Below, piece by piece: positions 1 through 63,111 of a stretch of 63,111 nucleotides of DNA (positions are counted from its first letter, which is position 1; each line of letters starts with the position of its first letter). A program made the translations under genes and the position numbers. The notes under the pieces are model-generated. The model was not told the origin of the DNA. It did not search any database and was given only the letters and a program-made list of their open reading frames with translations. The DNA is from Candidatus Wolfebacteria bacterium (lineage in GTDB: Bacteria > Patescibacteriota > Minisyncoccia > UBA6257 > UBA9933). The stretch is taken from positions 1 through 63,111 of the forward strand of contig JACRPK010000007.1 of the NCBI GenBank assembly GCA_016214005.1. The letters are read 5' to 3'.

Positions 1-137
1 AAATAAGGCCTCATGAGTCGCTGAATTATTTGACTCCCGAAGCCTATTATCGCAAATGGCAAACTGGTCGATTGCCGACAAAAGATGTTATTAGTCTACA
101 AACCTAAGTGGTCAATATCTATATGGACCTGGACATA
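1..137 (+). mobile_element. Partial IS element (3' end of the transposase gene plus the terminal repeat). It is the exact reverse complement of 62971..63107.
   Basis: Positions 1-137 are the perfect reverse complement of 62971-63107. Identity stops at 137/62971. The sequence ends ...CCTGGACA, consistent with a TG...CA-type IS terminus. Confidence 0.8.
3..107 (+). CDS. Transposase C-terminal fragment (rve/DDE integrase-type, IS3-like); the 5' part lies outside the window
   Basis: Frame 3 reads IRPHESLNYLTPEAYYRKWQTGRLPTKDVISLQT-stop. The RPHxSLxYxTP motif is typical of rve-domain transposase C-termini. Confidence 0.65.
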   Translation: MRPHESLNYLTPEAYYRKWQTGRLPTKDVISLQT

Positions 138-158
138 ATAATAAGATAAAATAAATCA

Positions 159-749
159 ATGTTTTATTCTATCTCCGGAAAACTTGTGGCGAAAAATCGT
201 AATTTTGCGGCTGTGGAAGTGAGCGGTATTGGCTTTAAAATATCAATTTCCGAAAAAACGCTTCATAAATTGCCCCAAATAGGCCAAGCGGTTTATTTTT
301 TTTGTTATACCAGCATTCGGCAGGATGGAGTGGAAATTTACGGATTTTTAGATGAAAGCGAGTTGGAAATTTTTGAGCTTTTACTTTCTATAAACGGAAT
401 CGGTCCGAAAGCTGGATTGAAAATTCTTGAAATTTCAAAGATTGAAAGCCTTTTGGCGGCTATTAAAAGCGGCAGGAGCGATTTGCTTGAAAAAGCGGCT
501 GGCATTGGAGCAAAAAAGGCTCAAAGGATTGTCTTGGAGCTGAAGGATAAAATTAGCCAGCTCAAAGGCAGTCAATTTAAAAATGGCGAAGAAGTTGAGT
601 TGATGGACGCGGATAGCGATATTGAAAGAGCCTTAAAAAGCATCGGCTATAAGCAAAATGAGATTAAAGACGCGGTTGGCAATATTCCTTCAAAAATAAA
701 AGATCCTAACGAGCGGCTTAAATTCGCTTTAAAATTTTTGTCTAAGTAA
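159..749 (+). CDS. ruvA: Holliday junction DNA helicase subunit RuvA
   Basis: 196 aa. N-terminal OB-fold-like MFYSISGKL...VEVSGIGFKI, and two HhH motifs (INGIGPKAGLKILE, AAGIGAKKAQRIVLELK). Confidence 0.9.
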   Translation: MFYSISGKLVAKNRNFAAVEVSGIGFKISISEKTLHKLPQIGQAVYFFCYTSIRQDGVEIYGFLDESELEIFELLLSINGIGPKAGLKILEISKIESLLAAIKSGRSDLLEKAAGIGAKKAQRIVLELKDKISQLKGSQFKNGEEVELMDADSDIERALKSIGYKQNEIKDAVGNIPSKIKDPNERLKFALKFLSK

Positions 750-780
750 TTTTAGATTATAAATTATTAATATAGACATT

Positions 781-2022
781 ATGAAAAAAATATTTCTATT
801 TTCTATTTTCTATTTTCTATTTTCTGTTCCAGTTTTTGCCGCTAGTCCACAGGAACTTAAAGATGCGATTGATAAAAAAAATTCCGAGCTTCAAAAAGTT
901 AATTTTCAAATTCAGGAAATCCAGGATAATCTTGAAGGCGTTAAAAAAGAAGGCCAAACCCTTAAAAAAGAAGTAGTTAAAATTGACTCTCAAGTCAAGC
1001 AATTGAATTTAGGCATTAAATCTAGCGAAATTACGATTGAAAAATTAGGATTGGAAGTTGAGGATTTGCAATATAAAATTTCAGACTCCGAAGATCAAAT
1101 AATTAAAAAAAGAAAAGGCATTGCCGAAATTTTGAAATTAATTCAGTCAAAAGACAGAGAAAATATATTAGTAATGCTTTTAAAAAATGAAACTTTGGCG
1201 CAAAGTGTTTTGGACTCTCAAAATTTGGATAATTTAAATTTTCAATTGAGCAATGGGATTTTGGAACTTCAATCGTTGAGGGGAGAATTGAATAATAAAC
1301 TAGACGAATCTTCAACAAAGAAGAAATTAAAAGAGTCCGAGAGTTTTAATTTAAAAAGCAGAAAATCAATTGCCGAAGATTTAAAGAAAAATAAAGAAAC
1401 GCTTTTGGTTCAAACTAAAAATCAGGAAAAAAATTATCAAAATCAATTGAGCGAATTGGAAAAACAGCAATTGGAAATATCGGATGAAATCAGCAAATTT
1501 GAAGACGAACTTCGCCGCACTTTTGATATAAGCCTTTTACCCATTAAGCGACCCGGAGTTTTCTCTTGGCCGATTAAACTTATCAAAGACGGCGGTATCG
1601 GGCGTATAACCCAGCATCAAGGAGAAGTTTCTTATCTTTATAAAGGCAAGCCTCATAATGGACTTGATATCGGCGCGCCGATTGGCACGCCGGTTTATGC
1701 GGCTGAAGACGGGAAAGTTGAAGCGGTTGATAATAATGACAGAAGCTATTACAGAAAATATCAATATGGGAAATACGTTTTTATTAAACATAACAATAAT
1801 ATGAGCACGCTTTACGCCCATCTTTCAAAACAGGTTGCGCGGGTCGGAGATATTGTTAAAAGAGGGGATTTAATCGGCTATTCTGGGAATACGGGATATT
1901 CTACTGGTGCTCATCTTCATTTTGGAGTTTATTGGTCGGCAAGCGTTGTGATGAAATCTGTTTCTCCGGCGCTCGGGCTGGTGCCAATTGGTGTGATTAT
2001 CAATCCGGAAGATTATTTATAG
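781..2022 (+). CDS. M23 family metallopeptidase (EnvC/LytM-like: signal peptide, long coiled coil, C-terminal LytM domain)
   Basis: Hydrophobic N-terminus followed by a K/E/Q-rich coiled coil. The C-terminus carries HNGLDIGAPIGTPVYAAEDGKV and GNTGYSTGAHLHFGVY. Confidence 0.85.
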   Translation: MKKIFLFSIFYFLFSVPVFAASPQELKDAIDKKNSELQKVNFQIQEIQDNLEGVKKEGQTLKKEVVKIDSQVKQLNLGIKSSEITIEKLGLEVEDLQYKISDSEDQIIKKRKGIAEILKLIQSKDRENILVMLLKNETLAQSVLDSQNLDNLNFQLSNGILELQSLRGELNNKLDESSTKKKLKESESFNLKSRKSIAEDLKKNKETLLVQTKNQEKNYQNQLSELEKQQLEISDEISKFEDELRRTFDISLLPIKRPGVFSWPIKLIKDGGIGRITQHQGEVSYLYKGKPHNGLDIGAPIGTPVYAAEDGKVEAVDNNDRSYYRKYQYGKYVFIKHNNNMSTLYAHLSKQVARVGDIVKRGDLIGYSGNTGYSTGAHLHFGVYWSASVVMKSVSPALGLVPIGVIINPEDYL

Positions 2023-2045
2023 AGTAATCGCGAATAATGCGAATT
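2021..2045. repeat. 25-nt motif AGAGTAATCGCGAATAATGCGAATT, identical to 52300..52324; a related copy is at 41206..41230
   Basis: Direct string comparison gives a 25/25 match. Confidence 0.9.
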
Positions 2046-2064
2046 AAGCGCAAATATACGAATT

Positions 2065-3390
2065 ATGGAAAAGATATTAAATTTAATTAAGAAAGCAACC
2101 CCTTCTTATATTTTCGAGTTTTTTCAGCCAATTTACCATTATTTAATGGCTTTATCAGCAGCAGTTTTTTATGGTTTTCCATCGCGGAAAATGATTGTTA
2201 TTGGCGTTATCGGAACAAAAGGAAAAACAACAACCTGCAATTTAATCGCCCAGATTTTAAATTTTAGCGGGCATAAAACAGGCATGGCGACAACGGTTAA
2301 TTTTAGAATCGGCAATAAAGAGTGGAAAAATGAAACAAAACAAACAATGCTTGGCAGATTCAAATTGCAAAAGCTTTTAAGACAAATGGTTGATGAAGAA
2401 TGTGAATATGCGGTAGTGGAAACTTCGTCAGAGGGAATTTTGCAATATAGGCATCGTTTTATTGATTATGATGTCGCGGTTTTTACGAATTTATCTCCGG
2501 AACATATTGAGCGACACGGGGGATTTGAAAATTATCGCAATGCGAAAGTAAAATTATTTGAAAAAGTAGTTCGTAAAAAAAACGGAATAGGCATTTATAA
2601 TTTAGACGATGAAAATGTCGGATATTTTTTAAAACCGGATATTAAAAATAAATATGGATATGGGATTAAATTTCTAACTTCCCATGCCTACCGGCAGGCA
2701 GGCAATTTTCAATTTCCAAAAAAATTGAAAATTTCAAATATTAGTCTTTTCCCTGATAAAACCGAATTTGAATTTAATAATGAAAATTTCAGAATGTCTT
2801 TAATCGGGGAATTCAATGTTTATAATGCCGCAGCCGCGATCTGCGCGGCGCTATCGCAAGGAATTTCAATTGCCAAAATTAAAACCGCTTTGATAAAAGC
2901 AAGGGCGCCTTTTGGCCGAATGGAAATAATAAAATCTAAAGATTTTAATATTATTGTTGACTATGCCCATGAGCCGGCGAGCTTAGAGGCAGTATATAAA
3001 ACAATCAAAAATTCTGGATTAATGAATAAAAATTCAAAAATGATATGTTTGCTTGGGGCGCAGGGCGGAGGCAGAGATAAATGGAAGCGTCCGGAAATGG
3101 GTAAAATCGCAGATCAGTATTGCGATAAAATTATTTTAACCAATGAAGATCCTTATGATGAAAATCCAAGCCAGATTTTATCAGATATAAAATCTGGAAT
3201 TAAAAAATCAGAAAATTTATATGAGATTGTGGATAGAAAAGAAGCTATTAAAAAAGCGCTTTCATTGGCAAAAAGCGGCGATGCAGTTGTTTTAACTGGC
3301 AAGGGGGGCGAAAGTTCAATGTGTGTTGAAAATAATAAAAAAATTCCGTGGAACGAAAGCGAAATAGTTAAGGTTTTATTAAATAAATAA
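2065..3390 (+). CDS. murE: Mur ligase family protein, MurE-like (UDP-MurNAc-tripeptide synthetase)
   Basis: P-loop GVIGTKGKTTT, DYAHEP motif, and the C-terminal Mur ligase domain (GAQGGGRDKWKRPEMG). The precise amino-acid specificity cannot be read from the sequence. Confidence 0.7.
   Translation: MEKILNLIKKATPSYIFEFFQPIYHYLMALSAAVFYGFPSRKMIVIGVIGTKGKTTTCNLIAQILNFSGHKTGMATTVNFRIGNKEWKNETKQTMLGRFKLQKLLRQMVDEECEYAVVETSSEGILQYRHRFIDYDVAVFTNLSPEHIERHGGFENYRNAKVKLFEKVVRKKNGIGIYNLDDENVGYFLKPDIKNKYGYGIKFLTSHAYRQAGNFQFPKKLKISNISLFPDKTEFEFNNENFRMSLIGEFNVYNAAAAICAALSQGISIAKIKTALIKARAPFGRMEIIKSKDFNIIVDYAHEPASLEAVYKTIKNSGLMNKNSKMICLLGAQGGGRDKWKRPEMGKIADQYCDKIILTNEDPYDENPSQILSDIKSGIKKSENLYEIVDRKEAIKKALSLAKSGDAVVLTGKGGESSMCVENNKKIPWNESEIVKVLLNK
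2683..2702. repeat. Degenerate copy of the GC-rich palindrome family (CATGCCTACCGGCAGGCAGG) inside the murE-like CDS
   Basis: 18/20 match to CCTGCCTGCCGGCAGGCAGG. It encodes HAYRQAG in frame. Confidence 0.8.
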
Positions 3391-3463
3391 TAAATTTGAC
3401 ATATAATAATTTATTTGGTATGTTATAAATAGTAAATTGATAATAATATATGGCAGGAGGTGT

Positions 3464-4102
3464 ATGATGGTTGTTAAAATACCGTCAAAATCAACGCTTG
3501 ATATTTATGATATCGGCAATGGTATCAATATATTGGGGGTTGATGCCGCTAAAAAAATTAGCGGGGGAATAATATTTCCAGATTCTTTTAGCCAAAATGT
3601 CCCATTTTCAAAAGATACTTTAAGGGCCTATAAAGGTACGCATATTTTATTCGCTTACCCTGGATTATCAGTGAATGAAATATGTTCTCTGGTTTCTAGT
3701 TATAAAGGGTTAGGCGGAGAGCCGCTATTTGCTTGGCAAAAGTGGTTTCGCAAAGAACAATTTGCTGATAAAAAAGAAAAACCCGGATGGTATTTATTGC
3801 AGAAATTTCATATTCCACTTTCTGTTAATAAATCTTTCATTCAACAGAAGAAAATTGTTTCTGGTGATTCTGATATACCAAGCGCTTGTTTATTATTTTA
3901 TGCGATGGTGGCATATTTTTTTCAAACTTCAAGAAGGTTATTCCAAAATATTTACGCGCAGTCTTCGGATTTTGATGATTCCGGCAAGTTGCGCATTTGT
4001 ATTGGATTTTTTGGAGAAAATGGGCCAGCCATAAGTTTTTTTTGGGATGAGTGGAAAAGTAATTTTATCGGTATAGCGCCGGTTATTAAACAGATTTTTT
4101 AG
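3464..4102 (+). CDS. Hypothetical protein (212 aa from the ATG that follows GGCAGGAGGTGT)
   Basis: Long ORF with an SD-like GGAGG 4 nt upstream of ATGATG at 3464, and a TTGACA promoter-like box at 3397. No family recognised. Confidence 0.5.
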   Translation: MMVVKIPSKSTLDIYDIGNGINILGVDAAKKISGGIIFPDSFSQNVPFSKDTLRAYKGTHILFAYPGLSVNEICSLVSSYKGLGGEPLFAWQKWFRKEQFADKKEKPGWYLLQKFHIPLSVNKSFIQQKKIVSGDSDIPSACLLFYAMVAYFFQTSRRLFQNIYAQSSDFDDSGKLRICIGFFGENGPAISFFWDEWKSNFIGIAPVIKQIF

Positions 4103-4114
4103 AAAGGAGATATT

Positions 4115-4732
4115 ATGGGGAAAATGGCGTTGCCTTCTTTTGGTAGTGGAATCGATCAAAGGGAAGAAAAAAAGGAAAAAAAAATAAAAGAGGAACAAGC
4201 GGAAAAAAGGAAAGAAGAGTTTAGTGAAGAGTTAACAAAAGCAATGGCAGATGCAGAAGCAAAAGAAAAAGAAAAAGAAAAAGAAAAAGAAAAAGAAAAA
4301 GAAAGATTAGCTATAGAGGCGAGCTTAAAAACAGGATTAGACATAAGCGATGCGAGTATACTTTTGCCCAAGCGTCATAATGAAAAAGTTGGAGAGAAAA
4401 ATTTTAAACGAAAGGAAATAAAAGACGATATTTTTAGATCAGAAAGCAATAGAAATATTCTGCCAACGGTTGCATTGTTCTTATCTCCTCTTGTTTTTAT
4501 TATTTTTATTTTTTGGTTTATGAGTAATGATAAATTAAATGGAAATAATAATTTTGTTTCTTCTATCAGCAAAATTGATAAATCAATTAAAGAGGAAAAA
4601 GGAAGAGAGAATGAAGATATTTCTTGTTTAGTTGAAGGAAAATGTGGGGAAGAAAAACCCAAAGAAGAGTTTCATCAAGAATATCCTCTTGGTTATTCTA
4701 CGGAGATAATAGATAATAATTTAAATAATTAA
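4115..4732 (+). CDS. Hypothetical membrane protein with a K/E-rich N-terminal region including a (KE)7 run
   Basis: AAAGGAGA SD before the ATG. One hydrophobic helix (ILPTVALFLSPLVFIIFIFWFM). Low-complexity charged regions. Confidence 0.5.
   Translation: MGKMALPSFGSGIDQREEKKEKKIKEEQAEKRKEEFSEELTKAMADAEAKEKEKEKEKEKEKERLAIEASLKTGLDISDASILLPKRHNEKVGEKNFKRKEIKDDIFRSESNRNILPTVALFLSPLVFIIFIFWFMSNDKLNGNNNFVSSISKIDKSIKEEKGRENEDISCLVEGKCGEEKPKEEFHQEYPLGYSTEIIDNNLNN
4262..4303 (+). repeat. (GAAAAA)7 hexanucleotide repeat encoding KEKEKEKEKEKEKE
   Basis: Read directly at 4261-4305. Confidence 0.9.
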
Positions 4733-4801
4733 AATACGTTTTTAAAAACTGTTTTATTGCGTAAGCGATGGGCAGTTTTTTTATTTGTTTTAAAAAAAAT
4801 A

Positions 4802-4833
4802 GGAGGGTTAGCAATAATAATTGCTAACCCTCC
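4802..4833 (-). terminator. Rho-independent terminator for the minus-strand small-gene pair
   Basis: Perfect 13-bp stem GGAGGGTTAGCAA/TTGCTAACCCTCC with a 6-nt loop, followed on the minus strand by a T-run (plus-strand AAAAAAAAT at 4793-4801). Confidence 0.7.
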
Positions 4834-5039
4834 CTCAGGGAAGGCGACGTCAGCTTCGTTACCGTCCGACGGCGCCTTTTTCTTCCGAAGAATTCTTCTT
4901 GATTATAAAGGAATTCCTTGGAAGAAACAAATGGATTTTTGTCGCAATTGGGGCATTTATCCCCAATCATCATTCCGACAGGGAATTGGTATCCGCAGCC
5001 GGGGTGTGGACAAACAATATTGTTCATTTGCTGGACCAT
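4824..5039 (-). CDS. Small zinc-ribbon protein (CPHPGC...CPNC)
   Basis: 71 aa with two CxxC-type pairs and a basic tail. Co-oriented with, and overlapping, the upstream small ORF; the terminator lies at its end. Confidence 0.45.
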   Translation of the reverse strand: MVQQMNNIVCPHPGCGYQFPVGMMIGDKCPNCDKNPFVSSKEFLYNQEEFFGRKRRRRTVTKLTSPSLREG

Positions 5040-5269
5040 ATTGAGACATTTAGATGAATGTCATGGTGATCGCACATCTCTTTATCGTTTTTGGTAATAA
5101 AGAACTCGGGCTGGTTTTCTTGTTTTTTTATGTCCGAACAGTATTGGACTTCACCCTGTTCGATTGCCCTTGAAGTCGCAAGGGTAGTTGCCATCAGCAA
5201 CATAATCGCCATTATGGACACAGAAAAAAACATAAAGACTTTTTTCCAGTTGACTTCTATCATCTCCAT
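5024..5269 (-). CDS. Small secreted/membrane protein (81 aa)
   Basis: N-terminal hydrophobic helix FMFFSVSIMAIMLLMATTLA. It is the only sizeable ORF in this interval that is co-oriented with the terminator. Confidence 0.4.
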   Translation of the reverse strand: MEMIEVNWKKVFMFFSVSIMAIMLLMATTLATSRAIEQGEVQYCSDIKKQENQPEFFITKNDKEMCDHHDIHLNVSIWSSK

Positions 5270-5348
5270 TCAATATTCCTTTCTCTTTTTAAACTAAATT
5301 TTAAAGTTGCTTATATTTATATAGCATACTTTTTTATAAAAGTCAAGA

Positions 5349-5376
5349 TTGACAATAGGCTGACAATTTTTATAAT
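5349..5376 (+). promoter_or_regulatory. Sigma70-like promoter of the grpE-dnaK-dnaJ cluster
   Basis: TTGACA (5349-5354), 16 nt spacer, TATAAT (5371-5376), 12 nt upstream of the grpE ATG. No CIRCE-like inverted repeat was seen. Confidence 0.55.
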
Positions 5377-5387
5377 GTTCTATATTT

Positions 5388-5858
5388 ATGATAGAAGATG
5401 TTTCAAAAAATAGCAATAATGAAGAGCTTTCAAAATGTCAAAAAGAGCGGGATGAATATTTGGACGGCTGGAAAAGGGCAAAGGCTGAACTTATAAATTA
5501 TAAGAAAGACGAAAATAAGCGCTTTGAAACAATGATGAAATTTAGCAATGAAGCGCTTATCAGGGATTTGATAAATGTTTTAGACAGCTTTGATTTAGCT
5601 TTGGCAGCTTTGGAACGCGATGGCAAGGCGGAAAAAGGACTTTATTTGATTAGATCGCAAATGGAAGATATTTTAAAGGCCAGCGGTTTAGAAAGAATTA
5701 TGATTTCAGTTGGCGAGCCGTTTGATCCGTCTTTGCAGGAAGCGATTGCCAGTGTTGAATCGGATAAGCCAAGTAATATAATTGTTGAAGAAGTGGAAAG
5801 GGGATATATGCTTTATGGAAAACTTTTGAGGCCGGCAAGAGTTAAAGTGGCAAAATAA
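5388..5858 (+). CDS. grpE: Nucleotide exchange factor GrpE
   Basis: 156 aa. Coiled N-terminus, LDSFDLAL, and the C-terminal beta domain GYMLYGKLLRPARVKV. Sits directly upstream of dnaK. Confidence 0.9.
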   Translation: MIEDVSKNSNNEELSKCQKERDEYLDGWKRAKAELINYKKDENKRFETMMKFSNEALIRDLINVLDSFDLALAALERDGKAEKGLYLIRSQMEDILKASGLERIMISVGEPFDPSLQEAIASVESDKPSNIIVEEVERGYMLYGKLLRPARVKVAK

Positions 5859-5885
5859 AATAATTAATAAAATAAATTAAAAAAT

Positions 5886-7742
5886 ATGGCAAAAATATTA
5901 GGAATAGATTTGGGCACAACTAATTCAGCGATAGCTATTGTTGAAGGCGGCGAGCCGAAAATTTTAGAAAATCACGAAGGCAACAGAACTACGCCGTCGG
6001 TGGTGGCGATGAGTAAAACCAATGAAAGACTTGCCGGGCTTTTGGCTAAGCGTCAGTCGGTGGTAAACCCGAAAAATACGATTTTTTCGGTCAAAAGATT
6101 GATTGGCAGGAAATTTAGCGATGAGGAAGTTCAGCGCGATAAAGCTTGGCTTCCTTATGAAATTAAAGAATCAGCTTCTGGCGGCGTGGAAGTAAAAATG
6201 GGAGATCGCTGGTATAAGCCGGAAGAAATTTCGGCAATGGTCTTGGCAAAATTGAAAGCTGACGCTGAAGCAAAAACCGGCGAAAAAATAGAAGAGGCGG
6301 TGATTACGGTGCCGGCTTATTTTGACGATTCCCAGAGGCAGGCAACCAAAAATGCCGGCGAAATCGCCGGACTTAAAGTCCGCCGCATTATCAACGAACC
6401 GACAGCCGCGGCTTTAGCTTACGGCTTAAACCGCCAGAAAAACGAGAAAATCATTGTTTATGATTTTGGCGGCGGCACTTTTGACATTTCAATTTTGGAA
6501 GTTGGCGATGATGTGGTTGAAGTAAAAGGCACGGGAGGAGACACTCATTTGGGCGGAGATGATTTTGACAAAAAAATAATTCAGTATCTTGTCGAAGAAT
6601 ATAAAAAAACCGAAGGAATTGATATTTCTAAAGACCCGCTAGCTTTGCAAAGGCTTAAAGAAGCGGCTGAGCGCGCCAAACACGAGCTTTCAACCGCGTT
6701 TGATACGGAAATCAATTTGCCTTATATCACTTCCGACGCCAGCGGACCAAAACATTTTATTTTGAAAATGACTCGCGCTAAATTGGAAGAATTAGTGGCT
6801 GATGATATTAAACATTCAATTGATTTGACTAAAAAAGCTCTTGACGAAGTCGGACTTAAGCCAGCGGACATCAATGAAGTGGTTCTTGTCGGAGGACAAA
6901 CTAGAATGCCGGCGATCGTTGATGCGGTTAAAAAATTTTTTGGCAAAGATCCGCATAAGGGAATCAATCCGGATGAAGTGGTGGCGGCCGGAGCGGCAGT
7001 CCAGGCTGGAATCTTTCAGGGAGATGTCAAAGACATTTTACTTTTAGATGTTACCCCTCTTTCGCTCGGACTTGAAACATTTGGCGGGGTATTTACTCCT
7101 TTGATAGAAAAAAATACAACCGTGCCGACTTCAAAATCTCAAATATTTTCAACAGCGGCTGATAATCAAACTTCTGTGGAAATTCATATTCTGCAGGGAG
7201 AGCGCTCCATGGCGGCTGATAATAAAACTTTAGGCAGATTTATTTTAGACGGCATTCCGCCGGCTTCTCGCGGCATTCCGCAGGTGGAAGTTATTTTTGA
7301 TATTGACGCTAACGGAATTTTGAGCGTTTCGGCCAAAGATAAAGCAAGCGGAAAAACGCAATCCGTTCGCATTGAAGCTTCAACCCAGTTATCAAAAGAA
7401 GAAATTGAAAAATTGAAAAATGAAGCTACGGCGCACGCCGAAGAAGACAAAAAGAAAAAAGATTTGGCTGAGGCGAAGAATATTGCCGAGCAAACGCTTT
7501 ATTTGGCGGAAAAAACTTTAAGGGAAATGGGCGATAAAGTGAGCGCGGAAATTAAAGACAACGTCAATAAAAAAATAGAAGAATTAAAATCAGTGAAAGA
7601 CGGCCAGGATGTTGAGGCTGTAAAATCCAAAACATCGGAACTTTCTTTGGAGCTTCAAAAAATCGGGCAGTCAATGTATAATAAAAACGAAGGGCAGGAA
7701 GGCGGACAAAAAGATAATCAAGAACCGCAGCAGAATCCTTAG
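5886..7742 (+). CDS. dnaK: Molecular chaperone DnaK (Hsp70)
   Basis: [27 protein letters not shown]; 618 aa in full. Confidence 0.98.
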
Positions 7743-7747
7743 TTTTT

Positions 7748-8785
7748 ATGGCTTTAACTCTCTCAGAATTAAAAAAAGTTTCAATGGGTCCGGTTGGTAT
7801 GGAGCCGGAAAAAGACAGAACCAACATTAAGATTATTGGCTTGGCTTTTTTTGGAGTTTTATTCGCCGCTATTTTTGGCTACACATTCAAATTATTTTTA
7901 ACGCATCAGGATTTTATTTTATTTTCAAGTTTAAACTGGTCGCTGTTCGCATTTTTATTTTTTTTAATATTTTTTTTGCTGCAAATATTTTTTGTGGAAG
8001 AATTTTGGAAAGTATTTGTCGCGATTTTGATTGAATGGTTCGGATTTTTTTTGGCTTTTAATTTTGATAAAATAAAAATCTTGGCGATTCCGGATTGGAA
8101 ATTTTTAGTTGTTTTTGGAATTTCAATTTTATTGGCCTTTGTTTCTTTAAAAAAAGGAAAAGATGCCATACAAGACAGCATTAAAATCAAATTTTTTAAA
8201 ATAAATAAAGCTGTGATGCCCACGGCCATTGCCGCGATGTTTTTGTTTGTAAGCGGAGCCTATGTCTATGGGATAGATAAAAAAGATTTTGTTGTTCCTT
8301 ATTCGGATTTTCAGGCGGTTTTTTCTTCAAGCGATGTTTTTGTGGCTAAAATTTATCCGGGTTTTACTTCTTCTTGGACAATCAATGAATTGGCGAATTA
8401 TTTGGCGCAAAATCAGATTGAACAAATGCCGCAATTTGATGCCCTGTCTAAATCCGCCAAAAAGCAATTAACAGATGTTGCTGTGAAAGAATTTGAAAAA
8501 AAGGCGTCAGATTTTTTTGGAGCGCCGCTTAACGCAAAACTTAAAATATCAGAAGCGATTTATGAAATTTTAAAAAATAAATTAATGGGTTTTTCGGCCA
8601 ATGTTCAAATTTTACTTTCAATTTCTATTTTGTTGCTGATGTTTTTACTTTTGGAAAGCGTTGCTATTTTTGTCCGTTGGATAGTTTCAATTGCGGCGTT
8701 TGTTTTATATGAGATTCTTTTAGCGGCTGAATTCGCGAAAATCAGTTATGAGGGCATAAGCAAAGAGCGCATAACATTAAAATAA
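7748..8785 (+). CDS. Hypothetical polytopic membrane protein located between dnaK and dnaJ
   Basis: 345-aa ORF with several hydrophobic segments. Starts 6 nt after the dnaK stop and its end overlaps the dnaJ ATG (ATAATGG). Confidence 0.6.
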
Positions 8786-9897
8786 TGGATTATTATAAAA
8801 TTTTAGGTATTAATAAGGGGGCATCGGATGATGATATTAAAAAGGCATTTAGAAAGTTAGCTCATAAATATCATCCGGATAAAGCCGGTGGCGATGAAAA
8901 AAAATTCAAGGAAATTGCAGAAGCTTATGCCGTGCTTTCAGATAAAAAGAAGCGCGAGCAGTATGATAAATACGGCAGGGTTTTTGATGGCGCTCCGGGA
9001 GCCGGAGGCGCTGGTCCATTTGGAGGCGGAGCCGGGCCATTTGGGGGATTTGGAGTAGAATTTGATCCGTCGGCTTTTAGCGATTTTGGGGATTTGGGCG
9101 ATATTTTTGACGCGTTTTTTGAGGGCATGGGTGTCAGACAAAAGCGAAGAGTGTATCATCGCGGATCTGATGTGGAAATGGTTCAGGGGATAACTTTAGA
9201 AGAAGCGTTTTTTGGAATTAAAAAAGAAATTAAATATAAAATTAACGTGGCTTGCGATAAATGCAGCGGCAAAGGCTATGATGTAAAAGAAGGTCTTGAA
9301 AAATGCGCTACTTGCGCCGGTCGGGGAGAAATCAAAGAAGCTCGCAGCACATTTTTTGGAAATTTTACGCAAGTCAAACAATGTAAGGAATGTTTCGGAG
9401 CAGGAGAAATTCCTAAAAAAGTTTGTTCAAATTGCAAGGGAATCGGAAAAATTATAGGAGAAAGAAAAATCAATTTTGAAATTTTGCCCGGAGTAATGGA
9501 TGGGCAAATTATAAAATTTCAGGGGATGGGCGAAGCGGGCGAACGGGGGGCGGAAGTAGGAGATCTTTATGCGAGAATTTCTATAAAGCCGCACCAGGTT
9601 TTTAAAAGACAGGGGAATGATTTATTTGTGAAAAAAGAAGTGAAATTTGTTGATGTTCTTTTGGGAGAAAAAATATCGCTTCCGACGATTGATGGCAAAA
9701 AAATTGATATTGAAATTCCGGAAAATTTTGATTTGAAAGAAAGTTTAAGCATTCCCAAGCAGGGGATGCCAATTTTTGGTTCTTCTTTTGGAGGAGGTCG
9801 CGGCAATTTGATTGTGGAATTAAAAATAAAAACTCCGAAAAAAATCAGCGCCAAGGCAAAAGAAATTTTAGAAAAAATAAAAAAAGAAATTGACTAA
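8785..9897 (+). CDS. dnaJ: Co-chaperone DnaJ (Hsp40)
   Basis: J domain with HPD (KYHPDKAGG), a G/F-rich linker, and four CxxCxGxG zinc-finger repeats. Confidence 0.97.
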
Positions 9898-9949
9898 ATA
9901 GTTCGGTTTGATTAAAATTATTTTTAATCTGGCTTTCGTATAAATAAAA

Positions 9950-10020
9950 GCTTCCATAGCTCAGTGGTAGAGCAGATGCCTTTTAAGCATTTGATCAAGG
10001 TTCGATTCCTTGTGGAAGCA
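9950..10020 (+). tRNA. tRNA-Lys (anticodon UUU)
   Basis: Manual cloverleaf: acceptor GCTTCCA/TGGAAGC, anticodon loop CTTTTAA, T arm CAAGG-TTCGATT-CCTTG. No encoded CCA. Confidence 0.85.
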
Positions 10021-10025
10021 CAGAT

Positions 10026-10063
10026 ATAAAATAAAATATTAATTTTTTAATATTTTATTTTAT
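10026..10063 (+). terminator. AT-only hairpin immediately after tRNA-Lys (terminator-like)
   Basis: ATAAAATAAAATATT / AATATTTTATTTTAT forms a perfect 15-bp stem with the loop AATTTTTT. Confidence 0.4.
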
Positions 10064-10069
10064 TGTATT

Positions 10070-10167
10070 CCCACAAGGAATCGAAGGGTTCTATGAATTT
10101 TTCATTTTTATAAAAAGTGAAAAATGAATTTAGAACCCAGGGACGCATTCCTTGTGGAAGCACAGAT
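10070..10167 (+). repeat. tRNA-associated hairpin element, copy A: an inverted T-arm copy, a conserved 62-nt core and a direct 21-nt duplicate of the tRNA-Lys T-loop/3' end
   Basis: 10070-10085 is the reverse complement of the tRNA segment TTCGATTCCTTGTGG (plus one extra, non-matching base). The core at 10083-10144 is about 92% identical to 49530-49592. 10147-10167 equals 10005-10025. Confidence 0.85.
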
Positions 10168-10267
10168 GTAGAATTTAACTTTATTTTCCGTTCGTTTTTT
10201 GTGATAGGCTTTTTATTCTGATTTTAGACATTTTTATTTTTAGCGGGTAATATAATATTTAATAAAT

Positions 10268-10338
10268 GCCAGAATAGTTCAGTGGCAGAACGATCGCTTC
10301 GTAAGCGATAAATGTGGGTTCGATTCCCGCTTCTGGCT
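10268..10338 (+). tRNA. tRNA-Thr (anticodon CGU)
   Basis: Acceptor GCCAGAA/TTCTGGC, anticodon stem-loop ATCGC-TTCGTAA-GCGAT, T loop TTCGATT. Confidence 0.85.
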
Positions 10339-10375
10339 TATTATTCAATTTATAAAATGATAGTATTGTAAAAAT

Positions 10376-11653
10376 ATGAAAATAAAAAATATCGATGCAA
10401 TTGAAATCTTGGACAGCCGTGGCAATCCGACAATAGAAGCGACTGTTTTATTGGAAGATGGTTCTTTTGGTTCGGCCATGGTTCCTTCCGGAGCCTCAAC
10501 CGGATCGCATGAAGCTGTTGAATTGCGAGACGCTGACAAAAGATACAACGGTCTTGGCGTCAGAAGGGCGGTTGAAAATGTAAAAAATAAAATCAATCAG
10601 GCGCTTGTTGGAATTGACGCGGAAGATCAAAGAAAAATTGACGAAATTATGATTAGTCTTGATGCTACGGAAAATAAAACTAATCTTGGCGCTAACGCAA
10701 TTTTGTCGGTTTCACTTGCTTCGGCAAGAGCGGTCGCTAATTCGCAAAAAAAACCCCTTTATCAATACTTGAGTAAATTCAATCCGAATTTTAATGGAGT
10801 ATTTAATATGCCTATTCCGATGATGAACATAATGAATGGCGGCAAACATGCCAATTGGGCGACTGATATTCAGGAATATATGATTTTGCCGATAAGCGCT
10901 CAAAACATTGCTGACGCTGTTAGGATGTGCGCGGAAGTTTATTTTAATTTGAAAAAAGTTTTAAAAAGCAAAGGCTATTCAACCAATATTGGCGATGAGG
11001 GAGGATTTGCTCCGGCAGTTAATTCCAATGAAGAGCCATTTCAATTGATGTTCGAAGCAATTTCATCTGCTGGTTATAAAGTTGGCGAAGATATTGTTTT
11101 CGGCATTGACGCGGCTGCCACGGAATTTTATAAAGACGGTCAATATAATTTAAATAAAGAAGGGAAAGTATTGGGGAGCGCGGAACTTGCAGAATTTTAT
11201 CTGGGCATTACCAAAAATTATCCTATAAAATCAATGGAGGATATTTTTAGCGAAGACGATTGGGATGGATTTAAAAATTTTAAAGATAGAACTGCTGATA
11301 AAATCCAAATTGTTGGAGACGATTTATACGCAACAAATATTAAAAGATTAAAAAAAGGTATTGAAGAAAAAATTACCAATTCTATACTTATCAAACTTAA
11401 TCAAATTGGCACTTTAAGCGAAACAATTGACGCGATTATTTTAGCGATGAAAAATAATATGACAGCGATTATTTCGCATCGCAGCGGCGAAACAGAAGAT
11501 TCTTTTATCGCTGATTTAGCGGTGGCAATGGGAACAGGACAGATTAAAACCGGCGCGCCTTGCCGCAGCGAACGAACGGCAAAATACAATCGCTTAATGA
11601 AAATAGAAAAAGAATTGAGCGGAAGCGCAAAAATGGCGGAATTTAAATTTTAA
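10376..11653 (+). CDS. eno: Enolase (phosphopyruvate hydratase)
   Basis: EILDSRGNPT, SGASTGSHEA, IKLNQIGTLSET, SHRSGETED. Confidence 0.97.
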   Translation: MKIKNIDAIEILDSRGNPTIEATVLLEDGSFGSAMVPSGASTGSHEAVELRDADKRYNGLGVRRAVENVKNKINQALVGIDAEDQRKIDEIMISLDATENKTNLGANAILSVSLASARAVANSQKKPLYQYLSKFNPNFNGVFNMPIPMMNIMNGGKHANWATDIQEYMILPISAQNIADAVRMCAEVYFNLKKVLKSKGYSTNIGDEGGFAPAVNSNEEPFQLMFEAISSAGYKVGEDIVFGIDAAATEFYKDGQYNLNKEGKVLGSAELAEFYLGITKNYPIKSMEDIFSEDDWDGFKNFKDRTADKIQIVGDDLYATNIKRLKKGIEEKITNSILIKLNQIGTLSETIDAIILAMKNNMTAIISHRSGETEDSFIADLAVAMGTGQIKTGAPCRSERTAKYNRLMKIEKELSGSAKMAEFKF

Positions 11654-11655
11654 TT

Positions 11656-12676
11656 ATGAACGATCTTATTCAACGGCTCAATGAATTAAAAGAACAAGCC
11701 CGGATGTTAGCCGGGCGTCTTTGACATTGAAAATAAAAAAAACCGCGTCAAGGAAATTGAATTTGAATTTAGCGATCCTGATTTTTGGAAAAATAAATCT
11801 GTGGCTGATTTAAAAATCAAAGAAATCGGCGAACTTAACGAAACAATTAAAAAAATCGGAGAAATTGATCTTGGGCTTGAAAAACTACAATCTCAATTTG
11901 ATGAAAATTTATTTTATGATATCCAAAGAAAGCTTCGCCAACTGGAAACGGAATTATTGTTTAAAGGAAAATATGATAAGCAAGCCGCTATAATTTCGGT
12001 TTTTTCCGGAGCCGGAGGAGAAGACGCCAAAGATTGGGCGAATATGCTTGTTTCAATGTATAAGAAATTTGCCGAAGGCCGCAACTGGAAAGCGAAAATT
12101 CTTGACGATGAAAACGGCGTTATTGAAATAAAAGGCGATTATGCTTACGGGTATCTTAAAAATGAAGCAGGGGTCCACAGATTGGTGAGAATTTCTCCGT
12201 TTTCTCCGGAACAAAAAAGGCACACTTCATTTGCTTTGGTTGAAGTTTTACCGGATTTGCCGGAAGTTGATTATGAAGGATTAAAGATTCCGGAAGAAGA
12301 TTTAAGATTTGAATTTTCGCGCGCCGGCGGTCCGGGCGGGCAAAATGTTAATAAGGTGGAAACAGCTGTCCGCATTGTTCATTTGCAGACTGGCATTGCG
12401 GCCGGATCGCGAGCCGAAAGATCACAGGCGCAAAATAGAGACAAGGCCATGAAAATGCTCAAAGCTAAACTTGTTAAATTGATGGAAGAAACAAAAGCTC
12501 AAGAAATTAACCAATTAAAAACAAAAGTGAAGCCAGAATGGGGGAATCAAATCCGCTCTTATGTTTTAAATCCTTATAAGCTCGTTAAAGATCACAGAAC
12601 TAATGTTGAAACAGCTCAAGTTGATAAAGTTTTAGAAGGAGATCTTGATATGTTCGTGGAGAGTGGGGTAAAATAG
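11656..12676 (+). CDS. prfB: Peptide chain release factor 2 with a programmed +1 frameshift (frame 0 covers 11656..11721, frame +1 covers 11723..12676)
   Basis: The ATG at 11656 opens MNDLIQRLNELKEQARMLAGRL followed by an in-frame TGA at 11722, within CTT TGA C. The +1 frame continues DIENKKNRVKEIEFEFSDPDFW... into the 11801 ORF, which contains SPF and GGQ (SRAGGPGGQNVNKVETAVR). Confidence 0.92.
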
Positions 12677-12682
12677 AATATA

Positions 12683-13375
12683 ATGATTAATTTTCAGGGA
12701 GTTTCGAAAAATTATAAAAATAACGGTCATTCATCGGTAGCGCTTGAGGATATTGATTTTAGCATTGAACCGAAAGAATTCATTTCTTTGGTGGGAAAAT
12801 CAGGCGCCGGAAAATCAACAATCGTTAAATTGATTATTGGCGAGGAAAAACCGACCAAAGGTAAAATAATAGTGAGTTCTCATGATATCAGTAAACTCAA
12901 TTCCAGTCAGATGCCTCATCTCCGTCGCCATATCGGCGTGATTTTTCAAGATTTTAGTCTTTTAAATAATAAAACCGCTTATGAAAATGTTGCTTTTGCC
13001 CTTGAAGCTGCCGGTCGGCCACAGATTGAAATTGACGAATTTGTTCCTCAGGCTTTGGAAATGGTCGGGCTTGCCAATAAAATGAACAATTTTCCGAAAG
13101 AGCTTTCGGGCGGCGAAAAGCAAAGAGTGGCGATTGCGCGAGCTATGATTAACCACCCCGATGTTTTAATAGCTGACGAGCCAACCGGTAATTTAGATCC
13201 GGCCAATACTTCAGAAATTATTAAATTGCTTTTAAAAATCAATGAGCTTGGCACGGTTGTTATTTTGGCAACCCATAATAAAGAAATAGTTGATGATCTT
13301 AAAAAAAGAGTTATCACCTTGGAAAACGGAAAAATAATTCGAGATGAGAAAAACGGAAAATATATTTTAGATTAA
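12683..13375 (+). CDS. ftsE: Cell division ABC transporter ATP-binding protein FtsE
   Basis: Walker A GKSGAGKST, signature LSGGEKQR, Walker B VLIADEPTG. Followed by ftsX. Confidence 0.9.
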   Translation: MINFQGVSKNYKNNGHSSVALEDIDFSIEPKEFISLVGKSGAGKSTIVKLIIGEEKPTKGKIIVSSHDISKLNSSQMPHLRRHIGVIFQDFSLLNNKTAYENVAFALEAAGRPQIEIDEFVPQALEMVGLANKMNNFPKELSGGEKQRVAIARAMINHPDVLIADEPTGNLDPANTSEIIKLLLKINELGTVVILATHNKEIVDDLKKRVITLENGKIIRDEKNGKYILD

Positions 13376-13376
13376 A

Positions 13377-14285
13377 ATGTTTACGACTTTATCGCGCATA
13401 ATCAAATATGGAATTGTTGGATTTTGGCGAAGCGGTTTAATATCTGTGGCGACTATTGTCGTAATGTTTTTGGCGATTATGGTTTTTCAAAATCTTATTC
13501 TTTTTAACGTTCTGGCAAAATCAGCCCTTGATTCAATTCAAAATAAAATAGACATCAGTGTTTATTTTAATGTCGATACATCGGAAGATAATATTTTGAA
13601 AATCAAAAACGAATTGGAGGGATTGGTTGAAGTTAAAAACATAGAATATATTTCTAAAAGCAAGGCTTTTGAAATTTTCCAATCTCGCCATAAGGAAGAA
13701 GAAATAATTTCTCAGGCGCTTGAAGAATTGGGCGAAAATCCTTTGGCCGCTTCTTTAAATATCAAGGCTTATAATCCGAGTGATTATTCCGCCATAAATT
13801 CTTATATCAATACGGCGGCTTTTAAAAATTTAATTTATAAAGTTTCTTACGCGCAAAATTCGTTGGTTATTGAAAGGCTTACTAAAATAATGGATACGGC
13901 TAAGCAATTCGGCGCTGTTTTAACGTTTGTTTTATCTTTGGTAGCGATTTTAATAACTTTTAATACAATCAGGCTGGCAATTTATTCTTATCGCGATGAA
14001 ATTAATATTATGAAGCTTGTTGGCGCTTCCAATGCTTTTATTCAGGGGCCTTATGTGGTTGAAGGCATTATTTACGGGATCATTGCCGCGACTTTAGGAT
14101 TTTTTATTCTTTTGCCGCTTTCATATTTTGCTTCTCCTTATGTGGAAATATTTATTCCGGATATGAATCTTTGGACATATGTTATTTCCAACGCTTTGAC
14201 GCTTTTTGGATATCAGGCGTTTTTTGGAATTATTTTGGGCATTATTTCTTCAAGCATTGCTATCAGAAAATATTTGAAAGTATAA
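13377..14285 (+). CDS. ftsX: Cell division permease-like protein FtsX
   Basis: N-terminal TM helix, a large extracytoplasmic loop and three C-terminal TM helices (FtsX topology). Adjacent to ftsE. Confidence 0.85.
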   Translation: MFTTLSRIIKYGIVGFWRSGLISVATIVVMFLAIMVFQNLILFNVLAKSALDSIQNKIDISVYFNVDTSEDNILKIKNELEGLVEVKNIEYISKSKAFEIFQSRHKEEEIISQALEELGENPLAASLNIKAYNPSDYSAINSYINTAAFKNLIYKVSYAQNSLVIERLTKIMDTAKQFGAVLTFVLSLVAILITFNTIRLAIYSYRDEINIMKLVGASNAFIQGPYVVEGIIYGIIAATLGFFILLPLSYFASPYVEIFIPDMNLWTYVISNALTLFGYQAFFGIILGIISSSIAIRKYLKV

Positions 14286-14298
14286 ATAATATTTTGGT

Positions 14299-16833
14299 AT
14301 GCCAATTACAATCCAAAATTTGAATTTTTACGATTCAAGATTGAAGATGAGCCACTTTTGGCGATTTTCAGCAAGGCTTATTTCTTACTCTGTTTATGCG
14401 ATTTTAATAGCGGCAATGGGTGTTTTTTTACTTTCTGATGTTAAAAAGATTTTTTGGATAGGTGTTCTAATTTTTATTTTTTTAGCCGATAGATTTTTTC
14501 ATTTTAAAAAAGCCGATAAGTCAATTGTCGGATTGTTGAGATATCCGAGATTAAGCAGGAGAAAAATCGGAATGGAGGTTTTTCCCAAAGACATTAATGT
14601 TTTTTCTTATTTAACGCCAGAAAGCTTTGGAATTTTAGAAAGAGCTTATGATAAAACCTTAGTGGTTAGCGGAGATTTTTATTTATTTATTTTAAAATTT
14701 CTTGTCCAATTGCCGCAAATCAAAAATGGATTGATCAGAATGGATGTGTCAATCAATGATCTGCAAAAAAAAATTGAAGTAGAAATTAACGCAGAAAATG
14801 GAAAAATTTTAAGAGATGATGTTTATTTAAATCTTGTAGAGCTGTCAAAGCAAGCTTTTTTAGCGACGCTTAATTCAAAAAACAATTATATTGAGCCGGC
14901 TGATTTATTCGCGGCTTTGGGGGAAATAAATGATCAAAAAATAAATAAAATTTTCAATTTGTTTGAAATTCAGGCGGCGGATTTAAAACAAGCTATGATT
15001 TTTAGCCGCTTCAAGGGGAATTTTTTCAGAAATTTACCGAATGTTTTAGGGGGGTTCGCGAAGCATCCTAAAAAAATGAGGCACAGAGTGATGAACCGCG
15101 CATGGACAGCCAAGCCAACGCCAACGCTTGACGCTTTTGGCATTGATTTAACCGACTTGGCGCTTGCCGGAAAATCTGGTTTTTTAATCGGCCACAATGA
15201 CGAATATGACAGATTGCTTAATGTTTTGTCGCGGCAAACAAATCCAAACGCGCTTTTGATAGGCGATGCGGGCAGTGGAAAAGAAACAATAGTTTCGGCT
15301 TTAGCTTTTAATATTATAAAAGACGATGTGCCTCAGGCGCTTTTTGATAAAAGGCTGGTGGCTTTGCAAATAAATAATTTGATTTCTGGATCTGATATCA
15401 AAGAAACATCTTTGAAAATAAATAAAATAGCGGATGAAATAATTTCTTCGGGGAATATTATTCTTTATATCCCCGATATTCATAATTTAGCGAAAACCCA
15501 GAGTGAGGGAGCGGCAAGCGCTTTAGATATTTTGATGCCGATTATAAACAGCGATGCTTTTCCGATTATTGGCGCTACTTATCCGAAGGAGTTTAAGCAG
15601 TTTATAGAGTCATTGAGCGATTTTTCAAATGCATTTGAAATAATCCGTGTTGAGGAAGTTTCTGAAGATGATGCCGTTAAAATTTTAACTTATGAAAGTT
15701 TGATTTTAGAGAAACAATATAAAATAACAATAAGCTTGAAAGCGATAAGAACGGCGGTGGAACTCAGTCATAAACATTTTCGTCAAAAACTTTTGCCGAG
15801 CAGTGCAGAAGATTTGCTTAAAGAAACGATATCATCAAATAAAGAGAGAAGAGATAATCTTTTGCAGGCAGATGATATAATTGCTGTTATTGAGAGAAAA
15901 ATAAACATTCCTATCCACAGGGCTGGCAAAGACGAGGCGCAAAAGCTGTTGAATTTGGAAAGCATAATCAGCCAGTCTTTAATTGGCCAAGAAACAGCGG
16001 TTAAGGGCGTAAGCCGGGTGATTAGGGAATTCAGAAGCGGATTAAGCCGCAAGGGAGGGCCAATTGCCAGCTTTTTATTTGTCGGACCAACTGGCGTCGG
16101 CAAAACAGAACTCGCAAAAATTTTGGCGAAAATCCAGTTCGGCTCGCAAGACGTTATGGCGCGGTTTGATATGTCTGAATATCAAACTAAAGAAAGTATT
16201 GCGAGATTTATCGGATCGCCGGACGGCAAAACCAGCGGAGCGATTACCGAAGCGATTTCTCAAAAGCCTTATAGTTTGGTGCTTTTGGACGAATTTGAAA
16301 AAGCTCATCCGGATATTTTAAATATTTTTCTTCAAGTTTTTGACGATGGCAGGTTGACGGATAATTTAGGCAGGGTTGTTGATTTTACCAATACGATAAT
16401 TATCGCCACTTCAAACGCCAATTCAGACTTTATCAAAGAACAAATTGAAAAAGGAAATTCAATTGAAAAAATCAGCGAAGATTTGAAGGGCAAGCTCACT
16501 GGTTATTTTAAACCAGAGCTTCTTAATAGATTTTCCCAGATTATTGTTTTTAAAAATCTTTCTAAAAGCAATATTGAGGCGATTGCCAAACTTCAATTAA
16601 AATCTTTGGTGAAAACTCTTGAAGAACAGGGGATTAGCTTGTCTTATAGCGACGAAGTTGTGGAAAAAATCGCCGAGCTTGGCTATGATCCGGTTTTCGG
16701 CGCCAGGCCTTTGCGAGGCGTGATTTCCGAAAAACTTCGCGGAGTTTTAGCGGAAAAAATTCTTAAAGGGGATGTGGTGAGGGGAGGAGAAGTAAAATTG
16801 GAAATTAAAAATAACGACGTGGCAATAATTTAA
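14299..16833 (+). CDS. Clp/Hsp100-family AAA+ ATPase (ClpC/ClpB-like) with N-terminal transmembrane helices and a degenerate first ATPase module
   Basis: NBD2 is canonical (GPTGVGKTELAK, LLDEFEKAHPDI, GARPLRG). NBD1 reads GDAGSGKETIV and ILYIPDIHNL. The first ~70 aa contain two hydrophobic helices. Confidence 0.85.
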   Translation: MPITIQNLNFYDSRLKMSHFWRFSARLISYSVYAILIAAMGVFLLSDVKKIFWIGVLIFIFLADRFFHFKKADKSIVGLLRYPRLSRRKIGMEVFPKDINVFSYLTPESFGILERAYDKTLVVSGDFYLFILKFLVQLPQIKNGLIRMDVSINDLQKKIEVEINAENGKILRDDVYLNLVELSKQAFLATLNSKNNYIEPADLFAALGEINDQKINKIFNLFEIQAADLKQAMIFSRFKGNFFRNLPNVLGGFAKHPKKMRHRVMNRAWTAKPTPTLDAFGIDLTDLALAGKSGFLIGHNDEYDRLLNVLSRQTNPNALLIGDAGSGKETIVSALAFNIIKDDVPQALFDKRLVALQINNLISGSDIKETSLKINKIADEIISSGNIILYIPDIHNLAKTQSEGAASALDILMPIINSDAFPIIGATYPKEFKQFIESLSDFSNAFEIIRVEEVSEDDAVKILTYESLILEKQYKITISLKAIRTAVELSHKHFRQKLLPSSAEDLLKETISSNKERRDNLLQADDIIAVIERKINIPIHRAGKDEAQKLLNLESIISQSLIGQETAVKGVSRVIREFRSGLSRKGGPIASFLFVGPTGVGKTELAKILAKIQFGSQDVMARFDMSEYQTKESIARFIGSPDGKTSGAITEAISQKPYSLVLLDEFEKAHPDILNIFLQVFDDGRLTDNLGRVVDFTNTIIIATSNANSDFIKEQIEKGNSIEKISEDLKGKLTGYFKPELLNRFSQIIVFKNLSKSNIEAIAKLQLKSLVKTLEEQGISLSYSDEVVEKIAELGYDPVFGARPLRGVISEKLRGVLAEKILKGDVVRGGEVKLEIKNNDVAII

Positions 16834-16888
16834 TTGTACATCGGGATATTTAAATTAATTTTTCTAAAATTAGAATCGAAAAAATAAA

Positions 16889-17482
16889 ATGGATCAGAAA
16901 ACAATAGATACTTATAATGAATTGGCAAAAAAGTATGATGCAGAAACATTAGATTTTTGGGATCGATTTCCAAAAACTATTATTAATAAATTTATTGAAT
17001 TTGCAAAAGGGAAGGTTTTGGATGTTGGTAGCGGTCCAGGAAGAGATGGTTTGATTTTAAAAAAGAATGGATTGGAAGTTATGTGTCTTGATGCATCCGA
17101 GGCAATGGTAAAACTTTCACAAGAGAGGGGACTTCTATCTATTCTTGGAGATTTTAACGCATTGCCGTTTCCAGAAGAATTTTTTGACGGCGTATGGGCA
17201 TATACTTCTTTGCTTCATGTTCCTAAATCTGAAATTGCAAAAATTTTTATGGAAATTAGGCGCGTCCTTAAAATGGGCGGTATTTTCGGTCTCGGTTTAA
17301 TAGAAGGAAATACAGAGCTATATCGTGAAAATTTGGGAATCGGGAAGCAGAGATGGTTTAGTTTTTACAAAAAGAATGAAGTTGAAAAATTACTTACGCA
17401 AAATGGATTTGAAATAATATATTTTGAAGAATTCAAGCCCAAAACAAAAAATTATTTGAATTTTATTTCAAAGAAAAAATAA
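16889..17482 (+). CDS. Class I SAM-dependent methyltransferase
   Basis: Motif I VLDVGSGPGRDG and the post-I acidic residue (LDASE). Confidence 0.8.
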   Translation: MDQKTIDTYNELAKKYDAETLDFWDRFPKTIINKFIEFAKGKVLDVGSGPGRDGLILKKNGLEVMCLDASEAMVKLSQERGLLSILGDFNALPFPEEFFDGVWAYTSLLHVPKSEIAKIFMEIRRVLKMGGIFGLGLIEGNTELYRENLGIGKQRWFSFYKKNEVEKLLTQNGFEIIYFEEFKPKTKNYLNFISKKK

Positions 17483-17494
17483 AATTAAGAATTT

Positions 17495-19168
17495 TTAATT
17501 CCCATTTCTCCCGATTATCTCTAAATCCTGGGCCTTGAGTTGTTCTAAAATTTTTAATTCCGGATCAATGTTGATGGTTTTGCCGAGATATTGGCCAGCT
17601 GTAAAATGAGGGATGATGACATAATCCGCCTTATCGTTATATAAAATTTTTGCCTCTGTTTCGGTTCTTGCCCGCAAAACGATTTTAATTTCATCTCGAT
17701 TCGGCAATTTATTTAATTCTGAAAGTAAAAATAAATTGTCTTCTAATTCCGGACTGGTTGAAATCACCAGCCTGGCCTTGTTGAAATTTGCCGCTTCAAA
17801 AATATCTTTGTCGGCAATATCTCCGAAAATATAATCAAAATTTTGTTTTTTAAGGCGGTCAATAACTTCCGGATCAAAATCAATTATTAAAAGATCTTCT
17901 TTGGAAATATTGGCGGCGATATTTTGTCCGGTTCGATGACATCCGATTAAAATTATCGGCTTTTCAAATTCGCGGATTTCTCCGTTTTCTTTGATTTTTT
18001 TGCGTTCAAAGATTTTTAAAACAGGAGACAGAAATTTATAAATATTTTCTCCGTAAATTATCATATAGCTTGAAGCGGCAATGGTTGTGATGCCGACAGC
18101 TGTAATTATCGCCACAATTTTTTCATCAAGATGGTTTATTTTTGATCCTAGGGCCGCCAAAATAAAGCTGAATTCCGAAACTTGCGCCATTGTCAGTCCG
18201 GTTAAAAAGCTTGTTCTGCTGCGAAAACCCAATAATCCCATAATAATTATTACAATTAAAGGACAAACGATTAAAACGAATAAAGAAAAAATAATAATCG
18301 GATAAGCCAATCCGTGAAAATTCGAAAATGCCATTGAGTAGCCCATAATCACGAAAAATATCAAAAGGAAAAAATCGCGCAAAGATCTTATATAGCCGGA
18401 AATTTGAAAATGTTCGGAAGAATTGGCTAATGCCAAGCCGGCCAAAAGACCGCCGATTTCAATGGAAAAGCCGATTTTATTGGTAATGGCAACTAAGCTG
18501 AAAAGCCATGCCAGGCTTGTTAAAAATAAAAGTTCTTGGGATCGGCTGATTTTGTCAAAAATAAGCGGCAGAATTTTTTTGCCTAAATAAATCACCAATG
18601 CGAATAATAATGTTCCTTTTGCAATGACAAGCGTCATATTTTTGAAATCAAACCCTCCCGATTCAATACCGCTTAAAAGGAACAAAACAACGATTGTAAG
18701 AAAATCTTCCACCAAAAGCACGCCGATGCTTATTTTCCCGTAAAGGCTGTTTAAATCTTTTTTGTCAGAAAGTAATTTAACGATAATAACCGTGCTGGAA
18801 ATAGTCAGGGCAAAGCTTATATAAGCGGCTTGAAGATAATTAAAATTTAAAGCAGTAGCCAGAAAAAAAGCGGCGGCGATTGTCAGGACCACCTGGGAAA
18901 ATCCGATAATCAAAGAGCTTTTGCCGACCAATCTTAGAGAATTATAATTAATTTCAAGTCCGACCAGAAAAAGCAAAAACATTATTCCCATTTCTGAAAA
19001 TATTTTAAAAGTTTCTTTATTGCTTAAATCAAAGAAGCCGAAATAGCCGATAATCGCGCCGGTTGCCAAATAGGCAAGAATAATCGGCTGTTTTAGCAAT
19101 TTTGCTATAATTCCAAGAGCCGAAGCGATTAAAATAATGGCTGTTAATTCAAAAATTCCAGAAGTCAT
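17495..19168 (-). CDS. CPA2-type monovalent cation:proton antiporter with a C-terminal TrkA-N/RCK domain (Kef-like)
   Basis: About 12 TM helices typical of Na_H_exchanger. The C-terminal part has a Rossmann-like ILIGCHRTGQNIA. Confidence 0.8.
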   Translation of the reverse strand: MTSGIFELTAIILIASALGIIAKLLKQPIILAYLATGAIIGYFGFFDLSNKETFKIFSEMGIMFLLFLVGLEINYNSLRLVGKSSLIIGFSQVVLTIAAAFFLATALNFNYLQAAYISFALTISSTVIIVKLLSDKKDLNSLYGKISIGVLLVEDFLTIVVLFLLSGIESGGFDFKNMTLVIAKGTLLFALVIYLGKKILPLIFDKISRSQELLFLTSLAWLFSLVAITNKIGFSIEIGGLLAGLALANSSEHFQISGYIRSLRDFFLLIFFVIMGYSMAFSNFHGLAYPIIIFSLFVLIVCPLIVIIIMGLLGFRSRTSFLTGLTMAQVSEFSFILAALGSKINHLDEKIVAIITAVGITTIAASSYMIIYGENIYKFLSPVLKIFERKKIKENGEIREFEKPIILIGCHRTGQNIAANISKEDLLIIDFDPEVIDRLKKQNFDYIFGDIADKDIFEAANFNKARLVISTSPELEDNLFLLSELNKLPNRDEIKIVLRARTETEAKILYNDKADYVIIPHFTAGQYLGKTINIDPELKILEQLKAQDLEIIGRNGN

Positions 19169-19258
19169 AACATTTGATTTATTTTTAAATTAAGTATATA
19201 ATAAAAAAATGATTTGTTAAAGGTCGGGAATAAAATTTAACATAAATTATGAAGAAAA

Positions 19259-20383
19259 TCATAGTATTGTATAACCGCACCCTATTTTGCACTCCTGAGA
19301 CCTTAGAGATATTTTATTCTGTAAAAAGTATGATGATGACCTTTGTTGTTGTAATGATAACATAAATTGTATTGGAGAGAATTTGTTTTGGAAAGCGCCG
19401 TGAACTCTCTCGGTATTGTAGAAAATCAAATAATCAATGAGCTGGCGATTGAATTCATCGGGATTCAAAAGAAGAAAAGAATGGTAATCAATAAACTCTT
19501 CTTGAATGGTGCGATTGAATCTTTCCAGATGAGCGTTCATTTTTGGAGTTCTAGGATAGGTATGATAATGAATAAGATGTTGTTTTCTTAGTTCTTCGTC
19601 AAAATGTTTTTTGAATTCGCTTCCGTTATCAGTCAAAACATATTGAAATTGAAAAGTATAAGGAAAAACTTTTTGACAAAGTTCAAAGAATTCTTTGGCA
19701 GCAAGCGAGGCGTGAGATTTAGTCGCCCAAGCAAATGAAAATCTGGTGTAAATATCTTCAAAAGTAATAACATATCTCCTGACGCCGTTCACAAACCTCT
19801 CTACTGTGTCCAAGGCCACAAGATGACCAGGATAGAGAGGGATAAAATCTTTAGGTTTTCTCAACACTTTTTGACGATTGATTTTCTTGATTTTGCCAAA
19901 ATGAGAAACTTTTTGAGGAAATACGCGAAGTCCTCCGAGATCTTTGATAATTCTTCCGATGGTAGCCGGTTTGGGGCAAAAAAGATTCTTTTCCGCGCAA
20001 AATTTCAAGAGCAAGGGATAGATTTTTTCTTCTCCCAGATTAGGATGAATTTCCTGAGAACGAAGGCGTTTGATTTCTTGAATAACTTCAATTGACCAAA
20101 GACGTTTGCGTTTGACGATCGGCGTTTTGGATTTTTCATTCAAAGCTTCGATCTTTTTTCCGCCCTTTTCCCATTGGCTTTTCCAATAAAATAAGGTTCT
20201 CCTTTTGACCTTGAAAGCGTCTATGACGGCTTCAAAGCCGTGTTTTTCCCAGAAAACCAAGACGCGAGCTTTCTGATGAGCTTTTGCGGTAATCATATAC
20301 CGATATCTTATCGCATCGTTATAGATATTGATAAATCCATTGATACCGGTATATTTGCAATGTATTTTATTGAAAAACTCCAT
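19259..20383 (-). CDS. DDE transposase with an HTH N-terminus and an rve integrase core domain
   Basis: 374 aa. The core reads ...HLVALDTVE..., ...VLTDNGSEF... and ...HYHTYPRTPKMNAHLERFNRTIQEE...YNTERVHGA, i.e. a D, D, E arrangement. Confidence 0.88.
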   Translation of the reverse strand: MEFFNKIHCKYTGINGFINIYNDAIRYRYMITAKAHQKARVLVFWEKHGFEAVIDAFKVKRRTLFYWKSQWEKGGKKIEALNEKSKTPIVKRKRLWSIEVIQEIKRLRSQEIHPNLGEEKIYPLLLKFCAEKNLFCPKPATIGRIIKDLGGLRVFPQKVSHFGKIKKINRQKVLRKPKDFIPLYPGHLVALDTVERFVNGVRRYVITFEDIYTRFSFAWATKSHASLAAKEFFELCQKVFPYTFQFQYVLTDNGSEFKKHFDEELRKQHLIHYHTYPRTPKMNAHLERFNRTIQEEFIDYHSFLLLNPDEFNRQLIDYLIFYNTERVHGAFQNKFSPIQFMLSLQQQRSSSYFLQNKISLRSQECKIGCGYTIL

Positions 20384-20438
20384 GAATCGGCGAAATTCTA
20401 GGGCTTCATAGAGTGCAAGATGTATGTGAGGTTATGCA
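19268..20438 (-). mobile_element. Complete IS element (IS481-like, single rve-type transposase); boundaries are approximate
   Basis: Imperfect terminal inverted repeats TGTATAACCGCACCCTATTTTGCACTC (19268-) and the reverse complement of GAGTGCAAGATGTATGTGAGGTTATGCA (-20438). The transposase stop (19259) lies slightly outside the left repeat as drawn, so the true end may extend a few nt further. Confidence 0.7.
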
Positions 20439-20450
20439 CTTTTAAAAGAA

Positions 20451-20717
20451 ATGAATGAAAAAATTAAAGCAATCCGCGCTGAATATTTGGCAAAAATTAA
20501 AGCGCTTCGCCAATCAGCTAAAACTAAAATTCAGGGGATAAAAGATGTTCGCAAAAAAGAAGTTGAACAACAAAAAGAGAAAATTAAGCAAGAAAGAGAA
20601 AGAATAAAAACAGAACAAGAAAAATTAAGAGAAATTAAAAAGAACGAATTGGAAAAAATCCAAGAAATCAAGAAAAACGAATTGGAGAAATCTTCTGAAT
20701 TGAAATCAAACGAATAA
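20451..20717 (+). CDS. Hypothetical K/E-rich coiled-coil protein (88 aa)
   Basis: ORF with an internal repeat (IKKNELEK occurs twice). No family recognised. Confidence 0.4.
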   Translation: MNEKIKAIRAEYLAKIKALRQSAKTKIQGIKDVRKKEVEQQKEKIKQERERIKTEQEKLREIKKNELEKIQEIKKNELEKSSELKSNE

Positions 20718-20760
20718 TCCAAACTAAAATGAGCCCTTGCGGCTCATTTTAGTTTGGATT
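20716..20760 (+). terminator. Perfect 20-bp stem hairpin (terminator-like, no clear U-tract)
   Basis: AATCCAAACTAAAATGAGCC-CTTGC-GGCTCATTTTAGTTTGGATT, starting inside the stop codon of the preceding ORF. Confidence 0.5.
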
Positions 20761-20771
20761 AAAATTAATAA

Positions 20772-21362
20772 ATGGCTTACGAAATAAAAAATTTTGAAAA
20801 TCTGCTGGGACTGGCTGGTTTTAGCGATCAGCTGCTAAAAAATCATTTTACCCTTTATTCGGGATATGTTAATAATTTTAACAAACTTAATGATATTTTA
20901 GTGGTAATGGAGCGCGAAGGTAAATATGCGGCTCCGGAATACGCCGAATTAAACAGACGGTTAGGTTGGGAGTTTAATGGTATGCGTTTGCATGAGTTTT
21001 ATTTTGGAAATTTAACAAAGACATCGGTTAAAATTGACGAAAATTTCAATTTATTTAAGGCGATATTAAAAGAATTCGGCTCTTATGATTTTTTTGAAAA
21101 AGATTTTAAAGCCATGGCAGTAATGCGGGGAATCGGCTGGATAATTTTATATTATGACAAACAATCCGATAGATTGTTTAATGTTTGGGTAAATGAGCAC
21201 GACGCAGGCCATTTTTCCGGATGCGTCCCATTGCTGGTGATGGATGTTTTTGAACACGCTTATATGCTTGATTATGGAATAAAACGCGCGGATTATATTG
21301 AAGCGTTTATGAAAGTAATTGATTGGAAGGCCGCGGAAAATAGATATGCTCAATCGCAATAG
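20772..21362 (+). CDS. sodA: Fe/Mn superoxide dismutase family protein (divergent N-terminal motif)
   Basis: C-terminal DVFEHAYMLDY and the mid-protein segment NGMRLHEFYF correspond to metal-ligand motifs. The N-terminal region reads NHFTLYSGYV instead of the usual HHxKHHxxYV. Confidence 0.75.
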   Translation: MAYEIKNFENLLGLAGFSDQLLKNHFTLYSGYVNNFNKLNDILVVMEREGKYAAPEYAELNRRLGWEFNGMRLHEFYFGNLTKTSVKIDENFNLFKAILKEFGSYDFFEKDFKAMAVMRGIGWIILYYDKQSDRLFNVWVNEHDAGHFSGCVPLLVMDVFEHAYMLDYGIKRADYIEAFMKVIDWKAAENRYAQSQ

Positions 21363-22212
21363 TTTAATTTTTCTTTTTATTTTTCTTATAGTTTTTGATT
21401 TTTTTGTTTGGCATTCAATTATTTTTGGCAAGTCGAATAAAAATCTTGAAGTTTATTTTTTAAATGTCGGTCAGGGCGACAGCCAGCTGGCGATTTTGCC
21501 GGGCGGAGTGAAAGTTTTAATTGACGGCGGACCGAGCGCTAAAATTGTCAGCGAATTATCTTCAATTTTTACGGCTGGCGACAATTATATTGATTTGGTG
21601 GTAATGAGCCATCCTCAATATGATCATTTTGCCGGATTGATTGATATCTTAAAGCGTTATCAAATTGGCGCTTTTATTTATAACGGCCGAAGAGGAGAAA
21701 TAAAAGCATTTGATGAATTGGAAAATATTTTAAAAGAGAAAAATGTAAATAAAATTATTTTGGCGCAGGGCGATAAAATAAAATATGGCGAAAGCCGTTT
21801 TGATGTTCTTTCTCCGGATAATAATTTTGTACAAAGCAAAGAATTGAATGACACGACGTTGGTAATTGGGCTTACGGCTGCGAATAATAATGGCGAAAAA
21901 CCTTTTAAAATTTTATTTACCGGCGATATCGGCGCGAATATTGAAAAATATTTGGCTGATAATTTTGATATAAATGTTGATGTTTTAAAAGTGGCGCATC
22001 ATGGTTCAAAATATTCTTCAAGCGAAGAATTTTTGAAAAAAGCCAGGCCGAAAATTTCAGTGATTGAAGTGGGCAAAAACACTTACGGCCATCCTACAAA
22101 AAAAGCGCTGGATAATTTGGCTTTAATCGGATCGCAGATTTTTAGAACCGACAAAGAAGGCGCGATAAAATTAGTTTTCGATGGCGGCAAGATTAACATT
22201 TTTAAGAAATAA
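21346..22212 (+). CDS. ComEC/Rec2-related metallo-beta-lactamase-fold protein with an N-terminal TM helix
   Basis: LNVGQGDSQL, VMSHPQYDHFAG, KVAHHGSKYSS. The start was chosen at the ATG at 21346, which overlaps the end of sod. Confidence 0.75.
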   Translation: MLNRNSLIFLFIFLIVFDFFVWHSIIFGKSNKNLEVYFLNVGQGDSQLAILPGGVKVLIDGGPSAKIVSELSSIFTAGDNYIDLVVMSHPQYDHFAGLIDILKRYQIGAFIYNGRRGEIKAFDELENILKEKNVNKIILAQGDKIKYGESRFDVLSPDNNFVQSKELNDTTLVIGLTAANNNGEKPFKILFTGDIGANIEKYLADNFDINVDVLKVAHHGSKYSSSEEFLKKARPKISVIEVGKNTYGHPTKKALDNLALIGSQIFRTDKEGAIKLVFDGGKINIFKK

Positions 22213-22227
22213 TGATAAACTTTTTTA

Positions 22228-23562
22228 ATGCGGACTTTAATTAAAGACATTATTGGTAAAGAAGGAGAAAGCGTTGAATTGATGGGCTGGGTTGATGCAA
22301 GGCGCGATCACGGCAAATTGATTTTTATTGACTTGCGAGACCGAAGCGGCATTGCCCAGGTTGTTTTTTTGCCGTCGAATAAAGAGGCCGGTGAATTGGC
22401 AAAAGATCTTCGTTTTCAGTGGGTTGTTAAATTATCTGGCAAAGTGAGTCGCCGGCCGAAAAATATGATAAATTTGGAAATTGAAACCGGCGAGTTTGAA
22501 GTGGCGGCGGAAAGTCTTGAAATTTTAAGCCGAGCTGAAGAAATTCCTTTTGATCCGGCTGCGGAAATATCTTTGGAAACTTTTTTGGATTGGCAGCCGT
22601 TTGCTTTGCGCACTGAAAAATCCCGCAATATTTTTAAAATTCAGGCGGAAATTGTTCGCGCTTTCAGGAATTTTTTAATTGAAAAAGAATTTGTTGAAGT
22701 TCAAGTTCCTAAAATTGTGGCCCAGGTGACCGAAGGTGGCGCCAATGTTTTTAAATTAGATTATTTTGATTCAAAGGCTTATCTTGCTCAAAGCCCGCAG
22801 TTTTATAAACAAATTATGGTTGGAATTTTTGAGCGGGTTTTTACTATCGGCAATGTTTATCGGGCTGAAGAGCATAGCACTACCAGGCATTTAAACGAAT
22901 ATACCAGCTTGGATTTGGAATTTGGTTTTATTGAAGACCACAGCGATGTAATGGATTTGGAAAACGAATTGCTTGTTTATATAATGGATCATTTGAAAAA
23001 AACTTGCGCTCGGGAATTTAAATTTTTCAATTTTGAAATTCCGAAAGTGCCGCAAAAAATTCCGGCAATAAAATTAAGGGAAGCTCAAAAAATTTTAAAA
23101 GAAAAATATGGCATTGATTGTCAAAATGAGCCGGATTTGGAACCCAGTCATGAGCGTCAAATTTGCGAATATGCCAAAAAAGAATTTGGCTCGGATTTTA
23201 TTTTCATAACGCATTATCCTGTTGAAAAAAGGCCTTTTTATACTTTTCCGGATAAAGACGACCTTGGTTATACAAAAAGTTTTGATTTGCTTTTCAGGGG
23301 AATTGAAATCACAACCGGCGGCCAGCGTATTCATGACTATCAAATGCTTGTTGAAAATATCAAAAAATGGAAAATAGATCCGGAAAAATTTAGTTTTTAT
23401 CTTCAGGCGTTTAAATACGGAATGCCTCCGGAAGGCGGACTTGCGATAGGTTTGGAAAGGCTTACGCAAAAAATTTTAAATCTTGAGAATGTTAGGGAAG
23501 CGGCTCTTTTCCCAAGAGATATGAATAGAATTGATATCTTGTTATCTTCTCTTAAAAAATAA
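22228..23562 (+). CDS. aspS: Aspartate--tRNA ligase, archaeal/eukaryotic type (class IIb)
   Basis: 444 aa. OB-fold N-terminus, FRAEEHSTTRHLNEYTSLDLE (motif 2) and GGLAIGLERL (motif 3). Confidence 0.85.
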   Translation: MRTLIKDIIGKEGESVELMGWVDARRDHGKLIFIDLRDRSGIAQVVFLPSNKEAGELAKDLRFQWVVKLSGKVSRRPKNMINLEIETGEFEVAAESLEILSRAEEIPFDPAAEISLETFLDWQPFALRTEKSRNIFKIQAEIVRAFRNFLIEKEFVEVQVPKIVAQVTEGGANVFKLDYFDSKAYLAQSPQFYKQIMVGIFERVFTIGNVYRAEEHSTTRHLNEYTSLDLEFGFIEDHSDVMDLENELLVYIMDHLKKTCAREFKFFNFEIPKVPQKIPAIKLREAQKILKEKYGIDCQNEPDLEPSHERQICEYAKKEFGSDFIFITHYPVEKRPFYTFPDKDDLGYTKSFDLLFRGIEITTGGQRIHDYQMLVENIKKWKIDPEKFSFYLQAFKYGMPPEGGLAIGLERLTQKILNLENVREAALFPRDMNRIDILLSSLKK

Positions 23563-23569
23563 TTTTAAA

Positions 23570-24907
23570 ATGGACAATTTTAAACAAAAATTTTCGCAAT
23601 ATATTAAAATGCCCGAGATGCGGCCGTTTTGGTATTTTTTGCCGTTTGTCATTGGATTTTTTATTGTTGAAGGAATTGAAGAGACATTTCATGTCCAAAG
23701 TTCTTTGATCTTTATTTTTAATTCTTTATTTTTTATTGCGATCGCAATTTTTCTTTTTATTATTAGTCTTCGATTGGCCAGGGCGAATTTGGAAGTTAAA
23801 TTGGAGCATAATGAACTTTCGAGCATAATTTCAACTCTTCAAAGCGGGATTGTGGCTTATGATCCGAATTTTAAAATAACTATTTTTAATAAAATTGCCG
23901 AGGGAATTTTCGGTTTGCGATCAGATGAAATAATCGGAAAAATTTTTACTCCGGAAAACATCAAAGAGCCAAGATTAAAATTATTTATTCAAACAATGTT
24001 TCCGTCGCTTGCGCCTGCCATTATTAAGCGTTCCGATCCGGGAGTTTATCCGCAGATTGTTGATGTTTCTTTCGGTGAGAATCGGCTCAATTTACGGGTG
24101 GCGACTAATAAAATTATTGATCCCGCTGGCAATCTTTTGGGTTTTGTTAAAATTATTGTTGACAGAACGCGCGAAGTCGAACTTATAAAATCAAAAAGCG
24201 AATTTATCGGAGTGGCGGCGCATCAATTAAGAACGCCGATTACGAGCTTGCACTGGATGTTTGAATCTCTTTCCGGCGAATCTTTAAGCGATAATGCCAA
24301 GCAAATTGTTAATTCCGGGCTTGAACAATCGGCTTTTGTTTCAAAAATAGTCAATGATTTGCTTGATGTATCTCAAATTGAAGAAGGAAGATTCGGTTTT
24401 AATTTTGGGAAAGTGAATATTGGATTTTTAATTGATGAAATTATCGGATCTGCCAAGAGTTTTGTTGAAGAAGCTGGCATTAAAATTTTTTTTCAAAAGC
24501 CGGTTGAGCCGATTGAATTGAATGTTGATTCGCAAAAATTAAGCATGGCTTTGTATAATATTTTAGATAATGCCGTAAGATACAATGTTAAAAACGGAGA
24601 AGTGCGCATTGATATTGAAAAATTGGCGGACAAGCCTTATGTGCAGATCGCGATTAGGGATACTGGCATTGGGATTCCTCCTGTTGAGATAGATAAATTA
24701 TTCACTAAATTTTTTAGAGCTGAAAATGCGATTAGATATGCGCCAAACGGATCCGGGCTCGCGCTTTATATTGCTAAAAATATTATTAAACGTCATGGTG
24801 GCGATATCCGCGCTGAATCGGAAATTAACCGCGGCAGCGTTTTTTATATTACCCTGCCGACGGATTCAAGTTTGATTCCGCCAAAAGAAATTGTCTACGA
24901 ATCATAG
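23570..24907 (+). CDS. Sensor histidine kinase (2 TM helices, PAS, HisKA, HATPase_c)
   Basis: H-box GVAAHQLRTPIT, N-box DNAVRYN, G-boxes RDTGIGI and GSGLALYIAK. No response regulator gene is adjacent. Confidence 0.88.
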   Translation: MDNFKQKFSQYIKMPEMRPFWYFLPFVIGFFIVEGIEETFHVQSSLIFIFNSLFFIAIAIFLFIISLRLARANLEVKLEHNELSSIISTLQSGIVAYDPNFKITIFNKIAEGIFGLRSDEIIGKIFTPENIKEPRLKLFIQTMFPSLAPAIIKRSDPGVYPQIVDVSFGENRLNLRVATNKIIDPAGNLLGFVKIIVDRTREVELIKSKSEFIGVAAHQLRTPITSLHWMFESLSGESLSDNAKQIVNSGLEQSAFVSKIVNDLLDVSQIEEGRFGFNFGKVNIGFLIDEIIGSAKSFVEEAGIKIFFQKPVEPIELNVDSQKLSMALYNILDNAVRYNVKNGEVRIDIEKLADKPYVQIAIRDTGIGIPPVEIDKLFTKFFRAENAIRYAPNGSGLALYIAKNIIKRHGGDIRAESEINRGSVFYITLPTDSSLIPPKEIVYES

Positions 24908-24961
24908 CGGAAGAGGATAAGGGCTAAAAATTTATTATATTTTTTCGGTAAGCGAATCCGA

Positions 24962-25019
24962 CCTGCCTGCCGCCTGCCTGCCGGTAGGCAGGGCAGGCAG
25001 GGAGCCAAGCGCATCCCGC
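24962..25019. repeat. Compound GC-rich palindromic element (nested CCTGCCTGCC.../...GGCAGGCAGG) plus a 16-mer, GCCAAGCGCATCCCGC, that recurs inverted at 41359..41374
   Basis: Read directly. Intergenic, between the histidine kinase gene and pyk. Confidence 0.85.
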
Positions 25020-25086
25020 CTGCTGTTCTATTGCATTTTTTTTGCATTTCCTTTAAATTTACTTTTTAAGTTTCAAAAATAAAAAT

Positions 25087-26502
25087 ATGTTCAAGAAAAC
25101 AAAAATTGTCGCTTCAATTGGGCCGGCGACAGAAAATAAAGAAATATTGGAAAAAATGGCTTTGGCCGGAATGAATGTTGTCAGATTGAATTTTTCTCAT
25201 GATGTTCATCAGGCCCATCAGCGCCGCGTGGATTATGCCCGGTTTGTTTCTAAAAAAATAAATAAGCCGATTGCGGTTTTGCAGGATTTAAGCGGCCCTA
25301 AAATTAGAATAGGCGATTTTTACAAAGAAAGCATTGTTTTGAAAAATGGGCAGGCTTTTATTATTACAACTGAAAATTGCATTGGCGACGAAAAAAAAGT
25401 TTCTATAAATTATAAAAATCTTCATAAAGAAATAGAAAAAGGAGCCACGATATTGCTCAATGACGGCAAAAACGAATTAAAAGTGGAGAAAATTTTAGGA
25501 AAAAATGTTTATTGCAGAGTTGTCTACGGCGGAGAAATCAAGGGGAGAAGGGGAGTAAATTTGCCGGGCAGTTATTTGAAAATAAGTTCGCTTACGGAAA
25601 AAGATAAAAAAGATCTTTTGTTTGGAATTAAAAACAATGTTGAATATATGGCGATTTCTTTTGTCAGAACGCCAAATGATGTTTTGGAATTAAGAGATAT
25701 TTTAAAAAAAGCCAAAGCAGATGGTATTAAAATAATAGCTAAAATAGAAACCCAGGAAGCAATAGAAAATTTAGACGCTATTTTGGAAGTTGCCGATGGC
25801 GCGATGGTGGCTCGCGGAGATTTGGCGGTTGAAGTCGGAGCGGAACAAGTGCCCATTTTGCAAAAAATGATTATTCAAAAATGCAATGATATCGGCAAGC
25901 CGGTTATCACCGCAACACAAATGCTTGAATCAATGATTAAAAATCCGGTGCCGACAAGAGCCGAAGTCAATGATGTTGCCAACGCTATTTTAGACGGCAC
26001 TGACGCGATAATGCTTTCCGAAGAAACAACCTTGGGCAATTATCCCGTAAAAGTTATTGAAGTAATGGCGCGCGTGGCAAAGCATACGGAAGAAAATTTT
26101 GACTATGAAGAAATTTTAAAACATAAGCATTTAACGCAAAAAGTCATTACTGATTCCGTTAGTTATGCTGTTGTAAATACCTCCCATAGTATCGGGGCCA
26201 AAGTTATTATAGCCCTAACTGAATCAGGATTTACGCCGAGAATGATTTCCAGATATAAACCCAAACAACCTATTTTGTCTTTGACTTCGAATATAAAAAC
26301 TCGCAATCAACTGGCTTTAAATTTTGGATGTTATTCTAATATTATAAAAGGTTTTAAAGATGTGGAAAATGTGATTGAATCCGCTAAAAAAATTGTTGTT
26401 GAAAGCAAAATGGCGGCGAAAGGCGATAAAATAGTTATTTCAGCAGGGGTGCCTTTTGGGAAATCCGGCGCCACGAATCTTTTAATTGTGCAGACGATTT
26501 AA
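25087..26502 (+). CDS. pyk: Pyruvate kinase
   Basis: KIVASIGPA, NFSHD, MVARGDLAVE, TQMLESM. Confidence 0.96.
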   Translation: MFKKTKIVASIGPATENKEILEKMALAGMNVVRLNFSHDVHQAHQRRVDYARFVSKKINKPIAVLQDLSGPKIRIGDFYKESIVLKNGQAFIITTENCIGDEKKVSINYKNLHKEIEKGATILLNDGKNELKVEKILGKNVYCRVVYGGEIKGRRGVNLPGSYLKISSLTEKDKKDLLFGIKNNVEYMAISFVRTPNDVLELRDILKKAKADGIKIIAKIETQEAIENLDAILEVADGAMVARGDLAVEVGAEQVPILQKMIIQKCNDIGKPVITATQMLESMIKNPVPTRAEVNDVANAILDGTDAIMLSEETTLGNYPVKVIEVMARVAKHTEENFDYEEILKHKHLTQKVITDSVSYAVVNTSHSIGAKVIIALTESGFTPRMISRYKPKQPILSLTSNIKTRNQLALNFGCYSNIIKGFKDVENVIESAKKIVVESKMAAKGDKIVISAGVPFGKSGATNLLIVQTI

Positions 26503-27981
26503 TTATTTTAAAATAATTTTATAATCGTTTTCTGAAATTATATTTGTCTCGCTTGGTAAAATATAATAAATATTTTTTTCTTTTTGTTTTTCGGATGTAA
26601 ATGTGTCAGTAATAAACATTATGGTTTGAGTTGGCATTGGAATGCCTCTTACCAAAATGCCGCCTGCTTCAATTATCACATATTTTTTAAGTTCTTTTGG
26701 CAGAGAGTTTAATTGACGACCGATATTAACATAGTTTTGATTAAATGATCCGGCAACTTCTGGATTTTTCCCCCATTTGTAAAAATAGCTAATATAAGAA
26801 TCAAAAATCAAAATTATTAAAAATATTATTATTGAATAATTTAAAAGCGCTTTTTTAATCTTATTATTATCGCAGTCGGTAAAATTTTTTAATGTTTGAT
26901 AAACATAAATTCCTCCGATTCCCGCGAAAATAAAAACTGCCGGCGCCATTAAAATTGCGCGCAGGGCATGCGGCATTCCTTCATTGGAAATAATAACCGG
27001 TAAAGCGGCAACGGCAAGCCAAGAAAAAATAATGATATTATTTTTTTTAAAAAATTTTCGCGCGCTTAAAACTATTCCAATCAAGAATAAAATTCCGACT
27101 GGCCAAAAAAGTAATGGCGCGCCGGCTATATTATGCCGCCAGTTTAAGTCGCCCTTAAAATTGAACATTGTGGCAGTTTTTAAAACATTTGAACCTAAAT
27201 CTTTTAATGGAGTTTGAGAATTGAAAATTGAAATTTGCGCGGTGCGGCCGAAAAAGTCTTGCGGATTTTTAAGAAAATAAATTCCAAGAGGCGCGGCAAC
27301 GATAAAAGTGAAAATTAAAAAGCAGGATGCGGAAATAAAAATTTTGCGGCGAATTTGCTTATCTTTATTTTGCAGCCAATACAAGGCGATAATTATTAAA
27401 ATTAAAAGCGGAGTGGCGCGGTAGGCGATGTAGGAATAAAAACCAAGTCCGTAAAATATTCCTCCTGCCAGCGATAAAAATAAAAGATTTCTTTTTTCTA
27501 AATTATTAAATGATTTTAATAAAAAATAAATTGCCCAAGTCAAGAAAAATGGAGCCATTATAGCGCGAAAGCCAATGCGGGAAAAATTAATATGCCAAAA
27601 GCTTGTGGCGATGAAAAAAGACGATAATAAGGCAATGGCATCGCCGTGAGAATTTTTTTTAAATAATTCTTTAGTTAAAAAATAAATTCCCAAAATAGTT
27701 AAAATTCCGAATATTGAACTGACGGATCTCAATGCCCATGGCTCATTGCCCAATAATTTGATTGCCAGCGTTTGAATGTTTATAAATAATCCTTCTCGGC
27801 CGTTATTTTCCGGATAAAATAATTTAAATTGCCCGCTGGGCGATAGGGCTTCTAAGGCGTTGTTGCCGTTCATAGCTTCGTCCGGATAAAGTCCGGGCGG
27901 TAATTCAGTTATATTGTATAAGCGAAAAAAAGAAGCTATGATTATAATAATAAATAATAAAAAGGCGGATTTTTTACTCAT
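26503..27981 (-). CDS. GT39/ArnT-like (PMT_2) polytopic glycosyltransferase
   Basis: 492 aa and multi-TM, with an N-terminal loop containing PPGLYPDEA (DE-type motif), typical of dolichyl-/undecaprenyl-phosphate-sugar-dependent transferases. Confidence 0.7.
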   Translation of the reverse strand: MSKKSAFLLFIIIIIASFFRLYNITELPPGLYPDEAMNGNNALEALSPSGQFKLFYPENNGREGLFINIQTLAIKLLGNEPWALRSVSSIFGILTILGIYFLTKELFKKNSHGDAIALLSSFFIATSFWHINFSRIGFRAIMAPFFLTWAIYFLLKSFNNLEKRNLLFLSLAGGIFYGLGFYSYIAYRATPLLILIIIALYWLQNKDKQIRRKIFISASCFLIFTFIVAAPLGIYFLKNPQDFFGRTAQISIFNSQTPLKDLGSNVLKTATMFNFKGDLNWRHNIAGAPLLFWPVGILFLIGIVLSARKFFKKNNIIIFSWLAVAALPVIISNEGMPHALRAILMAPAVFIFAGIGGIYVYQTLKNFTDCDNNKIKKALLNYSIIIFLIILIFDSYISYFYKWGKNPEVAGSFNQNYVNIGRQLNSLPKELKKYVIIEAGGILVRGIPMPTQTIMFITDTFTSEKQKEKNIYYILPSETNIISENDYKIILK

Positions 27982-27988
27982 AGATTAA

Positions 27989-28270
27989 TTAATCTCCAAA
28001 CAAAAGCCTTATTGCGGCGCGGCAGACATCGGAATAAACTCCGCCGCTGATGCGTATTTTATTTTCAGAAACGCTGATTGATTTTGTGCCGTTTTGATAT
28101 TTAATATAGCTACCTTCAACATAGCCGATTTTTCTGCCTTCTTTATCATAAATATCATTGGATTTAAAATAGCCGATTTTGTTGCCGCTTTCGTTGAAAA
28201 TGTCGTTTTCTCGTATCCAGCCGATTTTTTCTCCATCTTGGATTATGTCGTTTGAAATAATTTTAATCAT
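27989..28270 (-). CDS. Hypothetical small protein with three ~16-aa G-x-KIGY/W repeats
   Basis: GEKIGWIRENDIF / GNKIGYFKSNDIY / GRKIGYVEGSYIK. Confidence 0.45.
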   Translation of the reverse strand: MIKIISNDIIQDGEKIGWIRENDIFNESGNKIGYFKSNDIYDKEGRKIGYVEGSYIKYQNGTKSISVSENKIRISGGVYSDVCRAAIRLLFGD

Positions 28271-28442
28271 AATTATAATTTTACTCTATAAAATCTTTTT
28301 TCGCTATACATCTCAGAATAGTAAATTTCAAAAAACGCGGCTTCGCTCGCCAAAAAAATACGCTTTTCAGAACCGCTCTTTGATTTTTTCCTATGAGATG
28401 CAGTTAAAATAGAATAATCTTTTTCACAGCGAATATTACCGG

Positions 28443-28554
28443 AAAATGCCATAAAATTCATCAGTTTATAGCGTCGTGAGCCAGGTCCCCGAGGAGCGTA
28501 AGCGACGAGTTGGGTGGCGAACAGCGTAATAAACTGATAGAATTTTGGCATTTG
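28443..28554 (+). other. ~112-nt imperfect long hairpin with an AT-rich basal stem and a GC-rich ~56-nt core (candidate structured RNA or palindromic element)
   Basis: AAAATGCCATAAAATTCATCAGTTTAT pairs with ATAAACTGATAGAATTTTGGCATTT (two bulges). The core is GCGTCGTGAGCCAGGTCCCCGAGGAGCGTAAGCGACGAG..., which is far more GC-rich than the surrounding sequence. Confidence 0.5.
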
Positions 28555-28561
28555 GAGGTGT

Positions 28562-29227
28562 ATGAGGTCTAGAAGAGAAACGGAGAATTGTATTAAAAAA
28601 GGCTTGATTTCTTGCAACGGAAAAATTGTTAAAAAGTTAGGTTTCCAAATAGATCCCCAAAAAGACAAAATAAAAATTTTAACTCCGCAAAAATCCGGAG
28701 ATTTTAATAAAAAAATGACGATTGCCTTGAATAAGCCGAGGGGATTTGTTTGTTCAAGAAATAAATCCGAAGGGAAGACAATTTTTGAAATCTCAGATGA
28801 TTTTTTAAATTTAAACGCTGTTGGTCGGCTGGATAAAGAAAGCGAGGGTTTAATTTTGCTTTCTAATGATGGGGTAATAACTTCTGCGATAACCGGTAGC
28901 GATCATAAAATAGAAAAAGAGTATGAAGTGAAAACGCGCGAGAAAATAAACGTCGCTAAAATTAAAAAAATGGAAACCGGCATAATGCTTGATAATGGCC
29001 TCACTTTACCGGCAAAAGCGCGGCTGATGGGCGACAAAACTTTCAGGATAATTTTGCGCGAAGGCAGAAAACATCAAATTCGCAGAATGGCGGCGGCGCT
29101 CAATTTAACAATTGTAAAATTAAAAAGATTAAGAATAGGGAATACGCAATTAGGAAAATTAATTTCAGGAGAATATAGGAGGCTCTCGGAAGAAGAAGTT
29201 AAAAATCTTAAGAGTTTGGCAAGATGA
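28562..29227 (+). CDS. Pseudouridine synthase, RsuA/RluB family (short S4-like N-terminus)
   Basis: SRRETENCIKKGLISCNGKIV (S4 remnant), catalytic GRLDKESEGLILLSNDG, and GRKHQIRRM. Confidence 0.88.
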   Translation: MRSRRETENCIKKGLISCNGKIVKKLGFQIDPQKDKIKILTPQKSGDFNKKMTIALNKPRGFVCSRNKSEGKTIFEISDDFLNLNAVGRLDKESEGLILLSNDGVITSAITGSDHKIEKEYEVKTREKINVAKIKKMETGIMLDNGLTLPAKARLMGDKTFRIILREGRKHQIRRMAAALNLTIVKLKRLRIGNTQLGKLISGEYRRLSEEEVKNLKSLAR

Positions 29228-29273
29228 TTTTAGAAAGATAGTTTTAAAAACAAATTTGTGATAATCTTTAAAA

Positions 29274-30041
29274 ATGTCTAAATATTATAATCCCAAAAAA
29301 ACACGAAATCTTTTTGACAAAGACAATAAAGAGCCGTTTGTTATAAGCCGCAGTGGCGTTGATCTTTTTTCAGAATGCCCAAGGTGTTTTTTTATTGATA
29401 AAAAATTGGGAACAAGCCGTCCGCCGGGATACCCTTTTTCACTAAACAACGCGGTTGACGCTCTTTTGAAAAAAGAATTTGACAGCCATCGCGCTGATGG
29501 AATTGCCCATCCCTTGATGGAGGCTTACGGCATTGACGCCGTGCCTTATCCGCACGAAGAGCTTGAAAAATGGCGAGAATCGCGAACAGCCGGAATAAGA
29601 TTTTTTCATGAGCCGACGAATTTGATTTTACGCGGCGGCATTGATGACATTTGGATAAATTCAAAAGGCGAACTTCATATAGTTGATTACAAAGCAACTT
29701 CAAAGAATGAAGAAGTTAATTTAGACGCCGATTGGCAAATCGGTTATAAACGCCAGGTTGAAGTTTACCAATGGCTGTTTCGCCAAAATGGATTTAAAGT
29801 TTCAGACATTGCTTATTTTGTTTATTGTAACGGTCTTACGGACAGGGAAGCTTTTGATGCCAAACTCGAATTTGATGTGAAGGTTATTCCTTATAATGGA
29901 GATGATTCTTGGGTGGAAGGAATTTTAAAAGATATTAAAAAATGCCTTAAAGACGATAAATTGCCGGAAAGCGGAAGGGATTGCGATTATTGCGCTTATT
30001 TTAAAGCGAGAGGCTGTTTAGAAAAAGAAAAATCCGCTTAA
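29274..30041 (+). CDS. PD-(D/E)XK nuclease with a Cas4/AddB-type four-cysteine cluster
   Basis: N-terminal CPRC, GGIDDIW, VDYKATSK (D..D/ExK), QVEVYQW (QxxxY), and the C-terminal CDYCAYFKARGC (CxxCx5C). Confidence 0.7.
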   Translation: MSKYYNPKKTRNLFDKDNKEPFVISRSGVDLFSECPRCFFIDKKLGTSRPPGYPFSLNNAVDALLKKEFDSHRADGIAHPLMEAYGIDAVPYPHEELEKWRESRTAGIRFFHEPTNLILRGGIDDIWINSKGELHIVDYKATSKNEEVNLDADWQIGYKRQVEVYQWLFRQNGFKVSDIAYFVYCNGLTDREAFDAKLEFDVKVIPYNGDDSWVEGILKDIKKCLKDDKLPESGRDCDYCAYFKARGCLEKEKSA

Positions 30042-30817
30042 GCGGATTTTTCTTTATACATTTTCCAAAGCGCGTCTGTCTTTCCTTTCATTTTTTCTTG
30101 GCTTGATTTTATAAATGCAGTTATTTTTTCTTTTTTGATTTTTACGAATGTCAATGATTTTTCTTTTTGCGCATTCATAAACGGAATCAAATAATCTTTT
30201 TTCATCCAAGAAAAGTATCCCAAGGCGATTAAAATTATTAAGCCAATAGTCCCGAATATAGTTTTTTTGCCATAGATTTTTTCTGATATTGTTTTGGCAG
30301 GCGCAACTGATTCTATTAAAGCGGTTAAGGGCTGGCTGTAGGGTTGATTTTCTGATAATGTTTGGCTTTCGATTTGACCTTTTGAGTTTGAGTTAATCGC
30401 AGTTGTTTGGGATTTTTTATTTTTTGCGGCCATTGCTGATTTTGCGGCAATATTTGAATTGATTGCCGTAAGATTAATTTTCACTCCACCAAGGGTTTGA
30501 TTAAGGGAAGCGCTTATTTCCGGATTGATTTCATCATTTTGGATTTTTGTTTGTACTGATTTTAACGTGAGTTGAAGATTATCTAGCGCATTTTTAAGAA
30601 CGATTGTTTCGTTTGTTTGCTGGCTGGCTTGAGATTGGCCGGCTTGTTTTTGCAATTCAACAAGAGTTTGTTTCATCGTTTCAAGCTGGGCGTTTAAAAT
30701 CGCGGCGTTTTGGCTGCTGATAGCTTGCGCTGTTTGAGCAGAGGCCGAAGCCGGATTCATAAATATTCCAAAACCGAATCCAATAACCAAGGCAACAATA
30801 ATATAAGATGTTTTCAT
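30038..30817 (-). CDS. Hypothetical secreted/membrane protein (signal peptide, Q/N/S-rich coiled region, C-proximal TM helix)
   Basis: 259-aa ORF. N-terminal MKTSYIIVALVIGFGFGIF and a later helix TIFGTIGLIILIALGYFSW. Confidence 0.55.
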   Translation of the reverse strand: MKTSYIIVALVIGFGFGIFMNPASASAQTAQAISSQNAAILNAQLETMKQTLVELQKQAGQSQASQQTNETIVLKNALDNLQLTLKSVQTKIQNDEINPEISASLNQTLGGVKINLTAINSNIAAKSAMAAKNKKSQTTAINSNSKGQIESQTLSENQPYSQPLTALIESVAPAKTISEKIYGKKTIFGTIGLIILIALGYFSWMKKDYLIPFMNAQKEKSLTFVKIKKEKITAFIKSSQEKMKGKTDALWKMYKEKSA

Positions 30818-30987
30818 ATTTTTTTATTTATTTTTAGTAGACCTTTCTGAATTTCTGGATTATTGAGTTGACAAAGAACTTTTTACCTTGAGTCTTAATC
30901 AAGGTTTATACGCCCGATAAATCTATAAGGGGCTTTAAATTGCTTTTATTATTATAAAATAAATTAAATATTTTGCAATAGTTAAAT

Positions 30988-31016
30988 AAAAACAGCCCAT
31001 TTTAGAGGCTGTTTTT
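30988..31016 (-). terminator. Rho-independent terminator downstream of the peroxiredoxin gene
   Basis: AAAAACAGCC-N9-GGCTGTTTTT. On the minus strand the stem is followed by a T-run. Confidence 0.65.
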
Positions 31017-31031
31017 ATTTTTGAGATAAAT

Positions 31032-31598
31032 TTATATTTTTCCGACCAAGTCCAGTCCCGGTTTTAATGTTTTTTTACCGGGAGTCCAGCTTGCCGGACA
31101 AACTAAACCTTTATTTTGAGAAACAAATTTTGCCGCCTGAACTTTTCTTAAAAGTTCATTGGCGCTTCTGCCAATGCTGTTATCGTGGATTTCATAGGCT
31201 TTGATTGTTCCGTTAGGATCAATTATAAAGCTGGCGCGCAATGATAATCCTTCGTCTTCGATATATGTGCCGAAGTATTTGCAGAGTTTTGCGCTTGGAT
31301 CGGCTGCCATTGGATATTTTACTTTTTTGATAGCCGCCGAGTTATCGTGCCAAGCTTTATGGACGAAAATCGTGTCAGTTGAAACGCTTATGATTTCTGC
31401 TCCCAATTTTTGGAATTCTTTATAGTTATCAGCCAATTCTTGAAGTTCAGTCGGGCAGATAAAAGTGAAATCAGCAGGATAAAAAACTAAAACAACCCAT
31501 TTGCCCCTATAATCCCCGAATTTTACTTTTTTAGTTTTATCGCTGTGATAAATTTCAAATTCAAAATCAGGGACTTTTTTACCGATTAAATTTTCCAT
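31032..31598 (-). CDS. 2-Cys peroxiredoxin (AhpC/Prx1 family)
   Basis: FYPADFTFICPTEL (peroxidatic Cys) and GLVCPASW (resolving Cys). The start was moved to the ATG at 31598 because the longer ORF runs into the tRNA-Leu gene. Confidence 0.9.
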   Translation of the reverse strand: MENLIGKKVPDFEFEIYHSDKTKKVKFGDYRGKWVVLVFYPADFTFICPTELQELADNYKEFQKLGAEIISVSTDTIFVHKAWHDNSAAIKKVKYPMAADPSAKLCKYFGTYIEDEGLSLRASFIIDPNGTIKAYEIHDNSIGRSANELLRKVQAAKFVSQNKGLVCPASWTPGKKTLKPGLDLVGKI

Positions 31599-31643
31599 TT
31601 TTTTATTATTCTTAATAATTATTTCCGACCTTTTTAAGTTTTG

Positions 31644-31724
31644 TGCTCGGGGCGGGACTCGAACCCGCATGTCTTGCGACGCATCATCTTAAGTGATGTG
31701 CGTATGCCATTTCGCCACCCGAGC
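31644..31724 (-). tRNA. tRNA-Leu (anticodon UAA), class II with a long variable arm
   Basis: The reverse complement folds as: acceptor GCTCGGG/CCCGAGC, anticodon stem-loop CATCA-CTTAAGA-TGATG, T arm GCGGG-TTCGAGT-CCCGC. Confidence 0.85.
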
Positions 31725-31799
31725 TGGAGGCCTGGGGCGGAATCGAACCGCCGTATAAGGGTTTTGCAGACCCTTGCTTTACCACTTAGCAACCAGGCC
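31725..31799 (-). tRNA. tRNA-Cys (anticodon GCA), CCA encoded
   Basis: In the reverse complement: acceptor GGCCTGG/CCAGGCC, anticodon loop CTGCAAA, T loop TTCGATT, 3' TCCA. Confidence 0.85.
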
Positions 31800-31820
31800 A
31801 CTTAAAAATTATAATGAAAT

Positions 31821-33305
31821 TTACATCCAAATCAATTTATCTCCTTCATTGATTTTGATTTCCGATTCAAACATAAATCCGCATTCTTCGCCGCTTGAGA
31901 CTTGATTTGCGTCTTGCTTATGTTTTTTAATGTTAGTGATTTTCCCATTGCCGATTTCTTTTTCGGCTCTTAAAATTTTCAAACGCTGATTATTTTTAAA
32001 AACTCCGGAAACAACGCGTCCGCCGATAAGCTGTTCTTCTCCCTGCCTGCCGGCAGGCAGGCTTTTTGAGCTGAAAATTTTTATTGTTTCAAAAATTCCC
32101 TGGGGAACCGGTTTTGCCAAAAGTTTTATTTCATCTTTTATCGCTTCAACAAGCTCGTAAATAATTTCCGAAGAAATAATTTTTATATTGCTTATTTTGG
32201 CGGCGCTTTCCGCTATTTTATTCTGTTTTGTTTTAAAGGCGATAATTATTGACTTGCTGGAATCGGCGTTTTTAACATCGCCATCGGTTATTTCACCGAT
32301 TGATTCGGAGATAATTCGCGTTTTGATATCTTCAAAACTTATATTTTTGGCGATTTCCGAAAGAATTTCCAAAGAGCCGGAAACATCAGATTTGAGAATT
32401 AAATTCAATTTTCTAAAATTTTCAGCTTCAATTATCGGCTGGCTTTTTATTTTTTCAATTTGCGGAATTTGGATTTCAGCTAAATCAATATTGCCGGCAA
32501 TAAATTCTTCGCCGATTTGCGGCAGAGTTTCAAATCCTAAAATCATTGCCGGGCCGGAAGGGGATAATTCGTCAGTTTTTTTGCCCAAAAAATCTTCTAA
32601 AATTTTTATTTTCCCGCAAGCGCTTTTGGTGGCGATTCTTGAACCGGTTTTTAAAATTCCGTTTTTAACAATTGCGGAAACAACAATGCCCCTGCGGCTG
32701 TCTGCTTTGGCTTCTATAATCACGCCGCTGGCATTGGCTTTTGGTTCATAGGTTAAATTTTCCATTTCAGCGGCAAGCAATATCAAGTCAAGGAGCTCGT
32801 TAACTCCTTGTCCATTTTTGGCGGAAATCGCTTGCCAGGAAATATTGCTGCCATAACCTTCAAGAAAAACATTATTCGCCATTAAATCATTTTTTGCTTT
32901 TTCAATGTCCGCTCCGGGCTTATCAATTTTATTTATCGCCACAATAAAAGGAGTTTTTGAAGAATTTAAAATTTCAATTGATTCTTTGGTTTGGGGCTTG
33001 ATGCCATCGTCGGCAGCCACAACTAAAATCGCCAAATCAGCGACATTGGCTCCTCTTGCGCGCATTTTTGAAAAAGCTTCGTGCCCGGGAGTATCAATAA
33101 AAGTAATTTTTTTTTCATTATGTTTAATTTCATAAGCGCCGATTGATTGGGTGATGCCGCCGGCTTCTTTGGCAACGATGTTTGTTTTGCGGATATAATC
33201 AAGCAAAGTGGTTTTGCCGTGGTCAACATGACCCATTATCACAACAATGGGCGAACGCGGCGTCAAATTTTCAATTTTCAATTTTGAATTTTCAATTTTT
33301 GACAT
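31821..33305 (-). CDS. infB: Translation initiation factor IF-2 (short form, 494 aa)
   Basis: G domain VVIMGHVDHGKTTLLD, DTPGHEAF, NKIDK; the C-terminal domains are present. Confidence 0.93.
   Translation of the reverse strand: MSKIENSKLKIENLTPRSPIVVIMGHVDHGKTTLLDYIRKTNIVAKEAGGITQSIGAYEIKHNEKKITFIDTPGHEAFSKMRARGANVADLAILVVAADDGIKPQTKESIEILNSSKTPFIVAINKIDKPGADIEKAKNDLMANNVFLEGYGSNISWQAISAKNGQGVNELLDLILLAAEMENLTYEPKANASGVIIEAKADSRRGIVVSAIVKNGILKTGSRIATKSACGKIKILEDFLGKKTDELSPSGPAMILGFETLPQIGEEFIAGNIDLAEIQIPQIEKIKSQPIIEAENFRKLNLILKSDVSGSLEILSEIAKNISFEDIKTRIISESIGEITDGDVKNADSSKSIIIAFKTKQNKIAESAAKISNIKIISSEIIYELVEAIKDEIKLLAKPVPQGIFETIKIFSSKSLPAGRQGEEQLIGGRVVSGVFKNNQRLKILRAEKEIGNGKITNIKKHKQDANQVSSGEECGFMFESEIKINEGDKLIWM
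32042..32061. repeat. Perfect 20-bp GC-rich palindrome CCTGCCTGCCGGCAGGCAGG inside infB
   Basis: The sequence is its own reverse complement. It encodes LPAGRQG in the infB frame. Confidence 0.95.
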
Positions 33306-33347
33306 CTTGTAAAACTATCAAACATTTGCGATAATTACAAGGATTTT

Positions 33348-33670
33348 TGGAGGCGTGCCCCCACACTAATTGAGTTTTTAAAATTATGTTCTTTGTGTAT
33401 ATTTTGCAAAGTTTAAAAGATAAAAATTTATATATTGGGTCAACTAATGATTTGAGACGAAGGATAGAAGAACATAATTCCGGAAAATCTAAATCTACAA
33501 AGTTGAGAGTGCCTTTCAAATTGATTTATTACGAAGTGTATGTGTCAGAAAATGATGCCAGAATAAGAGAGCATAATCTTAAACTTAATGCTCGCGCTCT
33601 TGGCCAATTAAAACGAAGACTTGCTAATGCTTTATTAAATAATTAAACTCAATTAGTGTGGAGGCGTGCC
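33348..33670 (+). mobile_element. GIY-YIG mini-cassette: a 12-nt direct repeat of the tRNA-Ser 5' end, 13-nt terminal inverted repeats, and a single 86-aa ORF
   Basis: TGGAGGCGTGCC occurs at 33348-33359 and at 33659-33670. CACACTAATTGAG (33363-33375) is the inverse of CTCAATTAGTGTG (33648-33660). Confidence 0.7.
33386..33646 (+). CDS. GIY-YIG nuclease domain protein (UPF0213/YhbQ-like)
   Basis: FVYILQSLKDKNLYIGSTNDLRRRIEEHN...: the GIY..YIG, R and E core motifs. Confidence 0.85.
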   Translation: MFFVYILQSLKDKNLYIGSTNDLRRRIEEHNSGKSKSTKLRVPFKLIYYEVYVSENDARIREHNLKLNARALGQLKRRLANALLNN

Positions 33671-33749
33671 TGAGCGGCTTAAAGGAGCATCCTGCTAAGA
33701 TGTTGTCCGGGAAACCGGACCGAAGGTTCAAATCCTTCCGCCTCCGCCA
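33660..33749 (+). tRNA. tRNA-Ser (anticodon GCU), class II, CCA encoded
   Basis: Acceptor GGAGGCG/CGCCTCC, anticodon loop CTGCTAA, a long variable arm, T arm GAAGG-TTCAAAT-CCTTC, 3' GCCA. Confidence 0.85.
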
Positions 33750-33782
33750 AAAATTTGATATAATAAAAATGAAATTATAAAT

Positions 33783-34052
33783 ATGAAAAATATTAAGAAA
33801 AATAAAATAGATAAAAAAGACGATGTATTAGGAGTTCTTTTGAGAGAAATTTTTAAATTGGAAAAGAAGATGGATGTGGGATTTCATGATTTGCATAATA
33901 ATTTTAATGAACTTCAAAAATCTGTGGATAGTTATGCCAAAAGAGCAGACGCATATTTCCAAGAGATGGCAATGCTTTCGCATCAAATTAATCGCCATGA
34001 TAGATGGATTAGACAAATTGCCGAAAAAATGGGAGTAAAATTAGAATCTTAA
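33783..34052 (+). CDS. Hypothetical small coiled-coil protein
   Basis: 89-aa ORF ending 1 nt before the tail-fibre-like gene. No family recognised. Confidence 0.45.
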   Translation: MKNIKKNKIDKKDDVLGVLLREIFKLEKKMDVGFHDLHNNFNELQKSVDSYAKRADAYFQEMAMLSHQINRHDRWIRQIAEKMGVKLES

Positions 34053-34053
34053 T

Positions 34054-35835
34054 ATGAAAAATTATTTTTTAAAAATAATTTTCGCTAGTGGCATCAGTAT
34101 TATATTAATATTTTCTTTAACTCGTTTGGTGTGGGGGTGGAATTCTCCGAATAATAATCCGCCCAGTTCAACTAATCAGGCGATGTATATAAATAGCTCC
34201 GGCAATGTCGGCATCGGGACGACGAATCCAACGGGGGGGAGATTGCATGTTGACTCTGGGTCAAGCGCGGGAGTTTACAGTATTGGTACTGGTTCAAATT
34301 TTGTTGCGGATACTAACACAACTGGCGTCTTTGGTCATTTACGGGGCCAGCGGCAGGGTGTCCTAAAGTATTACTTAGGATTGGATGCTAGTGATAATTT
34401 CGCAATCTTGAGTACTGCCGCGGCACCGCTGGTGTCTGTAACAAACTCCGGCAATGTCGGCATCGGGACGACGAGTCCGAATAGCAAATTAGAGGTTTCA
34501 GCGGATAATCCTGGAATTAGATTGTCTGATACAACGGCTTTAGCAACCCCTTCAATGATAGAAACTATAGGTGATGTTGCTAACACTGCCTTGACTATAA
34601 GTAATAACGCAACCGCAGCTTCAGGAACTTGGAATAGAATTGATACCTCATATGGGGCCGCAAATATCCATATGATGAACGATGGAAGATTGTGGTATTG
34701 GACTGCAGCAGCAGGGGCAAATCCAATAACTTGGGTTGATAGGTTATATATGGATACATCCGGCAACGTCGGCATCGGGACGACGAGTCCGACAGGCAAG
34801 CTCACGATCAAGAGCGGCACTAACGCCGACCTGGAATTCGGCTCATCTGGAACGACTGCCACTTATCTGCAGGCCTACAATAGAACATCAAACGTGTACT
34901 CGGACATGAATTTTTATACGACGCCAGCAATTACAATGGCCATTAAAGCTGATAGCGGTAACGTCGGCATCGGGACGACGAGTCCGACCGCAGGGAAACT
35001 GCAGGTTGCTGGTTCAGTCACTGCCACAGGTGCCCAGGCGGCTGACCTCGCGAGTGCCACTACGCTGGATTATTCGAACGGTGGGCGCTTCATTGTAAAC
35101 GGACCAGATACCTCCACAAATGGAACCCTGAACTTTTATCTTACTAGAAGTAACGGTTCCAATACTCTTAACCCTTTGACACTCAAAAATGATGGCAACG
35201 TCGGCATCGGGACGACGAGTCCGGGATCAAAATTAACTGTTGGCAACAATTCGGGGAGTAGTGATACGACAATGTTTGTCTCTAATAGCAATTATCGCGC
35301 TATTTATGGTTATGGCACTACAGTTGGTGTTGAGGGGGCAGGAATAGTTGGGGGTGGATATTCAGGAGGTACCATTTCAGGGAGCGCTGGAATTGCGGGT
35401 TATGGTAATAATGGAGTTTACGGAGCAGGAGCTACTTATGGAGTTTTTGGTTATAGCGGAAATTCCGGCGGTTGGGGAATTTATTGTGGCGGAACAGGTA
35501 CTTTATATTGCGGAGGCGGCGCTGCTTGGTCTAATGTTTCAGATATTCGCCTTAAAAAAGATATTTTGACAATTAACAGTGCTCTTGAGAAAGTATTAAA
35601 ACTTCGCGGTGTTAATTATATTTGGAAAGATGATATCACAGAAACAAATCATGTCGGTTTTATAGCGCAAGAAGTTTTACCGATTGTTCCGGAAGTCGTT
35701 GGCAAAAATAAGGATGGCTATTATGTATTGTCTTATGCTGAATTTGCTCCTCTTTTTACCGAAGCCATCAAAGAACAACAACTCCAAATTGAAGAATTGA
35801 AAGCGGAAGTGAAGGAATTGAAGGCGGGGAGATAA
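34054..35835 (+). CDS. Tail-fibre-like protein with five SGNVGIGTT(S/N)P repeats and a C-terminal peptidase S74 (intramolecular chaperone/autoproteolysis) domain
   Basis: N-terminal TM/signal helix and a G/S/T/N-rich beta-type body. The C-terminus reads SDIRLKKDI...LRGVNYIWKDD...VGFIAQEV..IVPEVV...YVLSYAEFAPLFTEAIKEQQLQIEELK, as in endosialidase/tail-fibre chaperone domains. Confidence 0.75.
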   Translation: MKNYFLKIIFASGISIILIFSLTRLVWGWNSPNNNPPSSTNQAMYINSSGNVGIGTTNPTGGRLHVDSGSSAGVYSIGTGSNFVADTNTTGVFGHLRGQRQGVLKYYLGLDASDNFAILSTAAAPLVSVTNSGNVGIGTTSPNSKLEVSADNPGIRLSDTTALATPSMIETIGDVANTALTISNNATAASGTWNRIDTSYGAANIHMMNDGRLWYWTAAAGANPITWVDRLYMDTSGNVGIGTTSPTGKLTIKSGTNADLEFGSSGTTATYLQAYNRTSNVYSDMNFYTTPAITMAIKADSGNVGIGTTSPTAGKLQVAGSVTATGAQAADLASATTLDYSNGGRFIVNGPDTSTNGTLNFYLTRSNGSNTLNPLTLKNDGNVGIGTTSPGSKLTVGNNSGSSDTTMFVSNSNYRAIYGYGTTVGVEGAGIVGGGYSGGTISGSAGIAGYGNNGVYGAGATYGVFGYSGNSGGWGIYCGGTGTLYCGGGAAWSNVSDIRLKKDILTINSALEKVLKLRGVNYIWKDDITETNHVGFIAQEVLPIVPEVVGKNKDGYYVLSYAEFAPLFTEAIKEQQLQIEELKAEVKELKAGR

Positions 35836-35867
35836 ATTTGACTTTGGGATTTCGGGGATGGTAGAAT
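35776..35867 (+). repeat. R0: the authentic 3' end of the tail-fibre-like gene plus a downstream promoter; prototype of the R repeat family
   Basis: CAACAACTCCAAATTGAAGAATTGAAAGCGG...GGGGAGATAAATTTGACTTTGGGATTTCGGGGATGGTAGAAT. TTGACT at 35838-35843, 18 nt spacer, TGgTAGAAT ending at 35867. Confidence 0.85.
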
Positions 35868-35873
35868 ATAAAA

Positions 35874-36080
35874 ATGACAACAATTACTATCCCAATAAAA
35901 ATTGAAAAAGAATTAAAATTAGCTTCTCAAAATCTGGGATTTTCCAAAGAAGAACTTTTAACGAATGCTATTCTATATTATCTTCAAATTTTAGAAAAAA
36001 AAATAGAATTAAAAAATGAATTGAATCAATGGGAAAAAATCAGCAATATTGATTTAATTAAATTTGAGCAAGAAATTTAG
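35874..36080 (+). CDS. RHH (CopG-like) antitoxin, partner of the MazF-like toxin
   Basis: 68 aa. TITIPIKIEKELKLASQNLGFSKEELLTNAILYYL fits a ribbon-helix-helix pattern. Lies 5 nt upstream of the toxin gene. Confidence 0.6.
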   Translation: MTTITIPIKIEKELKLASQNLGFSKEELLTNAILYYLQILEKKIELKNELNQWEKISNIDLIKFEQEI

Positions 36081-36085
36081 AAATA

Positions 36086-36412
36086 ATGAGAAAGGGAGAT
36101 ATTTGTTTGATTAATTTAAGTTTTGGCGCCGGGCATGAGCAATTCGGAGAAAGGCCGGCAGTTTTAATTTCTGATACTAAAACTAAAATAGTTATTGTAA
36201 TTCCGCTCACCGCTAATTTCGAATCTTTAAGATTTCCTTATACTTTGGCAATTTTGCCTGATGCTAAAAATAATCTTAAACAAAAATCAGTGGCTTTAGT
36301 TTTTCACCTTAGGGCAATAGATAAAAAAAGAATTTTAAAAATAATTGGGAGAATAGATTTAAAATCACAAAGAAAATTAGATGAAATTTTGAAACAAATG
36401 TTAGAATTATAA
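36086..36412 (+). CDS. MazF/PemK family toxin (mRNA interferase)
   Basis: MRKGDICLINLSFGAGHEQFGERPAVLISD...VIVIPLT matches the GD-I..v.f.p..G.E..g.RPavV core. Confidence 0.8.
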   Translation: MRKGDICLINLSFGAGHEQFGERPAVLISDTKTKIVIVIPLTANFESLRFPYTLAILPDAKNNLKQKSVALVFHLRAIDKKRILKIIGRIDLKSQRKLDEILKQMLEL

Positions 36413-36420
36413 TTAGACGA

Positions 36421-36467
36421 CAACAATGGCTCCAAATTAAAGAATTGAAGGCGGGGAGATAAATTTT
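36421..36467 (+). repeat. R1: short degenerate copy of the tail-fibre gene 3' end
   Basis: CAACAATGGCTCCAAATTAAAGAATTGAAGGCGGGGAGATAAATTTT. Confidence 0.8.
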
Positions 36468-36501
36468 ATTTGTCCCATGGGGAAGCCTGCATAAGCGTTA
36501 T

Positions 36502-36530
36502 TTGACAAGCGATACTATTGTATATACAAT
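36502..36530 (+). promoter_or_regulatory. Promoter of the BrnT/BrnA cassette with an overlapping 14-bp palindromic operator candidate
   Basis: TTGACA, 17 nt spacer, TACAAT. The palindrome ATTGTATATACAAT (36517-36530) overlaps the -10 box. Confidence 0.55.
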
Positions 36531-36544
36531 GTATATAAATAAAG

Positions 36545-36805
36545 ATGAAGTATTTTAATTGGAATCCCGAAAAGAATAAAAAACTGATTAAAGAAAGAGG
36601 AATTTCTTTTGAAATATGTTTAATAAAAATTGAAAATAAAGATATATTAGATATTTTAAATAATATAAATTATTCAAATCAAAAAATTTTTGTTTTGGAG
36701 ATAGAAGAATATGTTTATTTAGTGCCTTTCGTTGAAAATGAAAATGAAATTTTTTTGAAAACTATAATTCCAAGCAGAAAATCCACTAAAAAATATTTAA
36801 AATAA
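36545..36805 (+). CDS. BrnT-like toxin (DUF497 family)
   Basis: FNWNPEKNKKLIKERGISFE... resembles the FxWDxxKNxxNxxKHGxSFEEA signature. Followed by a BrnA-like gene. Confidence 0.65.
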   Translation: MKYFNWNPEKNKKLIKERGISFEICLIKIENKDILDILNNINYSNQKIFVLEIEEYVYLVPFVENENEIFLKTIIPSRKSTKKYLK

Positions 36806-36816
36806 AAAATATAAAT

Positions 36817-37083
36817 ATGAAAAAAATTATAAAACTTACAAAAGAAGAAAGGGATATTTTAAAATCAGCAGAAGACGGAGAATTTATTTCTACTGTGTCT
36901 AAAAAAAAAGATGTTACACATTATTCAAAAATAGCGAAAGCTACATTGGCAAAAAATAAAACAATTTCTATAAGAATTTCGGAAGTTGATTTGATAAAAT
37001 TGAAGGCAAAAGCGGCACAAGAAGGTATGCCATATCAAACATTAATATCTTCTTCTCTTCATAGACTTACAGTTAATAGTTAA
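36817..37083 (+). CDS. BrnA-like antitoxin (CopG/RHH C-terminal domain)
   Basis: KTISIRISEVDLIKLKAKAAQEGMPYQTLISSSLHRL is the typical BrnA C-terminal pattern. Confidence 0.7.
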   Translation: MKKIIKLTKEERDILKSAEDGEFISTVSKKKDVTHYSKIAKATLAKNKTISIRISEVDLIKLKAKAAQEGMPYQTLISSSLHRLTVNS

Positions 37084-37123
37084 AAGCTAGAAACGAGAAT
37101 ATTATAAGAGGATTTTTAATTGC

Positions 37124-37199
37124 AAACGGAAGTGAAGAAATTGAAAGCGGGGAGATAGAAGATAAAAGTTTGACTTTGAGATTTTGGGCGTGATAAGAT
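37124..37199 (+). repeat. R2: copy of the gene-end remnant (AAACGGAAGTGAAGAAATTGAAAGCGGGGAGATAG) plus a TTGACTTTGAGATTTTGG promoter module
   Basis: TTGACT at 37170-37175, 18 nt spacer, TAAGAT at 37194-37199. Confidence 0.8.
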
Positions 37200-37206
37200 A
37201 AAATAT

Positions 37207-37488
37207 ATGATTAAATTTAATTTACAATTACCAATATCTATATTTAAGGAAGGTAAATATTTTATCGCTTATACTCCTGTACTTGATTTATCAACTTCTG
37301 GCAAAAATTATGATCAAGTTAAAAAGAGATTTAATGAGGTGGTAATTATTTTTTTTGAAGAATTGATAAAAAAGGGGACACTTAGTGATGTTTTAGGAAA
37401 TTTAGGTTGGCAAAAGATTAAAAATCAATGGGTGCCGCCCAATCTTATCTCTCAAGAATCGGAAAAGATACAACTTTCAGTGGCGTGA
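37207..37488 (+). CDS. HicB-like (UPF0150) antitoxin
   Basis: ISIFKEGKYFIAYTPVLDLSTSGKNYDQVKKRFNEVV resembles the HicB N-terminal fold signature. Precedes a HicA-like gene. Confidence 0.55.
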   Translation: MIKFNLQLPISIFKEGKYFIAYTPVLDLSTSGKNYDQVKKRFNEVVIIFFEELIKKGTLSDVLGNLGWQKIKNQWVPPNLISQESEKIQLSVA

Positions 37489-37495
37489 TTTTATT

Positions 37496-37726
37496 ATGTT
37501 TAGTTTAAGGCCTATTTCGTGGAAAAAGTTTGAAAAATTTGTTTTATATGTGGGTTGTTCTTATGAAAGAAAAAGTGGCGATCATAGAGTTTATGGGCGT
37601 AGCGATTTAAAAAGGCCGGTAGTTTTTCCAGAAGATAAAGAAATTCCAATTTTTATTATTCGTAATAATTTGCGAACATTAGGAATAAGTTATAGTGAAT
37701 ATATAAGTATTTTAGAAAAACTTTAA
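37496..37726 (+). CDS. HicA/YcfA-like toxin
   Basis: 76 aa: ISWKKFEKFVLYVGCSYERKSGDHRVY...RPVVFPEDKEIPIFIIRNNLRTLGIS. Confidence 0.6.
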   Translation: MFSLRPISWKKFEKFVLYVGCSYERKSGDHRVYGRSDLKRPVVFPEDKEIPIFIIRNNLRTLGISYSEYISILEKL

Positions 37727-37747
37727 TTAAATAGTAATATATCAAAT

Positions 37748-37818
37748 CCCAACAACTCCAAATTGAAGAATTGAAAGCGGGGAGATAAATTTGACTTTGG
37801 GATTTTGGAGGTTAAAAT
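37748..37818 (+). repeat. R3: gene-end remnant plus promoter module
   Basis: CCCAACAACTCCAAATTGAAGAATTGAAAGCGGGGAGATAAATTTGACTTTGGGATTTTGG. TTGACT at 37791-37796, with TAAAAT near 37813. Confidence 0.85.
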
Positions 37819-37825
37819 AAATAAT

Positions 37826-38071
37826 ATGAATACGATTACTATTCCGAAAAATTTAATAAAAAATGATGATTTGGTGATTATACCGCGAAAAGAATATGAA
37901 AATATGAAAGCGAGGATGATGCCAATTTTTTATTTAAAAGGAAAAAATGCGAAACTTCTTGATAAGCGGGTCAGCGAAGGGATAGAGGAATATCGCGCGG
38001 GGAAAATGGAAGATTTAAATTCATTTCTTAAGAAAGAATATCCCGATTTTCATAAGAAATATGGAAATTAA
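37826..38071 (+). CDS. Putative antitoxin of the RelE/YafQ-like toxin
   Basis: 81 aa from the ATG at 37826. Overlaps the toxin start by 11 nt. The family was not recognised beyond its position. Confidence 0.5.
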   Translation: MNTITIPKNLIKNDDLVIIPRKEYENMKARMMPIFYLKGKNAKLLDKRVSEGIEEYRAGKMEDLNSFLKKEYPDFHKKYGN

Positions 38072-38318
38072 TCTTTCCTCGCGGTTTAAAAAATCTTTTC
38101 GTAAAATTCATCCTCGCATTCAAAATAAAGCAATTGATAAAATATCAATTTTCAAGATTAATCCCTTTAATTTAAATCTTAATACTCATAAATTGCATGG
38201 GGAGAAAAAAGAAGAATGGGCTTTTTCGGTAGATTATTTTTATAGAATTAGTTTTATTTTTATTGAAGATAAAAAAGTTATTTTTACAGATATCGGTACT
38301 CACGATATTTATAAATAA
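38061..38318 (+). CDS. RelE/ParE-superfamily toxin (YafQ-like)
   Basis: FKKSFRKI...HKLHGEKKEEWAFSVDYFYRISFIFIEDKKVIFTDIGTHDIY matches the RelE/YafQ pattern (H.L.G....w...v..dyRi.y......i.l...G.H). Confidence 0.7.
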   Translation: MEINLSSRFKKSFRKIHPRIQNKAIDKISIFKINPFNLNLNTHKLHGEKKEEWAFSVDYFYRISFIFIEDKKVIFTDIGTHDIYK

Positions 38319-38319
38319 T

Positions 38320-38397
38320 CAAACCCCATCAACTCCAAATTGAAGAATTGAAGGCGAAAAGGTAAATTTGACTTTGGGATTTTGGGGATGGTAGAAT
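38320..38397 (+). repeat. R4: gene-end remnant plus promoter module, nearly identical to the R0 promoter
   Basis: CAAACCCCATCAACTCCAAATTGAAGAATTGAAGGCGAAAAGGTAAATTTGACTTTGGGATTTTGGGGATGGTAGAAT. Confidence 0.85.
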
Positions 38398-38403
38398 AAT
38401 ATT

Positions 38404-38658
38404 GTGGCTAAAAAATTAAGACAATTTAAGATTATTATTGAACAAGATGAAGACGGATATTTCGTTGCTTCAGTTCCTGCTTTGCCTGGATGTTTCACTC
38501 AAGCTAAAACGCTTTTTGAACTTAAAAAAAGAATTCACGAAGCAATATCTCTTTGTTTGGAAGTTGCGAAAAATGATCGTCAATATCGCGCTAGCATTAA
38601 TGAATTTTCTTATGAGCCTTCTTTTGTTGGGCTTGAAACAATAGCTGTTGCTGCATGA
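38404..38658 (+). CDS. hicB: HicB family antitoxin
   Basis: FKIIIEQDEDGYFVASVPALPGCFTQAKTLFELKKRIHEAI is the classical UPF0150/HicB signature. GTG start. Confidence 0.8.
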   Translation: MAKKLRQFKIIIEQDEDGYFVASVPALPGCFTQAKTLFELKKRIHEAISLCLEVAKNDRQYRASINEFSYEPSFVGLETIAVAA

Positions 38659-38882
38659 GCCAAAAAATTCCAACTTTAAAAGCTAAAGATATTATTAGAA
38701 TTTTGAAAATTCTTGGATTTTTTGAAGCCAGAAGTAAGGGCTCGCATATTTTTTTTAAACATTTAGATGGTCGAATTACTCTTGTGCCAAAACATGGCGG
38801 TGAAGACATTGGGCGCGGTCTTTTGCAACAAATTCTTAGAGAAATTAAAATTACGCCCGATGAATTCAAAAATCTTCTTTAA
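38655..38882 (+). CDS. hicA: HicA family toxin
   Basis: LKAKDIIRILKILGFFEARSKGSHIFFKH.DGRITLVPKHGGEDIGRGLLQQILREIKI is the classical HicA pattern. Overlaps hicB by 4 nt. Confidence 0.82.
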   Translation: MSQKIPTLKAKDIIRILKILGFFEARSKGSHIFFKHLDGRITLVPKHGGEDIGRGLLQQILREIKITPDEFKNLL

Positions 38883-38891
38883 ATTAAAATT

Positions 38892-38991
38892 CTCAAACCC
38901 CATCAACTCCAAATCAAAGAATTAAAAACGGAAGTGAAGGAATTGAAAGCGGGAAAATAAATTTGACAAGCAATTTAAATAATTATACTAT
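38892..38991 (+). repeat. R5: full-length gene-end remnant (reads ...QLQIKELKTEVKELKAGK-stop) fused to the typA promoter
   Basis: CTCAAACCCCATCAACTCCAAATCAAAGAATTAAAAACGGAAGTGAAGGAATTGAAAGCGGGAAAATAAATTTGACA. TTGACA at 38963-38968, 17 nt spacer, TACTAT at 38986-38991. Confidence 0.8.
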
Positions 38992-39053
38992 AAAAAATCT
39001 GCCTAATGGCAAATAGGTCTGCTGTAAGGGCGGATTTTTATTTTAAAATATTT

Positions 39054-40859
39054 ATGGCAAATATACGCAATGTTGCGATTATTGCTCACGTTGACCACGG
39101 CAAAACAACCTTGGTTGACGCGCTGCTCAAACAATCGCGGACAAAATTGAATAAAGAGACTAACGAGGCGATTTGTATTATGGACAGCAACGAATTGGAG
39201 CGTGAAAGAGGAATCACTATTTTTTCCAAGAACGCTTCGGTTGAATGGAATGGAACTAAAATCAATATTATTGATACGCCCGGACACGCTGATTTCGGTG
39301 GCGAAGTTGAGCGCGTTTTGAATATGGCAGATGGCTGTTTGCTTTTGGTTGACGCCAAAGAAGGTCCGATGCCGCAGACAAGATTTGTTTTGAAGAAAGC
39401 ATTGGAAATGGGGCATAGAGTTATTGTGATTATCAATAAAATTGACAAACCCGGAGCAAGGGCTGATTTCGCCATTAACAAAACTTTTGATTTATTTGTT
39501 GAGCTTGGCGCCAATGATCAGGCTTTAGATTTTCCGGTTGTCTACGCTTCGGGCCGCGAAGGCAAAGCTGGACTTGAAAATGATTTAAGCAAAATGGTTG
39601 ATATTTCGCCGATTTTTGAAGCGATTTTAAAACACATCCCGGCTCCGGTAAATGACATCAACAAGCCCCTTCAATTACTTATTACCAATGTTGTGCCCGA
39701 TGATTTTAAGGGAAGAATTGCGATTGGCAGGGTTCATAATGGAATAATTCGCGCAGGGCAAGAAATCAGCCACATTAACCGCGAGGGGAAAATTGAAAAA
39801 TGCAGGCTTGTTTCGCTGATGACTTTTAGCGGTTTAAACAGAATTGAAGCGAAAGAAGTTGTTGCCGGAGATATTGCGGCGATTGCGGGAATTGCTGACG
39901 CAACAGTGGGCGAAACAATAGCTGATTCTTTAAATCCGCAAGCTCTGCCGCTTTTAAGCATTGAAGAGCCGACTGTGAAAATGACTTTTATGGTCAATGA
40001 TTCTCCCTTTGCCGGAAGAGAGGGAGAATTTACGACTTCTCGCCAGATAAAAGAAAGGCTTCATAAAGAACTTGAAACAGATGTCGCGCTTAAAATTGAA
40101 GACACATCTGACGGCAAGTGGATAGTGTCAGGTCGCGGCGAGCTTCACCTGTCAATTTTAATTGAAAGATTACGCCGCGAGGGATTTGAATTTCAGATTT
40201 CTCGGCCGCAGGTGATTCTTAAAGAAGTTGACGGGAAAAAGATGGCGCCTTATGAAAGGGTTTTTATTGAAGTTCCGGAAGAATACTATGGATCAATTAT
40301 TCAAAAATTTGGCATCCGTAAGGGTGAACTTAAAGAAATGTCTAACAATGACGGAATTGTATATTTGGAATTTATCGTGCCGACCCAGGGGCTTTTCGGT
40401 TATCGCAGCGAATTTTTAACGGATACTAAGGGGTTGGGAATTATGAACGCGAATTTTTATGAATATAGGGCTGATCCTGGAATAGTTAATGAAAGAGAGC
40501 AGGGGTCGCTTGTCACATGCGAATCAGGGCAAACAAATCTTTATGGGTTGGTGAACATTCAAGACAGGGGAGTTTTATTTTTCGGGCCAGCTGCTGAAGT
40601 TTATGAAGGTCAGGTTGTGGGATCAAATTCCAGAAGCGGTGATATAAGAGTTAATGTTTGTAAAACAAAACAGCTTTCAAATATGCGCTCTAAAAATGAC
40701 GGCGCTGCCGAGCATTTTAATACTCCCAAAACAATGGGGCTTGAAGATTCTTTGGAATATATTTCAGACGATGAGCTTGTTGAAGTGACTCCTAAAAGCG
40801 TAAGGATAAGAAAAATGTGGCTTGATGAGAATATGGCTAAACGTATGTCAAAAAATTAG
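39054..40859 (+). CDS. typA: Translational GTPase TypA/BipA
   Basis: IRNVAIIAHVDHGKTTLVD, DTPGHADFGGEV, NKIDK, and the C-terminal BipA-specific region. The start was set at the ATG at 39054. Confidence 0.93.
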   Translation: MANIRNVAIIAHVDHGKTTLVDALLKQSRTKLNKETNEAICIMDSNELERERGITIFSKNASVEWNGTKINIIDTPGHADFGGEVERVLNMADGCLLLVDAKEGPMPQTRFVLKKALEMGHRVIVIINKIDKPGARADFAINKTFDLFVELGANDQALDFPVVYASGREGKAGLENDLSKMVDISPIFEAILKHIPAPVNDINKPLQLLITNVVPDDFKGRIAIGRVHNGIIRAGQEISHINREGKIEKCRLVSLMTFSGLNRIEAKEVVAGDIAAIAGIADATVGETIADSLNPQALPLLSIEEPTVKMTFMVNDSPFAGREGEFTTSRQIKERLHKELETDVALKIEDTSDGKWIVSGRGELHLSILIERLRREGFEFQISRPQVILKEVDGKKMAPYERVFIEVPEEYYGSIIQKFGIRKGELKEMSNNDGIVYLEFIVPTQGLFGYRSEFLTDTKGLGIMNANFYEYRADPGIVNEREQGSLVTCESGQTNLYGLVNIQDRGVLFFGPAAEVYEGQVVGSNSRSGDIRVNVCKTKQLSNMRSKNDGAAEHFNTPKTMGLEDSLEYISDDELVEVTPKSVRIRKMWLDENMAKRMSKN

Positions 40860-41173
40860 GCCGGGATTTTCGGGGCAGGGGTTCTGGCTTTTGTTGAACG
40901 ATAAACTAGCCAGATAAAAACGAAATAAGCAATTAAATAAATCGTGTATTCAATAAATTCTGCTGGTTCTCCATATTTTGCTTTTAGGTTAAAGACATCG
41001 TAAATAGTATGCCAAACGCGGGCAATTGCTAGAATATTAAGAGTCCAAACAGTTGCTGTCATTGCTGAATAAGTCAGGCCTTTTTCCATGGCTTTTTTGG
41101 CTACGATTGGCACTGCCACAGCCGCAATACTCACAATGATTGAAAATAAGGATTCTAAGTTTATTAATTCCAT
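40856..41173 (-). CDS. Hypothetical small membrane protein (3 TM helices)
   Basis: 105-aa hydrophobic ORF. Its end overlaps the typA stop by 4 nt. Confidence 0.5.
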   Translation of the reverse strand: MELINLESLFSIIVSIAAVAVPIVAKKAMEKGLTYSAMTATVWTLNILAIARVWHTIYDVFNLKAKYGEPAEFIEYTIYLIAYFVFIWLVYRSTKARTPAPKIPA

Positions 41174-41236
41174 ATTGTTATTATATTAAATTAAATATTT
41201 TTTTTCAATCGCGAATTTAATCGTGAATTTATTTTG

Positions 41237-41310
41237 CGCGGGCGACCGGATTTGAACCGGCGATCTCTGCCGTGACAGGGCAGCGCTTTGGGCCGCTGAG
41301 CTACGCCCGC
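41237..41310 (-). tRNA. tRNA-Asp (anticodon GUC)
   Basis: In the reverse complement: acceptor GCGGGCG/CGCCCGC, anticodon stem-loop CTGCC-CTGTCAC-GGCAG, T loop TTCAAAT. Confidence 0.85.
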
Positions 41311-41494
41311 AATTTTTATATTTTAAACAATCCCGAATTATTTTTCAATATATTGTATGCGGGATGCGCTTGGCATCATACCCGTTCGGCCTGCGAGACG
41401 ATTTTTTAGCGAAATGCTAACGATAATAAAATCTAGAATGTATTTTGTATTATGCAAATTTGCGAGATTTCTATTTATTGATTAATATAAATCA

Positions 41495-42187
41495 ATGGCG
41501 AATTTTGTTAAAATTGTTAAAAAGGTGATGCCGTCAGTGGTTTCTATTGTTATTTCTGAAAATATCAGAGAAATCCCCAAAAAGCTCCTTACTTCAAAAA
41601 ATAAAAAAAAATTAGAAAAATTGGCCGACAAAAAAGGCGATATTGAGGTTGGCAGCGGTTCGGGTTTTATTATTGATAAATCAGGCATTGTATCCACCAA
41701 TAAACACATTGTTATTGATGAGGAGGCTGATTATGCGGTTATAACCAATGACGGCAAAAAATTTGAATCAAAAGTTATTTTTCGCGATTCTGTCAAAGAT
41801 ATCGCTTTTTTAAAAATTAAAAGCAAAAATTTAAAATTTTCGTCTGTTAAACTCGGCAATTCCGACAAGGTTCAGCTGGGAGAAGAAGTAATGGCTTTTG
41901 GCAACGCCCTGGGGCTTTTTAAGAATTCAGTTTCCGAAGGAATAATCTCGGGATTGGACAGAAAAATTTTGGCGCAGGTTGATCTGAAAACAAAAAGCCA
42001 AAAAATAGAAGGGCTTATTCAAACTGATGCGGCGATTAATCCGGGTAATTCTGGCGGACCGCTGGTAAATGCCAAAGGCGAAGTTATCGGCATCAATACA
42101 GCCATGATTAAAGAAGCGGAAAATATAGGTTTGGCTATCCCGATAAATTCAATAAAAAAAGATTTAGTAAAAATATTCGTCCACTAG
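41495..42187 (+). CDS. Trypsin-like serine protease (S1C/HtrA-like catalytic domain, no PDZ)
   Basis: GSGFIIDKSGIVSTNKHIV (His), DIAFLKI (Asp), GNSGGPLVN (Ser). Confidence 0.8.
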   Translation: MANFVKIVKKVMPSVVSIVISENIREIPKKLLTSKNKKKLEKLADKKGDIEVGSGSGFIIDKSGIVSTNKHIVIDEEADYAVITNDGKKFESKVIFRDSVKDIAFLKIKSKNLKFSSVKLGNSDKVQLGEEVMAFGNALGLFKNSVSEGIISGLDRKILAQVDLKTKSQKIEGLIQTDAAINPGNSGGPLVNAKGEVIGINTAMIKEAENIGLAIPINSIKKDLVKIFVH

Positions 42188-43087
42188 AAGTCCGTTTGTG
42201 TCAAAAAGAAGCACATAGTCGTGTTTTGGGTCAAAAATATTTTGATTTACCCATGCGCGAAATTCATTAGATAAAAAATCGCTGTCAGTCCGGTGCTTTT
42301 GAAAGCAATTTGCGTAGCCGATATTATTTAAATATTCGCGGCAAGCATTGCCTTCTCCAGTGCCCGGCAAATTATTATAATAGTTTGAATCTGGAAGTTT
42401 GCAGCTGCCGATTGACATAATGTAGGTTTGGCAAAATCCGGCAAAATTGGCTATTTCTGTTTTATTCTGGTAAATGGGTGGACAGCTTTGGCTTAAAGAA
42501 GGATTAAATTTATTAAAATTTTCCAGATAGCCGATGCATTTATTGAGCCGAAGATTTTTGTTGATAGCGCTGGAATTGCTGTAAATGTTTAAAAAATTAT
42601 TTGCCCCGATCAAAATATCGGTTTCATTTGCAAGTCCGGATGGATCATAAACATTGATAATTTTTGGAATAATCAAGCTTTGGCGGTTTGTCTGGATTTT
42701 CCATCCGCTTATATTTACAAATTTATCTTTTGTTTGGAAGGACGGATTTAATCTTATATTTGACGGAGTGGATAAGGATGCCGAATAAGAAATAGAAGAA
42801 ATTTTAATTTCTTTAAAATTAGGAGAAAGTTGCTCGCGGATGAATCCCTTGGGAATTTGAACGTCTGTAATGTTGGGAAGATATGACGGCGTTGGAGTTG
42901 CGGATTTGGAGGGCGTTTGGGAAATTGACGGCTTTGAAGTGGTTGCCGGTCTGATGATTTTTTGGGCGGTTGATGTTGCTTTTGGAGCGGATGGAATTTG
43001 AAATCCGGATTTTTTAATAGCGGAATAACCCATAACGCTGGCGGCGCCGATAGAAATCAAAAATAAAATTATTTTTATAATGCCCAT
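42164..43087 (-). CDS. Hypothetical secreted protein: TM anchor, S/T/P-rich linker, lamin-tail-like beta domain, Cys-rich C-terminus
   Basis: FVNISGWKIQTNRQS resembles the LTD motif (v.LsGW.l). There are 8 Cys in the C-terminal half. Confidence 0.5.
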   Translation of the reverse strand: MGIIKIILFLISIGAASVMGYSAIKKSGFQIPSAPKATSTAQKIIRPATTSKPSISQTPSKSATPTPSYLPNITDVQIPKGFIREQLSPNFKEIKISSISYSASLSTPSNIRLNPSFQTKDKFVNISGWKIQTNRQSLIIPKIINVYDPSGLANETDILIGANNFLNIYSNSSAINKNLRLNKCIGYLENFNKFNPSLSQSCPPIYQNKTEIANFAGFCQTYIMSIGSCKLPDSNYYNNLPGTGEGNACREYLNNIGYANCFQKHRTDSDFLSNEFRAWVNQNIFDPKHDYVLLFDTNGLLVDEYFY

Positions 43088-43090
43088 ATT

Positions 43091-45514
43091 TTATATTACA
43101 ATATTGATTAATTTATCCGGCACAAAAATTATTTTTTTTATTTTTTGATCTGGAGAAATAGCAGATTTTATTTTTTCGCTGTTTAAAGCAATTTCTTGCG
43201 CTTTTTGTTGAGAAATTCCGGAATTCACAAACATTTTATCTTTAATTTTTCCGTTAATTTGGATAATCAGTTCAAATTCTTTTTCTTTAATTAGTTCCGG
43301 ATTATATTTTGGCCAGCTTTCCAAATGGATTGATTTTTTATTTTCCAATTTTTGCCATAATTCTTCGCTTAGGTGGGGAGCAAACGGAGCTAATAGTTTT
43401 AAAAATAATGAATAATGAGAAATAGATAATGAATTTTTATGCTTTTCCACTTCATTTAATAATACCATTAAAGCGGAAATGGCGGTATTAAATTGGAAAT
43501 TCTCAATATCTTCGGAAACTTTTTTAATTGTTTGATGGAATAATTTTTCTATGTCGGCATTCTTAACCCATGATTTTTGATTTTTGATTATATTTTTTGA
43601 ATTCCAGATTCTTTCTAAAAATCTTTTAATGCCCAAAATTCCGGTCGGATTCCATGGGCCGCCTTGGTCGTATTGACCCATAAAAGCCAAATACATTCTT
43701 ACACAATCGCTGCCAAATTGTCTGACGAGCTCGTCCGGATCAATGACATTTCCTCGGGATTTGCTCATTTTTTGCCCGTCCGGTCCTAAAATTATGCCCT
43801 GATGTTTTAAAGAGGCGAAAGGTTCTTTAAAGTTGATGAATTTTAAATCATAAAGAACTTTTGTTAAAAATCGCGCGTAAAGAAGATGAAGCACAGAGTG
43901 TTCAGCGCCGCCGATATACATATTTACAGGCAACCAAGCTTTAATTTTTTTTGGATCAGCGAATTTTTTGCTGTTGTTTGGATCAGCATAGCGAAGATAA
44001 TACCAGGAAGAACAGACAAAAGTATCCATGGTGTCGGTTTCTCTTTTTGCCTGCGCCCCGCATTGCGGGCATTTTGTATTTATAAATTTTTTAGAGTGGG
44101 CGAGCGGCGATTTTCCTTCTTCGGTCGGAAGATAATTTTTAACATTTGGCAATTTAACCGGCAAATTTTTTTCTGGAACAGGAATAATTCCGCATTTGTC
44201 GCAATAAATAATTGGAATCGGGGCGCCCCAATATCTTTGGCGGGAAACCAGCCAATCGCGGATTTTATAATTTATGTTTTTTTTGCCGACTTTATTTTTT
44301 TCCAGCCAATTTGCCATTTCTTCGCGGGCTTTTTGAGGAGTCAAGCCGGTAAAATTTTTAGAATCAACTAAATGCCCATTTTCGGTGAAGGCTTTTTCTA
44401 AAATTGGACAAATTGGCGATGGATAATTTTGGCAAATAACTTGTTTTATGGGCAATTTATATTTTTTCGCAAATTCAAAATCTCTTTGGTCGTGAGCCGG
44501 CACTGCCATTACCGCGCCGGTTCCATAATACCCTAAGACATAATCCGCAACATATACCGGAATTTCTTCATTATTAAACGGGTTTATCGCTTTTATGCCT
44601 TTTAATTCCACGCCCGTTTTATTTTTTTGCAATTCCGTCCTTTGCAAATCAGATTTATTTTTCGCTTGGTCAAGATAATTTTTAACTTCTTCATAATTAT
44701 TAATTCCTAATTTATTATTTTTTAATAAAGAATGTTCCGGCGCCATTACTAAATAAGTACATCCAAAAATTGTATCCAGCCGAGTGGTAAAAATATTAAT
44801 TTTAAATTCTGAATCATTAATTTTAAATTCTATTTCCGTTCCTTCGGATTTTCCGATCCAATTTCTTTGCATTGTTTTGGTTTTTTCCGGCCAATCCAAG
44901 TCGTCTAAATCTTTTAATAGTTTGTCAGCATAGTCGGTTATTTTAAAAAGCCATTGTTCAATTTCGCGCTGGATAACTTGGCTGTCGCATCTTTCACATT
45001 GGCCGCTTATTACTTGTTCATTTGCTAAAACTGTATGACATTTCGGGCACCAATTTGCCGGAGCTTTTTTTTTGTAGACCAAGCCTTTTTTATAAAGCTG
45101 TAAAAACATCCACTGAGTCCATTTGTAATATTGCGGATCGGCAGTAATGATTTCTCGCGACCAATCATACATATTGCCCATGCTTTCAAGCTGTTTGGAC
45201 ATTGTTTTTATGTTTTTATAAGTCCAGTCTTTTGGGTGGATATTGCGCTTAATTGCCGCGTTTTCAGCCGGCAATCCGAAAGCGTCAAAGCCAATGGGGG
45301 ATAGAATATTAAAGCCGCTCATTTTTTTAAAGCGGGCGAAAATATCAGATGGAGCGAAATTATACCAATGGCCGATATGGAGATTTCCGGAAGGATAGGG
45401 GAACATCACTAAATGATAAAAATTTTTTTTACCGCTTATTTTATCTTTTGTTTTATAAAATTTTTTTGCCTTCCAGATTTTTTGCCATTTTTTTTCTATT
45501 TTTCCGAAATCCAT
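43091..45514 (-). CDS. leuS: Leucine--tRNA ligase
   Basis: HIGH region (PYPSGNLHIGHW), KMSKS (QKMSKSRGN), and a CP1 editing domain; 807 aa. Confidence 0.97.
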   Translation of the reverse strand: MDFGKIEKKWQKIWKAKKFYKTKDKISGKKNFYHLVMFPYPSGNLHIGHWYNFAPSDIFARFKKMSGFNILSPIGFDAFGLPAENAAIKRNIHPKDWTYKNIKTMSKQLESMGNMYDWSREIITADPQYYKWTQWMFLQLYKKGLVYKKKAPANWCPKCHTVLANEQVISGQCERCDSQVIQREIEQWLFKITDYADKLLKDLDDLDWPEKTKTMQRNWIGKSEGTEIEFKINDSEFKINIFTTRLDTIFGCTYLVMAPEHSLLKNNKLGINNYEEVKNYLDQAKNKSDLQRTELQKNKTGVELKGIKAINPFNNEEIPVYVADYVLGYYGTGAVMAVPAHDQRDFEFAKKYKLPIKQVICQNYPSPICPILEKAFTENGHLVDSKNFTGLTPQKAREEMANWLEKNKVGKKNINYKIRDWLVSRQRYWGAPIPIIYCDKCGIIPVPEKNLPVKLPNVKNYLPTEEGKSPLAHSKKFINTKCPQCGAQAKRETDTMDTFVCSSWYYLRYADPNNSKKFADPKKIKAWLPVNMYIGGAEHSVLHLLYARFLTKVLYDLKFINFKEPFASLKHQGIILGPDGQKMSKSRGNVIDPDELVRQFGSDCVRMYLAFMGQYDQGGPWNPTGILGIKRFLERIWNSKNIIKNQKSWVKNADIEKLFHQTIKKVSEDIENFQFNTAISALMVLLNEVEKHKNSLSISHYSLFLKLLAPFAPHLSEELWQKLENKKSIHLESWPKYNPELIKEKEFELIIQINGKIKDKMFVNSGISQQKAQEIALNSEKIKSAISPDQKIKKIIFVPDKLINIVI

Positions 45515-45517
45515 ACG

Positions 45518-47020
45518 TTATTTTTTTATTTTAAAACTTATTGTAAAATTCACTCCGCCTTCAGACGGAGAGATTTTTGTTATTGGCAGATCTACATTTT
45601 CAAAACCGCCGTCGGTAATTAATTTATCTCTGAAATTCAAAGCCGCTTCGCTGTCATTGGCAAAGGCGTTAATAAAAATCGGCGCGGTCCATGATTGGAC
45701 AAAAATTCTTCTGAAGGAAATTTTATTATCAGAGCTTAAAGTTTTTATTTTTTCCAAAAGCGAAGAAATAATAGTGCGTTTTTCCAGAGCCTTGTTTGCT
45801 AATTCAATTTGTTTATTGATTGAGGAAATTTCTTTGATAAGATTTTTTTCTTCTTGTTCTTCTGCCGAATTTTTGGCCATATTTGTAAATTGATATTCTA
45901 AATTATCAAATGTTTTTTTCAAAAAGACATCAGCTCCGATAAAAATAATTAATACGAGAGCAAGCGAAATTAAGGCAGCATCTCGCCATATTTCAACAAA
46001 TTTTATTGATTTGTATTGGAATAATTTTTCTTCAGTGCCTATTTTCCCCAGACTAATTTCAAAATCTTTTGACCATGGAGTTTCCGCTCTTGTGGCTGAA
46101 CCGATTGCCGGAAACCAGCTGGCCGGGATTCCTTGAATTTTTTTTAATGTCAATGGCCTTACTTTAAAAGAAAAATTTTCAGAAATAATTTTTGAGATAT
46201 TTTCTTCAAGGCCATAGGCCGCTAAAACTATTTCATTTATCGGTTCTTGCGAGCGCGTTGTGTAAAAACTTAAAACCTTTTTTAATTCATCAATAATCAG
46301 TTTTTTGAATGTTTCAACCGGAATTTGGCTGGTTTCAGCGCTTGCCAATTGCCAGGAAACGAAATGATTAAAATATAAATTGCCATTTCTGATCAAATTA
46401 AAGCTTAATCCGTTATTTCCGAAATAAATTAAAATAAACGGCTTTTGGGCATCAATTTCAGCGCCTAAATTAATAGCTAATCTTGAAAGAGACAAAGAAT
46501 TAAATTCAATCGCTGTCGGAATAAATCCGGCTTGTTTTAAAGAATTATCAATATCGTCAATTATTTGAGACTGAACAAAGGCTCCAAGAATTTCTAATTG
46601 GTTTGCTCTTTCAATTGTTTGAGATTTGTTAATTAACTGCCAATCGGCGTAAGTTTTTTCAAAATCAATCGGCGAAACCATTCTTAAATTTAATTTTGCA
46701 GCTTCATCAAGTTCGGCTTCGGCAATTGCCGGCAAATTTAAAGTTTGCAGATATATATTGTTGTCCGGTATGTTGATAATCGCGTAAATTTCTTTTTTCT
46801 TGTCATCGGTAATCTGTGAGCGAAGATTATTCAATGCTTCTAAAAATCCTTTTTGGTCGTTTATCTTCCCTTCTTTAACGACGCCTTCAGCCAATTTTAC
46901 CGAATGGGTCTGGAGATGATTATTTTTAATTTGGGCGAATTTTAAATCAACGTCGCTTATTTCTAAGGCTCCGACATTGGGCTGGGGATTTAAAATGTTT
47001 AAAATTGATTGGATATTCAT
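45518..47020 (-). CDS. PilM-like actin-fold pilus assembly protein fused to a TM plus PilN/PilO-like C-terminal region
   Basis: The N-terminal ~330 aa resemble PilM (ALEISDVDLKFAQI...). They are followed by the TM helix AALISLALVLIIFIGADVFL and a coiled C-terminus. The assignment is tentative. Confidence 0.5.
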   Translation of the reverse strand: MNIQSILNILNPQPNVGALEISDVDLKFAQIKNNHLQTHSVKLAEGVVKEGKINDQKGFLEALNNLRSQITDDKKKEIYAIINIPDNNIYLQTLNLPAIAEAELDEAAKLNLRMVSPIDFEKTYADWQLINKSQTIERANQLEILGAFVQSQIIDDIDNSLKQAGFIPTAIEFNSLSLSRLAINLGAEIDAQKPFILIYFGNNGLSFNLIRNGNLYFNHFVSWQLASAETSQIPVETFKKLIIDELKKVLSFYTTRSQEPINEIVLAAYGLEENISKIISENFSFKVRPLTLKKIQGIPASWFPAIGSATRAETPWSKDFEISLGKIGTEEKLFQYKSIKFVEIWRDAALISLALVLIIFIGADVFLKKTFDNLEYQFTNMAKNSAEEQEEKNLIKEISSINKQIELANKALEKRTIISSLLEKIKTLSSDNKISFRRIFVQSWTAPIFINAFANDSEAALNFRDKLITDGGFENVDLPITKISPSEGGVNFTISFKIKK

Positions 47021-47024
47021 TTTT

Positions 47025-48773
47025 TTATTGTATCACTATTCCGTTTTTTAAATCAAAGCTTGGATCGCTCAAATTTCTAGTGCTTATCATCGGCGCAAAT
47101 GAGTTTATTTCTTTATTAATAAATTCATCAAGCGCGGTTATTGATGTTTCTCCGACAAGCGGCATATTATTATTCACCATAATAATATTGGGGACAGCTT
47201 CTATTTGGAACGCTATTTCCAAAGGAGGCTGGGAAATTACTCCTTTGGTTGCCGGTATTTTGTCTATTGTCCACGATACTTCATTAGTTTTTTCATTATA
47301 AGAGGGAGTTGAGGATGCGTTGCTTTTTATAAGACCGGTGAATTTTATTCCCGGCGAAAGAATTGTTTTGACAACCGCGTTTTTAACGTCAGTTGAATAA
47401 TTTTTAATTTTCCAATGAACGGTAAAATTTATCGGCGAATTGGCTTTGGGGGGCAGAGAACCGCTGTTGATAATTTCAAATGTCGGTTCTTTGAAATAGG
47501 CGGTTGATTCAATCGCGATTTGCCCGCCGATTTTTGTTTCTAATTTCGCGGAATTTATAGTTTTTTCGGCTGCCACATTGTAAGGAACGGTTGGTGAAGA
47601 AATTTCTGCGTCAATTGAAACGATAAAATTTTTATCGGAAATTTTTCGTAAAAAATAATTCTGTTTTAATTTTATCGCAAATTCAATGGTTCCTCCGTTT
47701 TTTGGATCAATAGATTTTAATTTTGGCGAATTAGAGGCGTTCCAAATGATAGTATTCGCTCTTGAGTCATAGTTGCCGTCGGTTTTTAAACTCAGAAAAT
47801 CGAACATTTCTCCGCTAAGTTTTGTTTTAACAACAGCATCATTTAGGGCGGTATCGCTATTGTTAAAATAGGAAAGCCGGTATATTAAGGTATTGCCAAG
47901 AAAAGCGTAATCCGGATTATTTGATTCTATTTTAAAAGAAAGCGGCGAAGAAGCGATTTCAAGCTTGGCTGTTTTTTCATTGATTGGCTGCCATTTATCA
48001 TTATAAAAAGCTTCGGCAATTATTTTAATTTCTGAAAAAGATTGTTCTTGGCCAACAATAAATCCGGTGATGGAAATTTTCCCTTCTTTATTTTTTGGCA
48101 AATTAATTTCTAAAAAATCGTTTGAAAGGTTGGGGTCTGATTTTTTAATCGTGAAATTTTTCTGGTAAATAAAATTCAGTTTTATTTTGGGGAAATCATA
48201 TTCGGAAATATTTGAATAGTTTATTGATGTCTCAAATCCTTCGCCGCTCATAATTTTTTCAGGAGTTGTTAAGTCAAGTTTTATAGCAGGCTCTTTGATA
48301 ATAATTTCAATGTTTTGTTTTTTTTCAAATTTTCCGCCGTTTGGAGAGGAATAATTTAGCGAAACGCTTAAAATTTTTATCGTTTCATTGTTCCCAAAAA
48401 TCATCAATGGAATTTCTCCGTTAATGCCCGCGCCCGGTTCAAGATTATTAAGCTGTTTTGTATAAACGCGTTTGTCATTTGTTCCGTCAATAGCGATGAC
48501 GTTTTCCGGAAGGAAAATTGAAATATAGGGAGCTTGCAAGAAATTTTTTGAATTATTGGAAAGATTGAATTTTAAATTAAAAGGAACGCCGGTTAAAATA
48601 TTTTTCGGAGCCGAAGCGGAGAAACTTATTTCCTGATTGGCGGAAAGATAGGTATAAAGATAAAAGCCGGCGATTGAAATCCCCGCGATGGATAAAAATA
48701 TTATTCCCATAATCGCCCATTTGGCGATTTTTAAAATTGATTCTTTTTGTTCTAAATTTTGCCCCTGGTCCAT
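47025..48773 (-). CDS. Hypothetical large membrane-anchored protein with repeated beta-sandwich-like (DUF11/CARDB-like) segments
   Basis: 582 aa with an N-terminal TM helix. N/S/T-rich, with a beta-strand pattern. Sits upstream of the pilM-like gene in the same strand block. Confidence 0.5.
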   Translation of the reverse strand: MDQGQNLEQKESILKIAKWAIMGIIFLSIAGISIAGFYLYTYLSANQEISFSASAPKNILTGVPFNLKFNLSNNSKNFLQAPYISIFLPENVIAIDGTNDKRVYTKQLNNLEPGAGINGEIPLMIFGNNETIKILSVSLNYSSPNGGKFEKKQNIEIIIKEPAIKLDLTTPEKIMSGEGFETSINYSNISEYDFPKIKLNFIYQKNFTIKKSDPNLSNDFLEINLPKNKEGKISITGFIVGQEQSFSEIKIIAEAFYNDKWQPINEKTAKLEIASSPLSFKIESNNPDYAFLGNTLIYRLSYFNNSDTALNDAVVKTKLSGEMFDFLSLKTDGNYDSRANTIIWNASNSPKLKSIDPKNGGTIEFAIKLKQNYFLRKISDKNFIVSIDAEISSPTVPYNVAAEKTINSAKLETKIGGQIAIESTAYFKEPTFEIINSGSLPPKANSPINFTVHWKIKNYSTDVKNAVVKTILSPGIKFTGLIKSNASSTPSYNEKTNEVSWTIDKIPATKGVISQPPLEIAFQIEAVPNIIMVNNNMPLVGETSITALDEFINKEINSFAPMISTRNLSDPSFDLKNGIVIQ

Positions 48774-49345
48774 TAAATTGATACTACTTCATTTTGACTT
48801 ATTTTCAAATTGCCTTGACCGCAATTTTGACACAGAAAAGAGTGTTCGGTTTTTATAAAAAATTTCGCTTCATTTTTGTGGCAAAAAGCGCAAGTCGCGA
48901 ATTCCGGTCCAAATCCCAGAATTTTCAGGAGGCCGCGGTAAATTATTTTTTCTTCAAGATTTGAAGCGAATATTTTTTTTATCGCTTCCCAAAGGCGAGA
49001 ATCTTGTTGGAGTTCGTAAGTCATTTCATTGATAAATTCCGCGACATTAAGATTCTTTTTAAGATGATGCATATCGGTTGTGGGAATTTTATTTTCATAA
49101 TTTGTAAGCGCGTCAATAATTTGAAATCCCTGCCTGCCGGCAAGCAGGGAATTTTTTTCTATTAAGCGGACATTCGCGAAATTAAGCGGCTGCAAATGTC
49201 CGACAAGTTTGGAAGTGATTTTTTTGGAGCTTTTTGTTTTGGCAATGACTTTTCCGAAATCAGCGGTATAGAGCGTTATTAAAGAATCAAGCTCGCCCAG
49301 ATCTTTATTGTTAAGAACAAAAGCTTCGGTAAAATGTTCGCGCAT
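48773..49345 (-). CDS. recO: DNA repair protein RecO (short form)
   Basis: N-terminal OB-fold (EAFVLNNKDLGELDSLITLYTADFGKV) and a C-terminal zinc finger CAFCHK...CQNC. Confidence 0.8.
   Translation of the reverse strand: MREHFTEAFVLNNKDLGELDSLITLYTADFGKVIAKTKSSKKITSKLVGHLQPLNFANVRLIEKNSLLAGRQGFQIIDALTNYENKIPTTDMHHLKKNLNVAEFINEMTYELQQDSRLWEAIKKIFASNLEEKIIYRGLLKILGFGPEFATCAFCHKNEAKFFIKTEHSFLCQNCGQGNLKISQNEVVSI
49127..49150. repeat. GC-rich palindrome family copy (TCCCTGCCTGCCGGCAAGCAGGGA) inside recO
   Basis: Near-palindrome sharing CCTGCCTGCCGGCA with the infB copy. Encodes LLAGRQG in frame. Confidence 0.85.
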
Positions 49346-49388
49346 ATTTGAATATTATATTATTTTCTTTATTATTTAGGCAATAAAG

Positions 49389-49470
49389 GCTCTCGTGGCG
49401 GAATTGGCATACGCGCGGCGCTTAGAACGCCGTCCCGCAAGGGTTAGAGGTTCAAATCCTCTCGAGAGCA
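49389..49470 (+). tRNA. tRNA-Leu (anticodon UAG), class II
   Basis: Acceptor GCTCTCG/CGAGAGC, anticodon stem-loop CGGCG-CTTAGAA-CGCCG, a long variable arm, T arm AGAGG-TTCAAAT-CCTCT. Confidence 0.85.
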
Positions 49471-49521
49471 CAAGCGAACGAAGTGAGCGCAGTGAGCGAG
49501 TAGCTCCGCGAAGCGGAGCGT

Positions 49522-49611
49522 GAGGATTTGAAGGGTTCTATGAATTTTTCACTTTTGTAAAAAAATGAAAAATGAATTTAGAACCCAGGGACTAAATCCT
49601 CTCGAGAGCAC
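49522..49611 (+). repeat. tRNA-associated hairpin element, copy B: an inverted T-arm copy, the conserved core and a direct 18-nt duplicate of the tRNA-Leu T-loop/3' end (this copy ends ACCA)
   Basis: 49522-49532 (GAGGATTTGAA) is the reverse complement of TTCAAATCCTC. The core at 49530-49592 matches 10083-10144. 49594-49611 equals 49454-49471. Confidence 0.85.
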
Positions 49612-49778
49612 CAGCGCAGGGGATTGACTTTTCTGAAAAAGTATGCTATCAATAATTTAGTTCGTTCACAAAAACTTTCAGCGCAATTCCGCGCAATAAA
49701 AAGGAGGTAAATAAGGAAGATTTTGTTGAAATGGTTGTGTTAATAACTTTTAATTTTCTTTTTTCATCGGAGGATACA

Positions 49779-50897
49779 ATGAGCACTGCTATTGCTGAGG
49801 CCCTTGATAAGGCCAAGAAAAAGAAAGAAAACGAAGAGCAGAGGGTGGCTGTCGATGGTTTGGGTTTAAGCGGCGCCCAAAATTTGTTGAACGCCATTAG
49901 TGGCGCAAAACAGATAAAGCTCACGCCGGAAGAACTTTCCGCGAAAGCGGAAACCGACAAGGTCTTGCGCGAGGCGGCTCAACAGATGGCGGTCCAGATG
50001 GACGCCATGGAGGATTCGCTTAACAAGATAATGGCCGAAGCTGAAAAGTTTGGGTTGGATCTTGGTGAGCCGGGTTCCCAGCTTGGCAAAAAAGCCGAAG
50101 AAATCCAGATGGGGATCGATGACCTGCTCAAGAAAGCGCAAAGAGCTCTTTCCAAAGAGGATTTTGAGGCTTTTAAGAGTCGGGTGGAATTTTCACGCTT
50201 TTTAAACAGCGTGAAAAAGACGCCGCTGGAATCCGGGGCGATCATAGCCCAATTAGGGATCATAGCTAAGATTGGCCGTGGCAAACCGGTAAGGGTCGAA
50301 GACGCCCGCGACAATAGCGGGAAATTCCCGGAAGGCGCCCTGGTTTTTAAGGAAATCGCTCTTCTTCCGATTTCCTCTGGGATGCCCGGCGCAAACGGGC
50401 AGAGCAAAGCGGATTATGTTTTGTTCAATGCCATGCGCAACATCATCAAGGCTTTTTTCGAGGCCGAGCGCAAAGAAGAGGGAAGGTTAATGACAAAGAT
50501 GAGCGACCCGCAGATCGCTAACGGCAACCTGTCGTTTTTCCTTAAACGCGTTCCCGGGAAATACCTGGTGATGTTTGAAGGGAAACACGATGCTGGCACT
50601 GCCATTGTGGAGCTTGGGTTTCGCAATGGTAAGAAGGAGAACGAGCCCCAGATTGTCGTCTACATAGTGGACGGTGCTGGAGCGTTTAAGGCGCTTCGGC
50701 AGATGGAAGGGGTCTACATCCCTTTCTATTCTCTTTGGATCAAGAGTCGCGAAGAACGCGAACAGCGTATTGACGCGGCGATTCCCAAGAGCTTCGGTGA
50801 GGAAGAACTCGCCGTTGTTCAAAAGCTGGCCTATACCATCAGGATACAGACTGCTTCCTTGCGGGAACAATTCCGCAAGGAAAAGGAAGAAGCTTAA
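49779..50897 (+). CDS. Hypothetical protein (372 aa) of markedly higher G+C than its surroundings
   Basis: GGAGGATACA-ATG start context, with an alternative upstream ATG at 49731. A/E/K/G-rich helical N-terminal third. No family recognised. Confidence 0.65.
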   Translation: MSTAIAEALDKAKKKKENEEQRVAVDGLGLSGAQNLLNAISGAKQIKLTPEELSAKAETDKVLREAAQQMAVQMDAMEDSLNKIMAEAEKFGLDLGEPGSQLGKKAEEIQMGIDDLLKKAQRALSKEDFEAFKSRVEFSRFLNSVKKTPLESGAIIAQLGIIAKIGRGKPVRVEDARDNSGKFPEGALVFKEIALLPISSGMPGANGQSKADYVLFNAMRNIIKAFFEAERKEEGRLMTKMSDPQIANGNLSFFLKRVPGKYLVMFEGKHDAGTAIVELGFRNGKKENEPQIVVYIVDGAGAFKALRQMEGVYIPFYSLWIKSREEREQRIDAAIPKSFGEEELAVVQKLAYTIRIQTASLREQFRKEKEEA

Positions 50898-50921
50898 AAG
50901 GCTTCTTCCTAAACGAAAGAA

Positions 50922-50960
50922 AGGCTGGATCGCTTATAAAGCGCTCCAGCCTAATTTTTT
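50922..50960 (+). terminator. Rho-independent terminator after the G+C-rich orphan gene
   Basis: AGGCTGGATCGCT / AGCGCTCCAGCCT stem (one mismatch), followed by AATTTTTT. Confidence 0.7.
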
Positions 50961-50987
50961 AAGTTTTTCAAGAAAGGAGAGCAAGGG

Positions 50988-51536
50988 TTGAAAAGATTGA
51001 AAGATTTTCTTAAAAAGCTTTTGAAAAAACTTGTAAAAGAAGTTATTGAAGAGTCATCAGCCTTAACAGCTGAAAAAAGAATAGTTGTTTTTATTGATTT
51101 TGAAAACATAATAAAGAATCTTGAGTTCAATATTTCCATTGATTTTAAAAAGCTGAGAAGCATGCTTTTGGAAATCGGGAATATTGATTTTGTTAACGTT
51201 TATATTCCTTCGCATTTGATCGGATATGATGAAATGTTGAGGGAATTTGATGATTTCGGATGCAGATTTATTTATTGTCCGAAATCAGCTGTAAAAACAG
51301 ACACTATTAAGCTGGAAGATACGGTTGATATTCATATGATTAAAGACGCTCAATATTTCGCGCAATTCAAAGAAATTACAGGCCTTGTTATAATGAGCGC
51401 TGATAAGCATATGGTTCATTGTGTCAATGCTTTTAAAAACGACGGTAAGATTGTCCACGTTTGGACAAGCGGCAATATTTCGCCGTCGTTAAAAGCGACG
51501 AGCGATATTTTCGGAAAAGTTCCGATTAAAAAATAG
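50988..51536 (+). CDS. NYN/LabA-like (DUF88) domain protein, putative PIN-like ribonuclease
   Basis: VVFIDFENI..., ...DTVDIHMIKDA..., ...VIMSADKHM... fit the acidic-residue pattern of NYN domains. TTG start 9 nt after AGGAG. Confidence 0.65.
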   Translation: MKRLKDFLKKLLKKLVKEVIEESSALTAEKRIVVFIDFENIIKNLEFNISIDFKKLRSMLLEIGNIDFVNVYIPSHLIGYDEMLREFDDFGCRFIYCPKSAVKTDTIKLEDTVDIHMIKDAQYFAQFKEITGLVIMSADKHMVHCVNAFKNDGKIVHVWTSGNISPSLKATSDIFGKVPIKK

Positions 51537-51544
51537 TTTATAAG

Positions 51545-51586
51545 CGGGGTTTGGTTTTTATAGCCAACCCCGTTTTTCTTTTTTAA
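51545..51586 (+). terminator. Rho-independent terminator after the NYN gene
   Basis: CGGGGTTTGG...CCAACCCCG stem with one bulge, followed by TTTTTCTTTTTT. Confidence 0.65.
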
Positions 51587-51608
51587 AATTTTGTTATATT
51601 CTAAAACG

Positions 51609-52316
51609 ATGTATCAAATAAATTCCGGCCAGTTTTCCGGGCCGATTGAAAAACTTTTAAATTTAATTGAGGAAAAGAAATTGGAAATTACCGAGCTTAA
51701 TTTGGCGGCAATTACCGCTGATTTTATTGAATATTTAAAAAAAATAGAACAATCAAAAGCTCCGGAATTAAGATTTTTAGCGGAGTTTGTGGCGATTGCC
51801 GCGACTTTGATTTTGATAAAATCAAAGTCAATTTTACCGAGTATGGAATTAAGCGGCGAAGAAGAAAAAAATATCAAGGATTTGGAGGAACGTTTGAAAA
51901 TGTATGCGATTTTCAAACCGGCAATGGCGCTATTTAAAAATTTTTATGAGCGGAAGAACTTTTCCGTTTCCCGCCAATTATTTTTAAATTTTCAGCCGGT
52001 TTTTTATCCGGCCGCAAATGTTAGTCAAGAATCGTTGAAGGAACGGATGGAAAAAATTTTTTCGGATTTCAAGCAATTCGCGCTGGAAGAAGAAAAAATA
52101 GAAATGCCGCTTATCAAGCTTGAAGAAAAAGTTGCGGAAATTCTTAAAAGAATAGAATCCGGAGCTGGGAATTTTAATAATATTGTTTCAAATAAATCAA
52201 AAGCGGAAATTATTGTTTTATTTTTGGCTTTGCTTCATTTGCTTAAAGAGCAATTTATAAAAGTTGAACAAAATAACGGGTTTGATGATATAATAATTGA
52301 GAGTAATCGCGAATAA
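51609..52316 (+). CDS. scpA: Segregation and condensation protein A
   Basis: FSGPIEKLLNLIEEKKLEITELNLAAITADF is the typical ScpA N-terminus. Followed by scpB. Confidence 0.88.
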   Translation: MYQINSGQFSGPIEKLLNLIEEKKLEITELNLAAITADFIEYLKKIEQSKAPELRFLAEFVAIAATLILIKSKSILPSMELSGEEEKNIKDLEERLKMYAIFKPAMALFKNFYERKNFSVSRQLFLNFQPVFYPAANVSQESLKERMEKIFSDFKQFALEEEKIEMPLIKLEEKVAEILKRIESGAGNFNNIVSNKSKAEIIVLFLALLHLLKEQFIKVEQNNGFDDIIIESNRE

Positions 52317-52344
52317 TGCGAATTTAAAACAAAATAATGCAAAT

Positions 52345-52893
52345 ATGGAAAACCAAAAACAAAATTTAATAGCGGCGATTGAGGCGATTTTGTTCGCCTA
52401 TGGCGAGCCGATGGAAATAAAAAAAATCGCGAAAATTTTAAGCGCTTCGGAAGAAGAGGTTGAATTATCTTTAAAAGAATTTGAAGAAAAGTTAAAAGAT
52501 GAAAACAGAGGTTTAATGCTTATTTTAAGCGAAAACTCGGCGCAGCTTGCGACCAAACCGGAATTTTCCGAATTTTTGGAAAGTTTTATCAGGGAAGAAT
52601 TCAAAGAAAATTTGACGCCAGCCTCTTTAGAGACTTTGGCTTTAATAGCTTATCTTGGTCCGATTTCGCGGGCAAAAATAGATTATTTGCGCGGAGTTAA
52701 TTCAAGTTTTATTTTAAGAAATTTGATGATGAGAGGATTGATAGAGAGAATTTCCGGAAGTTACGAATATCAGGCAAGTTTTGATTTGTTAAAAAATCTT
52801 GGAATTTCAAAAATTAGCGAATTGCCGGATTTTGATAAATTTAAAGATTTTGCAAAAGAGCAGACAAAAGAACATTCTCAAACAAACGTATGA
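52345..52893 (+). CDS. scpB: Segregation and condensation protein B
   Basis: IEAILFAYGEP and the winged-helix repeats (LETLALIAYLGPISRAKIDYLRGVNS). Confidence 0.88.
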   Translation: MENQKQNLIAAIEAILFAYGEPMEIKKIAKILSASEEEVELSLKEFEEKLKDENRGLMLILSENSAQLATKPEFSEFLESFIREEFKENLTPASLETLALIAYLGPISRAKIDYLRGVNSSFILRNLMMRGLIERISGSYEYQASFDLLKNLGISKISELPDFDKFKDFAKEQTKEHSQTNV

Positions 52894-53807
52894 AGAAACA
52901 ATTTTTTTTATTGGCGCTGACAATCTCGGCGGTTTTATTTATAGCGAAAAATAATATAAATAAAAATGAAAATTTATCGGATTTTTCAAAGGCCAATGCT
53001 CAAGACCGGCAAAAAGACAGCGTTTCTGGAGTTATTTTGGCGCCGCTTTCTTTTTCGGCGTCAAACGGAGAAGATGAAAAAATTCAAAATTCTTGCGCGG
53101 TTTCAATAAATGCCAAAGCGGCTTTGGCAAAATATCTTGATCAAAGCCATAATACTTTTGTTTTAAATCCGAGAAATTTTTTGCCCATAGCTTCGATCTC
53201 AAAATTAATGACAGCGTTGGTTGCAGCGGATAATATTCCTCAAAATAAAGAAATTAGATTTAGCGAAAACGCTATCAATACAGAAGGAATTGCCGGAGAA
53301 TTCAGATCTGGCGAGCTTTTTCGGGCGAAAGATTTAACAAAGGCGATGCTGATTGTTTCTTCAAATGACGCCGCCGTTGCCTTGGCGGAGTTTTTGGGAG
53401 AGAAAAAATTTGTTGATTTGATAAATAAAAAAACGCAGGCGATAAATATGTTTGATACTCATTTCGCGGAACCGACCGGCCTTTCGGCGCTTAACCAGTC
53501 AACGGCGATTGATTTGTCAAAATTAGTTTCATATATTTATTATAATTATCCGGATATTTTGGAAATTACAACCCAGAAAGAAAGAAAAATTTTTGATTTG
53601 GAGAAAGGCAATTTTAAAAAGTTAATAAATATAAATATGTTTGCCGGAGAGCCAGATTTTATTGGGGGGAAAACAGGTCATCTTGATGATGATAACGGCA
53701 GAAATTTAGCGGCGCTTTTTAAAAGAAACGGCCGAATTGTTTTGACTATTGTTATCAGCGCGGAAAACGCATTTGAAGAAACTAAAAAATTATTGACATG
53801 TTTTTGA
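52890..53807 (+). CDS. Serine-type D-Ala-D-Ala carboxypeptidase (S11, PBP5-like)
   Basis: SISK (SxxK), SSND (SxN), KTGH (KTG). Signal/TM N-terminus. Confidence 0.85.
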   Translation: MKKQFFLLALTISAVLFIAKNNINKNENLSDFSKANAQDRQKDSVSGVILAPLSFSASNGEDEKIQNSCAVSINAKAALAKYLDQSHNTFVLNPRNFLPIASISKLMTALVAADNIPQNKEIRFSENAINTEGIAGEFRSGELFRAKDLTKAMLIVSSNDAAVALAEFLGEKKFVDLINKKTQAINMFDTHFAEPTGLSALNQSTAIDLSKLVSYIYYNYPDILEITTQKERKIFDLEKGNFKKLININMFAGEPDFIGGKTGHLDDDNGRNLAALFKRNGRIVLTIVISAENAFEETKKLLTCF

Positions 53808-53911
53808 TTAATAAAATCTTTTCCCGCCAGCCGAAGTTTACGCAATAAATAATTTATATTTCAAGAAATTTCGACTGGTAAAAAAAGATTTTATTGATTA
53901 AGATATAAATT

Positions 53912-54988
53912 ATGTTTTTAAATCATCCGTTTTTAATTGTAAAAATTTTGAGCTTGTTTATTTTTTCTTTTGCCGCCGCATTTTTGCTGGCTCCGTTTTT
54001 AATCCATTTTTTGTATAAATATAAATGCTGGAAAAAAAAGCCGCGCGATAAAACTTTTGGAGGAGAGCCAACGCCGATTTTTACAAAACTTCACGGCGAA
54101 AAAGAAGTTCACACGCCGAGAATGGGCGGAATTTTAATATGGGGAACGGTTTTAATCGTAACGCTTGGCGTTTATTTTATTTCTTTGATTTTTCCGGAAT
54201 CTATAATCGCAAAAATGAATTTTTTTTCCCGTTCGCAGACTTGGTTGCCGTTTTTCACTTTAATCGCGGCGTCAATTTTAGGATTGGTTGATGATTGGCT
54301 AGTCATCAATAACAAAGGAGGATATGTCGGGGGAGGCATCAGGTTTAAAACGCGGCTGCTTTTGATTTCTTTGATAGCCTTGGCCGGCGCGTGGTGGTTT
54401 TATTTTAAGCTCGGTTGGACAAGCATTTATATTCCTTTTTATGGAAACATTGAAATTGATGGACTTTATATTTTGCTTTTTATTATTGTGACGCTTGCGA
54501 CTTTTTCCGGCGGCATCGTTGACGGGCTTGACGGGCTTTCGGCCGGAGTTTTGGCGCCGATTTTTGCGGCATTTGGAGTAATATCTTACGCAAAAGGGCT
54601 TTATGATTTGGCGGCTTTGATAATCGTCATTATCGGCGCTTTGATAGCTTATTTGTGGTTTAATATCCATCCGGCGAAATTTTATATGGGAGAAACGGGC
54701 ATTATGGGGCTCACGGTTGTTTTGGCAGTCATCGCTTTACTTACCAATTCGGTTTTATTTTTACCGATAATCGCTTTTATTTTGGTTTTGGAGTCTGCTT
54801 CGGTAATTATTCAGCTTTTTTCAAAAAAATTTTTCAGCAGAAAAATATTTTTAGTGGCGCCGATTCACCATCATTTTGAAGCATTGGGCTGGCCGGAAAC
54901 AAAAGTGACAATGAGATTTTGGATAATTTCCGCGGTAATGAGCGGCTTGGGGCTCATATTATTTTTCTTAAGCAAATTTTTGTATTAA
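53912..54988 (+). CDS. mraY: Phospho-N-acetylmuramoyl-pentapeptide transferase
   Basis: Polytopic. HTPRMGG, VDGLDGL and APIHHHFE motifs. Confidence 0.95.
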   Translation: MFLNHPFLIVKILSLFIFSFAAAFLLAPFLIHFLYKYKCWKKKPRDKTFGGEPTPIFTKLHGEKEVHTPRMGGILIWGTVLIVTLGVYFISLIFPESIIAKMNFFSRSQTWLPFFTLIAASILGLVDDWLVINNKGGYVGGGIRFKTRLLLISLIALAGAWWFYFKLGWTSIYIPFYGNIEIDGLYILLFIIVTLATFSGGIVDGLDGLSAGVLAPIFAAFGVISYAKGLYDLAALIIVIIGALIAYLWFNIHPAKFYMGETGIMGLTVVLAVIALLTNSVLFLPIIAFILVLESASVIIQLFSKKFFSRKIFLVAPIHHHFEALGWPETKVTMRFWIISAVMSGLGLILFFLSKFLY

Positions 54989-55046
54989 TTTTTAACATTG
55001 AACAGAAAATATTTTCTGTTTGGATAAACTCTGTTATACTTTAGCA

Positions 55047-56162
55047 ATGTTCAAGGCAAAAAAAGGGCATAATCCTGATTATATTTTTGTGTCTTGCGTG
55101 GCTTTGCTCGCTATTTTCGGCTTTTTGGCGCTTTCAAGCGCTTCTTCCGATTTGGCAAAAATAAAATTTAATGACACGTATTTTTATTTGAAACATCAAT
55201 TTTTTTACGGATTAATTTTCGGCATTATCGGATTTTTTATTGCCAGTAATTTTTATTATCAAAATTTGAAAAAAATTGCGATTCCTTTTCTGCTCATTAA
55301 TATAATTTTATTGGTTTTAGTTTTTACTCCGCTTGGATTTGCCAATAAAGGCGCTGCCAGGTGGCTCCATATAGGATCTTTTTCATTTCAGCCGGCGGAA
55401 TTTTTAAAATTGTCTTTTATAATTTACATTGCCGCCTGGCTGGGCGGTAAAAAATTTGGCAGTCAAAAAGGCAGTTCTGATTTTACGGAAATTTTTTTTC
55501 CGTTTGTGGCGGTTTCCGGATTGATAGCCGCTTTAATTTTGGCTCAGCCGGCAACAACAATTTTTATGATTATTATGGTTTCGGTTTTGATAATTTATTT
55601 TGTAAGCGGCGCGAGAATAAGCCATTTTTTAGGATTTATTTTTTTGGGATTGGCGGTTTTAAGCTTGGTTGTTTACTCAAGCCCTTATCGTTATCAAAGA
55701 GTTGCGAGCTATTTTGACAAAAGCGCCGAGAGTAATGCTACAACGCGCTATCAATTAAACCAGTCGCTTACGGCAATCGGTAGCGGAGGTTTATTTGGGA
55801 TCGGTTTCGGAAAGTCAACAATTAAATATAAATATCTGCCGGAATCAATCGGAGATTCTATTTTTTCGGTAATTGCCGAAGAATTCGGTTTTTTGGGCGC
55901 GATTTTTTTAATATCGGTTTTTTTAGTTTTATTTTACAGGGGGCTGTTAATTGCCCAAAAATCCGGAGATGCTTTTGGCAGATTGCTGTCAATAGGATTT
56001 GTTTCAATAATTGCCATTCAGGTTTTTATTCACATTGCGGCTAATTCGGGATTGCTTCCTTTAACAGGGGTGCCATTGCCTTTTATTAGTTATGGCGGCA
56101 CGGCTTTAGCTGTTTTTTTGACCATGATGGGAATTGTTGTTAATATTTCAAAATACACATGA
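55047..56162 (+). CDS. ftsW: SEDS family peptidoglycan glycosyltransferase FtsW/RodA
   Basis: 10-TM SEDS pattern, LPESIGDSIFSVIAEEFGF and PLPFISYGG. Lies between mraY and murG. Confidence 0.9.
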   Translation: MFKAKKGHNPDYIFVSCVALLAIFGFLALSSASSDLAKIKFNDTYFYLKHQFFYGLIFGIIGFFIASNFYYQNLKKIAIPFLLINIILLVLVFTPLGFANKGAARWLHIGSFSFQPAEFLKLSFIIYIAAWLGGKKFGSQKGSSDFTEIFFPFVAVSGLIAALILAQPATTIFMIIMVSVLIIYFVSGARISHFLGFIFLGLAVLSLVVYSSPYRYQRVASYFDKSAESNATTRYQLNQSLTAIGSGGLFGIGFGKSTIKYKYLPESIGDSIFSVIAEEFGFLGAIFLISVFLVLFYRGLLIAQKSGDAFGRLLSIGFVSIIAIQVFIHIAANSGLLPLTGVPLPFISYGGTALAVFLTMMGIVVNISKYT

Positions 56163-57307
56163 TTAGAATTTTATTTACCGGCGGCGGCACAGGCGGCCAT
56201 ATTTATCCGATTTTGGCGGTTTTTGAAGAATTGAAAAAAATATTGGAAGCGCAAAAAATTGACGCTAGATTTTATTATGTCGGAGCGCCGGGGAAATTTA
56301 AACAATTAATTTTAAGCAGCGGGATTGCTGTTTCAAAAATATTTTCAGCAAAATTAAGAAGGTATTTTGATTTTAAAAATTTTATTGATTTTTTAATTTT
56401 TCCGATAAGCATATTGCAGGCTTTTTGGAAAGTTTTTTGGATTATGCCAGATGTTTTATTTTCAAAAGGGGGGCCCGGTTCTTTGCCGGTTGTTATTGCT
56501 TGCTGGTTTTATCGGATTCCTATTATTGTTCATGATTCAGATTCAATAATCGGTCTGGCTAATAAATTGGCGGTTAAATTTGCCGATAAAATCGCTGTTT
56601 CATTTTCTTCAGCAGCTGAAGACTTGTCTAAAAAAAATCAAAATAAAATAATTTTAACAGGGAATCCGATAAGAGGTTCGCTTAAAAGTAATTTGGAAAA
56701 AATGGCAGCCAAAAGTTTTTTCGGATTTAAAGAAGATAAACCCTTGATATTGATTTTGGGCGGATCTCAGGGGGCTTCAAAAATCAATGATTTTTTGCTT
56801 AATATTGCCGGAGAATTGGCAAAAGATTATTTAGTTTTGCAGCAAACAGGAGTTGATAATTTTGAAAGCGTAAGAGAAGAATTGGCCGTTGCCTTAAAAA
56901 ATTTCGGGCCAATTGAAAAAGCGCGCTATAAAGTTATTCCTTATTTTGAAAATAATTTGGCCGATGCCTATGCGGCGGCTGATATTATTGTTTCAAGATC
57001 AAGCAGCGGAGTGATTTTTGAATTAGCGATGATGGGCATACCGGCGATTTTGATACCTTTGAGCGAAAAAGTTGTTGGCATTCATCAGATAAAAAACGCT
57101 TATGAATACGCCAAAAGCGGGGCAGCGGTTGTTATTGAAGAAGAAAATTTAAAGCCGAATATTTTCTTAGGAGCTATTGAGAGGAGTTTAAAAAATCCGG
57201 ATATGTTAAAAGAAATGTCAGCGGCCGCCAAAAAATTTTCCAAGCCCGATGCAACTAAAATGATTGCCAATGAAATTTTTAATTTTATTAACATTGACAA
57301 AGATTAA
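56159..57307 (+). CDS. murG: UDP-GlcNAc:lipid I N-acetylglucosaminyltransferase MurG
   Basis: ILFTGGGTGGHIYP at the N-terminus and the GT28 C-terminal domain (GGSQGA). Confidence 0.93.
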   Translation: MIRILFTGGGTGGHIYPILAVFEELKKILEAQKIDARFYYVGAPGKFKQLILSSGIAVSKIFSAKLRRYFDFKNFIDFLIFPISILQAFWKVFWIMPDVLFSKGGPGSLPVVIACWFYRIPIIVHDSDSIIGLANKLAVKFADKIAVSFSSAAEDLSKKNQNKIILTGNPIRGSLKSNLEKMAAKSFFGFKEDKPLILILGGSQGASKINDFLLNIAGELAKDYLVLQQTGVDNFESVREELAVALKNFGPIEKARYKVIPYFENNLADAYAAADIIVSRSSSGVIFELAMMGIPAILIPLSEKVVGIHQIKNAYEYAKSGAAVVIEEENLKPNIFLGAIERSLKNPDMLKEMSAAAKKFSKPDATKMIANEIFNFINIDKD

Positions 57308-57359
57308 AAATATGCTTATCTTTTTATAAGTACTTTAAAAAGTAAATAATGGAGGAAAT

Positions 57360-57860
57360 GTGAAAAACTCTTTCGTCGTTGTTATTGTTGATATGCAGGA
57401 TGAATTTTTAATTCATATTTCGGATAAGGAAGAAAGAAATTTGATTCGCAATCAAATTGAAATTATCGAATATTGCGCTAAAAAAGATATTCCGATAATT
57501 ACGCTTGAATATCATGGATTTGGCGAAACAACAAACGCTTTAAAAAGAAAATTAAAAAAAGTTTCGCGCGTTAAAATAGTTGTTAAATTTAGCGATAATG
57601 GTTTTGTTGAAACGGAACTTGAAAATTATTTGCGTCAATGGAACGCAAAAACGATTTTACTAACGGGAATTTTTGCCAATCGCTGTGTTAGATCCACCGG
57701 ACAGGGGGCTTTGGGGAAGGGGTTTAAAATTGCCACAGCCAATTCGTTGCTCTGTGAATTAAGAGGTGATTTTAAAGATATGTGGTGGTTTAACAGGGTT
57801 GGTCTTTTTGGACCGGATATATCTTCAATTTTAAGTTTGTTGTGTGAAGGGGCTGTTTAA
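57360..57860 (+). CDS. Isochorismatase-family cysteine hydrolase
   Basis: VVIVDMQDEF (catalytic Asp region), K (VVKFSDNGF) and GIFANRCVRST (Cys). GTG start after GGAGGAAAT. Confidence 0.7.
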   Translation: MKNSFVVVIVDMQDEFLIHISDKEERNLIRNQIEIIEYCAKKDIPIITLEYHGFGETTNALKRKLKKVSRVKIVVKFSDNGFVETELENYLRQWNAKTILLTGIFANRCVRSTGQGALGKGFKIATANSLLCELRGDFKDMWWFNRVGLFGPDISSILSLLCEGAV

Positions 57861-57872
57861 GCCTCTTTTTTA

Positions 57873-59729
57873 TTAAAATTTGTAAATAAATATTGAAGTA
57901 CCGGCGAGGTAATCCGGCTGATAAATATTTTTTATGTTTTTAAGCCAAAGATATTCATCATCAGGGCTATTTTGCAAAGTGTTTATTGAAACAGCCAACC
58001 ACTCTATATTGTCGTCTTTCGGATTTCCCATTGATGATCGCCAGTGTTGAGCTTTGTCGCCCAGATAATATTTCGGATTTCCGCCACCAAAATAATCAAC
58101 AGAGATTTTTTCAATATCATTTTTTTCAACAAATTTTTTGAGCCGTTTTAAATCTTGTCCCCAGTCGTAATTTGAATCAACAACATATTTATATCCGTTC
58201 CAAACGCCACCGCCGAATTCATTAAAATATGACAAATAATACGGAGAATTTATTAAAGTTTCTAAAATATACCAAAGCAGAATTATTGTTAAGGCAGCGC
58301 TTTTTAAAATAGTTTTTGTAAAATTAAACGCAAAGGCAAAAATGGCGCTGAAAAAATTATTATAATTTGTTGTGAAACTTAAAAACCATTTTTTAATTCC
58401 CGAAGCTGTCAAGATATAAATAAGAGGTAGGGTAGGCAAAATGTGCCTGATACCGATATTAAGAGGGCTTTTCATGCTATAAATCCAATAAAAAATTATA
58501 AATGAAATCATTGAAAATTCGGCGAAATGCAGGCCGAGATAATCATTAAAAATTTTAAATTTTATCCGCCAGTTGGTGGATAAAATTTTTAATATATTTT
58601 TAATGCTGAATAAAAAAGCGAGCAGTATTAAAATTAAAGATGGAATAGGTTCTTTTAAAATAAAAACAATAGGGAAATAATACCACCAGCCACCCGAGGA
58701 AACTTCGCCAAGAAAATATCCAGTATTGCCGCCGCTTGATCGCTGGATAACCATTAAAACTCCGAGTAGATATTCTCCGATTGGCCTTAAAATTTTGTTT
58801 CCGGACATTTGAATATCGGTTTCCGCCAAAAATCTGTTCCCAAATGACGATAAAATAAATTCAGTGCCAGCTTTTTGTTTTTCAATCGGATAATTTATCG
58901 TAAAAATAAAATAAACAGCGTAGACAACCGCATAGCCGATGAGGAAAATTATAAATACACTTTTTATGTAGTGATATGCGCGGATGGAAAATCTTTTTAA
59001 TCTTTTTGACGGTTCGGCATCTGGCCAGTCATTTAAAGTTTTTCTGATATAAAAAATTGTAATTAAAAATATAAAGAAAGGGATTAGTAAAATAGCGGAA
59101 AATTTTAAAAGTTGAGCAATGCCAAAAGCTAATCCGGCAAAAATAAGATGTTTTTTTGATGGCTCTGATAAAAATTTTGTAAAAAAATATAAAGAGCTGA
59201 AGATTCCCAAGGTTGCGGCAATGTCGGTTGTCACATAATGTCCGTGCGCCAATACATTTGGTGAGAAAGCGAATAAAAAAGTCGGCAAAAACGCCCACCA
59301 AGCGCCGATAAGTTCGCTTGACCATATATAAATGAATATTATTAAAATGAGTGTTAAAATCATTGGTCCAAGGCGCGACCATTGAATTATTTTATCGGCA
59401 TTATTTTCGGATTCATATAAAAATTGGCTGCCAACAGCCCATTGGCCATTAACATCATTTTGCCAATTTTGGCTTTCAATCGGGAAATTAATTTTTTGAA
59501 ATAATAAAGGAATGGCCGAGATAGCTTTTAAAAGAGGCGGATGTTCGGGGTTAAGGCGATAATCAAGATATTTTACATAACTATAACCGGCTGGAATATG
59601 CGCTAATTCGTCCATTGTGGCGGATTCTTGAAGCGAAGCGTTTAACATTAAAGAAAAAGAAATTAAAATTATTATTGCAAGCAGAGAAAAACGGAAATTT
59701 TTTGAAATTTTTAAAAATTGGTTCATCAT
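57873..59729 (-). CDS. GT39/PMT-like polytopic glycosyltransferase (second paralogue)
   Basis: 618 aa and multi-TM. The first loop contains MDELAHIPAGY (DE motif). Confidence 0.7.
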   Translation of the reverse strand: MMNQFLKISKNFRFSLLAIIILISFSLMLNASLQESATMDELAHIPAGYSYVKYLDYRLNPEHPPLLKAISAIPLLFQKINFPIESQNWQNDVNGQWAVGSQFLYESENNADKIIQWSRLGPMILTLILIIFIYIWSSELIGAWWAFLPTFLFAFSPNVLAHGHYVTTDIAATLGIFSSLYFFTKFLSEPSKKHLIFAGLAFGIAQLLKFSAILLIPFFIFLITIFYIRKTLNDWPDAEPSKRLKRFSIRAYHYIKSVFIIFLIGYAVVYAVYFIFTINYPIEKQKAGTEFILSSFGNRFLAETDIQMSGNKILRPIGEYLLGVLMVIQRSSGGNTGYFLGEVSSGGWWYYFPIVFILKEPIPSLILILLAFLFSIKNILKILSTNWRIKFKIFNDYLGLHFAEFSMISFIIFYWIYSMKSPLNIGIRHILPTLPLIYILTASGIKKWFLSFTTNYNNFFSAIFAFAFNFTKTILKSAALTIILLWYILETLINSPYYLSYFNEFGGGVWNGYKYVVDSNYDWGQDLKRLKKFVEKNDIEKISVDYFGGGNPKYYLGDKAQHWRSSMGNPKDDNIEWLAVSINTLQNSPDDEYLWLKNIKNIYQPDYLAGTSIFIYKF

Positions 59730-59752
59730 TATTATTGTATTATAATATTATA

Positions 59753-60073
59753 ATGCCAATTTTAAAAAAGCCAAAAACTTTATTTTGGACAAATCACGCC
59801 AATGGGAAAATGAATTTTTATAAATTATCTCCGCAAAGAGTTTTAAGGGTTTTAAATTCGCCAAAAAGAATTGAAGAGGGAATCGCTCCCAATACTATCG
59901 CTATGTGCCAACTTGCCGGCAGCGTAAAACATCCTTATGAAATATGGGTGATGATTGCTGAAACAAAAATTAGACGTAAAATAATTTCCGCCTGGAAATA
60001 TCCAGGGATAACAAAAGCAGGCGAGCCTTTGCCAAAAGAGATTTTGAACGAATTGAGCAAATTTTTAAAATAG
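59753..60073 (+). CDS. Hypothetical protein (106 aa), weakly DUF4258-like
   Basis: The ATG at 59753 follows TATAAT-like boxes. TNHANGKMNFYKLSPQRV resembles the HAxxRMxxRxI motif. The assignment is tentative. Confidence 0.4.
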   Translation: MPILKKPKTLFWTNHANGKMNFYKLSPQRVLRVLNSPKRIEEGIAPNTIAMCQLAGSVKHPYEIWVMIAETKIRRKIISAWKYPGITKAGEPLPKEILNELSKFLK

Positions 60074-60087
60074 TTTATAATATAATT

Positions 60088-61134
60088 ATGTTTTTAAAAT
60101 TTAATTGGTTAAAAATAATATTTTGTTTGGCATTGGCGATTATTATTTCAGGGATGATTGGTTTCGGTTATTATTTTCAAAAAAAATATTTTGACGAAAT
60201 GAAAGATGAATTATTAAATAATTTTTTCGCGCCGTCTTTGGAATTGGAAGCTCAAATAATTGCCAATAAATTGGAAGCCCGGATAAACAATATTATTGCT
60301 ATTTTAAAGACCGCTGCCAAATATCAGAATTTGCAGGATATTTCTTCTGTTTGCCGGCCTGACCAATCAACTACCATTGATGGACTTGCGGTTGCCTTAA
60401 AAGATGAGGTGGATATTACGGTTTTAATTGATAAAAAAGGAATTGTTATTTGCGCCAGCTTAGAGGCAATGAAAGGAAAAAATATTTCCAGTTATCCGCA
60501 TATTCAAGAGGCGTTGGCTTCTCATAAAGCGGTAATTGGCAGGGCGGTTGTAAATCCATTGGGGATTAAATTGATTCCGATTGTTGTCCCGATATTTTCC
60601 GCCAATGGAGAATTTGCGGGTCTCGTCGGCGGAGCTATTATGATTGAAAATCTTGAAAAAGAATTTGCTCCCAACAATTCACTTACTCCTTCGGCTTACA
60701 GTGTTTTAATGGACGACGATGGAACCACACTTTATCACCATAATCAGAATTATATAATGAAAAATGTTTTTGGCGAAGAAATACAGCAAGTTATCGGGAG
60801 AGATCAAAATATAAATAATTTATGGAAAAGGGCTTTGCAAGGAGAAAGCGGTTATGAATTTTATACTTTTAAGGGCGATGATAAGGTTGCGGGTTTTGCT
60901 CCGGCAAAAATAATTGATGGGCAGCGATTTTTAACGATTATTTCGACTGCTAAAACCAAAGAATATTGGCTTGCGGCTGATCAAGTTTTAATGAAAATCC
61001 AGCTGTTAAATTTAGTTGTAATGTTTGGCGGCATTTTATTGGCATGTTTAGTATCATATCAGTTGCAATGCTTACGAGAGAGAGAGAGAGTAAAGATGAG
61101 CGCAAAATTCACCTCCGCACCAAATGAACATTAA
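60088..61134 (+). CDS. Membrane protein with an extracytoplasmic Cache-like sensor domain between two TM helices (no output domain)
   Basis: TM1 IIFCLALAIIISGMIGFGYYF, a ~270-aa loop, and TM2 LLNLVVMFGGILLACLVSY. The C-terminus includes a (GA)7-encoded RERER. Confidence 0.6.
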   Translation: MFLKFNWLKIIFCLALAIIISGMIGFGYYFQKKYFDEMKDELLNNFFAPSLELEAQIIANKLEARINNIIAILKTAAKYQNLQDISSVCRPDQSTTIDGLAVALKDEVDITVLIDKKGIVICASLEAMKGKNISSYPHIQEALASHKAVIGRAVVNPLGIKLIPIVVPIFSANGEFAGLVGGAIMIENLEKEFAPNNSLTPSAYSVLMDDDGTTLYHHNQNYIMKNVFGEEIQQVIGRDQNINNLWKRALQGESGYEFYTFKGDDKVAGFAPAKIIDGQRFLTIISTAKTKEYWLAADQVLMKIQLLNLVVMFGGILLACLVSYQLQCLRERERVKMSAKFTSAPNEH

Positions 61135-62938
61135 TTTTTTATCAGATTCTATAACGGGAAAATTTATAAAATTATTTTTTATTTTCTGCATTATTTTTTT
61201 ATTATTCGGTTTTTTAATCCTTTATTTTATCAAAATAGAATCTGGGGAATACGCTGTTTCTTTCCAGAATTATAAAGTTAAGGAAGAAGCGGAAATAATC
61301 GGAGATTTTATCGGAAAAACGCTTGACGATTTGAAATCTTTTTATGTTTTAAAAAATGATATCGCTAAAAACGATTTTTCGCTTACCCTTACCCATATTT
61401 ATCAGCTTTTTTTAGTCAATAAAAGCATTGAAGAAGTTAAAATTGTCAGTCCTGATGGGTTTGAAATGCTGGGCGTTTCTCGGACGAGGCTGTTCCCTAA
61501 AAAAGAATTGAAAAGCGTTAAAGAAGATATTTTTTTTAAAACGGCAAAAAGCGGGAATATTTTTATCGGCGATGCTATTTTAGACGGCCAGAATGTTTAT
61601 TTTGATATCGCGGCGCCTTATTTTGATAATTTTCAGCTCACGGCCGTAGTTTTGGCAAGAGTCAATTTAAAATATTTTTTTGATGGAATTATTTTAGAAG
61701 ACATGCCCGGCGGCGGGCATCTGCATATTTTAAATAAGAACGGCATTATTTTGGCGGCGCCTGATGGTCGTTATGTCGGCAATGATGTTTCCAGCACGGA
61801 TCTATTTAAAAAAATAAAAGAAAGCAAAGAGGGAGTTGCTGGCATTAAATGCAATCCTTGCGTTGAGAAACACGATTTTAACATAATCGCTTCTGCCCAT
61901 GAAATGGAGAGTCAGCCGTATTTTATTGTTGTTTCGGAAAACAGCGAAGACAATGTGTTTGGGCTTTATTATCGGGTGAGGAATATTTTCTTAGAGACAA
62001 TTGTTTTAATTTTATTTATTTATATTGCGGCATTTTGGATTTTTAATTCCAGACTAAAAAAACAAATTCAAGTTTTAACTGACGGCGTTTTTAGATTTCA
62101 CGAAGGCAAATATAGCGAAAAAATTGTTTTGAAAACCGGAGATGAGTTGGAATACATAGCCTGGCATTTGAATCACTTGGCTTCAAAGATAGAACAGAAT
62201 ATTGAAGATAAAAATAAATTCATCGAAAAATTAAAAGAAATTGATGTTTTGAAATTTAATTTTATTAAAACCATTTCTCATCAATTGCGAACGCCGATTA
62301 GCTCTATGCTTTGGCTTTTGGAAAATTTAATTAGACAAATGTCCGAAAAGCTCACAAGCGAACAAAAAAATATTCTTAACGATGTTTATGGAGCTGGTCA
62401 AAATATAAATCAAATTGTAAACGATATGATTTTGATGGCGGATATTGATGACAAAAAAATAACTTTAGAAAAATCAAAAGCTAATTGCGAAGATATTATT
62501 AATTCGGCTATTTTGGCGATTCAAAGTCAAGCGCGCGAAAAAAATATTATTATAGAATATCAAAAATCAAAAACTCCTTTGCCTGACTGCGAGAAAGATG
62601 TTCGGAAATTAAAATTTGTTTTTGAACGAGTTTTGGATAATGCCGTAAAATATAGCGAGTCTGGCAAAAAAGTGATTATTAAATCTGAAATAAAAGATAG
62701 AGAATTGATTTTTTCTGTCGTTGATCAAGGGATAGGCATTTCGCAAGCTGAACAGCCAAAAATTTTCACAAAATTTTACAGAGCTTCAAACGCTTATAAA
62801 TTGATTCAGAACGCTTCGGGTCTTTCACTTTATATTGCTAAATATTTTATAGAACTTCATGGCGGGAAAATTTGGTTTCAGTCCCAGGAAAATAAAGGAT
62901 CCACTTTTTATATCTCTTTACCAATAAAATCGGCTTGA
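61124..62938 (+). CDS. Sensor histidine kinase (TM, Cache-like domain, TM, HAMP, HisKA, HATPase_c)
   Basis: H-box TISHQLRTPIS, N-box DNAVKYS, G-boxes VDQGIGI and ASGLSLYIAK. Confidence 0.88.
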   Translation: MNINFLSDSITGKFIKLFFIFCIIFLLFGFLILYFIKIESGEYAVSFQNYKVKEEAEIIGDFIGKTLDDLKSFYVLKNDIAKNDFSLTLTHIYQLFLVNKSIEEVKIVSPDGFEMLGVSRTRLFPKKELKSVKEDIFFKTAKSGNIFIGDAILDGQNVYFDIAAPYFDNFQLTAVVLARVNLKYFFDGIILEDMPGGGHLHILNKNGIILAAPDGRYVGNDVSSTDLFKKIKESKEGVAGIKCNPCVEKHDFNIIASAHEMESQPYFIVVSENSEDNVFGLYYRVRNIFLETIVLILFIYIAAFWIFNSRLKKQIQVLTDGVFRFHEGKYSEKIVLKTGDELEYIAWHLNHLASKIEQNIEDKNKFIEKLKEIDVLKFNFIKTISHQLRTPISSMLWLLENLIRQMSEKLTSEQKNILNDVYGAGQNINQIVNDMILMADIDDKKITLEKSKANCEDIINSAILAIQSQAREKNIIIEYQKSKTPLPDCEKDVRKLKFVFERVLDNAVKYSESGKKVIIKSEIKDRELIFSVVDQGIGISQAEQPKIFTKFYRASNAYKLIQNASGLSLYIAKYFIELHGGKIWFQSQENKGSTFYISLPIKSA

Positions 62939-62970
62939 TCTATTTTAATAGCCGCGCGCGGGGAATGGGG

Positions 62971-63111
62971 TATGTCCAGGTCCATATAGATATTGACCAC
63001 TTAGGTTTGTAGACTAATAACATCTTTTGTCGGCAATCGACCAGTTTGCCATTTGCGATAATAGGCTTCGGGAGTCAAATAATTCAGCGACTCATGAGGC
63101 CTTATTTTATT
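62971..63111 (-). mobile_element. Partial IS element, an inverted twin of 1..137
   Basis: 62971-63107 is the reverse complement of 1-137. Confidence 0.8.
63001..63111 (-). CDS. Transposase C-terminal fragment (identical to 3..107, plus one complete extra codon)
   Basis: The minus strand reads NKIRPHESLNYLTPEAYYRKWQTGRLPTKDVISLQT-stop. Confidence 0.65.
   Translation of the reverse strand, partial: NKIRPHESLNYLTPEAYYRKWQTGRLPTKDVISLQT

What the first reader, a model, noticed from the sequence alone, without database searches (positions are those of the whole stretch)
10005..10167. Conserved 62-nt hairpin element behind tRNA-Lys, with inverted and direct duplicates of the tRNA T-loop/3' end
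The layout downstream of tRNA-Lys is:
- an AT-only hairpin;
- an inverted copy of the tRNA T arm (CCCACAAGGAATCGAA, 10070-10085);
- a 62-nt core GAAGGGTTCTATGAATTTTTCA...TGAAAAATGAATTTAGAACCCAGGGAC, which folds through GGGTTCTA/TAGAACCC;
- a perfect 21-nt direct duplicate of the tRNA from the T-loop through the 3' end and 5 nt beyond (10147-10167 equals 10005-10025).

The same core, with the same arrangement but with tRNA-Leu-specific flanks, occurs at 49.5 kb. Duplication starting in the T-loop is the classic footprint of tyrosine-integrase att sites. Here, though, the 'element' is only ~120 bp, carries no gene, and has a target-specific inverted arm that extends the hairpin. It could be a miniature cis-mobilisable element, a relic of integration and excision, or a tRNA-linked structured RNA.
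Basis: seen in the sequence. Interest (0 to 1): 0.62.

Follow-up and report, generated by a model that had tools for sequence, protein, structure and literature searches.

The report
Tiny gene-less insert behind tRNA genes
Behind tRNA-Lys and tRNA-Leu of this ultra-small (Patescibacteria) bacterium sits a 140-base, protein-less, hairpin-shaped insert that carries a sense and an antisense copy of the tRNA's own tail; it belongs to an apparently undescribed family of very small mobile DNA elements that dock onto tRNA genes without breaking them.

Summary
Behind tRNA-Lys(UUU) and tRNA-Leu(UAG) lies the same module: tRNA tail (S, T-loop to 3' end), a spacer arm, an inverted T-arm copy (X'), GAA, a conserved hairpin, AGGGAC, then S again.

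It is one member of a family. I found 17 independent insertions in 12 genomes plus metagenome contigs, behind 13 different tRNA species. Every one lies just 3' of a tRNA on the same strand.

Mobility is supported by three results:
- Orthologous sites in related genomes are empty.
- One genome holds two tandem arrays of identical units.
- A copy in another lineage is 97% identical to the window's Leu copy, while the host genes are about 70% identical.

The hairpin is kept by compensatory Watson-Crick changes, with almost no G-U pairs. The junction always falls after C56 of the T-loop.

No Rfam family and no paper matches. No element-borne or consistently co-occurring recombinase was found.

Best reading: a non-autonomous, tRNA-T-loop-specific insertion element whose hairpin plus target-complementary arm is the recombination and targeting module. 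The enzyme and the strand chemistry are inferred, not shown.

Earlier agents of this scan noted the same kind of element on other Patescibacteria DNA, in at least 84 genomes by word match.

The parts
9950..10021 (+). tRNA-Lys(UUU), intact. It is the only gene for this anticodon in the genome and is the docking target of copy 1.
   Evidence: ARAGORN; Rfam tRNA 76.5 bits; list of all 45 tRNAs
10005..10025 (+). S-left of copy 1. It runs from the T-loop (position 58) through the discriminator plus 5 nt of trailer, and is the left copy of the 21-nt direct repeat.
   Evidence: Sequence; k-mer scan
10026..10068 (+). Arm of copy 1: an AT-only hairpin (10026-10063) plus TGTAT. It is homologous to the arm of the tRNA-Lys copy in genome G214.
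   Evidence: DNA fold; L095 sequence; arm alignment
10069..10085 (+). X' of copy 1, TCCCACAAGGAATCGAA: an inverted copy of tRNA positions 54-70. It matches the GGGAGCA-type tRNA-Lys of relatives for 17 nt, but the own tRNA for only 15 nt plus 1.
10086..10138 (+). Conserved hairpin of copy 1: basal helix GGGTTCTA/TAGAACCC, a 2-nt bulge on the 3' side, UGAA/UGAA mismatches and an AT-rich top.
   Evidence: Folds; covariation
10139..10146 (+). Tail AGGGAC plus a 2-nt linker (GC). NGGGAC is conserved in all but the most worn copies. The right junction follows it.
10147..10167 (+). S-right of copy 1, the right copy of the 21-nt direct repeat. It pairs with X'.
49389..49471 (+). tRNA-Leu(UAG), intact. 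It is the only gene for this anticodon and is the target of copy 2. S-left is 49454-49471.
49472..49521 (+). Arm of copy 2, CAAGCGAACGAAGTGAGCGCAGTGAGCGAG... with a GC hairpin at 49503-49519. It is homologous to the arms of copies behind Leu-gag, Arg-tcg, Tyr and Ser tRNAs in other genomes.
49522..49532 (+). X' of copy 2, GAGGATTTGAA: the reverse complement of TTCAAATCCTC in the tRNA-Leu T-arm.
49533..49586 (+). Conserved hairpin of copy 2. It is 94% identical to copy 1. Over 76 nt it is 97% identical to the copy behind tRNA-Glu on metagenome contigs L040/L043/L045.
49587..49593 (+). Tail AGGGAC plus a 1-nt linker (T).
49594..49611 (+). S-right of copy 2 (AAATCCTCTCGAGAGCAC), followed by CA. 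This copy therefore reads ...GCA-CCA, whereas the functional tRNA is followed by CAA.
   Evidence: also noted in e1-4532225

Best explanation
The finding is one copy of a family of 93-145-nt, protein-less, non-autonomous mobile DNA elements of Patescibacteria. These elements insert at the T-loop of tRNA genes.

**Layout**
- The left junction lies after C56 of GGTTC.
- The right junction lies after the element's own NGGGAC tail.
- The unit is bracketed by two copies of the tRNA tail (S, position 57 to at least the discriminator). The upstream tRNA therefore stays whole.

**Inferred working module**
- The module is X'-GAA-[hairpin]-NGGGAC.
- X' is complementary to the T-loop and T-stem 3' strand. 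It pairs with S, either the element's own or a target's, and so places the GGTTC|R or GGGAC|R junction at a fixed distance from the conserved hairpin.
- That hairpin is the handle for a trans-acting recombinase or nuclease that works on a folded single strand.
- The logic is that of guide plus hairpin in IS200/IS605 ends, or of the folded attC and CTXphi attP(+) sites.

**Shown:** family membership, tRNA association, the fixed junction, insertion polymorphism, tandem amplification, structural conservation, and sequence conservation far above that of the host.

**Inferred:**
- The single-stranded form and the guide role of X'.
- The class of enzyme.
- The origin of S. It may be carried by the element (attP-like) or copied from the target at insertion (like a target-site duplication).
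For: **Family and location**
- 17 distinct insertions were found behind Lys-ttt (2), Leu-tag, Leu-gag, Leu-taa, Arg-tcg (3), Arg-gcg (2), Arg-tct, Gly-tcc, Ile-gat, Tyr-gta, Glu-ctc and Ser-cga (2).
- All lie 5-60 nt 3' of the tRNA on the same strand.

**Mobility**
- The tRNA-Arg(gcg) site is occupied in G213 and empty in G214, G215 and G211, with flanks 76-93% identical.
- Distribution is patchy: 8 of 50 genomes in the family, 5 of 151 in the order sample, and only G000 among 151 in the phylum sample.
- G387 holds two tandem arrays of 126-nt and 110-nt units. The 110-nt units are 100% identical; the 126-nt array, which spans an N gap, scores 92%.
- The Glu copy (L040) is 97% identical over 76 nt to the window's Leu copy, while host genes are 69-74% identical.

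**Fixed junction**
- S-right starts at T-loop position 57 or 58 in every copy.
- It is preceded by NGGGAC plus 0-2 nt, which gives a pseudo T-loop of 6-7 nt.

**Structure**
- 91.7% of cells are paired, against 36-55% for slid controls.
- 19 of 27 pairs change on both sides, including pairs in the basal helix.
- Only 4 G-U cells occur among 375.
- The bulge and the mismatches are conserved.

**X' behaves as an inherited guide**
- The same X' (GGGATTTGAA) serves Leu-gag, Arg-tcg and Glu, which share a T-arm.
- The window's Lys X' matches the tRNA-Lys of relatives better than its own tRNA.

**The arms belong to the element.** They are homologous across different targets and genomes.

**Other**
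- Neighbouring genes are housekeeping: DnaJ, enolase, RecO, a CCA-adding enzyme and a sigma factor.
- No Rfam family matches.
- Five full-text searches found no description.
Against: - **No enzyme identified.** Carrier genomes share only one Xer-like tyrosine recombinase each. Cas1 was absent from the five carriers searched. A Y1 transposase was found in only one of the four searched. Large serine recombinases are missing from two of five.
- **No autonomous relative.** No protein-coding relative carrying the core was found in genome, metagenome or viral collections.
- **The origin of S is inconsistent between copies.**
  - In Lys (G000), Gly, Glu and Arg-tcg (G387) the repeat runs 5-9 nt into the trailer, which looks like a target duplication.
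  - In most CAAG-arm copies it stops at the discriminator, which looks attP-like.
  - In the Ile copy (L109) S-right belongs to a different tRNA-Ile allele.
- **The arrays have another possible origin.** Unequal crossing-over between the S repeats could also produce them.
- **An RNA form probably exists.** The elements are probably co-transcribed with their tRNA, because no terminator lies between them.
Confidence: 0.55

Rival explanations
1. It is a structured non-coding RNA, co-transcribed with and matched to its tRNA. Possible roles are a processing or decoy module, or an antisense regulator of the tRNA 3' half. The DNA copies would spread only secondarily, by homologous recombination through the conserved tRNA gene.
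For: - It always lies on the tRNA strand directly downstream, with a promoter-like site upstream of the tRNA and no terminator in between.
- The fold is conserved, with covariation, conserved unpaired nucleotides (GAA, NGGGAC) and a conserved bulge.
- In many copies S ends exactly at the discriminator, which is the RNase Z site.
- Earlier agents of the scan read related families as RNA (e1-696650, e1-815498).
Against: - G-U pairs are almost absent: 4 of 375 cells. No pair varies on one side only, which is unusual for an RNA helix with this much variation.
- Presence is sporadic, and the copies sit behind different tRNAs in sister genomes. This is not what a housekeeping RNA shows.
- Tandem arrays of identical units exist.
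- The Glu copy is 97% identical to the window's Leu copy across hosts only about 70% identical, and the two copies sit at different tRNAs.
- No Rfam family matches.
Confidence: 0.15
2. It is an ordinary scar or deletion derivative (CIME-like) of gene-carrying islands that integrate at tRNA genes by a tyrosine or large serine integrase. S would be the att identity block, and the hairpin and X' would be remains of the attP arms or of an inverted second attP.
For: - A duplication that starts in the T-loop and restores the tRNA is the classic T-loop sublocation of integrase islands (established knowledge, Williams 2002).
- Large serine recombinase genes sit at tRNA 3' ends in these genomes: G000 C1 at tRNA-Ala, and L124, L125, L126 and L128.
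- Earlier scan notes describe serine-recombinase elements in Patescibacteria that keep an inverted second attP (e1-4931552, e1-2027993).
- Read on the other strand, X'-GAA-GGGTTCTA is TAGAACCC-TTC-S. That is an inverted copy of the right-hand module TAGAACCC-AGGGAC-S.
Against: - All 17 copies are 93-145 nt. No long version with the same core exists in 596 Gb of genomes or in the metagenome and viral collections.
- Independent deletions would not give the same boundaries 17 times.
- The recombinase loci checked hold no core-like module (best 11.6 bits, E = 0.23) and no NGGGAC tail motif.
- Two of the five carriers searched, G212 and G220, have no serine recombinase.
- The same core lineage sits at different tRNAs.
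Confidence: 0.15
3. No dedicated enzyme exists. The module would be a selfish hitch-hiker that spreads between genomes by natural transformation and RecA recombination, using the tRNA body and the S repeat as homology arms. It would amplify by slippage between the S repeats. The palindrome would arise from template switching at the T-arm.
For: - No candidate enzyme was found.
- The Ile copy has an S-right from another tRNA-Ile allele, as expected from a crossover inside the shared ATTCCTTC.
- Arms and cores are mosaic. The Lys arm is shared by G000 and G214 with different cores, and the AT-type core is shared by the Lys, Leu and Glu copies with different arms.
- The basal helix GGGTTCTA resembles a T-arm (GGGTTCGA).
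Against: - Homologous recombination cannot move a module from one tRNA species to another, yet one core lineage sits at Leu, Lys and Glu.
- Strict conservation of GAA, NGGGAC, the bulge and the helix geometry across diverged copies implies that something recognises them.
- The junction is fixed to the nucleotide after C56.
Confidence: 0.1

Closest known systems
Genomic islands or prophages integrated at tRNA genes by tyrosine integrases (T-loop sublocation), and their non-autonomous CIME derivatives
   Same: - A direct repeat of the tRNA from the T-loop to the 3' end.
- The tRNA is restored at the left junction.
- Orientation is fixed.
- Tandem accretion occurs at the regenerated site.
   Different: - The unit is 93-145 nt, with no gene and no integrase nearby. 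Each carrier genome searched has a single Xer-like recombinase; G214 and G385 also gave a second, weak or partial match.
- The interior is a conserved hairpin plus a target-complementary arm.
- One element lineage occupies many tRNA species.
Folded single-strand recombination sites: integron attC, and CTXphi/IMEX attP(+)
   Same: - An imperfect hairpin with conserved bulges and a variable top.
- The stem mimics the double-stranded target.
- The product layout (target site, rest of the element, inverted half, loop, target site) matches what a single strand exchange with a folded circle gives.
- Arrays form.
   Different: - The target is a tRNA T-loop, not attI or dif.
- There are no R/L box consensus sequences.
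- There is no IntI.
- Nothing in the stem resembles a Xer site.
- The cargo is 5-60 nt instead of a gene or a phage.
IS200/IS605 ends and their PATE miniatures (HUH Y1 transposase, guide-cleavage-site pairing)
   Same: - A subterminal hairpin.
- A guide immediately 5' of the hairpin foot that pairs with the sequence at the cleavage site 6-8 nt 3' of the foot.
- Target choice is set by base pairing.
- The elements are tiny and non-coding.
   Different: - The guide is 10-17 nt rather than 4 nt, and it pairs 3' of the junction.
- A 16-26-nt repeat flanks the element, whereas IS200/IS605 makes none.
- A Y1 transposase is present in only one of the four carriers searched.
Bacterial MITEs and REP-like palindromic repeats
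   Same: Small, non-coding, hairpin-forming, multi-copy and patchy in distribution.
   Different: - There are no terminal inverted repeats of a transposase type.
- The target-site duplication is neither fixed nor short.
- There is absolute specificity for the 3' side of tRNA genes.
- Copy number is 1-2 per genome, apart from the arrays.
tRNA-end-copying mini-elements noted by this scan in other Patescibacteria (AI notes e1-1055441, e1-1300366, e1-2451581, e1-833798 and others)
   Same: - The same architecture: an inverted and a direct copy of the tRNA tail around a conserved fold, behind tRNA genes.
- Empty sites in relatives.
- Tandem copies.
   Different: No sequence-level match to those notes was found. 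This GGGTT...AACCC-NGGGAC core therefore appears to be a separate sequence family of the same kind.

Membership tests
tRNA-integrating tyrosine-integrase islands / CIME | Direct repeat of the tRNA 3' segment (att identity block), with the tRNA restored at attL | tested here: met
   16-26-nt repeats start at T-loop position 57/58 in all copies.
tRNA-integrating tyrosine-integrase islands / CIME | An integrase gene in the element, or a related autonomous element with the same att sites in the same or related genomes | tested here: not met
   Each of the nine carrier genomes searched has one Xer-like tyrosine recombinase, far from the elements; G214 and G385 also gave a second, weak or partial match. 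No long element with this core was found in any collection.
Integron attC / CALIN | R''/R' boxes (RYYYAAC ... GTTRRRY), with cassette ORFs between the sites | tested here: not met
   The conserved ends are GAA-GGGTT... and ...AACCC-NGGGAC, not R boxes. The 'cargo' is 5-60 nt without an ORF.
Integron attC / CALIN | Conserved hairpin geometry with extrahelical bases and a variable terminal structure | tested here: met
   A 2-nt bulge, conserved mismatches, and a variable top with compensatory changes.
CTXphi-type IMEX | Integration at dif through Xer-binding arms in the folded hairpin | tested here: not met
   The target is a tRNA T-loop in 17 of 17 copies. By eye, the hairpin arms do not form the inverted-repeat pair expected of a Xer site (sequences).
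IS200/IS605 PATE | Y1 HUH transposase (TnpA) in the genome | tested here: not met
   PF01797 was found in only 1 of 4 carriers.
IS200/IS605 PATE | Insertion 3' of a short target motif without duplication | tested here: not met
   The junction lies after GGTTC, but it is always accompanied by a 16-26-nt repeat.
Casposon / Cas1-type integration | Cas1-family integrase; fixed long target duplication; terminal inverted repeats | tested here: not met
   No PF01867 in 5 carriers. The repeat length varies from 16 to 26 nt. There are no terminal inverted repeats.
Large serine recombinase elements at tRNA ends (Patescibacteria) | A serine recombinase gene abutting the tRNA 3' end, with att modules related to this core | tested here: not met
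   Such recombinase genes exist in G000, G214 and G387, but not in G212 or G220. Their loci hold no core-like module or tail motif.
Any Rfam RNA family | Match at or near the gathering score | tested here: not met
   Only tRNA passes. All other hits are far below the gathering score and are generic hairpin models.
Functional structured RNA (generic) | A discrete, stable transcript | not testable with these tools

The most novel reading that the evidence does not exclude
The module is a new class of guide-directed mobile DNA. It would be an ~80-nt hairpin plus a 10-17-nt target-complementary arm that selects tRNA T-loops by base pairing. It would be inserted, with duplication of the tRNA tail, by an enzyme that is not a recognisable transposase or integrase of the element. 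That enzyme might be the host's single Xer-like recombinase or another housekeeping nucleic-acid enzyme. This would make it a minimal, naturally retargetable DNA-insertion system.
Probability: 0.2. Interest if true: 0.88.

Novelty: new variant of a known kind. Interest (0 to 1): 0.68.

Why it matters
- **Smallest of its kind.** If the reading holds, these would be the smallest site-specific integrative elements known to me (about 80-145 nt).
- **A minimal parasite design.** They show that a mobile element can consist of nothing but its recombination site, a target-matching arm and a spare copy of the target's tail.
- **Practical value for annotation.** They explain many odd partial tRNA duplicates in genomes of ultra-small bacteria. 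They also mark tRNA 3' ends as hot, fast-changing sites in genomes otherwise thought to be static.
- **A possible tool.** Identifying the enzyme could give a compact, base-pair-guided DNA insertion system.

Tried and rejected
- **BLAST of the AT-type core against 60 relatives.** It found nothing, because the inner hairpin is not conserved. Pattern and covariance-model searches were needed instead.
- **Rfam, permissive threshold.** It returned only generic hairpin (miRNA-model) noise.
- **Viral contigs.** There were no copies. The single hit is a chance match inside a coding region.
- **Search for a linked enzyme.**
  - Neighbouring genes of 6 copies and both arrays are housekeeping.
  - Reverse transcriptase occurs only in G000.
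  - A Y1 transposase occurs only in G211.
  - Cas1 was not found.
  - Serine recombinases were found in only three of the five carriers searched and are not linked to the element.
- **The 3.4-kb difference upstream of the tRNA between L040 and L045.** I suspected an autonomous element, but the region holds cell-wall genes.
- **Self-cleaving ribozymes, group I or BHB introns in the T-loop, retron or target-primed reverse-transcription origin, IS91-type GTTC targeting.**
  - These were rejected on sequence inspection: no catalytic cores are present, and the upstream tRNA is complete.
  - GTTC is not conserved inside the core in diverged copies.
- **Enolase identity as a yardstick of relatedness.** It was uninformative: 41-45% even within the family.
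Full report
**1. The observation**

- tRNA-Lys(UUU) lies at 9950-10021. After it come:
  - its own trailer;
  - an AT-only hairpin (10026-10063);
  - an inverted copy of the tRNA's T-loop and 3' side (X', 10069/10070-10085);
  - a hairpin closed by GGGTTCTA/TAGAACCC (10086-10138);
  - AGGGAC-GC;
  - a perfect 21-nt copy of 10005-10025 at 10147-10167.
- The same module follows tRNA-Leu(UAG):
  - arm 49472-49521;
  - X' 49522-49532;
  - hairpin 49533-49586;
  - AGGGAC-T;
  - an 18-nt repeat 49594-49611 equal to 49454-49471.
- The core halves occur only at these two places in the window, with about 0 expected from shuffles. They also occur only there in the whole 639-kb genome.
- Of the 45 tRNA genes, only these two have the tail duplicate plus the inverted copy.
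- The modules fold far better than shuffles, with z = -6.8 and -4.0.

**2. It is a family, always behind tRNA genes**

An exact-pattern scan of one genome per prokaryote species gave three more copies. A metagenome scan gave seven loci representing four sites. BLAST and covariance-model searches (models R1 and R2) in relatives gave the rest.

I count 17 distinct insertions in 12 genomes plus metagenome contigs:

| Target tRNA | Copies | Where |
|---|---|---|
| Lys-ttt | 2 | G000, G214 |
| Leu-tag | 1 | G000 (window) |
| Leu-gag | 1 | G352 |
| Leu-taa | 1 | G602 |
| Arg-tcg | 3 | G211, G387, G394 |
| Arg-gcg | 2 | G213, G220 |
| Arg-tct | 1 | G387 |
| Gly-tcc | 1 | G212 |
| Ile-gat | 1 | G212 |
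| Tyr-gta | 1 | G385 |
| Glu-ctc | 1 | metagenome contigs L040/L043/L045 |
| Ser-cga | 2 | metagenome contig L041; G469 |

- Every copy lies 5-60 nt downstream of the tRNA on the tRNA's strand, with the same order of parts (table).
- The family is concentrated in the window's own GTDB family:
  - 8 of 50 genomes there;
  - 5 of 151 in the order sample, including G000;
  - 2 of 151 in a class-level sample;
  - only G000 among 151 in a phylum sample.
- Identical contig coordinates show that G214=G032, G212=G011 and G352=G641. The 'family of G213' is therefore the window's own family.

**3. Anatomy shared by the copies**

A unit reads S - arm - X' - GAA - hairpin - NGGGAC - (0-2 nt), followed by a second S.

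- **S.** It starts at T-loop position 57 or 58 and runs at least to the discriminator.
- **Right junction.** It always reads ...AAyCC-NGGGAC-(N0-2)-R57.... With the following T-stem strand this forms a pseudo T-arm with a 6-7-nt loop. The join is therefore after C56 of GGTTC on the left and after GGGAC(N) on the right.
- **X'.** It is 9-17 nt, always ends in GAA (the complement of T54-C56), and covers the T-loop plus 3-10 nt beyond.
- **Arm.** It is dispensable, being only 5 nt in the Gly copy. Where present it is homologous across different targets and genomes: CAAGnGAAcGAAGTGAAcGCAGTGC..GGGAGC plus a 9-bp hairpin in Leu-tag, Leu-gag, Arg-tcg, Tyr and Ser. A shorter CACnAAGTG... type occurs in three Arg copies. 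An AT-hairpin type occurs in both Lys copies. The arms therefore belong to the element, not to the native trailers.

**4. Structure**

On the model-based alignment of 16 distinct copies (7-copy set):

- 91.7% of cells form standard pairs, against 36-55% when the partner is slid.
- 19 of 27 pairs show changes on both sides, including C-G to U-A in the basal helix.
- No pair varies on one side only, and only 4 of 375 cells are G-U.
- The 2-nt bulge on the 3' side, the A.A and G.A (or UGAA/UGAA) mismatches, and the unpaired GAA and NGGGAC are conserved.

This shows selection on a folded form of one strand. The near absence of wobble pairs fits DNA better than RNA, but this is suggestive only. The alignment was fitted to the model, which inflates pairing somewhat. 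The slid controls share that bias.

**5. Mobility**

- **Empty sites.** The tRNA-Arg(gcg) locus is occupied in G213. In G214, G215 and G211 the same tRNA and flanks (76-93% identical) lack the ~113-nt unit. In G215 the tRNA abuts the sequence that follows S-right in G213.
- **Tandem arrays.** G387 has at least 3 units of 126 nt behind tRNA-Arg(tcg) and at least 4 units of 110 nt behind tRNA-Arg(tct). The 110-nt units are 100% identical. The 126-nt array, which spans an N gap, scores 92% matches. Each unit is S-arm-X'-hairpin-tail.
- **Conservation above the host level.** The Glu copy on L040 is 97% identical over 76 nt to the window's Leu copy. The surrounding genes of the two genomes are 69-74% identical.
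- **Mosaicism.**
  - The window's Lys and Leu copies share the AT-type core (94%) but have unrelated arms.
  - The Lys copies of G000 and G214 share the arm but have different cores.
- **A possible footprint.** tRNA-Arg(gcg) of G000 (contig 8) is followed by CAAGCGAT, the start of the arm consensus, without an element.

**6. Is S carried or copied?**

This is unresolved.

- **For copying from the target.**
  - The repeat includes 5-9 nt of local trailer in the Lys (G000), Gly, Glu and Arg-tcg (G387) copies.
  - In the window's Lys copy both S copies are the local GGAAGCA type. X' is of the GGGAGCA type found in relatives.
- **For carriage (attP-like).**
  - In most CAAG-arm copies the repeat stops at the discriminator, and the conserved arm follows directly.
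  - In the window's Leu copy only S-right is followed by CCA, as a native end would be.
- **A third pattern.** In the Ile copy, S-right belongs to a different tRNA-Ile allele. This suggests spread by homologous recombination as well.

**7. What acts on it?**

Nothing in cis was found.

- Neighbours are DnaJ, enolase, RF, RecO and similar genes.
- Each of the nine carrier genomes searched has one Xer-like tyrosine recombinase; G214 and G385 also gave a second, weak or partial match.
- Reverse transcriptase occurs only in G000.
- A Y1 transposase occurs only in G211.
- Cas1 was found in none of the five carriers searched.
- Large serine recombinases occur in G387 (5), G214 (3) and G000 (1, with an internal stop, at tRNA-Ala). 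G212 and G220 have none.
- Earlier notes of the scan pointed to serine-recombinase elements at tRNA ends that keep an inverted attP. I tested this lead. Such genes do abut tRNA genes here. Their loci, however, hold no core-like module or tail motif.

The enzyme remains unknown.

**8. Most likely mechanism (inferred)**

- X'-GAA-hairpin-NGGGAC works as a folded single-strand site.
- The hairpin is the protein handle.
- X' pairs with S of the element or of a target tRNA gene exposed as a single strand.
- Strand exchange occurs after GGTTC or GGGAC.
- This reproduces the observed product (S, rest of the element, X', hairpin, S) and allows serial insertion into the regenerated site.
- It also explains why one X' serves several tRNAs with the same T-arm.
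- The logic resembles IS200/IS605 guide-hairpin ends and the attC and CTXphi attP(+) sites. Every membership test for those families fails on at least one defining feature.

**9. Rivals**

- **A structured RNA.** An RNA form is likely, because there is no terminator between tRNA and element. The sporadic distribution, the arrays and the lack of G-U pairs argue against a primarily RNA function.
- **Scars of conventional islands.** Seventeen independent deletions to the same boundaries are implausible, and no long relative exists.
- **Enzyme-free spread by homologous recombination and slippage.** This cannot explain moves between tRNA species or the conserved unpaired motifs.

**10. Novelty**

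- No Rfam family matches.
- Five full-text searches found no description.
- Earlier agents of this scan have repeatedly met the same kind of element in other Patescibacteria: 89 notes in at least 84 genomes by word match.
- None shares sequence with this core.
- This is therefore a further sequence family of a widespread, apparently unpublished kind of tRNA-docking mini-element.

Noticed in passing
G000 contigs C4 ~22950-23150, C3 ~24750-24960, C12 ~11670-11900, C17 ~9960-10140, C4 ~67030-67190 (outside the window): Complete tRNA genes (Val, Ala, Pro) are bracketed by the 9-nt inverted repeat CCCTCACCC...GGGTGAGGG. They sit between a 5' piece and a 3' piece of a second tRNA of the same kind. 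This looks like a tRNA-carrying insert that has split a resident tRNA in or near its anticodon arm. The same inverted repeat also occurs as an empty hairpin (C1 73697, C4 7793, C8 9063).
   Followed up: partly
window 32042-32061 and 24973-24992; about 20 further copies in G000: The 20-nt GC palindrome CCTGCCTGCCGGCAGGCAGG is a dispersed repeat in this AT-rich genome. Two copies sit exactly between TTC and GATT of the T-loop in tRNA-Pro-like 3' pieces (C17 10101, C4 67037), the same position as the junction of the element studied here.
   Followed up: partly
window 49594-49616: Only the downstream duplicate of the tRNA-Leu tail is followed by CCA (GCA-CCA). The functional gene is followed by CAA, so it depends on the CCA-adding enzyme.
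   Followed up: no
G000 contig C8, just 3' of tRNA-Arg(gcg) 6212-6284 (minus strand): The trailer reads CAAGCGAT, the first 7 nt of which match the arm consensus (CAAGCGAA). No hairpin module follows. This may be a footprint of a lost copy.
   Followed up: no
L123 (G000:C1:4216-7653): A large serine recombinase gene with an internal TGA stop ends right at the 3' end of tRNA-Ala(ggc). tRNA-Arg(tcg) on C17 and tRNA-Leu(caa) on C22 are followed by CGTTGGAAAAGTCAA..., the same flank that follows a tRNA next to a serine recombinase in G214 (L126).
   Followed up: partly
L127 (G387:C2:384500-387937), 1310-1440 and 2870-3010: A near-perfect inverted repeat of about 110 nt brackets the N-terminal part of a large serine recombinase gene.
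   Followed up: no
L095 (G214:C4:58200-59000, minus strand): The tRNA-Lys locus with the element is flanked by two partial tRNA-Lys 5' fragments, one interrupted by GC hairpins. A GIY-YIG-like ORF fragment lies nearby.
   Followed up: no
L052 (G023:C3, downstream of tRNA-Lys): A second, tRNA-Lys-like sequence is interrupted by two GC-rich hairpin insertions (in the D region and before the T-arm).
   Followed up: no
L097 (G214:C4:47400-48200), between tRNA-Arg(gcg) and TATGATTTT: The 'empty' site carries 17 extra nucleotides (TAAGGAAAGATAGTAAA) that are absent from both the occupied site in G213 and the empty site in G215.
   Followed up: no
G000:C4:87747-88355 and C17:1517-2224: This 639-kb genome has two reverse-transcriptase genes. 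One lies about 2 kb from tRNA-His. The other element-bearing genomes searched have none.
   Followed up: no

Follow-up and report, generated by a model that had tools for sequence, protein, structure and literature searches.

The interval between a Peptidase_S74 gene and typA in the window (the whole 63,111-nt stretch of Candidatus Wolfebacteria DNA that was analysed) contains six direct copies (R0–R5) of the 3′ end of the S74 gene, arranged around five two-gene type II toxin–antitoxin (TA) modules. Judged from its sequence, the interval is an array of five different TA cassettes with copies of the gene end plus a promoter half between them. We consider it somewhat probable that the array is a stack of independently acquired cassettes, which would have piled up by a target-duplicating route, by recombination between R copies (R × R), or by both. 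The architecture recurs in related bacteria next to other genes, which suggests a little-known route by which selfish TA pairs insert and accumulate, here with no visible mobile-element machinery and in an ultra-small Patescibacteria bacterium.

Architecture of the array

The anchor gene encodes a 593-aa surface or tail-fibre-like protein (Table 1). Residues 496–549 match Pfam PF13884 (Peptidase_S74, E = 1.7e-16), all relatives in the homologue search have ≤32% identity, and the C-terminal motif EAIKEQQxQIEELK is common to the whole family. The open reading frame ends in R0, in agreement with the first-pass annotation, which took R0 for the real 3′ end of this gene. All six copies that it described are found in direct orientation, each about 45–90 nt long. 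With up to three mismatches, the core GAATTGAARGCGGGGAGATAA gives 5 matches against 0.01 expected, and no further match occurs elsewhere in the 63 kb. R1–R5 had been read as coding-end remnants that include the stop codon, and every one of them does stay in frame through to its stop. One 21-nt heptad is missing from R1, R3 and R4, the second heptad alone is left in R2, and R1 has one codon extra relative to R0. Identity to R0 is 98% for R1, 90% for R2, 94% for R3, 87% for R4 and 85% for R5, an overall but non-monotonic fall toward typA; 6 of the 11 differences in R5 are GC-to-AT. R3, R4 and R5 have the 5′ boundary TCAAAYCCCA in common, where the gene itself reads TCAAAGAACA. The boundaries of R1 and R2 differ from this one, while AAATTTGAC is common to all junctions of the array. 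The GC content is 24–33% in the array and ~35% in the flanks, which we count as a possible sign of foreign origin.

Table 1. Features of the S74–typA interval, in window coordinates
Feature	Position	Strand	Description and support
Anchor gene	34054–35835	+	ORF; GNVGIGTTSP repeats; C-terminal Peptidase_S74 chaperone domain
R0	35768–35855	+	Genuine S74 gene end (..IKEQQLQIEELKAEVKELKAGR-stop), followed by ATTTGAC plus the P-A promoter's first half
Promoter P-A, copy 1	35838–35867	+	TTGACT-18-TGgTAGAAT; start codon 6 nt past the -10 hexamer
Cassette 1	35874–36412	+	68-aa antitoxin (35874–36080), MazF/PemK toxin (36086–36412; Pfam PemK_toxin 5.5e-19)
R1	36415–36466	+	Gene-end remnant (..QQWLQIKELKAGR-stop); 46/47 aligned bases as R0; without P-A
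Second promoter type	36502–36530	+	TTGACA-17-TACAAT, ahead of BrnT; first 14 nt resemble typA promoter
Cassette 2	36545–37083	+	Toxin first: BrnT (36545–36805), BrnA/CopG antitoxin (36817–37083)
R2	37118–37187	+	Second-heptad remnant (..TEVKKLKAGR-TAG), 9-nt insertion, P-A half; 43/48 as R0
Cassette 3	37207–37726	+	93-aa putative HicB-like antitoxin (37207–37488), HicA toxin (37496–37726; Pfam 4.3e-8)
R3	37742–37808	+	Remnant (IKSQQLQIEELKAGR-stop) and P-A half; 51/54 as R0; 31-nt exact match with R0
Cassette 4 (A4/T4)	37826–38318	+	81-aa antitoxin (37826–38071), 85-aa RelE/YafQ-like toxin (38061–38318)
R4	38319–38385	+	Remnant (IKPHQLQIEELKAKR-stop) and P-A half; 47/54 as R0; begins right at end of toxin stop codon
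Cassette 5	38404–38882	+	HicB antitoxin (38404–38658), HicA toxin (38655–38882); Pfam 2.1e-9, 2.4e-18
R5	38893–38967	+	Full-length remnant (..KPHQLQIKELKTEVKELKAGK-stop), most diverged copy; 64/75 as R0
typA promoter	38963–38991	+	TTGACA-17-TACTAT
typA/bipA	39054–40859	+	Translational GTPase, distal array boundary; 601-aa query, 100% coverage, 84–86% identity to Wolfebacteria/Patescibacteria TypA

The first-pass annotation had raised the concern that the repeats arise in assembly. Single cassettes of different strains may be joined end to end via a shared repeat; the DNA is of metagenomic origin, and repeats classically give rise to chimeras. In SRR12113407, two Logan contigs, assembled independently, match window positions 36366–37779 and 37838–39107 at 100% identity. 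They span the junctions MazF-R1-BrnTA-R2-HicBA3-R3 and A4T4-R4-HicBA5-R5-typA, crossing R1, R2, R4 and R5 together with both adjacent cassettes. Exact matches between two R units reach 31 nt at most, less than the length of a sequencing read, and one of the contigs stops exactly at the 31-nt repeat. Truncated remnants that abut the stop codon of the preceding toxin are also not expected from bubble concatenation. Because the junctions are reproduced in independent contigs and no exact R–R repeat exceeds 31 nt, we take the array as real, and an artefact is hardly credible.

TA cassettes and promoters

Each repeat interval holds exactly one two-gene module of about 520–651 nt (~0.52–0.65 kb), as had been stated. 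The labels MazF, BrnT + BrnA, HicA, RelE/YafQ-like and HicB + HicA proposed earlier stand, whereas "RHH" for antitoxin 1 and "HicB-like" for antitoxin 3 are weakly supported. Antitoxin 1 shows a weak RelB-like match below the cut-off (E = 8.7e-4). The 93-aa partner in cassette 3 has no Pfam match and matches weakly a putative uncharacterized protein, TTHA1756 (PDB chain 2yzt, E = 0.048). In cassette 2, BrnT scores 5.1e-7 (below GA) and CopG_antitoxin 3.3e-8. Domain support for cassette 4 from the single sequence is weak, and its family profile weakly matches RelE-superfamily structures (E about 0.01). This cassette has 39 homologues with 53–81% identity; the pair is maintained throughout the retrieved loci, the antitoxin lying beside the toxin wherever the contig includes the upstream region.

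The start codon of cassette 1 follows the -10 hexamer of P-A so closely (6 nt) that its mRNA is probably leaderless. P-A had been reported as a promoter module repeated in R2, R3 and R4. Its signature TTGACTTTGGGATTTTGG has 4 matches (R0, R2, R3 and R4) against 0.3 expected, and what these repeats carry is the first half of the promoter. At the distal end, the last repeat is indeed fused to the typA promoter, the 3′ end ATTTGAC of R5 forming its -35 element. P-A-like promoters accompany the A4/T4 family in other genomes, with 22/30, 21/30 and 20/30 identical positions (background 99th percentile, 18), and P-A has 83% identity over 42 nt to a 1058-nt cyclic Logan contig (L145). The promoter half in R therefore resembles a promoter that travels with this TA family elsewhere and is probably cassette-borne, not S74-borne.

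Recurrence at other genes

In other Patescibacteria, duplicated ends of various neighbouring genes flank cassettes of the A4/T4 family. The 3′ end of rplB with its terminator hairpin is present in four copies (76–83% identity over 99–219 nt), which separate A4/T4, HicBA, HicBA and MazE/RelE-like cassettes (L108). At another locus (L121) the order is gatB, A4/T4, an 89-nt gatB 3′ remnant that carries a stop codon of its own (79% identity), and the next gene. A recO 5′ fragment forms a perfect 36-nt direct repeat on both sides of the cassette in L100, a repeat of ~85 nt derives from the recO leader in L128, and a recO 5′ pseudo-fragment lies at one side of the cassette in the L144 and L090 group. 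LamG-like gene-end remnants lie between cassettes in L117, and the cyclic contig L145 contains a cassette and a piece that reads like the C-terminal coding end of a gene. Flanking direct repeats were found at 7 of 40 A4/T4 loci versus 11 of 426 random placements (Fisher p = 3e-4, for loci that are not phylogenetically independent). Some flanking repeats (L115, L122 and L117) are REP-like palindromes beside RAYT-like genes, a different mechanism. Searches for close relatives of the genome or of the R unit found none: JGI metagenomes gave 0 matches, 80 S74 loci likewise gave none, and the matches in IMG/VR were at chance level only.

Since the same architecture occurs with rplB, gatB, recO and LamG-like anchors, the link of the array to the tail-fibre-like gene looks incidental. 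This also bears on a possible origin from tandem S74 paralogues, each with a TA module, that deletion reduced to their 3′ ends. Repeat-rich surface proteins of this kind often have tandem paralogues (L022, L041 and L055). Such decay would, however, need five independent deletions sparing the last 35–75 nt alone, three of which would have stopped at one and the same nucleotide; copies of the promoter half are present too, and rplB, gatB and recO, which show the same architecture, are single-copy housekeeping genes. We regard this origin as very improbable.

Recombination sites and recombinases

The R units were searched for features of known recombination sites. They show no attC-like fold (DNA folding z-scores -1.2 to +1.3), as the first-pass annotation had assumed, and no dif-like core ATAA-N6-TTAT, Rfam match or convincing inverted core-type arms. 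The statement that the window lacks a recombinase gene holds for tyrosine and serine integrases in a Pfam survey of the full 63 kb, but not for an rve-type DDE transposase gene at 19259–20383(-), 15 kb from the array, whose involvement is unlikely. The cassettes may nevertheless be miniature non-autonomous integrative elements of the same kind as CIMEs or integron cassettes, with an att site that would overlap the S74 3′ end. The R units would be attL/attI/attR, and a tyrosine or serine recombinase would act in trans from elsewhere in the genome or from a helper element. Direct repeats that take in a target gene's 3′ end are the hallmark of 3′-end-targeting integrases, and the common 5′ boundary of R3, R4 and R5, the presence of AAATTTGAC in all junctions and the likewise common boundary of the rplB remnants all fit. 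The 1058-nt cycle is compatible with an excised circle. On the other hand, no integrase adjoins the comparable arrays of L108, L121 and L100 either, the boundaries of R1 and R2 differ, and R has no recognizable arms, hairpin or dif-like site. With a crossover site 3′ of the stop codon, an element need not carry the coding end. The anchor is different each time (S74, rplB, gatB, the recO 5′ end, LamG-like), so a single integrase specificity cannot cover all cases. We consider this accretion unlikely.

The preserved reading frames suggest another route, one-sided homologous recombination (homology-facilitated illegitimate recombination, HFIR). An incoming S74 3′ end with its cassette would anchor in S74 and form an illegitimate joint immediately 5′ of the resident gene end, shifting this end and the older cassettes downstream. 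The remnants would then be former functional ends of different S74 alleles. All five keep frame and stop with indels in multiples of three (the 21-nt heptad deletion, one extra codon), they resemble allelic variants (KSQQ, KPHQ), and the cases span a broad range of identity to the live end (recO 67%, gatB 79%, S74 array 85–98%). A proximal-young, distal-old gradient fits as well, and HFIR is documented in naturally competent bacteria (PMC3240628). Independent illegitimate joints should differ, yet R3/R4/R5 and the rplB remnants have common boundaries. The recO repeats of L100 are identical at 36/36 positions, indicating a true local duplication, and the mostly GC-to-AT changes in R5 look more like neutral decay than like alleles diverging under selection. 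Donor strains already having different cassettes at exactly the same junction would also be needed. Displacement of this kind appears quite improbable.

Proposed route of accumulation

Under the favoured reading, that of stacked acquisitions, each event would duplicate a local target, the last 35–75 nt of the S74 gene through the stop codon and the following ATTTGAC. Once an A4/T4-type cassette is present, the target would also take in the -35 and spacer half of its promoter. S74 would stay intact, and the target duplication at each acquisition would account for the 45–90 nt direct repeats that bracket every cassette. Each antitoxin promoter would combine the -35 half from the repeat with the cassette's own -10, 6–7 nt ahead of the start codon. 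Entry may proceed by insertion with long target duplication and/or by RecA-type recombination between R copies, either as Campbell-type integration of an R + cassette circle or as a non-allelic crossover with taken-up DNA from strains having another cassette at the same site. A cassette-encoded or adjacent recombinase would play no part. R may act as a recombination handle, as the first-pass annotation put it, or may simply be the footprint that each insertion leaves as a long target duplication. New cassettes would enter mainly at the S74-proximal end; the gradient of identity to R0 and the mostly GC-to-AT changes in R5 would follow if the distal copies are the older ones and are decaying. 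R × R deletions would be possible but counter-selected, because loss of a cassette would release its toxin, and this would explain why TA pairs alone survive in the array. We infer the recombination mechanism, the growth polarity, the addiction-based retention and the promoter activity. Some features fit this proposal less well. Independent target duplications explain the shared 5′ boundary of R3, R4 and R5 no better than would a defined site or a common arm carried by the cassettes. A simple order of proximal addition is at odds with R1 and the BrnTA cassette, whose promoter is of a different type related to that of typA, and 45–90 nt offers little homology for RecA to recombine efficiently.

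Comparison with known systems

The first-pass annotation had likened the array to orphan modules at polymorphic-toxin loci. This analogy fails on content: what the remnants encode is limited to the last 13–22 conserved codons, without any alternative functional domain. In chromosomal integrons, too high an excision of TA cassettes kills the cell (PMC13108822). Tandem CIME and microCIME arrays are known at rpsI, fda and rpmG (PMC7563491). For restriction-modification systems, insertion that duplicates a long target (over 30 bp, of variable length) is documented in the absence of mobility genes, frequently with overlap of a gene 3′ end and for the most part in species that are naturally competent (PMC2853133). 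By analogy, these systems and CIME accretion appear to be the closest precedents for the TA array.

Repeat units and their anchor gene

The interval between the S74 tail-fibre-like gene and typA is punctuated by direct copies of the S74 gene 3' end, numbered from R0 (the live end) to R5 (nearest typA). Five further copies of the segment made up of the final 22 codons of the gene, the stop codon and the adjoining ATTTGAC lie before typA, and all six units have the same orientation. The units are 45–90 nt long and absent from the remainder of the window. Their 21-nt core occurs five times against 0.01 expected by chance, with none elsewhere in the 63 kb. The reading frame to the stop codon is preserved in every remnant, which encodes the final 13–22 conserved residues and then the stop. 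One 21-nt heptad is missing from each of R1, R3 and R4; R1 also contains an extra codon, and R2 retains only the second heptad. R3, R4 and R5 share the start position TCAAAYCCCA, where the S74 gene reads TCAAAGAACA, and begin 0–14 nt past the stop codon of the preceding toxin; the 5' boundaries of R1 and R2 are different. The copies are mosaics of one another. Their identity to the live S74 end is 98% for R1, 90% for R2, 94% for R3, 87% for R4 and 85% for R5, an overall but non-monotonic drop toward typA. The changes in R5, the most distal copy, are mostly GC-to-AT. Because this is consistent with neutral AT-biased decay, the in-frame remnants were not taken as proof of selection as functional alleles. 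R3 contains an apparent 9-bp inverted repeat (AAATCCCAA / TTGGGATTT); R4, R5 and R0 do not conserve it, and it was taken as chance.

The best relative of the S74 protein is only 32% identical, and its C-terminal motif EAIKEQQxQIEELK is family-wide. The gene has a GC content of 41–45%, above that of the surrounding genome, and carries internal 33-nt repeats (CGGCAACGTCGGCATCGGGACGACGAGTCCGAC, 91–100% identical) that correspond to the GNVGIGTTSP motif. A GIY-YIG nuclease gene and a tRNA-Ser gene lie just upstream of a coiled-coil gene and the S74 gene. GIY-YIG homologues are also found just downstream of S74-like genes in two comparison loci from other genomes or metagenomes (L025 and L080) and near a TA module in a third (L126); nothing was found that ties this nuclease to the repeats.

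The six R units and five TA cassettes described in the first-pass annotation are confirmed, and the array is not an assembly artefact. Two independently assembled Logan contigs (SRR12113407), retrieved by exact-protein look-up, are 100% identical to the window and cover R1, R2, R4 and R5 with both adjoining cassettes, as well as the R5-typA junction. The longest exact repeat between R units is 31 nt, and one Logan contig ends exactly at the 31-nt exact repeat common to R0 and R3. MazF of the first cassette has no match in the exact-match index and the S74 protein occurs solely on the window's own contig, so the junction of R0 with cassette 1 has no independent contig.

Coordinates and properties of the features in the window and at comparison loci
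Feature	Position	Strand	Description
rve DDE transposase	19259-20383	-	374-aa ORF; rve/rve_3 integrase-core domains, E=2.5e-8 and 5.3e-7
PD-(D/E)XK nuclease gene	29274-30041		counterpart of the gene upstream of typA in L083-L085
GIY-YIG nuclease gene	33386-33646		stand-alone, 86 aa
tRNA-Ser(GCT)	33660-33749
S74 anchor ORF	34054-35835		593 aa; GNVGIGTTSP-type repeats; C-terminal Peptidase_S74 intramolecular-chaperone domain, Pfam E=1.7e-16
S74 internal 33-nt repeats	34761-35225
-10-to-start intervals, P-A-driven cassettes	35867-35874, 37199-37207, 37818-37826, 38397-38404
Logan contigs	36366-37779, 37838-39107		SRR12113407
Module 1			antitoxin 68 aa, weak RelB-like; toxin MazF (5.5e-19)
Module 2			toxin first; BrnT (5e-7, below Pfam cut-off); antitoxin BrnA/CopG (3e-8)
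Module 3			antitoxin 93 aa, weak match to PDB 2yzt (TTHA1756); toxin HicA (4e-8)
Module 4			antitoxin 81 aa; toxin 85 aa, RelE/YafQ-like
Module 5			antitoxin HicB (2e-9); toxin HicA (2.4e-18)
typA promoter	38963-38991
typA leader hairpin	39015-39037		terminator-like, followed by T-run
typA	39054-40859		ATG at 39054
L108			rplB 3' end (Ribosomal_L2_C, 1.8e-30) + terminator hairpin; 4 copies, 76-83% identity, 99-219 nt
L121			gatB 3' end; order gatB, cassette, 89-nt remnant with own stop codon (79% identity), next gene
L100			recO 5' fragment; cassette within perfect 36-nt direct repeat; third, diverged copy is the true recO start
L128			recO leader; direct repeat of ~85 nt
L090 group, L144			recO 5' pseudo-fragment; single copy, either side of cassette
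L117	JGI Ga0209211_10013003, 300-4900		LamG-like gene end; remnants between A4/T4 pair, MazF-like gene and other small genes
L145	Logan SRR28011866, 1-1088		cassette + fragment reading as C-terminal coding end
L115	JGI Ga0080004_1128102, 1-2900		three tandem TA modules
L050	CAZCND010000010.1, 2282-3825		Saccharibacteria MAG; 371-aa AAA-ATPase-like gene (2570-3685) inside direct repeat

TA cassettes and promoters

Exactly one two-gene module lies in each interval between successive R units. The five cassettes are 520–651 nt long and consist solely of antitoxin, toxin and promoter, with no mobility genes; their GC content is 24–33% against ~35% in the flanks. MazF, both HicA proteins, HicB and CopG/BrnA score above the Pfam cut-off, while BrnT reaches 30.4 bits against a cut-off of 34.5 bits. 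The module-4 toxin (T4) matches weakly when its sequence is searched alone. Its family is tight, with 39 proteins at 53–81% identity, and the family profile gives weak matches to RelE-superfamily structures (RelE/YafQ/HigB); the module-4 antitoxin (A4) partners the toxin in every locus whose contig includes the upstream region. All five modules have the predicted gene organization of type II TA systems, with small adjacent or overlapping antitoxin and toxin genes.

Four of the copies (R0, R2, R3 and R4) are followed by the 18-nt promoter segment TTGACTTTGGGATTTTGG, against 0.3 expected. Its -35 half lies in the R unit, and the predicted promoter is called P-A here. A second promoter type, TTGACAAGCRAT..., follows R1 and R5; after R5 it is the typA promoter. 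Since the -35 half of P-A is conserved while the -10 regions differ, the boundary between R unit and cassette appears to be located inside the promoter spacer. The antitoxin start codon lies 6–7 nt past the -10 hexamer in all four P-A-driven cassettes, with no Shine-Dalgarno sequence, suggesting leaderless mRNAs. The same spacing is found in homologous modules of three comparison loci (L094, L097 and L090). Promoters resembling P-A precede module-4-type antitoxins elsewhere (22/30 positions in L110, 21/30 in L096 and 20/30 in L113, where the 99th percentile of the background is 18/30), and the promoter region of L145 is 83% identical to the R2 copy over 42 nt. Because of this resemblance, P-A is most simply read as native to an A4/T4-type cassette. 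Such a cassette would have stood directly behind the S74 gene, and P-A would then have joined the duplicated target. Downstream of the array, the terminator-like hairpin in the typA 5' leader lies between promoter and ATG and could act as an attenuator.

Search for a recombinase and recombination sites

When every ORF of 120 aa or longer in the 63 kb was compared with Pfam, housekeeping genes, including RuvA and RecO, were found, and no tyrosine or serine recombinase. The first-pass statement that the window carries no recombinase holds for these integrases and needs correction for an rve DDE transposase, the window's only mobility-type gene, 15 kb from the array. No integrase was found at the analogous loci L108, L121 and L100. 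The R units do not behave as structured sites. Folded as DNA on both strands, R0, R3, R4 and R5 give z-scores of -1.16 to +1.29 relative to shuffles, about 0 on either strand; they fold no better than shuffled sequence, which rules out an attC-type hairpin and bears out the first-pass annotation on this point. A dif/Xer site is likewise ruled out, as no R unit contains a dif-like XerC/D core. The ATAA-N6-TTAT core occurs once in the region, outside every R unit and within the coding sequence of BrnT; at this same position lies the closest fit to the dif consensus, with five mismatches. Rfam gives no match to R and finds only tRNA-Ser. R is not palindromic, and no REP/RAYT gene was found in the window.

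By TypA identity (84–86%) the window belongs to Patescibacteria, close to Candidatus Wolfebacteria. The searches yielded no close relative. In seven typA loci from three relatives (80–85% identity) the upstream region is not syntenic and contains no array. A PD-(D/E)XK nuclease gene is directly upstream of typA in L083-L085 (typA 84% identical); its counterpart in the window is 9 kb from typA, separated from it by infB, tRNAs, the S74 gene and the TA array. The region upstream of typA is a rearrangement hot spot. A degenerate R pattern has 0 matches in JGI metagenome contigs and four single chance matches in IMG/VR, none with an S74-like gene end. Among 80 S74-family loci of GTDB genomes there are no R units and no analogous gene-end repeats; these loci contain tandem paralogues and one AAA-ATPase gene within a 142-nt repeat (L050). 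Phage records have no similarity to the region, and plasmid records give one 104-nt match in a Calothrix plasmid, which is not meaningful. A prophage or plasmid origin is unsupported by these collections.

The same architecture at other genes

Module-4-type pairs in relatives are mostly single modules between housekeeping genes, in many and varied contexts. A substantial minority is flanked by duplicated ends of the adjoining gene. At L108, in a different organism, a second array repeats the design of the one in the window, here behind a ribosomal-protein gene. Its rplB-derived copies separate an ORF plus A4/T4 cassette, two different HicBA cassettes and a MazE/RelE-like pair. Flanking direct repeats are found at 7/40 modules against 11/426 random placements in the same loci (Fisher p=3e-4; 350-nt flanks, E<=1e-5), where the loci are not independent and some repeats are REP-like palindromes. 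Because brackets made of neighbour-gene ends recur at L108, L121, L100 and other loci, we regard the architecture, as read from these sequences, as one that TA cassettes in Patescibacteria show repeatedly. The earlier description of a cassette array stands, with five TA pairs between R copies, while the part of recombination handle that it gave the repeats is a putative one. The array type is not specific to the tail-fibre-like gene, since the anchors elsewhere are rplB, gatB, recO or a LamG-like gene, and the tail-fibre-like gene appears to be one among several possible anchors. In L145 the first 30 nt of the contig equal the last 30 nt, giving a 1058-nt cycle with an A4/T4-type cassette, hairpins and a coding fragment that resembles a C-terminal end. 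The cassette may exist here as a circle, or the k=31 assembler may have collapsed a perfect direct repeat.

Other arrangements were observed at these loci. The A4/T4 family lies repeatedly immediately upstream of recO (L090-L093, L099, L100, L109, L128, L133-L135 and L144), and a 23-codon recO pseudo-5' fragment, closed by a stop codon beside the true start, is often present as well. L115 and L122 have three tandem TA modules with the 23-nt palindrome CTGTCGACGTCAAACGTCGACAG between them (8 copies in L115) and an adjoining 274-aa gene with an HUH-like NHFHLLL motif, just upstream of rpsL-rpsG-fusA. They are probably a REP/RAYT system interleaved with TA cassettes. In L117 the LamG-like remnants (..VRVYNRALTPxEIKRLYNMGR-stop), each after the palindrome TAGTAGGGTCAGACCCTACTA, punctuate the A4/T4 pair, the MazF-like gene, a RAYT-like gene (NHFHAIF motif) and a 109-aa gene. 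The REP/RAYT assignment of L115, L122 and L117 was made solely by inspection of the sequence motif NHFH... The repeat of L050 (86% identity) starts precisely where an S74-family gene has its stop codon, and this locus may be a non-TA instance of the same insertion footprint.

Proposed route of cassette acquisition

Direct repeats that copy local sequence bracket every cassette, with no linked recombinase and no structured att site. We think it somewhat probable that insertion with long target duplication brought in the cassettes, that the host recombined homologous R copies, or that both took place. The recombination could take the form of integration of a circle carrying R and a cassette, or of a non-allelic crossover with DNA taken up from strains bearing another cassette. 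New cassettes would be added mainly at the S74-proximal end. Deletions between R units would occur and be penalised, as loss of a cassette frees its toxin, and this may be why every surviving cassette is a TA pair. The typA-like promoter on R1 and BrnTA and the differing 5' boundaries of R1 and R2 do not fit any simple model. A less probable rival is movement by a trans-acting site-specific recombinase, likened to that of CIMEs (PMC7563491). It would account for the boundary common to R3-R5 and for that shared among the L108 remnants, but it is hard to reconcile with the variety of anchor genes and the lack of an integrase. As another, also less probable rival, resident gene ends could have been displaced by one-sided homologous plus illegitimate recombination.

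Insertion and homologous recombination could also be part of a wider process, and we advance this tentatively, as an extension that is less likely than not but has a real chance of being right: Patescibacteria may have a general cassette-capture route that is integron-like and independent of a recombinase. 'Naked' TA modules (promoter, antitoxin and toxin, ~0.5–0.6 kb) would insert beside essentially any conserved gene end and duplicate a long stretch of it. These copies would serve as portable homology handles for excision as circles and spread by DNA uptake, and host homologous recombination would stack the cassettes into arrays. TA addiction would then be the ratchet that keeps arrays in otherwise streamlined genomes.

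How chromosomal TA modules move outside recognisable mobile elements is an old and poorly answered question. The array reads as a record of five successive acquisitions at one site with the junctions preserved, and the footprint of a duplicated neighbour end recurs at rplB, gatB, recO and other genes in related uncultivated bacteria. The strongly reduced genomes of Patescibacteria tolerate, or cannot shed, stacks of selfish modules, one of them directly downstream of a ribosomal-protein gene. We expect R-R circles in reads, cassette numbers that vary between strains and target-derived repeats at empty sites.

Comparison with known systems

Orphan CT/immunity arrays at Rhs/CdiA loci repeat pieces of the conserved region of the main gene downstream, with a different small module after each piece. 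The present array is similar in that gene-end fragments precede different modules, and a displacement model is plausible. Here, however, each remnant ends in a stop and brings no alternative functional domain. The modules are autonomous TA pairs under promoters of their own, and the anchor is not a toxin and is elsewhere rplB, gatB or recO. With no alternative C-terminal toxin domains and standard TA pairs downstream, the likeness to displaced polymorphic-toxin modules drawn in the first-pass annotation was abandoned.

The pdif (XerC/D) modules of Acinetobacter plasmids are small, discrete and frequently TA pairs, share with the array the lack of a module-encoded recombinase, and are shuffled between replicons (PMC6449649, PMC13141974). 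Their boundaries are 28-bp XerC-6-XerD sites in alternating orientation, whereas the R units are chromosomal direct repeats without a dif-like core. With neither such a boundary site nor alternating orientation, a pdif/IMEX identity was rejected. Sedentary chromosomal integrons such as the Vibrio superintegron also hold an ordered array of small cassettes, in which promoter-bearing TA cassettes police cassette loss (PMC13108822). TA pairs with their own promoters are likewise expected to penalise loss here and so to stabilise the array. Unlike in integrons, the repeats copy a neighbouring gene end and every cassette is a TA pair; the window has no IntI, attI or attC hairpins, and an integron cassette array was rejected on both counts.

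CIME accretion at housekeeping-gene 3' ends in streptococci was reportedly described by Bellanger et al. in 2011. CIMEs and microCIMEs are tandem elements without recombination genes, whose direct att repeats hold the 3' end of a protein-coding target gene that stays intact (PMC7563491). The array shows the same pattern, with direct repeats containing the target 3' end at every boundary and an intact target gene. CIMEs derive from ICEs or IMEs and need a cognate integrase, usually present in the same composite; no integrase is found in this window or at L108, L121 and L100, and the anchor gene varies between genomes. CIMEs are 1.2–13 kb and microCIMEs 130–220 bp without genes, while the units here are 0.5–0.65 kb and all TA pairs. 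The array works like an integron or a CIME stack yet fails the defining tests of integrons and pdif modules. In full-text literature searches, no account emerged of TA arrays with duplicated neighbour-gene ends between the modules, nor of such arrays in Patescibacteria.

Insertion with long target duplication of RM gene units is said to have been described by Nobusato et al. in 2000. Such RM units carry no mobility genes, and their insertion leaves target duplications that are long (>30 bp), vary in length and often reach into a gene 3' end; naturally competent species account for most of the examples (Furuta, Abe & Kobayashi 2010, PMC2853133). The array is alike in being built of small, predicted post-segregational-killing units of low GC content, bracketed by variable direct repeats that copy the local target, often overlap the neighbour's 3' end and could later mediate amplification or release. 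It differs in its cargo of type II TA pairs, in the serial stacking of five different cassettes at one site, in the duplicated segment that also supplies half a promoter, and in its patescibacterial host. Each insert is below 20 kb and holds a complete addiction-type unit without mobility genes, and the flanking repeats exceed 30 bp and copy local, otherwise unique sequence, as they also do at rplB, gatB and recO in L108, L121, L100 and L128. Judged by these features, the array would qualify as 'insertion with long target duplication'. The recurrence of the footprint links TA mobility to this process, so far described for RM systems, and suggests a common invasion mode for addiction modules.

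Follow-up and report, generated by a model that had tools for sequence, protein, structure and literature searches.

A two-gene cassette of Wolfebacteria-type Patescibacteria pairs a GC-rich, hairpin-packed, fast-evolving gene with an NYN-domain nuclease gene

Why should a single gene of about one-half G+C stand in an otherwise AT-rich Patescibacteria genome, between a tRNA gene and the scpA/scpB genes, with a nuclease-like gene directly behind it? The question arose from an earlier note on a 63,111-nt stretch of Candidatus Wolfebacteria bacterium DNA (contig JACRPK010000007.1; the whole stretch is referred to here as the window), which took the two genes for an acquired two-gene system of the defence or addiction kind. 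We call the GC-rich gene X and its neighbour NYN. The locus comprises the following features:

49389..49471, + strand: tRNA-Leu(TAG), found by ARAGORN and matched by the Rfam tRNA model (57.4 bits); context, outside the cassette
49472..49616, + strand: tRNA-associated hairpin element, adjoining the cassette but outside it, whose last 23 nt directly repeat the tRNA-Leu 3' end
49624..49652, + strand: promoter-like TTGACT-N17-TATCAA upstream of X, read from the sequence; weak, the -10 hexamer lacking the final T
49770..49775, + strand: Shine-Dalgarno sequence GGAGGA of X, read from the sequence, 3 nt ahead of the ATG
49779..50897, + strand: gene X (ORF, 372 aa), with a K/E-rich N-terminal tail, long helices and an alpha/beta C-terminal domain; GC-rich, hairpin-packed and fast-evolving
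50884..50910, + strand: hairpin of 9-10 bp with the X stop codon TAA in its loop, found by folding
50922..50960, + strand: GC-rich hairpin and U-tract between X and NYN, found by folding and read as an intrinsic terminator or attenuator
50974..50979, + strand: Shine-Dalgarno sequence AAGGAG of the NYN gene, read from the sequence
50988..51536, + strand: gene for an NYN-domain (PIN-like) nuclease of an X-linked subfamily, by Pfam PF01936
51545..51585, + strand: terminator-like hairpin and T-run after NYN, just 5' of scpA, read from the sequence; the scan made no call here

Most of the signals that the earlier note had described at this locus were recovered. The pair is indeed flanked by tRNA-Leu(TAG) and scpA/scpB, X has the strong Shine-Dalgarno sequence ascribed to it, and folding confirmed both the 9-bp hairpin around its stop codon and the terminator said to follow, the two jointly reaching -39 kcal/mol (z -6.6). 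The promoter-like motif also exists, but about 11 nt downstream of the position given for it (49613-49641), and a consensus promoter scan did not call it. Alignments with homologues favoured the ATG at 49779 over an upstream ATG at 49731 as the start of X. The tRNA-associated element is also listed as repeat families D5 and I11.

The compositional contrast was equally real. Measured in 300-nt windows, the X region (49850-50899) has a GC content of 0.49-0.52, compared with 0.29-0.40 in its flanks, close to the half and one third that had been estimated by eye; 1-kb windows genome-wide average 0.361 (sd 0.043), with those over X reaching 0.513. The 601 ORFs of at least 100 aa in this 639-kb genome have a mean GC of 0.362 (sd 0.050) and a mean GC3 of 0.330 (sd 0.070), whereas X has a GC of 0.50 (genome, 0.36) and a GC3 of 0.58-0.60 (genome, 0.33). 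X thus heads all ORFs of at least 200 aa save one, a 219-aa frame without a Pfam match (C4:86014-86673) inside a block of 50-57% GC (C4:85751-88900) that we read as a putative rRNA region. The deviant codon use that had been claimed for X amounts to a reversal of the genome's preferences (AAG 58% vs 14%, AAC 69% vs 18%, CGC 50% vs 24%), and the long antisense ORFs are there as described (142, 127, 103 and 91 aa within the X stretch), as expected from the GC content.

Two explanations of this GC island could be set aside. That the island encodes a structured non-coding RNA and no protein was rejected, since Rfam searches (E up to 1) returned the tRNA only, the frame of X is open over 388 codons with a GC1/GC2/GC3 periodicity, and X has homologues at the protein level. 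Codon adaptation to high expression was rejected as well: the ribosomal-protein cluster, a set that also included a GC-rich gene recognised afterwards as TrpRS, has a genome-average GC3 (0.326 vs 0.329), and the codon shift of X correlates at -0.34 with that of this set.

Contrary to the description of X as an orphan, an exhaustive HMMER search yielded a family of ~20 distant relatives, all from Patescibacteria, which are 340-460 aa long and 22-36% identical to X, with family profile E-values as low as 1e-136. Word-indexed protein searches with X returned almost no relatives because low-complexity words dominate them. The further claim, that X belongs to no recognisable family, was upheld: sequence profiles from Pfam, NCBIfam, PHROGs, PADLOC and PDB gave no real match, the sole PHROGs match being a short one to an uncharacterised family on the coiled-coil stretch of X (E 2.4e-4), and the best match in PADLOC-DB 2.0 having an E-value of 0.14 (NYN had none). 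An AlphaFold2 model built with a multiple sequence alignment reached a pLDDT of 80 and a pTM of 0.62 (a single-sequence model was poor, pLDDT 48), with the long helices at residues 50-146; Foldseek searches of PDB and BFVD with this model gave no match at E up to 0.001 and no fold match above a TM of 0.18. Likewise, Pfam, NCBIfam, PDB and fold searches revealed no DNA-binding or antitoxin domain (RHH, AbrB, Phd or HTH) in X.

The downstream gene was easier to place. It matches Pfam PF01936 at 45.2 bits, the curated cut-off being 24.2 (E 1.8e-11; alignment over positions 1-141 of the 145-position profile), in agreement with the NYN/LabA-like assignment made earlier. Five residues, D37, N40, D111, D114 and D139, do not vary among seven X-linked NYNs and a canonical paralogue, and form a catalytic-type, PIN-like active-site pattern: D and N follow strand 1, two D residues stand centrally (D..D), and the last is the D of SxD; in most X-linked NYNs, His takes the place of the second Asp in SxDxD. 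These proteins constitute a divergent subfamily, with Pfam E-values of 1e-8 to 1e-12 as compared with ~1e-30 for the housekeeping paralogue. Of note, a CRISPR-associated NYN protein of Bacteroides fragilis has been characterised as an ssRNA endonuclease that depends on Mn2+ and lacks sequence specificity (Chi and White 2024, PMC11346440).

The association of the two genes is not particular to the window. At 10 distinct loci, representing about six lineages (the window, L013/G010, L017, L015/G016, L014/G018, L016, L079, L081, L078 and L010/G161), NYN comes after X with order and orientation unchanged, which substantiates the proposed two-gene system. Moreover, the X-linked NYN subfamily was found in X-bearing genomes only (4 of the 401 of the order); generic NYN genes are present in 48 of the 51 genomes of the family, and none of these other paralogues has a GC-rich partner beside it. 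The spacers between X and NYN measure 57-90 nt, the genes not being translationally coupled. In four genomes of one genus, X occupies a fixed, syntenic site without a cognate NYN.

Within the family, the cassette, or X, is present in 8 of its 51 genomes, which belong to 5 of the 34 genera; elsewhere in the order, 1 genome of 359 has it. The 43 family genomes devoid of X include the closest relatives by ScpA identity. Its contexts differ, and all are housekeeping (scpAB, dnaX, ftsH, secD), with a position upstream of scpAB in two genera and no defence islands around any of the cassettes. One genome (G018) has the order dnaX, X, NYN, DUF4015, scpAB, and in its relatives dnaX and DUF4015 are adjacent, i.e., the site is empty; the target-duplication candidate at the flanks of this cassette is a weak 22-nt AT-rich repeat (73% identity). 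X-NYN is a self-contained, accessory two-gene cassette restricted to Wolfebacteria-type Patescibacteria.

Such a distribution, with empty sites in relatives, is what one would expect had X, or X together with NYN, been recently acquired from a GC-richer donor as an island beside tRNA-Leu, its GC content reflecting unameliorated donor composition. Seen within one genome, X does look foreign, and shortly upstream of it is a tRNA gene whose 3' end is duplicated. This account nevertheless appears highly improbable. In each of the 14 loci, the GC3 of X lies 0.10 to 0.28 above that of its neighbours, with host GC ranging from 35 to 52%, and the offset holds even in the four genomes that share a syntenic site, whose own GC is 43-52%. 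The co-travelling NYN gene is host-like in composition (GC 0.33, GC3 0.32 in the window; GC3 within -0.06 to +0.05 of the neighbours in 9 of 10 loci). Since the offset recurs in every locus and NYN does not share it, the GC excess is no sign of recent transfer, and orthologues only 22-36% identical diverged far too long ago for their DNA to be unameliorated. X is thus GC-rich in every host as an inherent feature of its family, and this richness is not the imprint of a GC-rich donor.

The tRNA gene, too, failed to bear out an island. Its 3'-end repeat is present in two exact 18-nt copies (0.03 expected), the downstream one within the 23-nt copy at 49594-49616, which carries CCA; together they enclose a 117-nt hairpin element upstream of X, and not X-NYN. 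With no third copy beyond X-NYN and with orthologous cassettes beside other genes, a tRNA island bounded by att repeats was rejected. No integrase-like gene was recognised near X-NYN when neighbouring translations were read (the Pfam scan covered recO, scpA and scpB only), and none of the viral contigs of IMG/VR carried X relatives, so that a phage origin was rejected. The earlier claim of an acquired module is supported by the patchy distribution, varied contexts and empty sites, but GC content as evidence of acquisition is not supported.

What sets X apart within its surroundings is also its rate of change. Two loci from one metagenome (L013 and L017) have flanks that are 100% identical over >2 kb, yet their X alleles are mosaic, with nucleotide identities of 46-100% and a dS of 0.96, as against 0.37 for NYN and 0.009 for an S41 peptidase gene. 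In a second lineage (L079, L081, L078), the dN of X is 0.058-0.128 compared with 0.001-0.011 for FtsH, and its dS is 1.4-3 times higher. Across both comparisons, the dS of X is 1.4 to ~100 times that of its neighbours, and X changes 10-50 times faster than the adjoining genes; its dN/dS of 0.14-0.23 denotes purifying selection, at 6-10 times the neighbours' value. Divergent alleles between near-identical flanks, found in both lineages, make this a hypervariable locus. Assemblies break there into short contigs (that of L017 stops 144 nt upstream of X), and for each of 10 representatives looked up, the 90% cluster, in a set of 15 billion proteins, held that sequence alone or nearly alone. The substitutions between X alleles are ordinary, being dispersed and transition-dominated, and DGR-like adenine-specific mutagenesis of X was rejected for that reason.

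The message of X proved as distinctive as its composition. Short hairpins of 7-14 bp crowd its coding sequence, and in the window its mRNA folds with a z of -7.8 against global and -6.1 against local synonymous shuffles. All 10 NYN-linked X genes gave z scores of -3.3 to -12.7 against synonymous shuffles; with local shuffles, X genes ranged from -4.8 to -10.2 and controls from +0.9 to -2.2, while a baseline of 22 genes had a mean of -1.5 (sd 1.7). GC-richness alone was rejected as the cause, given that other GC-rich genes of the genome reach only -0.5 to -2.1. Of the 14 X coding sequences tested, 12 were 9-23% more stable than synonymous shuffles with GC and codon usage preserved, so the arrangement of the bases is non-random and not a matter of GC alone. 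Of the four X genes without a cognate NYN, all from one genus, two are hairpin-rich (z -5.8 and -7.0) and two are not (-2.7 and -0.5), which indicates that structure and GC excess do not strictly depend on an adjoining NYN.

The hairpins do not sit at fixed places: 38 positional coincidences were counted against 32.7 expected (P 0.17), and position-conserved RNA elements inside X are not supported by this count. The high dS of X likewise counts against a strong position-specific constraint on RNA structure. Nor is the initiation region unusually folded (z +0.8 in the window, -2.5 to +0.3 in five orthologues), which does not support a structured or sequestered start. In the spacer, on the other side of the gene, a hairpin with a 12-17-bp stem (z -3.6 to -6.8) was found in all six loci folded (the window, L013, L014, L015, L016 and L010), followed by a U-tract in five of them; every orthologous spacer keeps the structure but not the sequence.

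These results allow a different origin of the GC excess and hairpins to be weighed, namely that both are by-products of recombination and mutation at an allelic-exchange hotspot, through GC-biased gene conversion and template-switch (quasi-palindrome) inverted repeats, with the protein under diversifying selection. The mosaic alleles inside identical flanks, the raised dS and the turnover of hairpin positions would all follow, and recombining bacterial genes tend to have a higher GC3 (Lassalle et al. 2015, PMC4450053). However, NYN recombines too, judging by its dS relative to the flank, and shows no GC3 excess; shuffles that preserve GC and codons fold less well than X; and the allele substitutions are of the ordinary kind. 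We regard this explanation as somewhat unlikely.

It is also conceivable that the hairpin-rich transcript of X itself acts on NYN, as a decoy, an inhibitor or a processed RNA, i.e., a partly type III-like but protein-coding antitoxin RNA. The locus does mirror ToxIN in having a structured RNA behind a promoter, then a terminator and the RNase gene, and the structure excess of X transcripts is extreme. Yet X is clearly protein-coding, by its dN/dS, its profile E-values and a confident AlphaFold2 model; a direct-repeat scan reported no tandem array in or beside it; hairpin positions are not conserved; and the NYN fold is not that of ToxN/AbiQ. This makes such a role very unlikely.

A third possibility dispenses with conflict altogether: X-NYN might be a lineage-specific module of RNA metabolism or a structural one, with X an abundant cytoplasmic protein made from a long-lived mRNA, NYN an RNA-processing enzyme, and the variability a result of relaxed constraint. 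The housekeeping surroundings, including the place upstream of scpAB in two genera, would suit this, as would the spread of generic NYN genes in the family and an mRNA design fit for high output (open start, structured body, 3' hairpin). Against it speak the lack of X in most family genomes, the closest ScpA relatives included, strain-level mosaicism within identical flanks, which is unusual for housekeeping functions, and a dN/dS well above that of the neighbours. On balance we consider it unlikely.

Taken as a whole, the observations are in our view best explained by a conserved conflict module with a hairpin-packed X mRNA, the GC-richness being intrinsic to the family; we hold this tentatively, at a little short of an even chance. 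Such a module would be of the toxin-antitoxin or abortive-infection kind, and the defence or addiction role first proposed for the pair stays plausible. NYN would be the RNA-degrading effector. X would be the cognate protein that neutralises NYN or acts as a sensor, and its variable N- and C-terminal regions would confer specificity. The hairpin 3' of X could keep X output well above that of NYN. A GC-rich, hairpin-packed body with an open start would render the X mRNA long-lived and poorly cleaved by a single-strand-specific RNase, such that X would still be made while NYN is active; synonymous sites may have been recruited for G-C stems, possibly aided by GC-biased gene conversion, giving rise to the GC3 excess.

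Several observations run counter to the conflict reading: PADLOC gave no match and PHROGs a single short one, X contains no recognisable DNA-binding or antitoxin domain, and translational coupling is absent. The neighbours are housekeeping genes, four genomes have X and no cognate NYN, and His replaces the second Asp of SxDxD in most X-linked NYNs.

In its strongest form, the conflict reading would amount to an undescribed design, in which the codons of X spell out a chain of G-C hairpins that the adjacent single-strand-specific NYN RNase cannot cut, so that once NYN is unleashed on AU-rich mRNA only X would be translated, its GC-richness being that of an RNase-proof message. This specific proposal is quite unlikely. 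Were it true, gene-specific GC-richness in AT-rich genomes would be a signature of RNase-proof messages and not of foreign DNA. The stability of its coding sequences also makes X a probable natural case of structure selection over a whole coding sequence, linking mRNA design, RNase resistance and codon usage. X is a clear counter-example to the rule that a GC island beside a tRNA gene means recent transfer, a point to bear in mind when islands or HGT are predicted in CPR genomes. The defence repertoire of the CPR is poorly known, and here an uncharacterised, CPR-restricted cassette, joining a novel-fold partner to a dedicated NYN RNase, behaves like a conflict locus.

How, then, does X-NYN compare with known systems? 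Its nuclease resembles other NYN/LabA-like, PIN-like proteins in scoring above the PF01936 cut-off and keeping the Asp/Asn residues, but differs in its divergence, in the His that most of the X-linked proteins have at the second SxDxD Asp and in being found only beside X; the Bacteroides fragilis NYN RNase is CRISPR-associated, whereas the X-linked NYNs do not lie beside CRISPR genes. Neither X nor NYN matches a PADLOC-DB 2.0 model of a known anti-phage system. With VapBC (type II, with PIN-type RNase toxins), the cassette shares a two-gene layout, a candidate neutraliser upstream of an RNase and a patchy, mobile-looking distribution. Unlike the small DNA-binding antitoxins of that class, however, X is 340-460 aa long across its family and devoid of RHH, AbrB or HTH, and a terminator hairpin in the spacer replaces the coupled or overlapping genes. 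CapRel-type defence relies on a fused sensor-toxin with a hypervariable sensing domain; as in CapRel-type systems and VapBC, the non-enzymatic partner, here X, is the fast-evolving one, with variable terminal regions.

Type III toxin-antitoxin systems (ToxIN, CptIN, TenpIN) have the same series of promoter, structured RNA, ratio-setting terminator and endoribonuclease gene, and X-NYN does possess the terminator; its upstream unit is protein-coding and not a tandem-repeat RNA, and the nuclease fold differs. A tRNA-integrated island would have an integrase and 3'-end repeats at both ends; around X-NYN no integrase-like ORF was recognised among the neighbours, and the two repeat copies do not bracket it. 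Finally, the divergent mosaic alleles between identical flanks and the breaking of assemblies recall replacement-type flexible (metagenomic) islands. Those are usually clusters of surface-structure genes spanning many kilobases, whereas X-NYN consists of one cytoplasmic protein gene and an RNase gene, with X carrying a GC and hairpin signature of its own.

The window genome measures 638,697 bp in 22 contigs (36.1% GC), one of which, C7, is covered by the window in full; its named relatives assign it to the Wolfebacteria-type Patescibacteria. Along the forward strand, the locus comprises:

Features of the X-NYN locus
upstream of tRNA-Leu, X and NYN, opposite strand: recO
49389-49471, +: tRNA-Leu(TAG), first of the locus order
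49472-49616, +: hairpin element of 145 nt, 3' of tRNA-Leu, terminated by a second copy of the tRNA 3' end
49779-50897, +: gene X (372 aa), 3' of the hairpin element
between X and NYN, +: two hairpins
50988-51536, +: NYN-domain gene (Pfam PF01936, 45.2 bits vs a cut-off of 24.2)
3' of NYN, +: scpA and scpB

The earlier note had placed X and an NYN gene between tRNA-Leu and scpA/scpB and had given X an SD sequence, a stop-codon hairpin and a terminator; the feature order, the PF01936 score and all three signals agree with it. A promoter-like site is likewise present upstream of X, but it is weaker than claimed and ~11 nt from where it had been put.

The 145-nt element lies outside the X-NYN cassette. 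It holds a GC hairpin just 3' of tRNA-Leu (49503-49519), an inverted 14-nt copy of the tRNA's T-arm (49519-49532) and a 23-nt direct copy of its 3' end (49594-49616) encoding CCA, which the tRNA gene itself does not; an Rfam scan of the region matched only the tRNA. In most genomes of the family, dnaX faces DUF4015-scpA-scpB (loci L064-L072, compared with 51591-52893). In the window genome, scpAB lacks these two neighbours, which are found ~7.5 kb apart on contig C15, and is placed behind recO, tRNA-Leu, X and NYN instead, indicating that the region was rearranged.

Word-indexed protein searches with X returned X alone. Searching 1.84 billion representatives exhaustively with HMMER yielded 11 relatives (338-408 aa, 25-36% identity over matched stretches), and genome profile searches detected X in 8 of the 51 genomes and 5 of the 34 genera of its own family, and in a single genome out of 359 from other families of the order; X is thus not the orphan it was first taken for. 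X is missing from the genomes closest by ScpA identity; for each of 10 representatives checked, the 90% cluster (15 billion proteins) has no or almost no other member; and named relatives are annotated "hypothetical protein, Candidatus Wolfebacteria". No match to X was found in Pfam, NCBIfam, PHROG, PADLOC or PDB sequences. An AlphaFold2 model built from the 11-sequence alignment is confident (pLDDT 80, pTM 0.62). The predicted protein has a K/E-rich tail that is disordered, a stretch of long helices (residues 50-146) and a C-terminal domain of alpha/beta type; Foldseek searches with the model against PDB and BFVD gave nothing at E <=0.001 (TM <=0.18). The few invariant residues are R167 (in a GRG motif), G260, Y262, G273, and G299 and G301 of a DGAG loop.

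The proposed two-gene unit was corroborated: every X outside one genus, g2, is followed on the same strand by an NYN gene (10 distinct loci, ~six lineages), at a distance of 57-90 bp except in locus L017, where NYN, taken from its most upstream possible start, overlaps X. Nearly all genomes of the family (48 of 51) have generic NYN genes. The X-linked ones form a subfamily of their own, whose profile at E <=1e-25 picks up just four genomes of the 401 in the order, each of them X-bearing, and in which five active-site-type residues are invariant. No other divergent NYN paralogue had a GC-rich neighbour. All six X-NYN spacers that were folded contain perfect or near-perfect GC hairpins of 12-17 bp, with a U-tract behind them in five, and the hairpin sequences vary among loci. 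In the four genomes of g2, X has no NYN partner and occupies a constant position, flanked by an RNase-H-like exonuclease gene and secD. The larger g2 genomes G358, G365 and G001 (0.8-0.9 Mb, 43-52% GC) carry 5-8 NYN-domain genes each, compared with 1-3 in most relatives, and G358 has one of them ~2 kb upstream of its lone X.

The cassette is found beside housekeeping genes in all its contexts, which include tRNA-Leu/scpAB (window), dnaX/DUF4015-scpAB, tRNA-Ser/S41 peptidase, DsbA and FtsH. In genome G018 it sits between dnaX and DUF4015; seven or more other genera have these two genes directly adjoining, with a gap of ~60 bp in both spacers measured. We recognised no integrase-like gene near the cassette, no att-like repeat enclosing it and no X in the viral contigs searched. 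In two contigs from one groundwater metagenome (loci L013/L018 and L017), more than 2 kb downstream is 100% identical, yet X is a mosaic of 46-100% nucleotide identity (dS 0.96, dN 0.19), with dS of 0.37 for NYN and 0.009 for the S41 peptidase. In a second lineage (L079, L081, L078 and L016), dN is 0.058-0.128 for X vs 0.001-0.011 for FtsH, and X dS is 1.4-3 times higher (X dN/dS 0.14-0.20); in g2, dN/dS is 0.23 in X vs 0.037 in the flanks. Since the allelic differences are dispersed and transition-dominated, DGR-like mutagenesis was rejected. The cassette is accessory and hypervariable, but no island. The otherwise identical groundwater strains also differ by a ~150-200-nt indel between NYN and tRNA-Ser (L013:5488-5530 vs L017:1766-1965); the L017 contig breaks off 144 nt upstream of X, and several family members lie on 1.5-4 kb contigs, as if assemblies break at a variable locus.

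X is as GC-rich as first noticed (GC 0.50, GC3 0.58; means of 601 genome ORFs 0.362, sd 0.050, and 0.330, sd 0.070), and its codon usage is inverted relative to the genome, favouring AAG, AAC, CGC, ATC and GTC. It is the richest long protein gene of the genome; among frames of 200 aa or more only one exceeds it, a frame without a Pfam match inside a 50-57% GC block, putatively rRNA. Antisense ORFs of 91-142 aa overlap X on the minus strand (49649-50870), with similar ones opposite the L003 orthologue; they are an expected by-product of high GC, and no signs of their being genes were found. Two isolated GC-rich ORFs also stand amid AT-rich genes (C1:27583-28161 and C12:360-839; GC 0.55 and 0.50, GC3 0.66 and 0.53), neither with a Pfam match.

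This richness had been read as a mark of acquisition, which the comparison contradicts. X exceeds the other genes of its locus in GC3 by 0.10-0.28 in 14 of 14 loci (fourfold sites by 0.01-0.21), across host local GC of 0.35 to 0.51, whereas the NYN offset is -0.06 to +0.05 in 9 of 10 loci (window NYN GC3 0.324, equal to the genome). GC-richness is a trait of the X family. Homologues 22-36% identical cannot be unameliorated imports, and a pair transferred together would share its composition. Translational selection was rejected: the comparison set, a ribosomal-protein cluster plus one GC-rich gene (TrpRS, not EF-Tu), has a GC3 of 0.326, and the codon shift of X correlates negatively with that of the set (r -0.34).

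We compared the folding of native X mRNA with synonymous-codon permutations that keep protein and codon counts, and the native messages proved much the more stable. The window X gave z -7.8 and its NYN-linked orthologues -12.7, -9.5, -8.7, -7.7, -6.5, -4.7, -3.6 and -3.3; shuffling within 25-codon blocks gave -4.8 to -10.2 (controls, +0.9 to -2.2). A random set of 22 genes from the window genome averaged -1.5 (sd 1.7), other GC-rich genes gave -0.5 to -2.1, and the two isolated ORFs, unlike X, showed no structure excess (-0.5, -0.9). The X messages consist of short-range hairpins strung together; helices of 7 bp or longer number 13 in the window X and 23 in that of L013, and many are perfect palindromes. 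Start regions are open, and hairpin positions showed no conservation among the orthologues compared (P 0.17). Of the four X genes of g2, which lack the NYN partner, two have structured mRNAs (-5.8, -7.0) and the others do not (-2.7, -0.5). The single outlier of the random set, and the only other tested gene folding far better than its shuffles (z -7.7), is the TrpRS gene (C1:377-1549, outside the window; GC 0.478), identified by its HIGH and KMSKS motifs and bearing an odd N-terminal extension, which may be a second hairpin-packed gene.

The main rival account, a recombination hotspot subject to GC-biased gene conversion (PMC4450053), would produce a GC excess, but leaves unexplained both its absence from NYN and a base arrangement that, beyond GC alone, favours folding. 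The comparisons establish X-NYN as a recombining cassette of two genes, restricted in lineage, that pairs a dedicated NYN nuclease with a partner gene, X, bearing a heritable GC and hairpin signature. We tentatively suggest, at slightly short of an even chance, that the cassette is a conflict module; the NYN-less X genes and the lack of any defence-database match are the main weaknesses of this reading. In such a module, NYN would be the effector degrading RNA, with X acting as its neutraliser or sensor; the hairpin in the spacer would keep X output well above that of NYN, and the folded, GC-rich X mRNA would withstand an RNase specific for single strands. A bacterial NYN that has been characterised acts as a nonspecific ssRNA endonuclease (PMC11346440).
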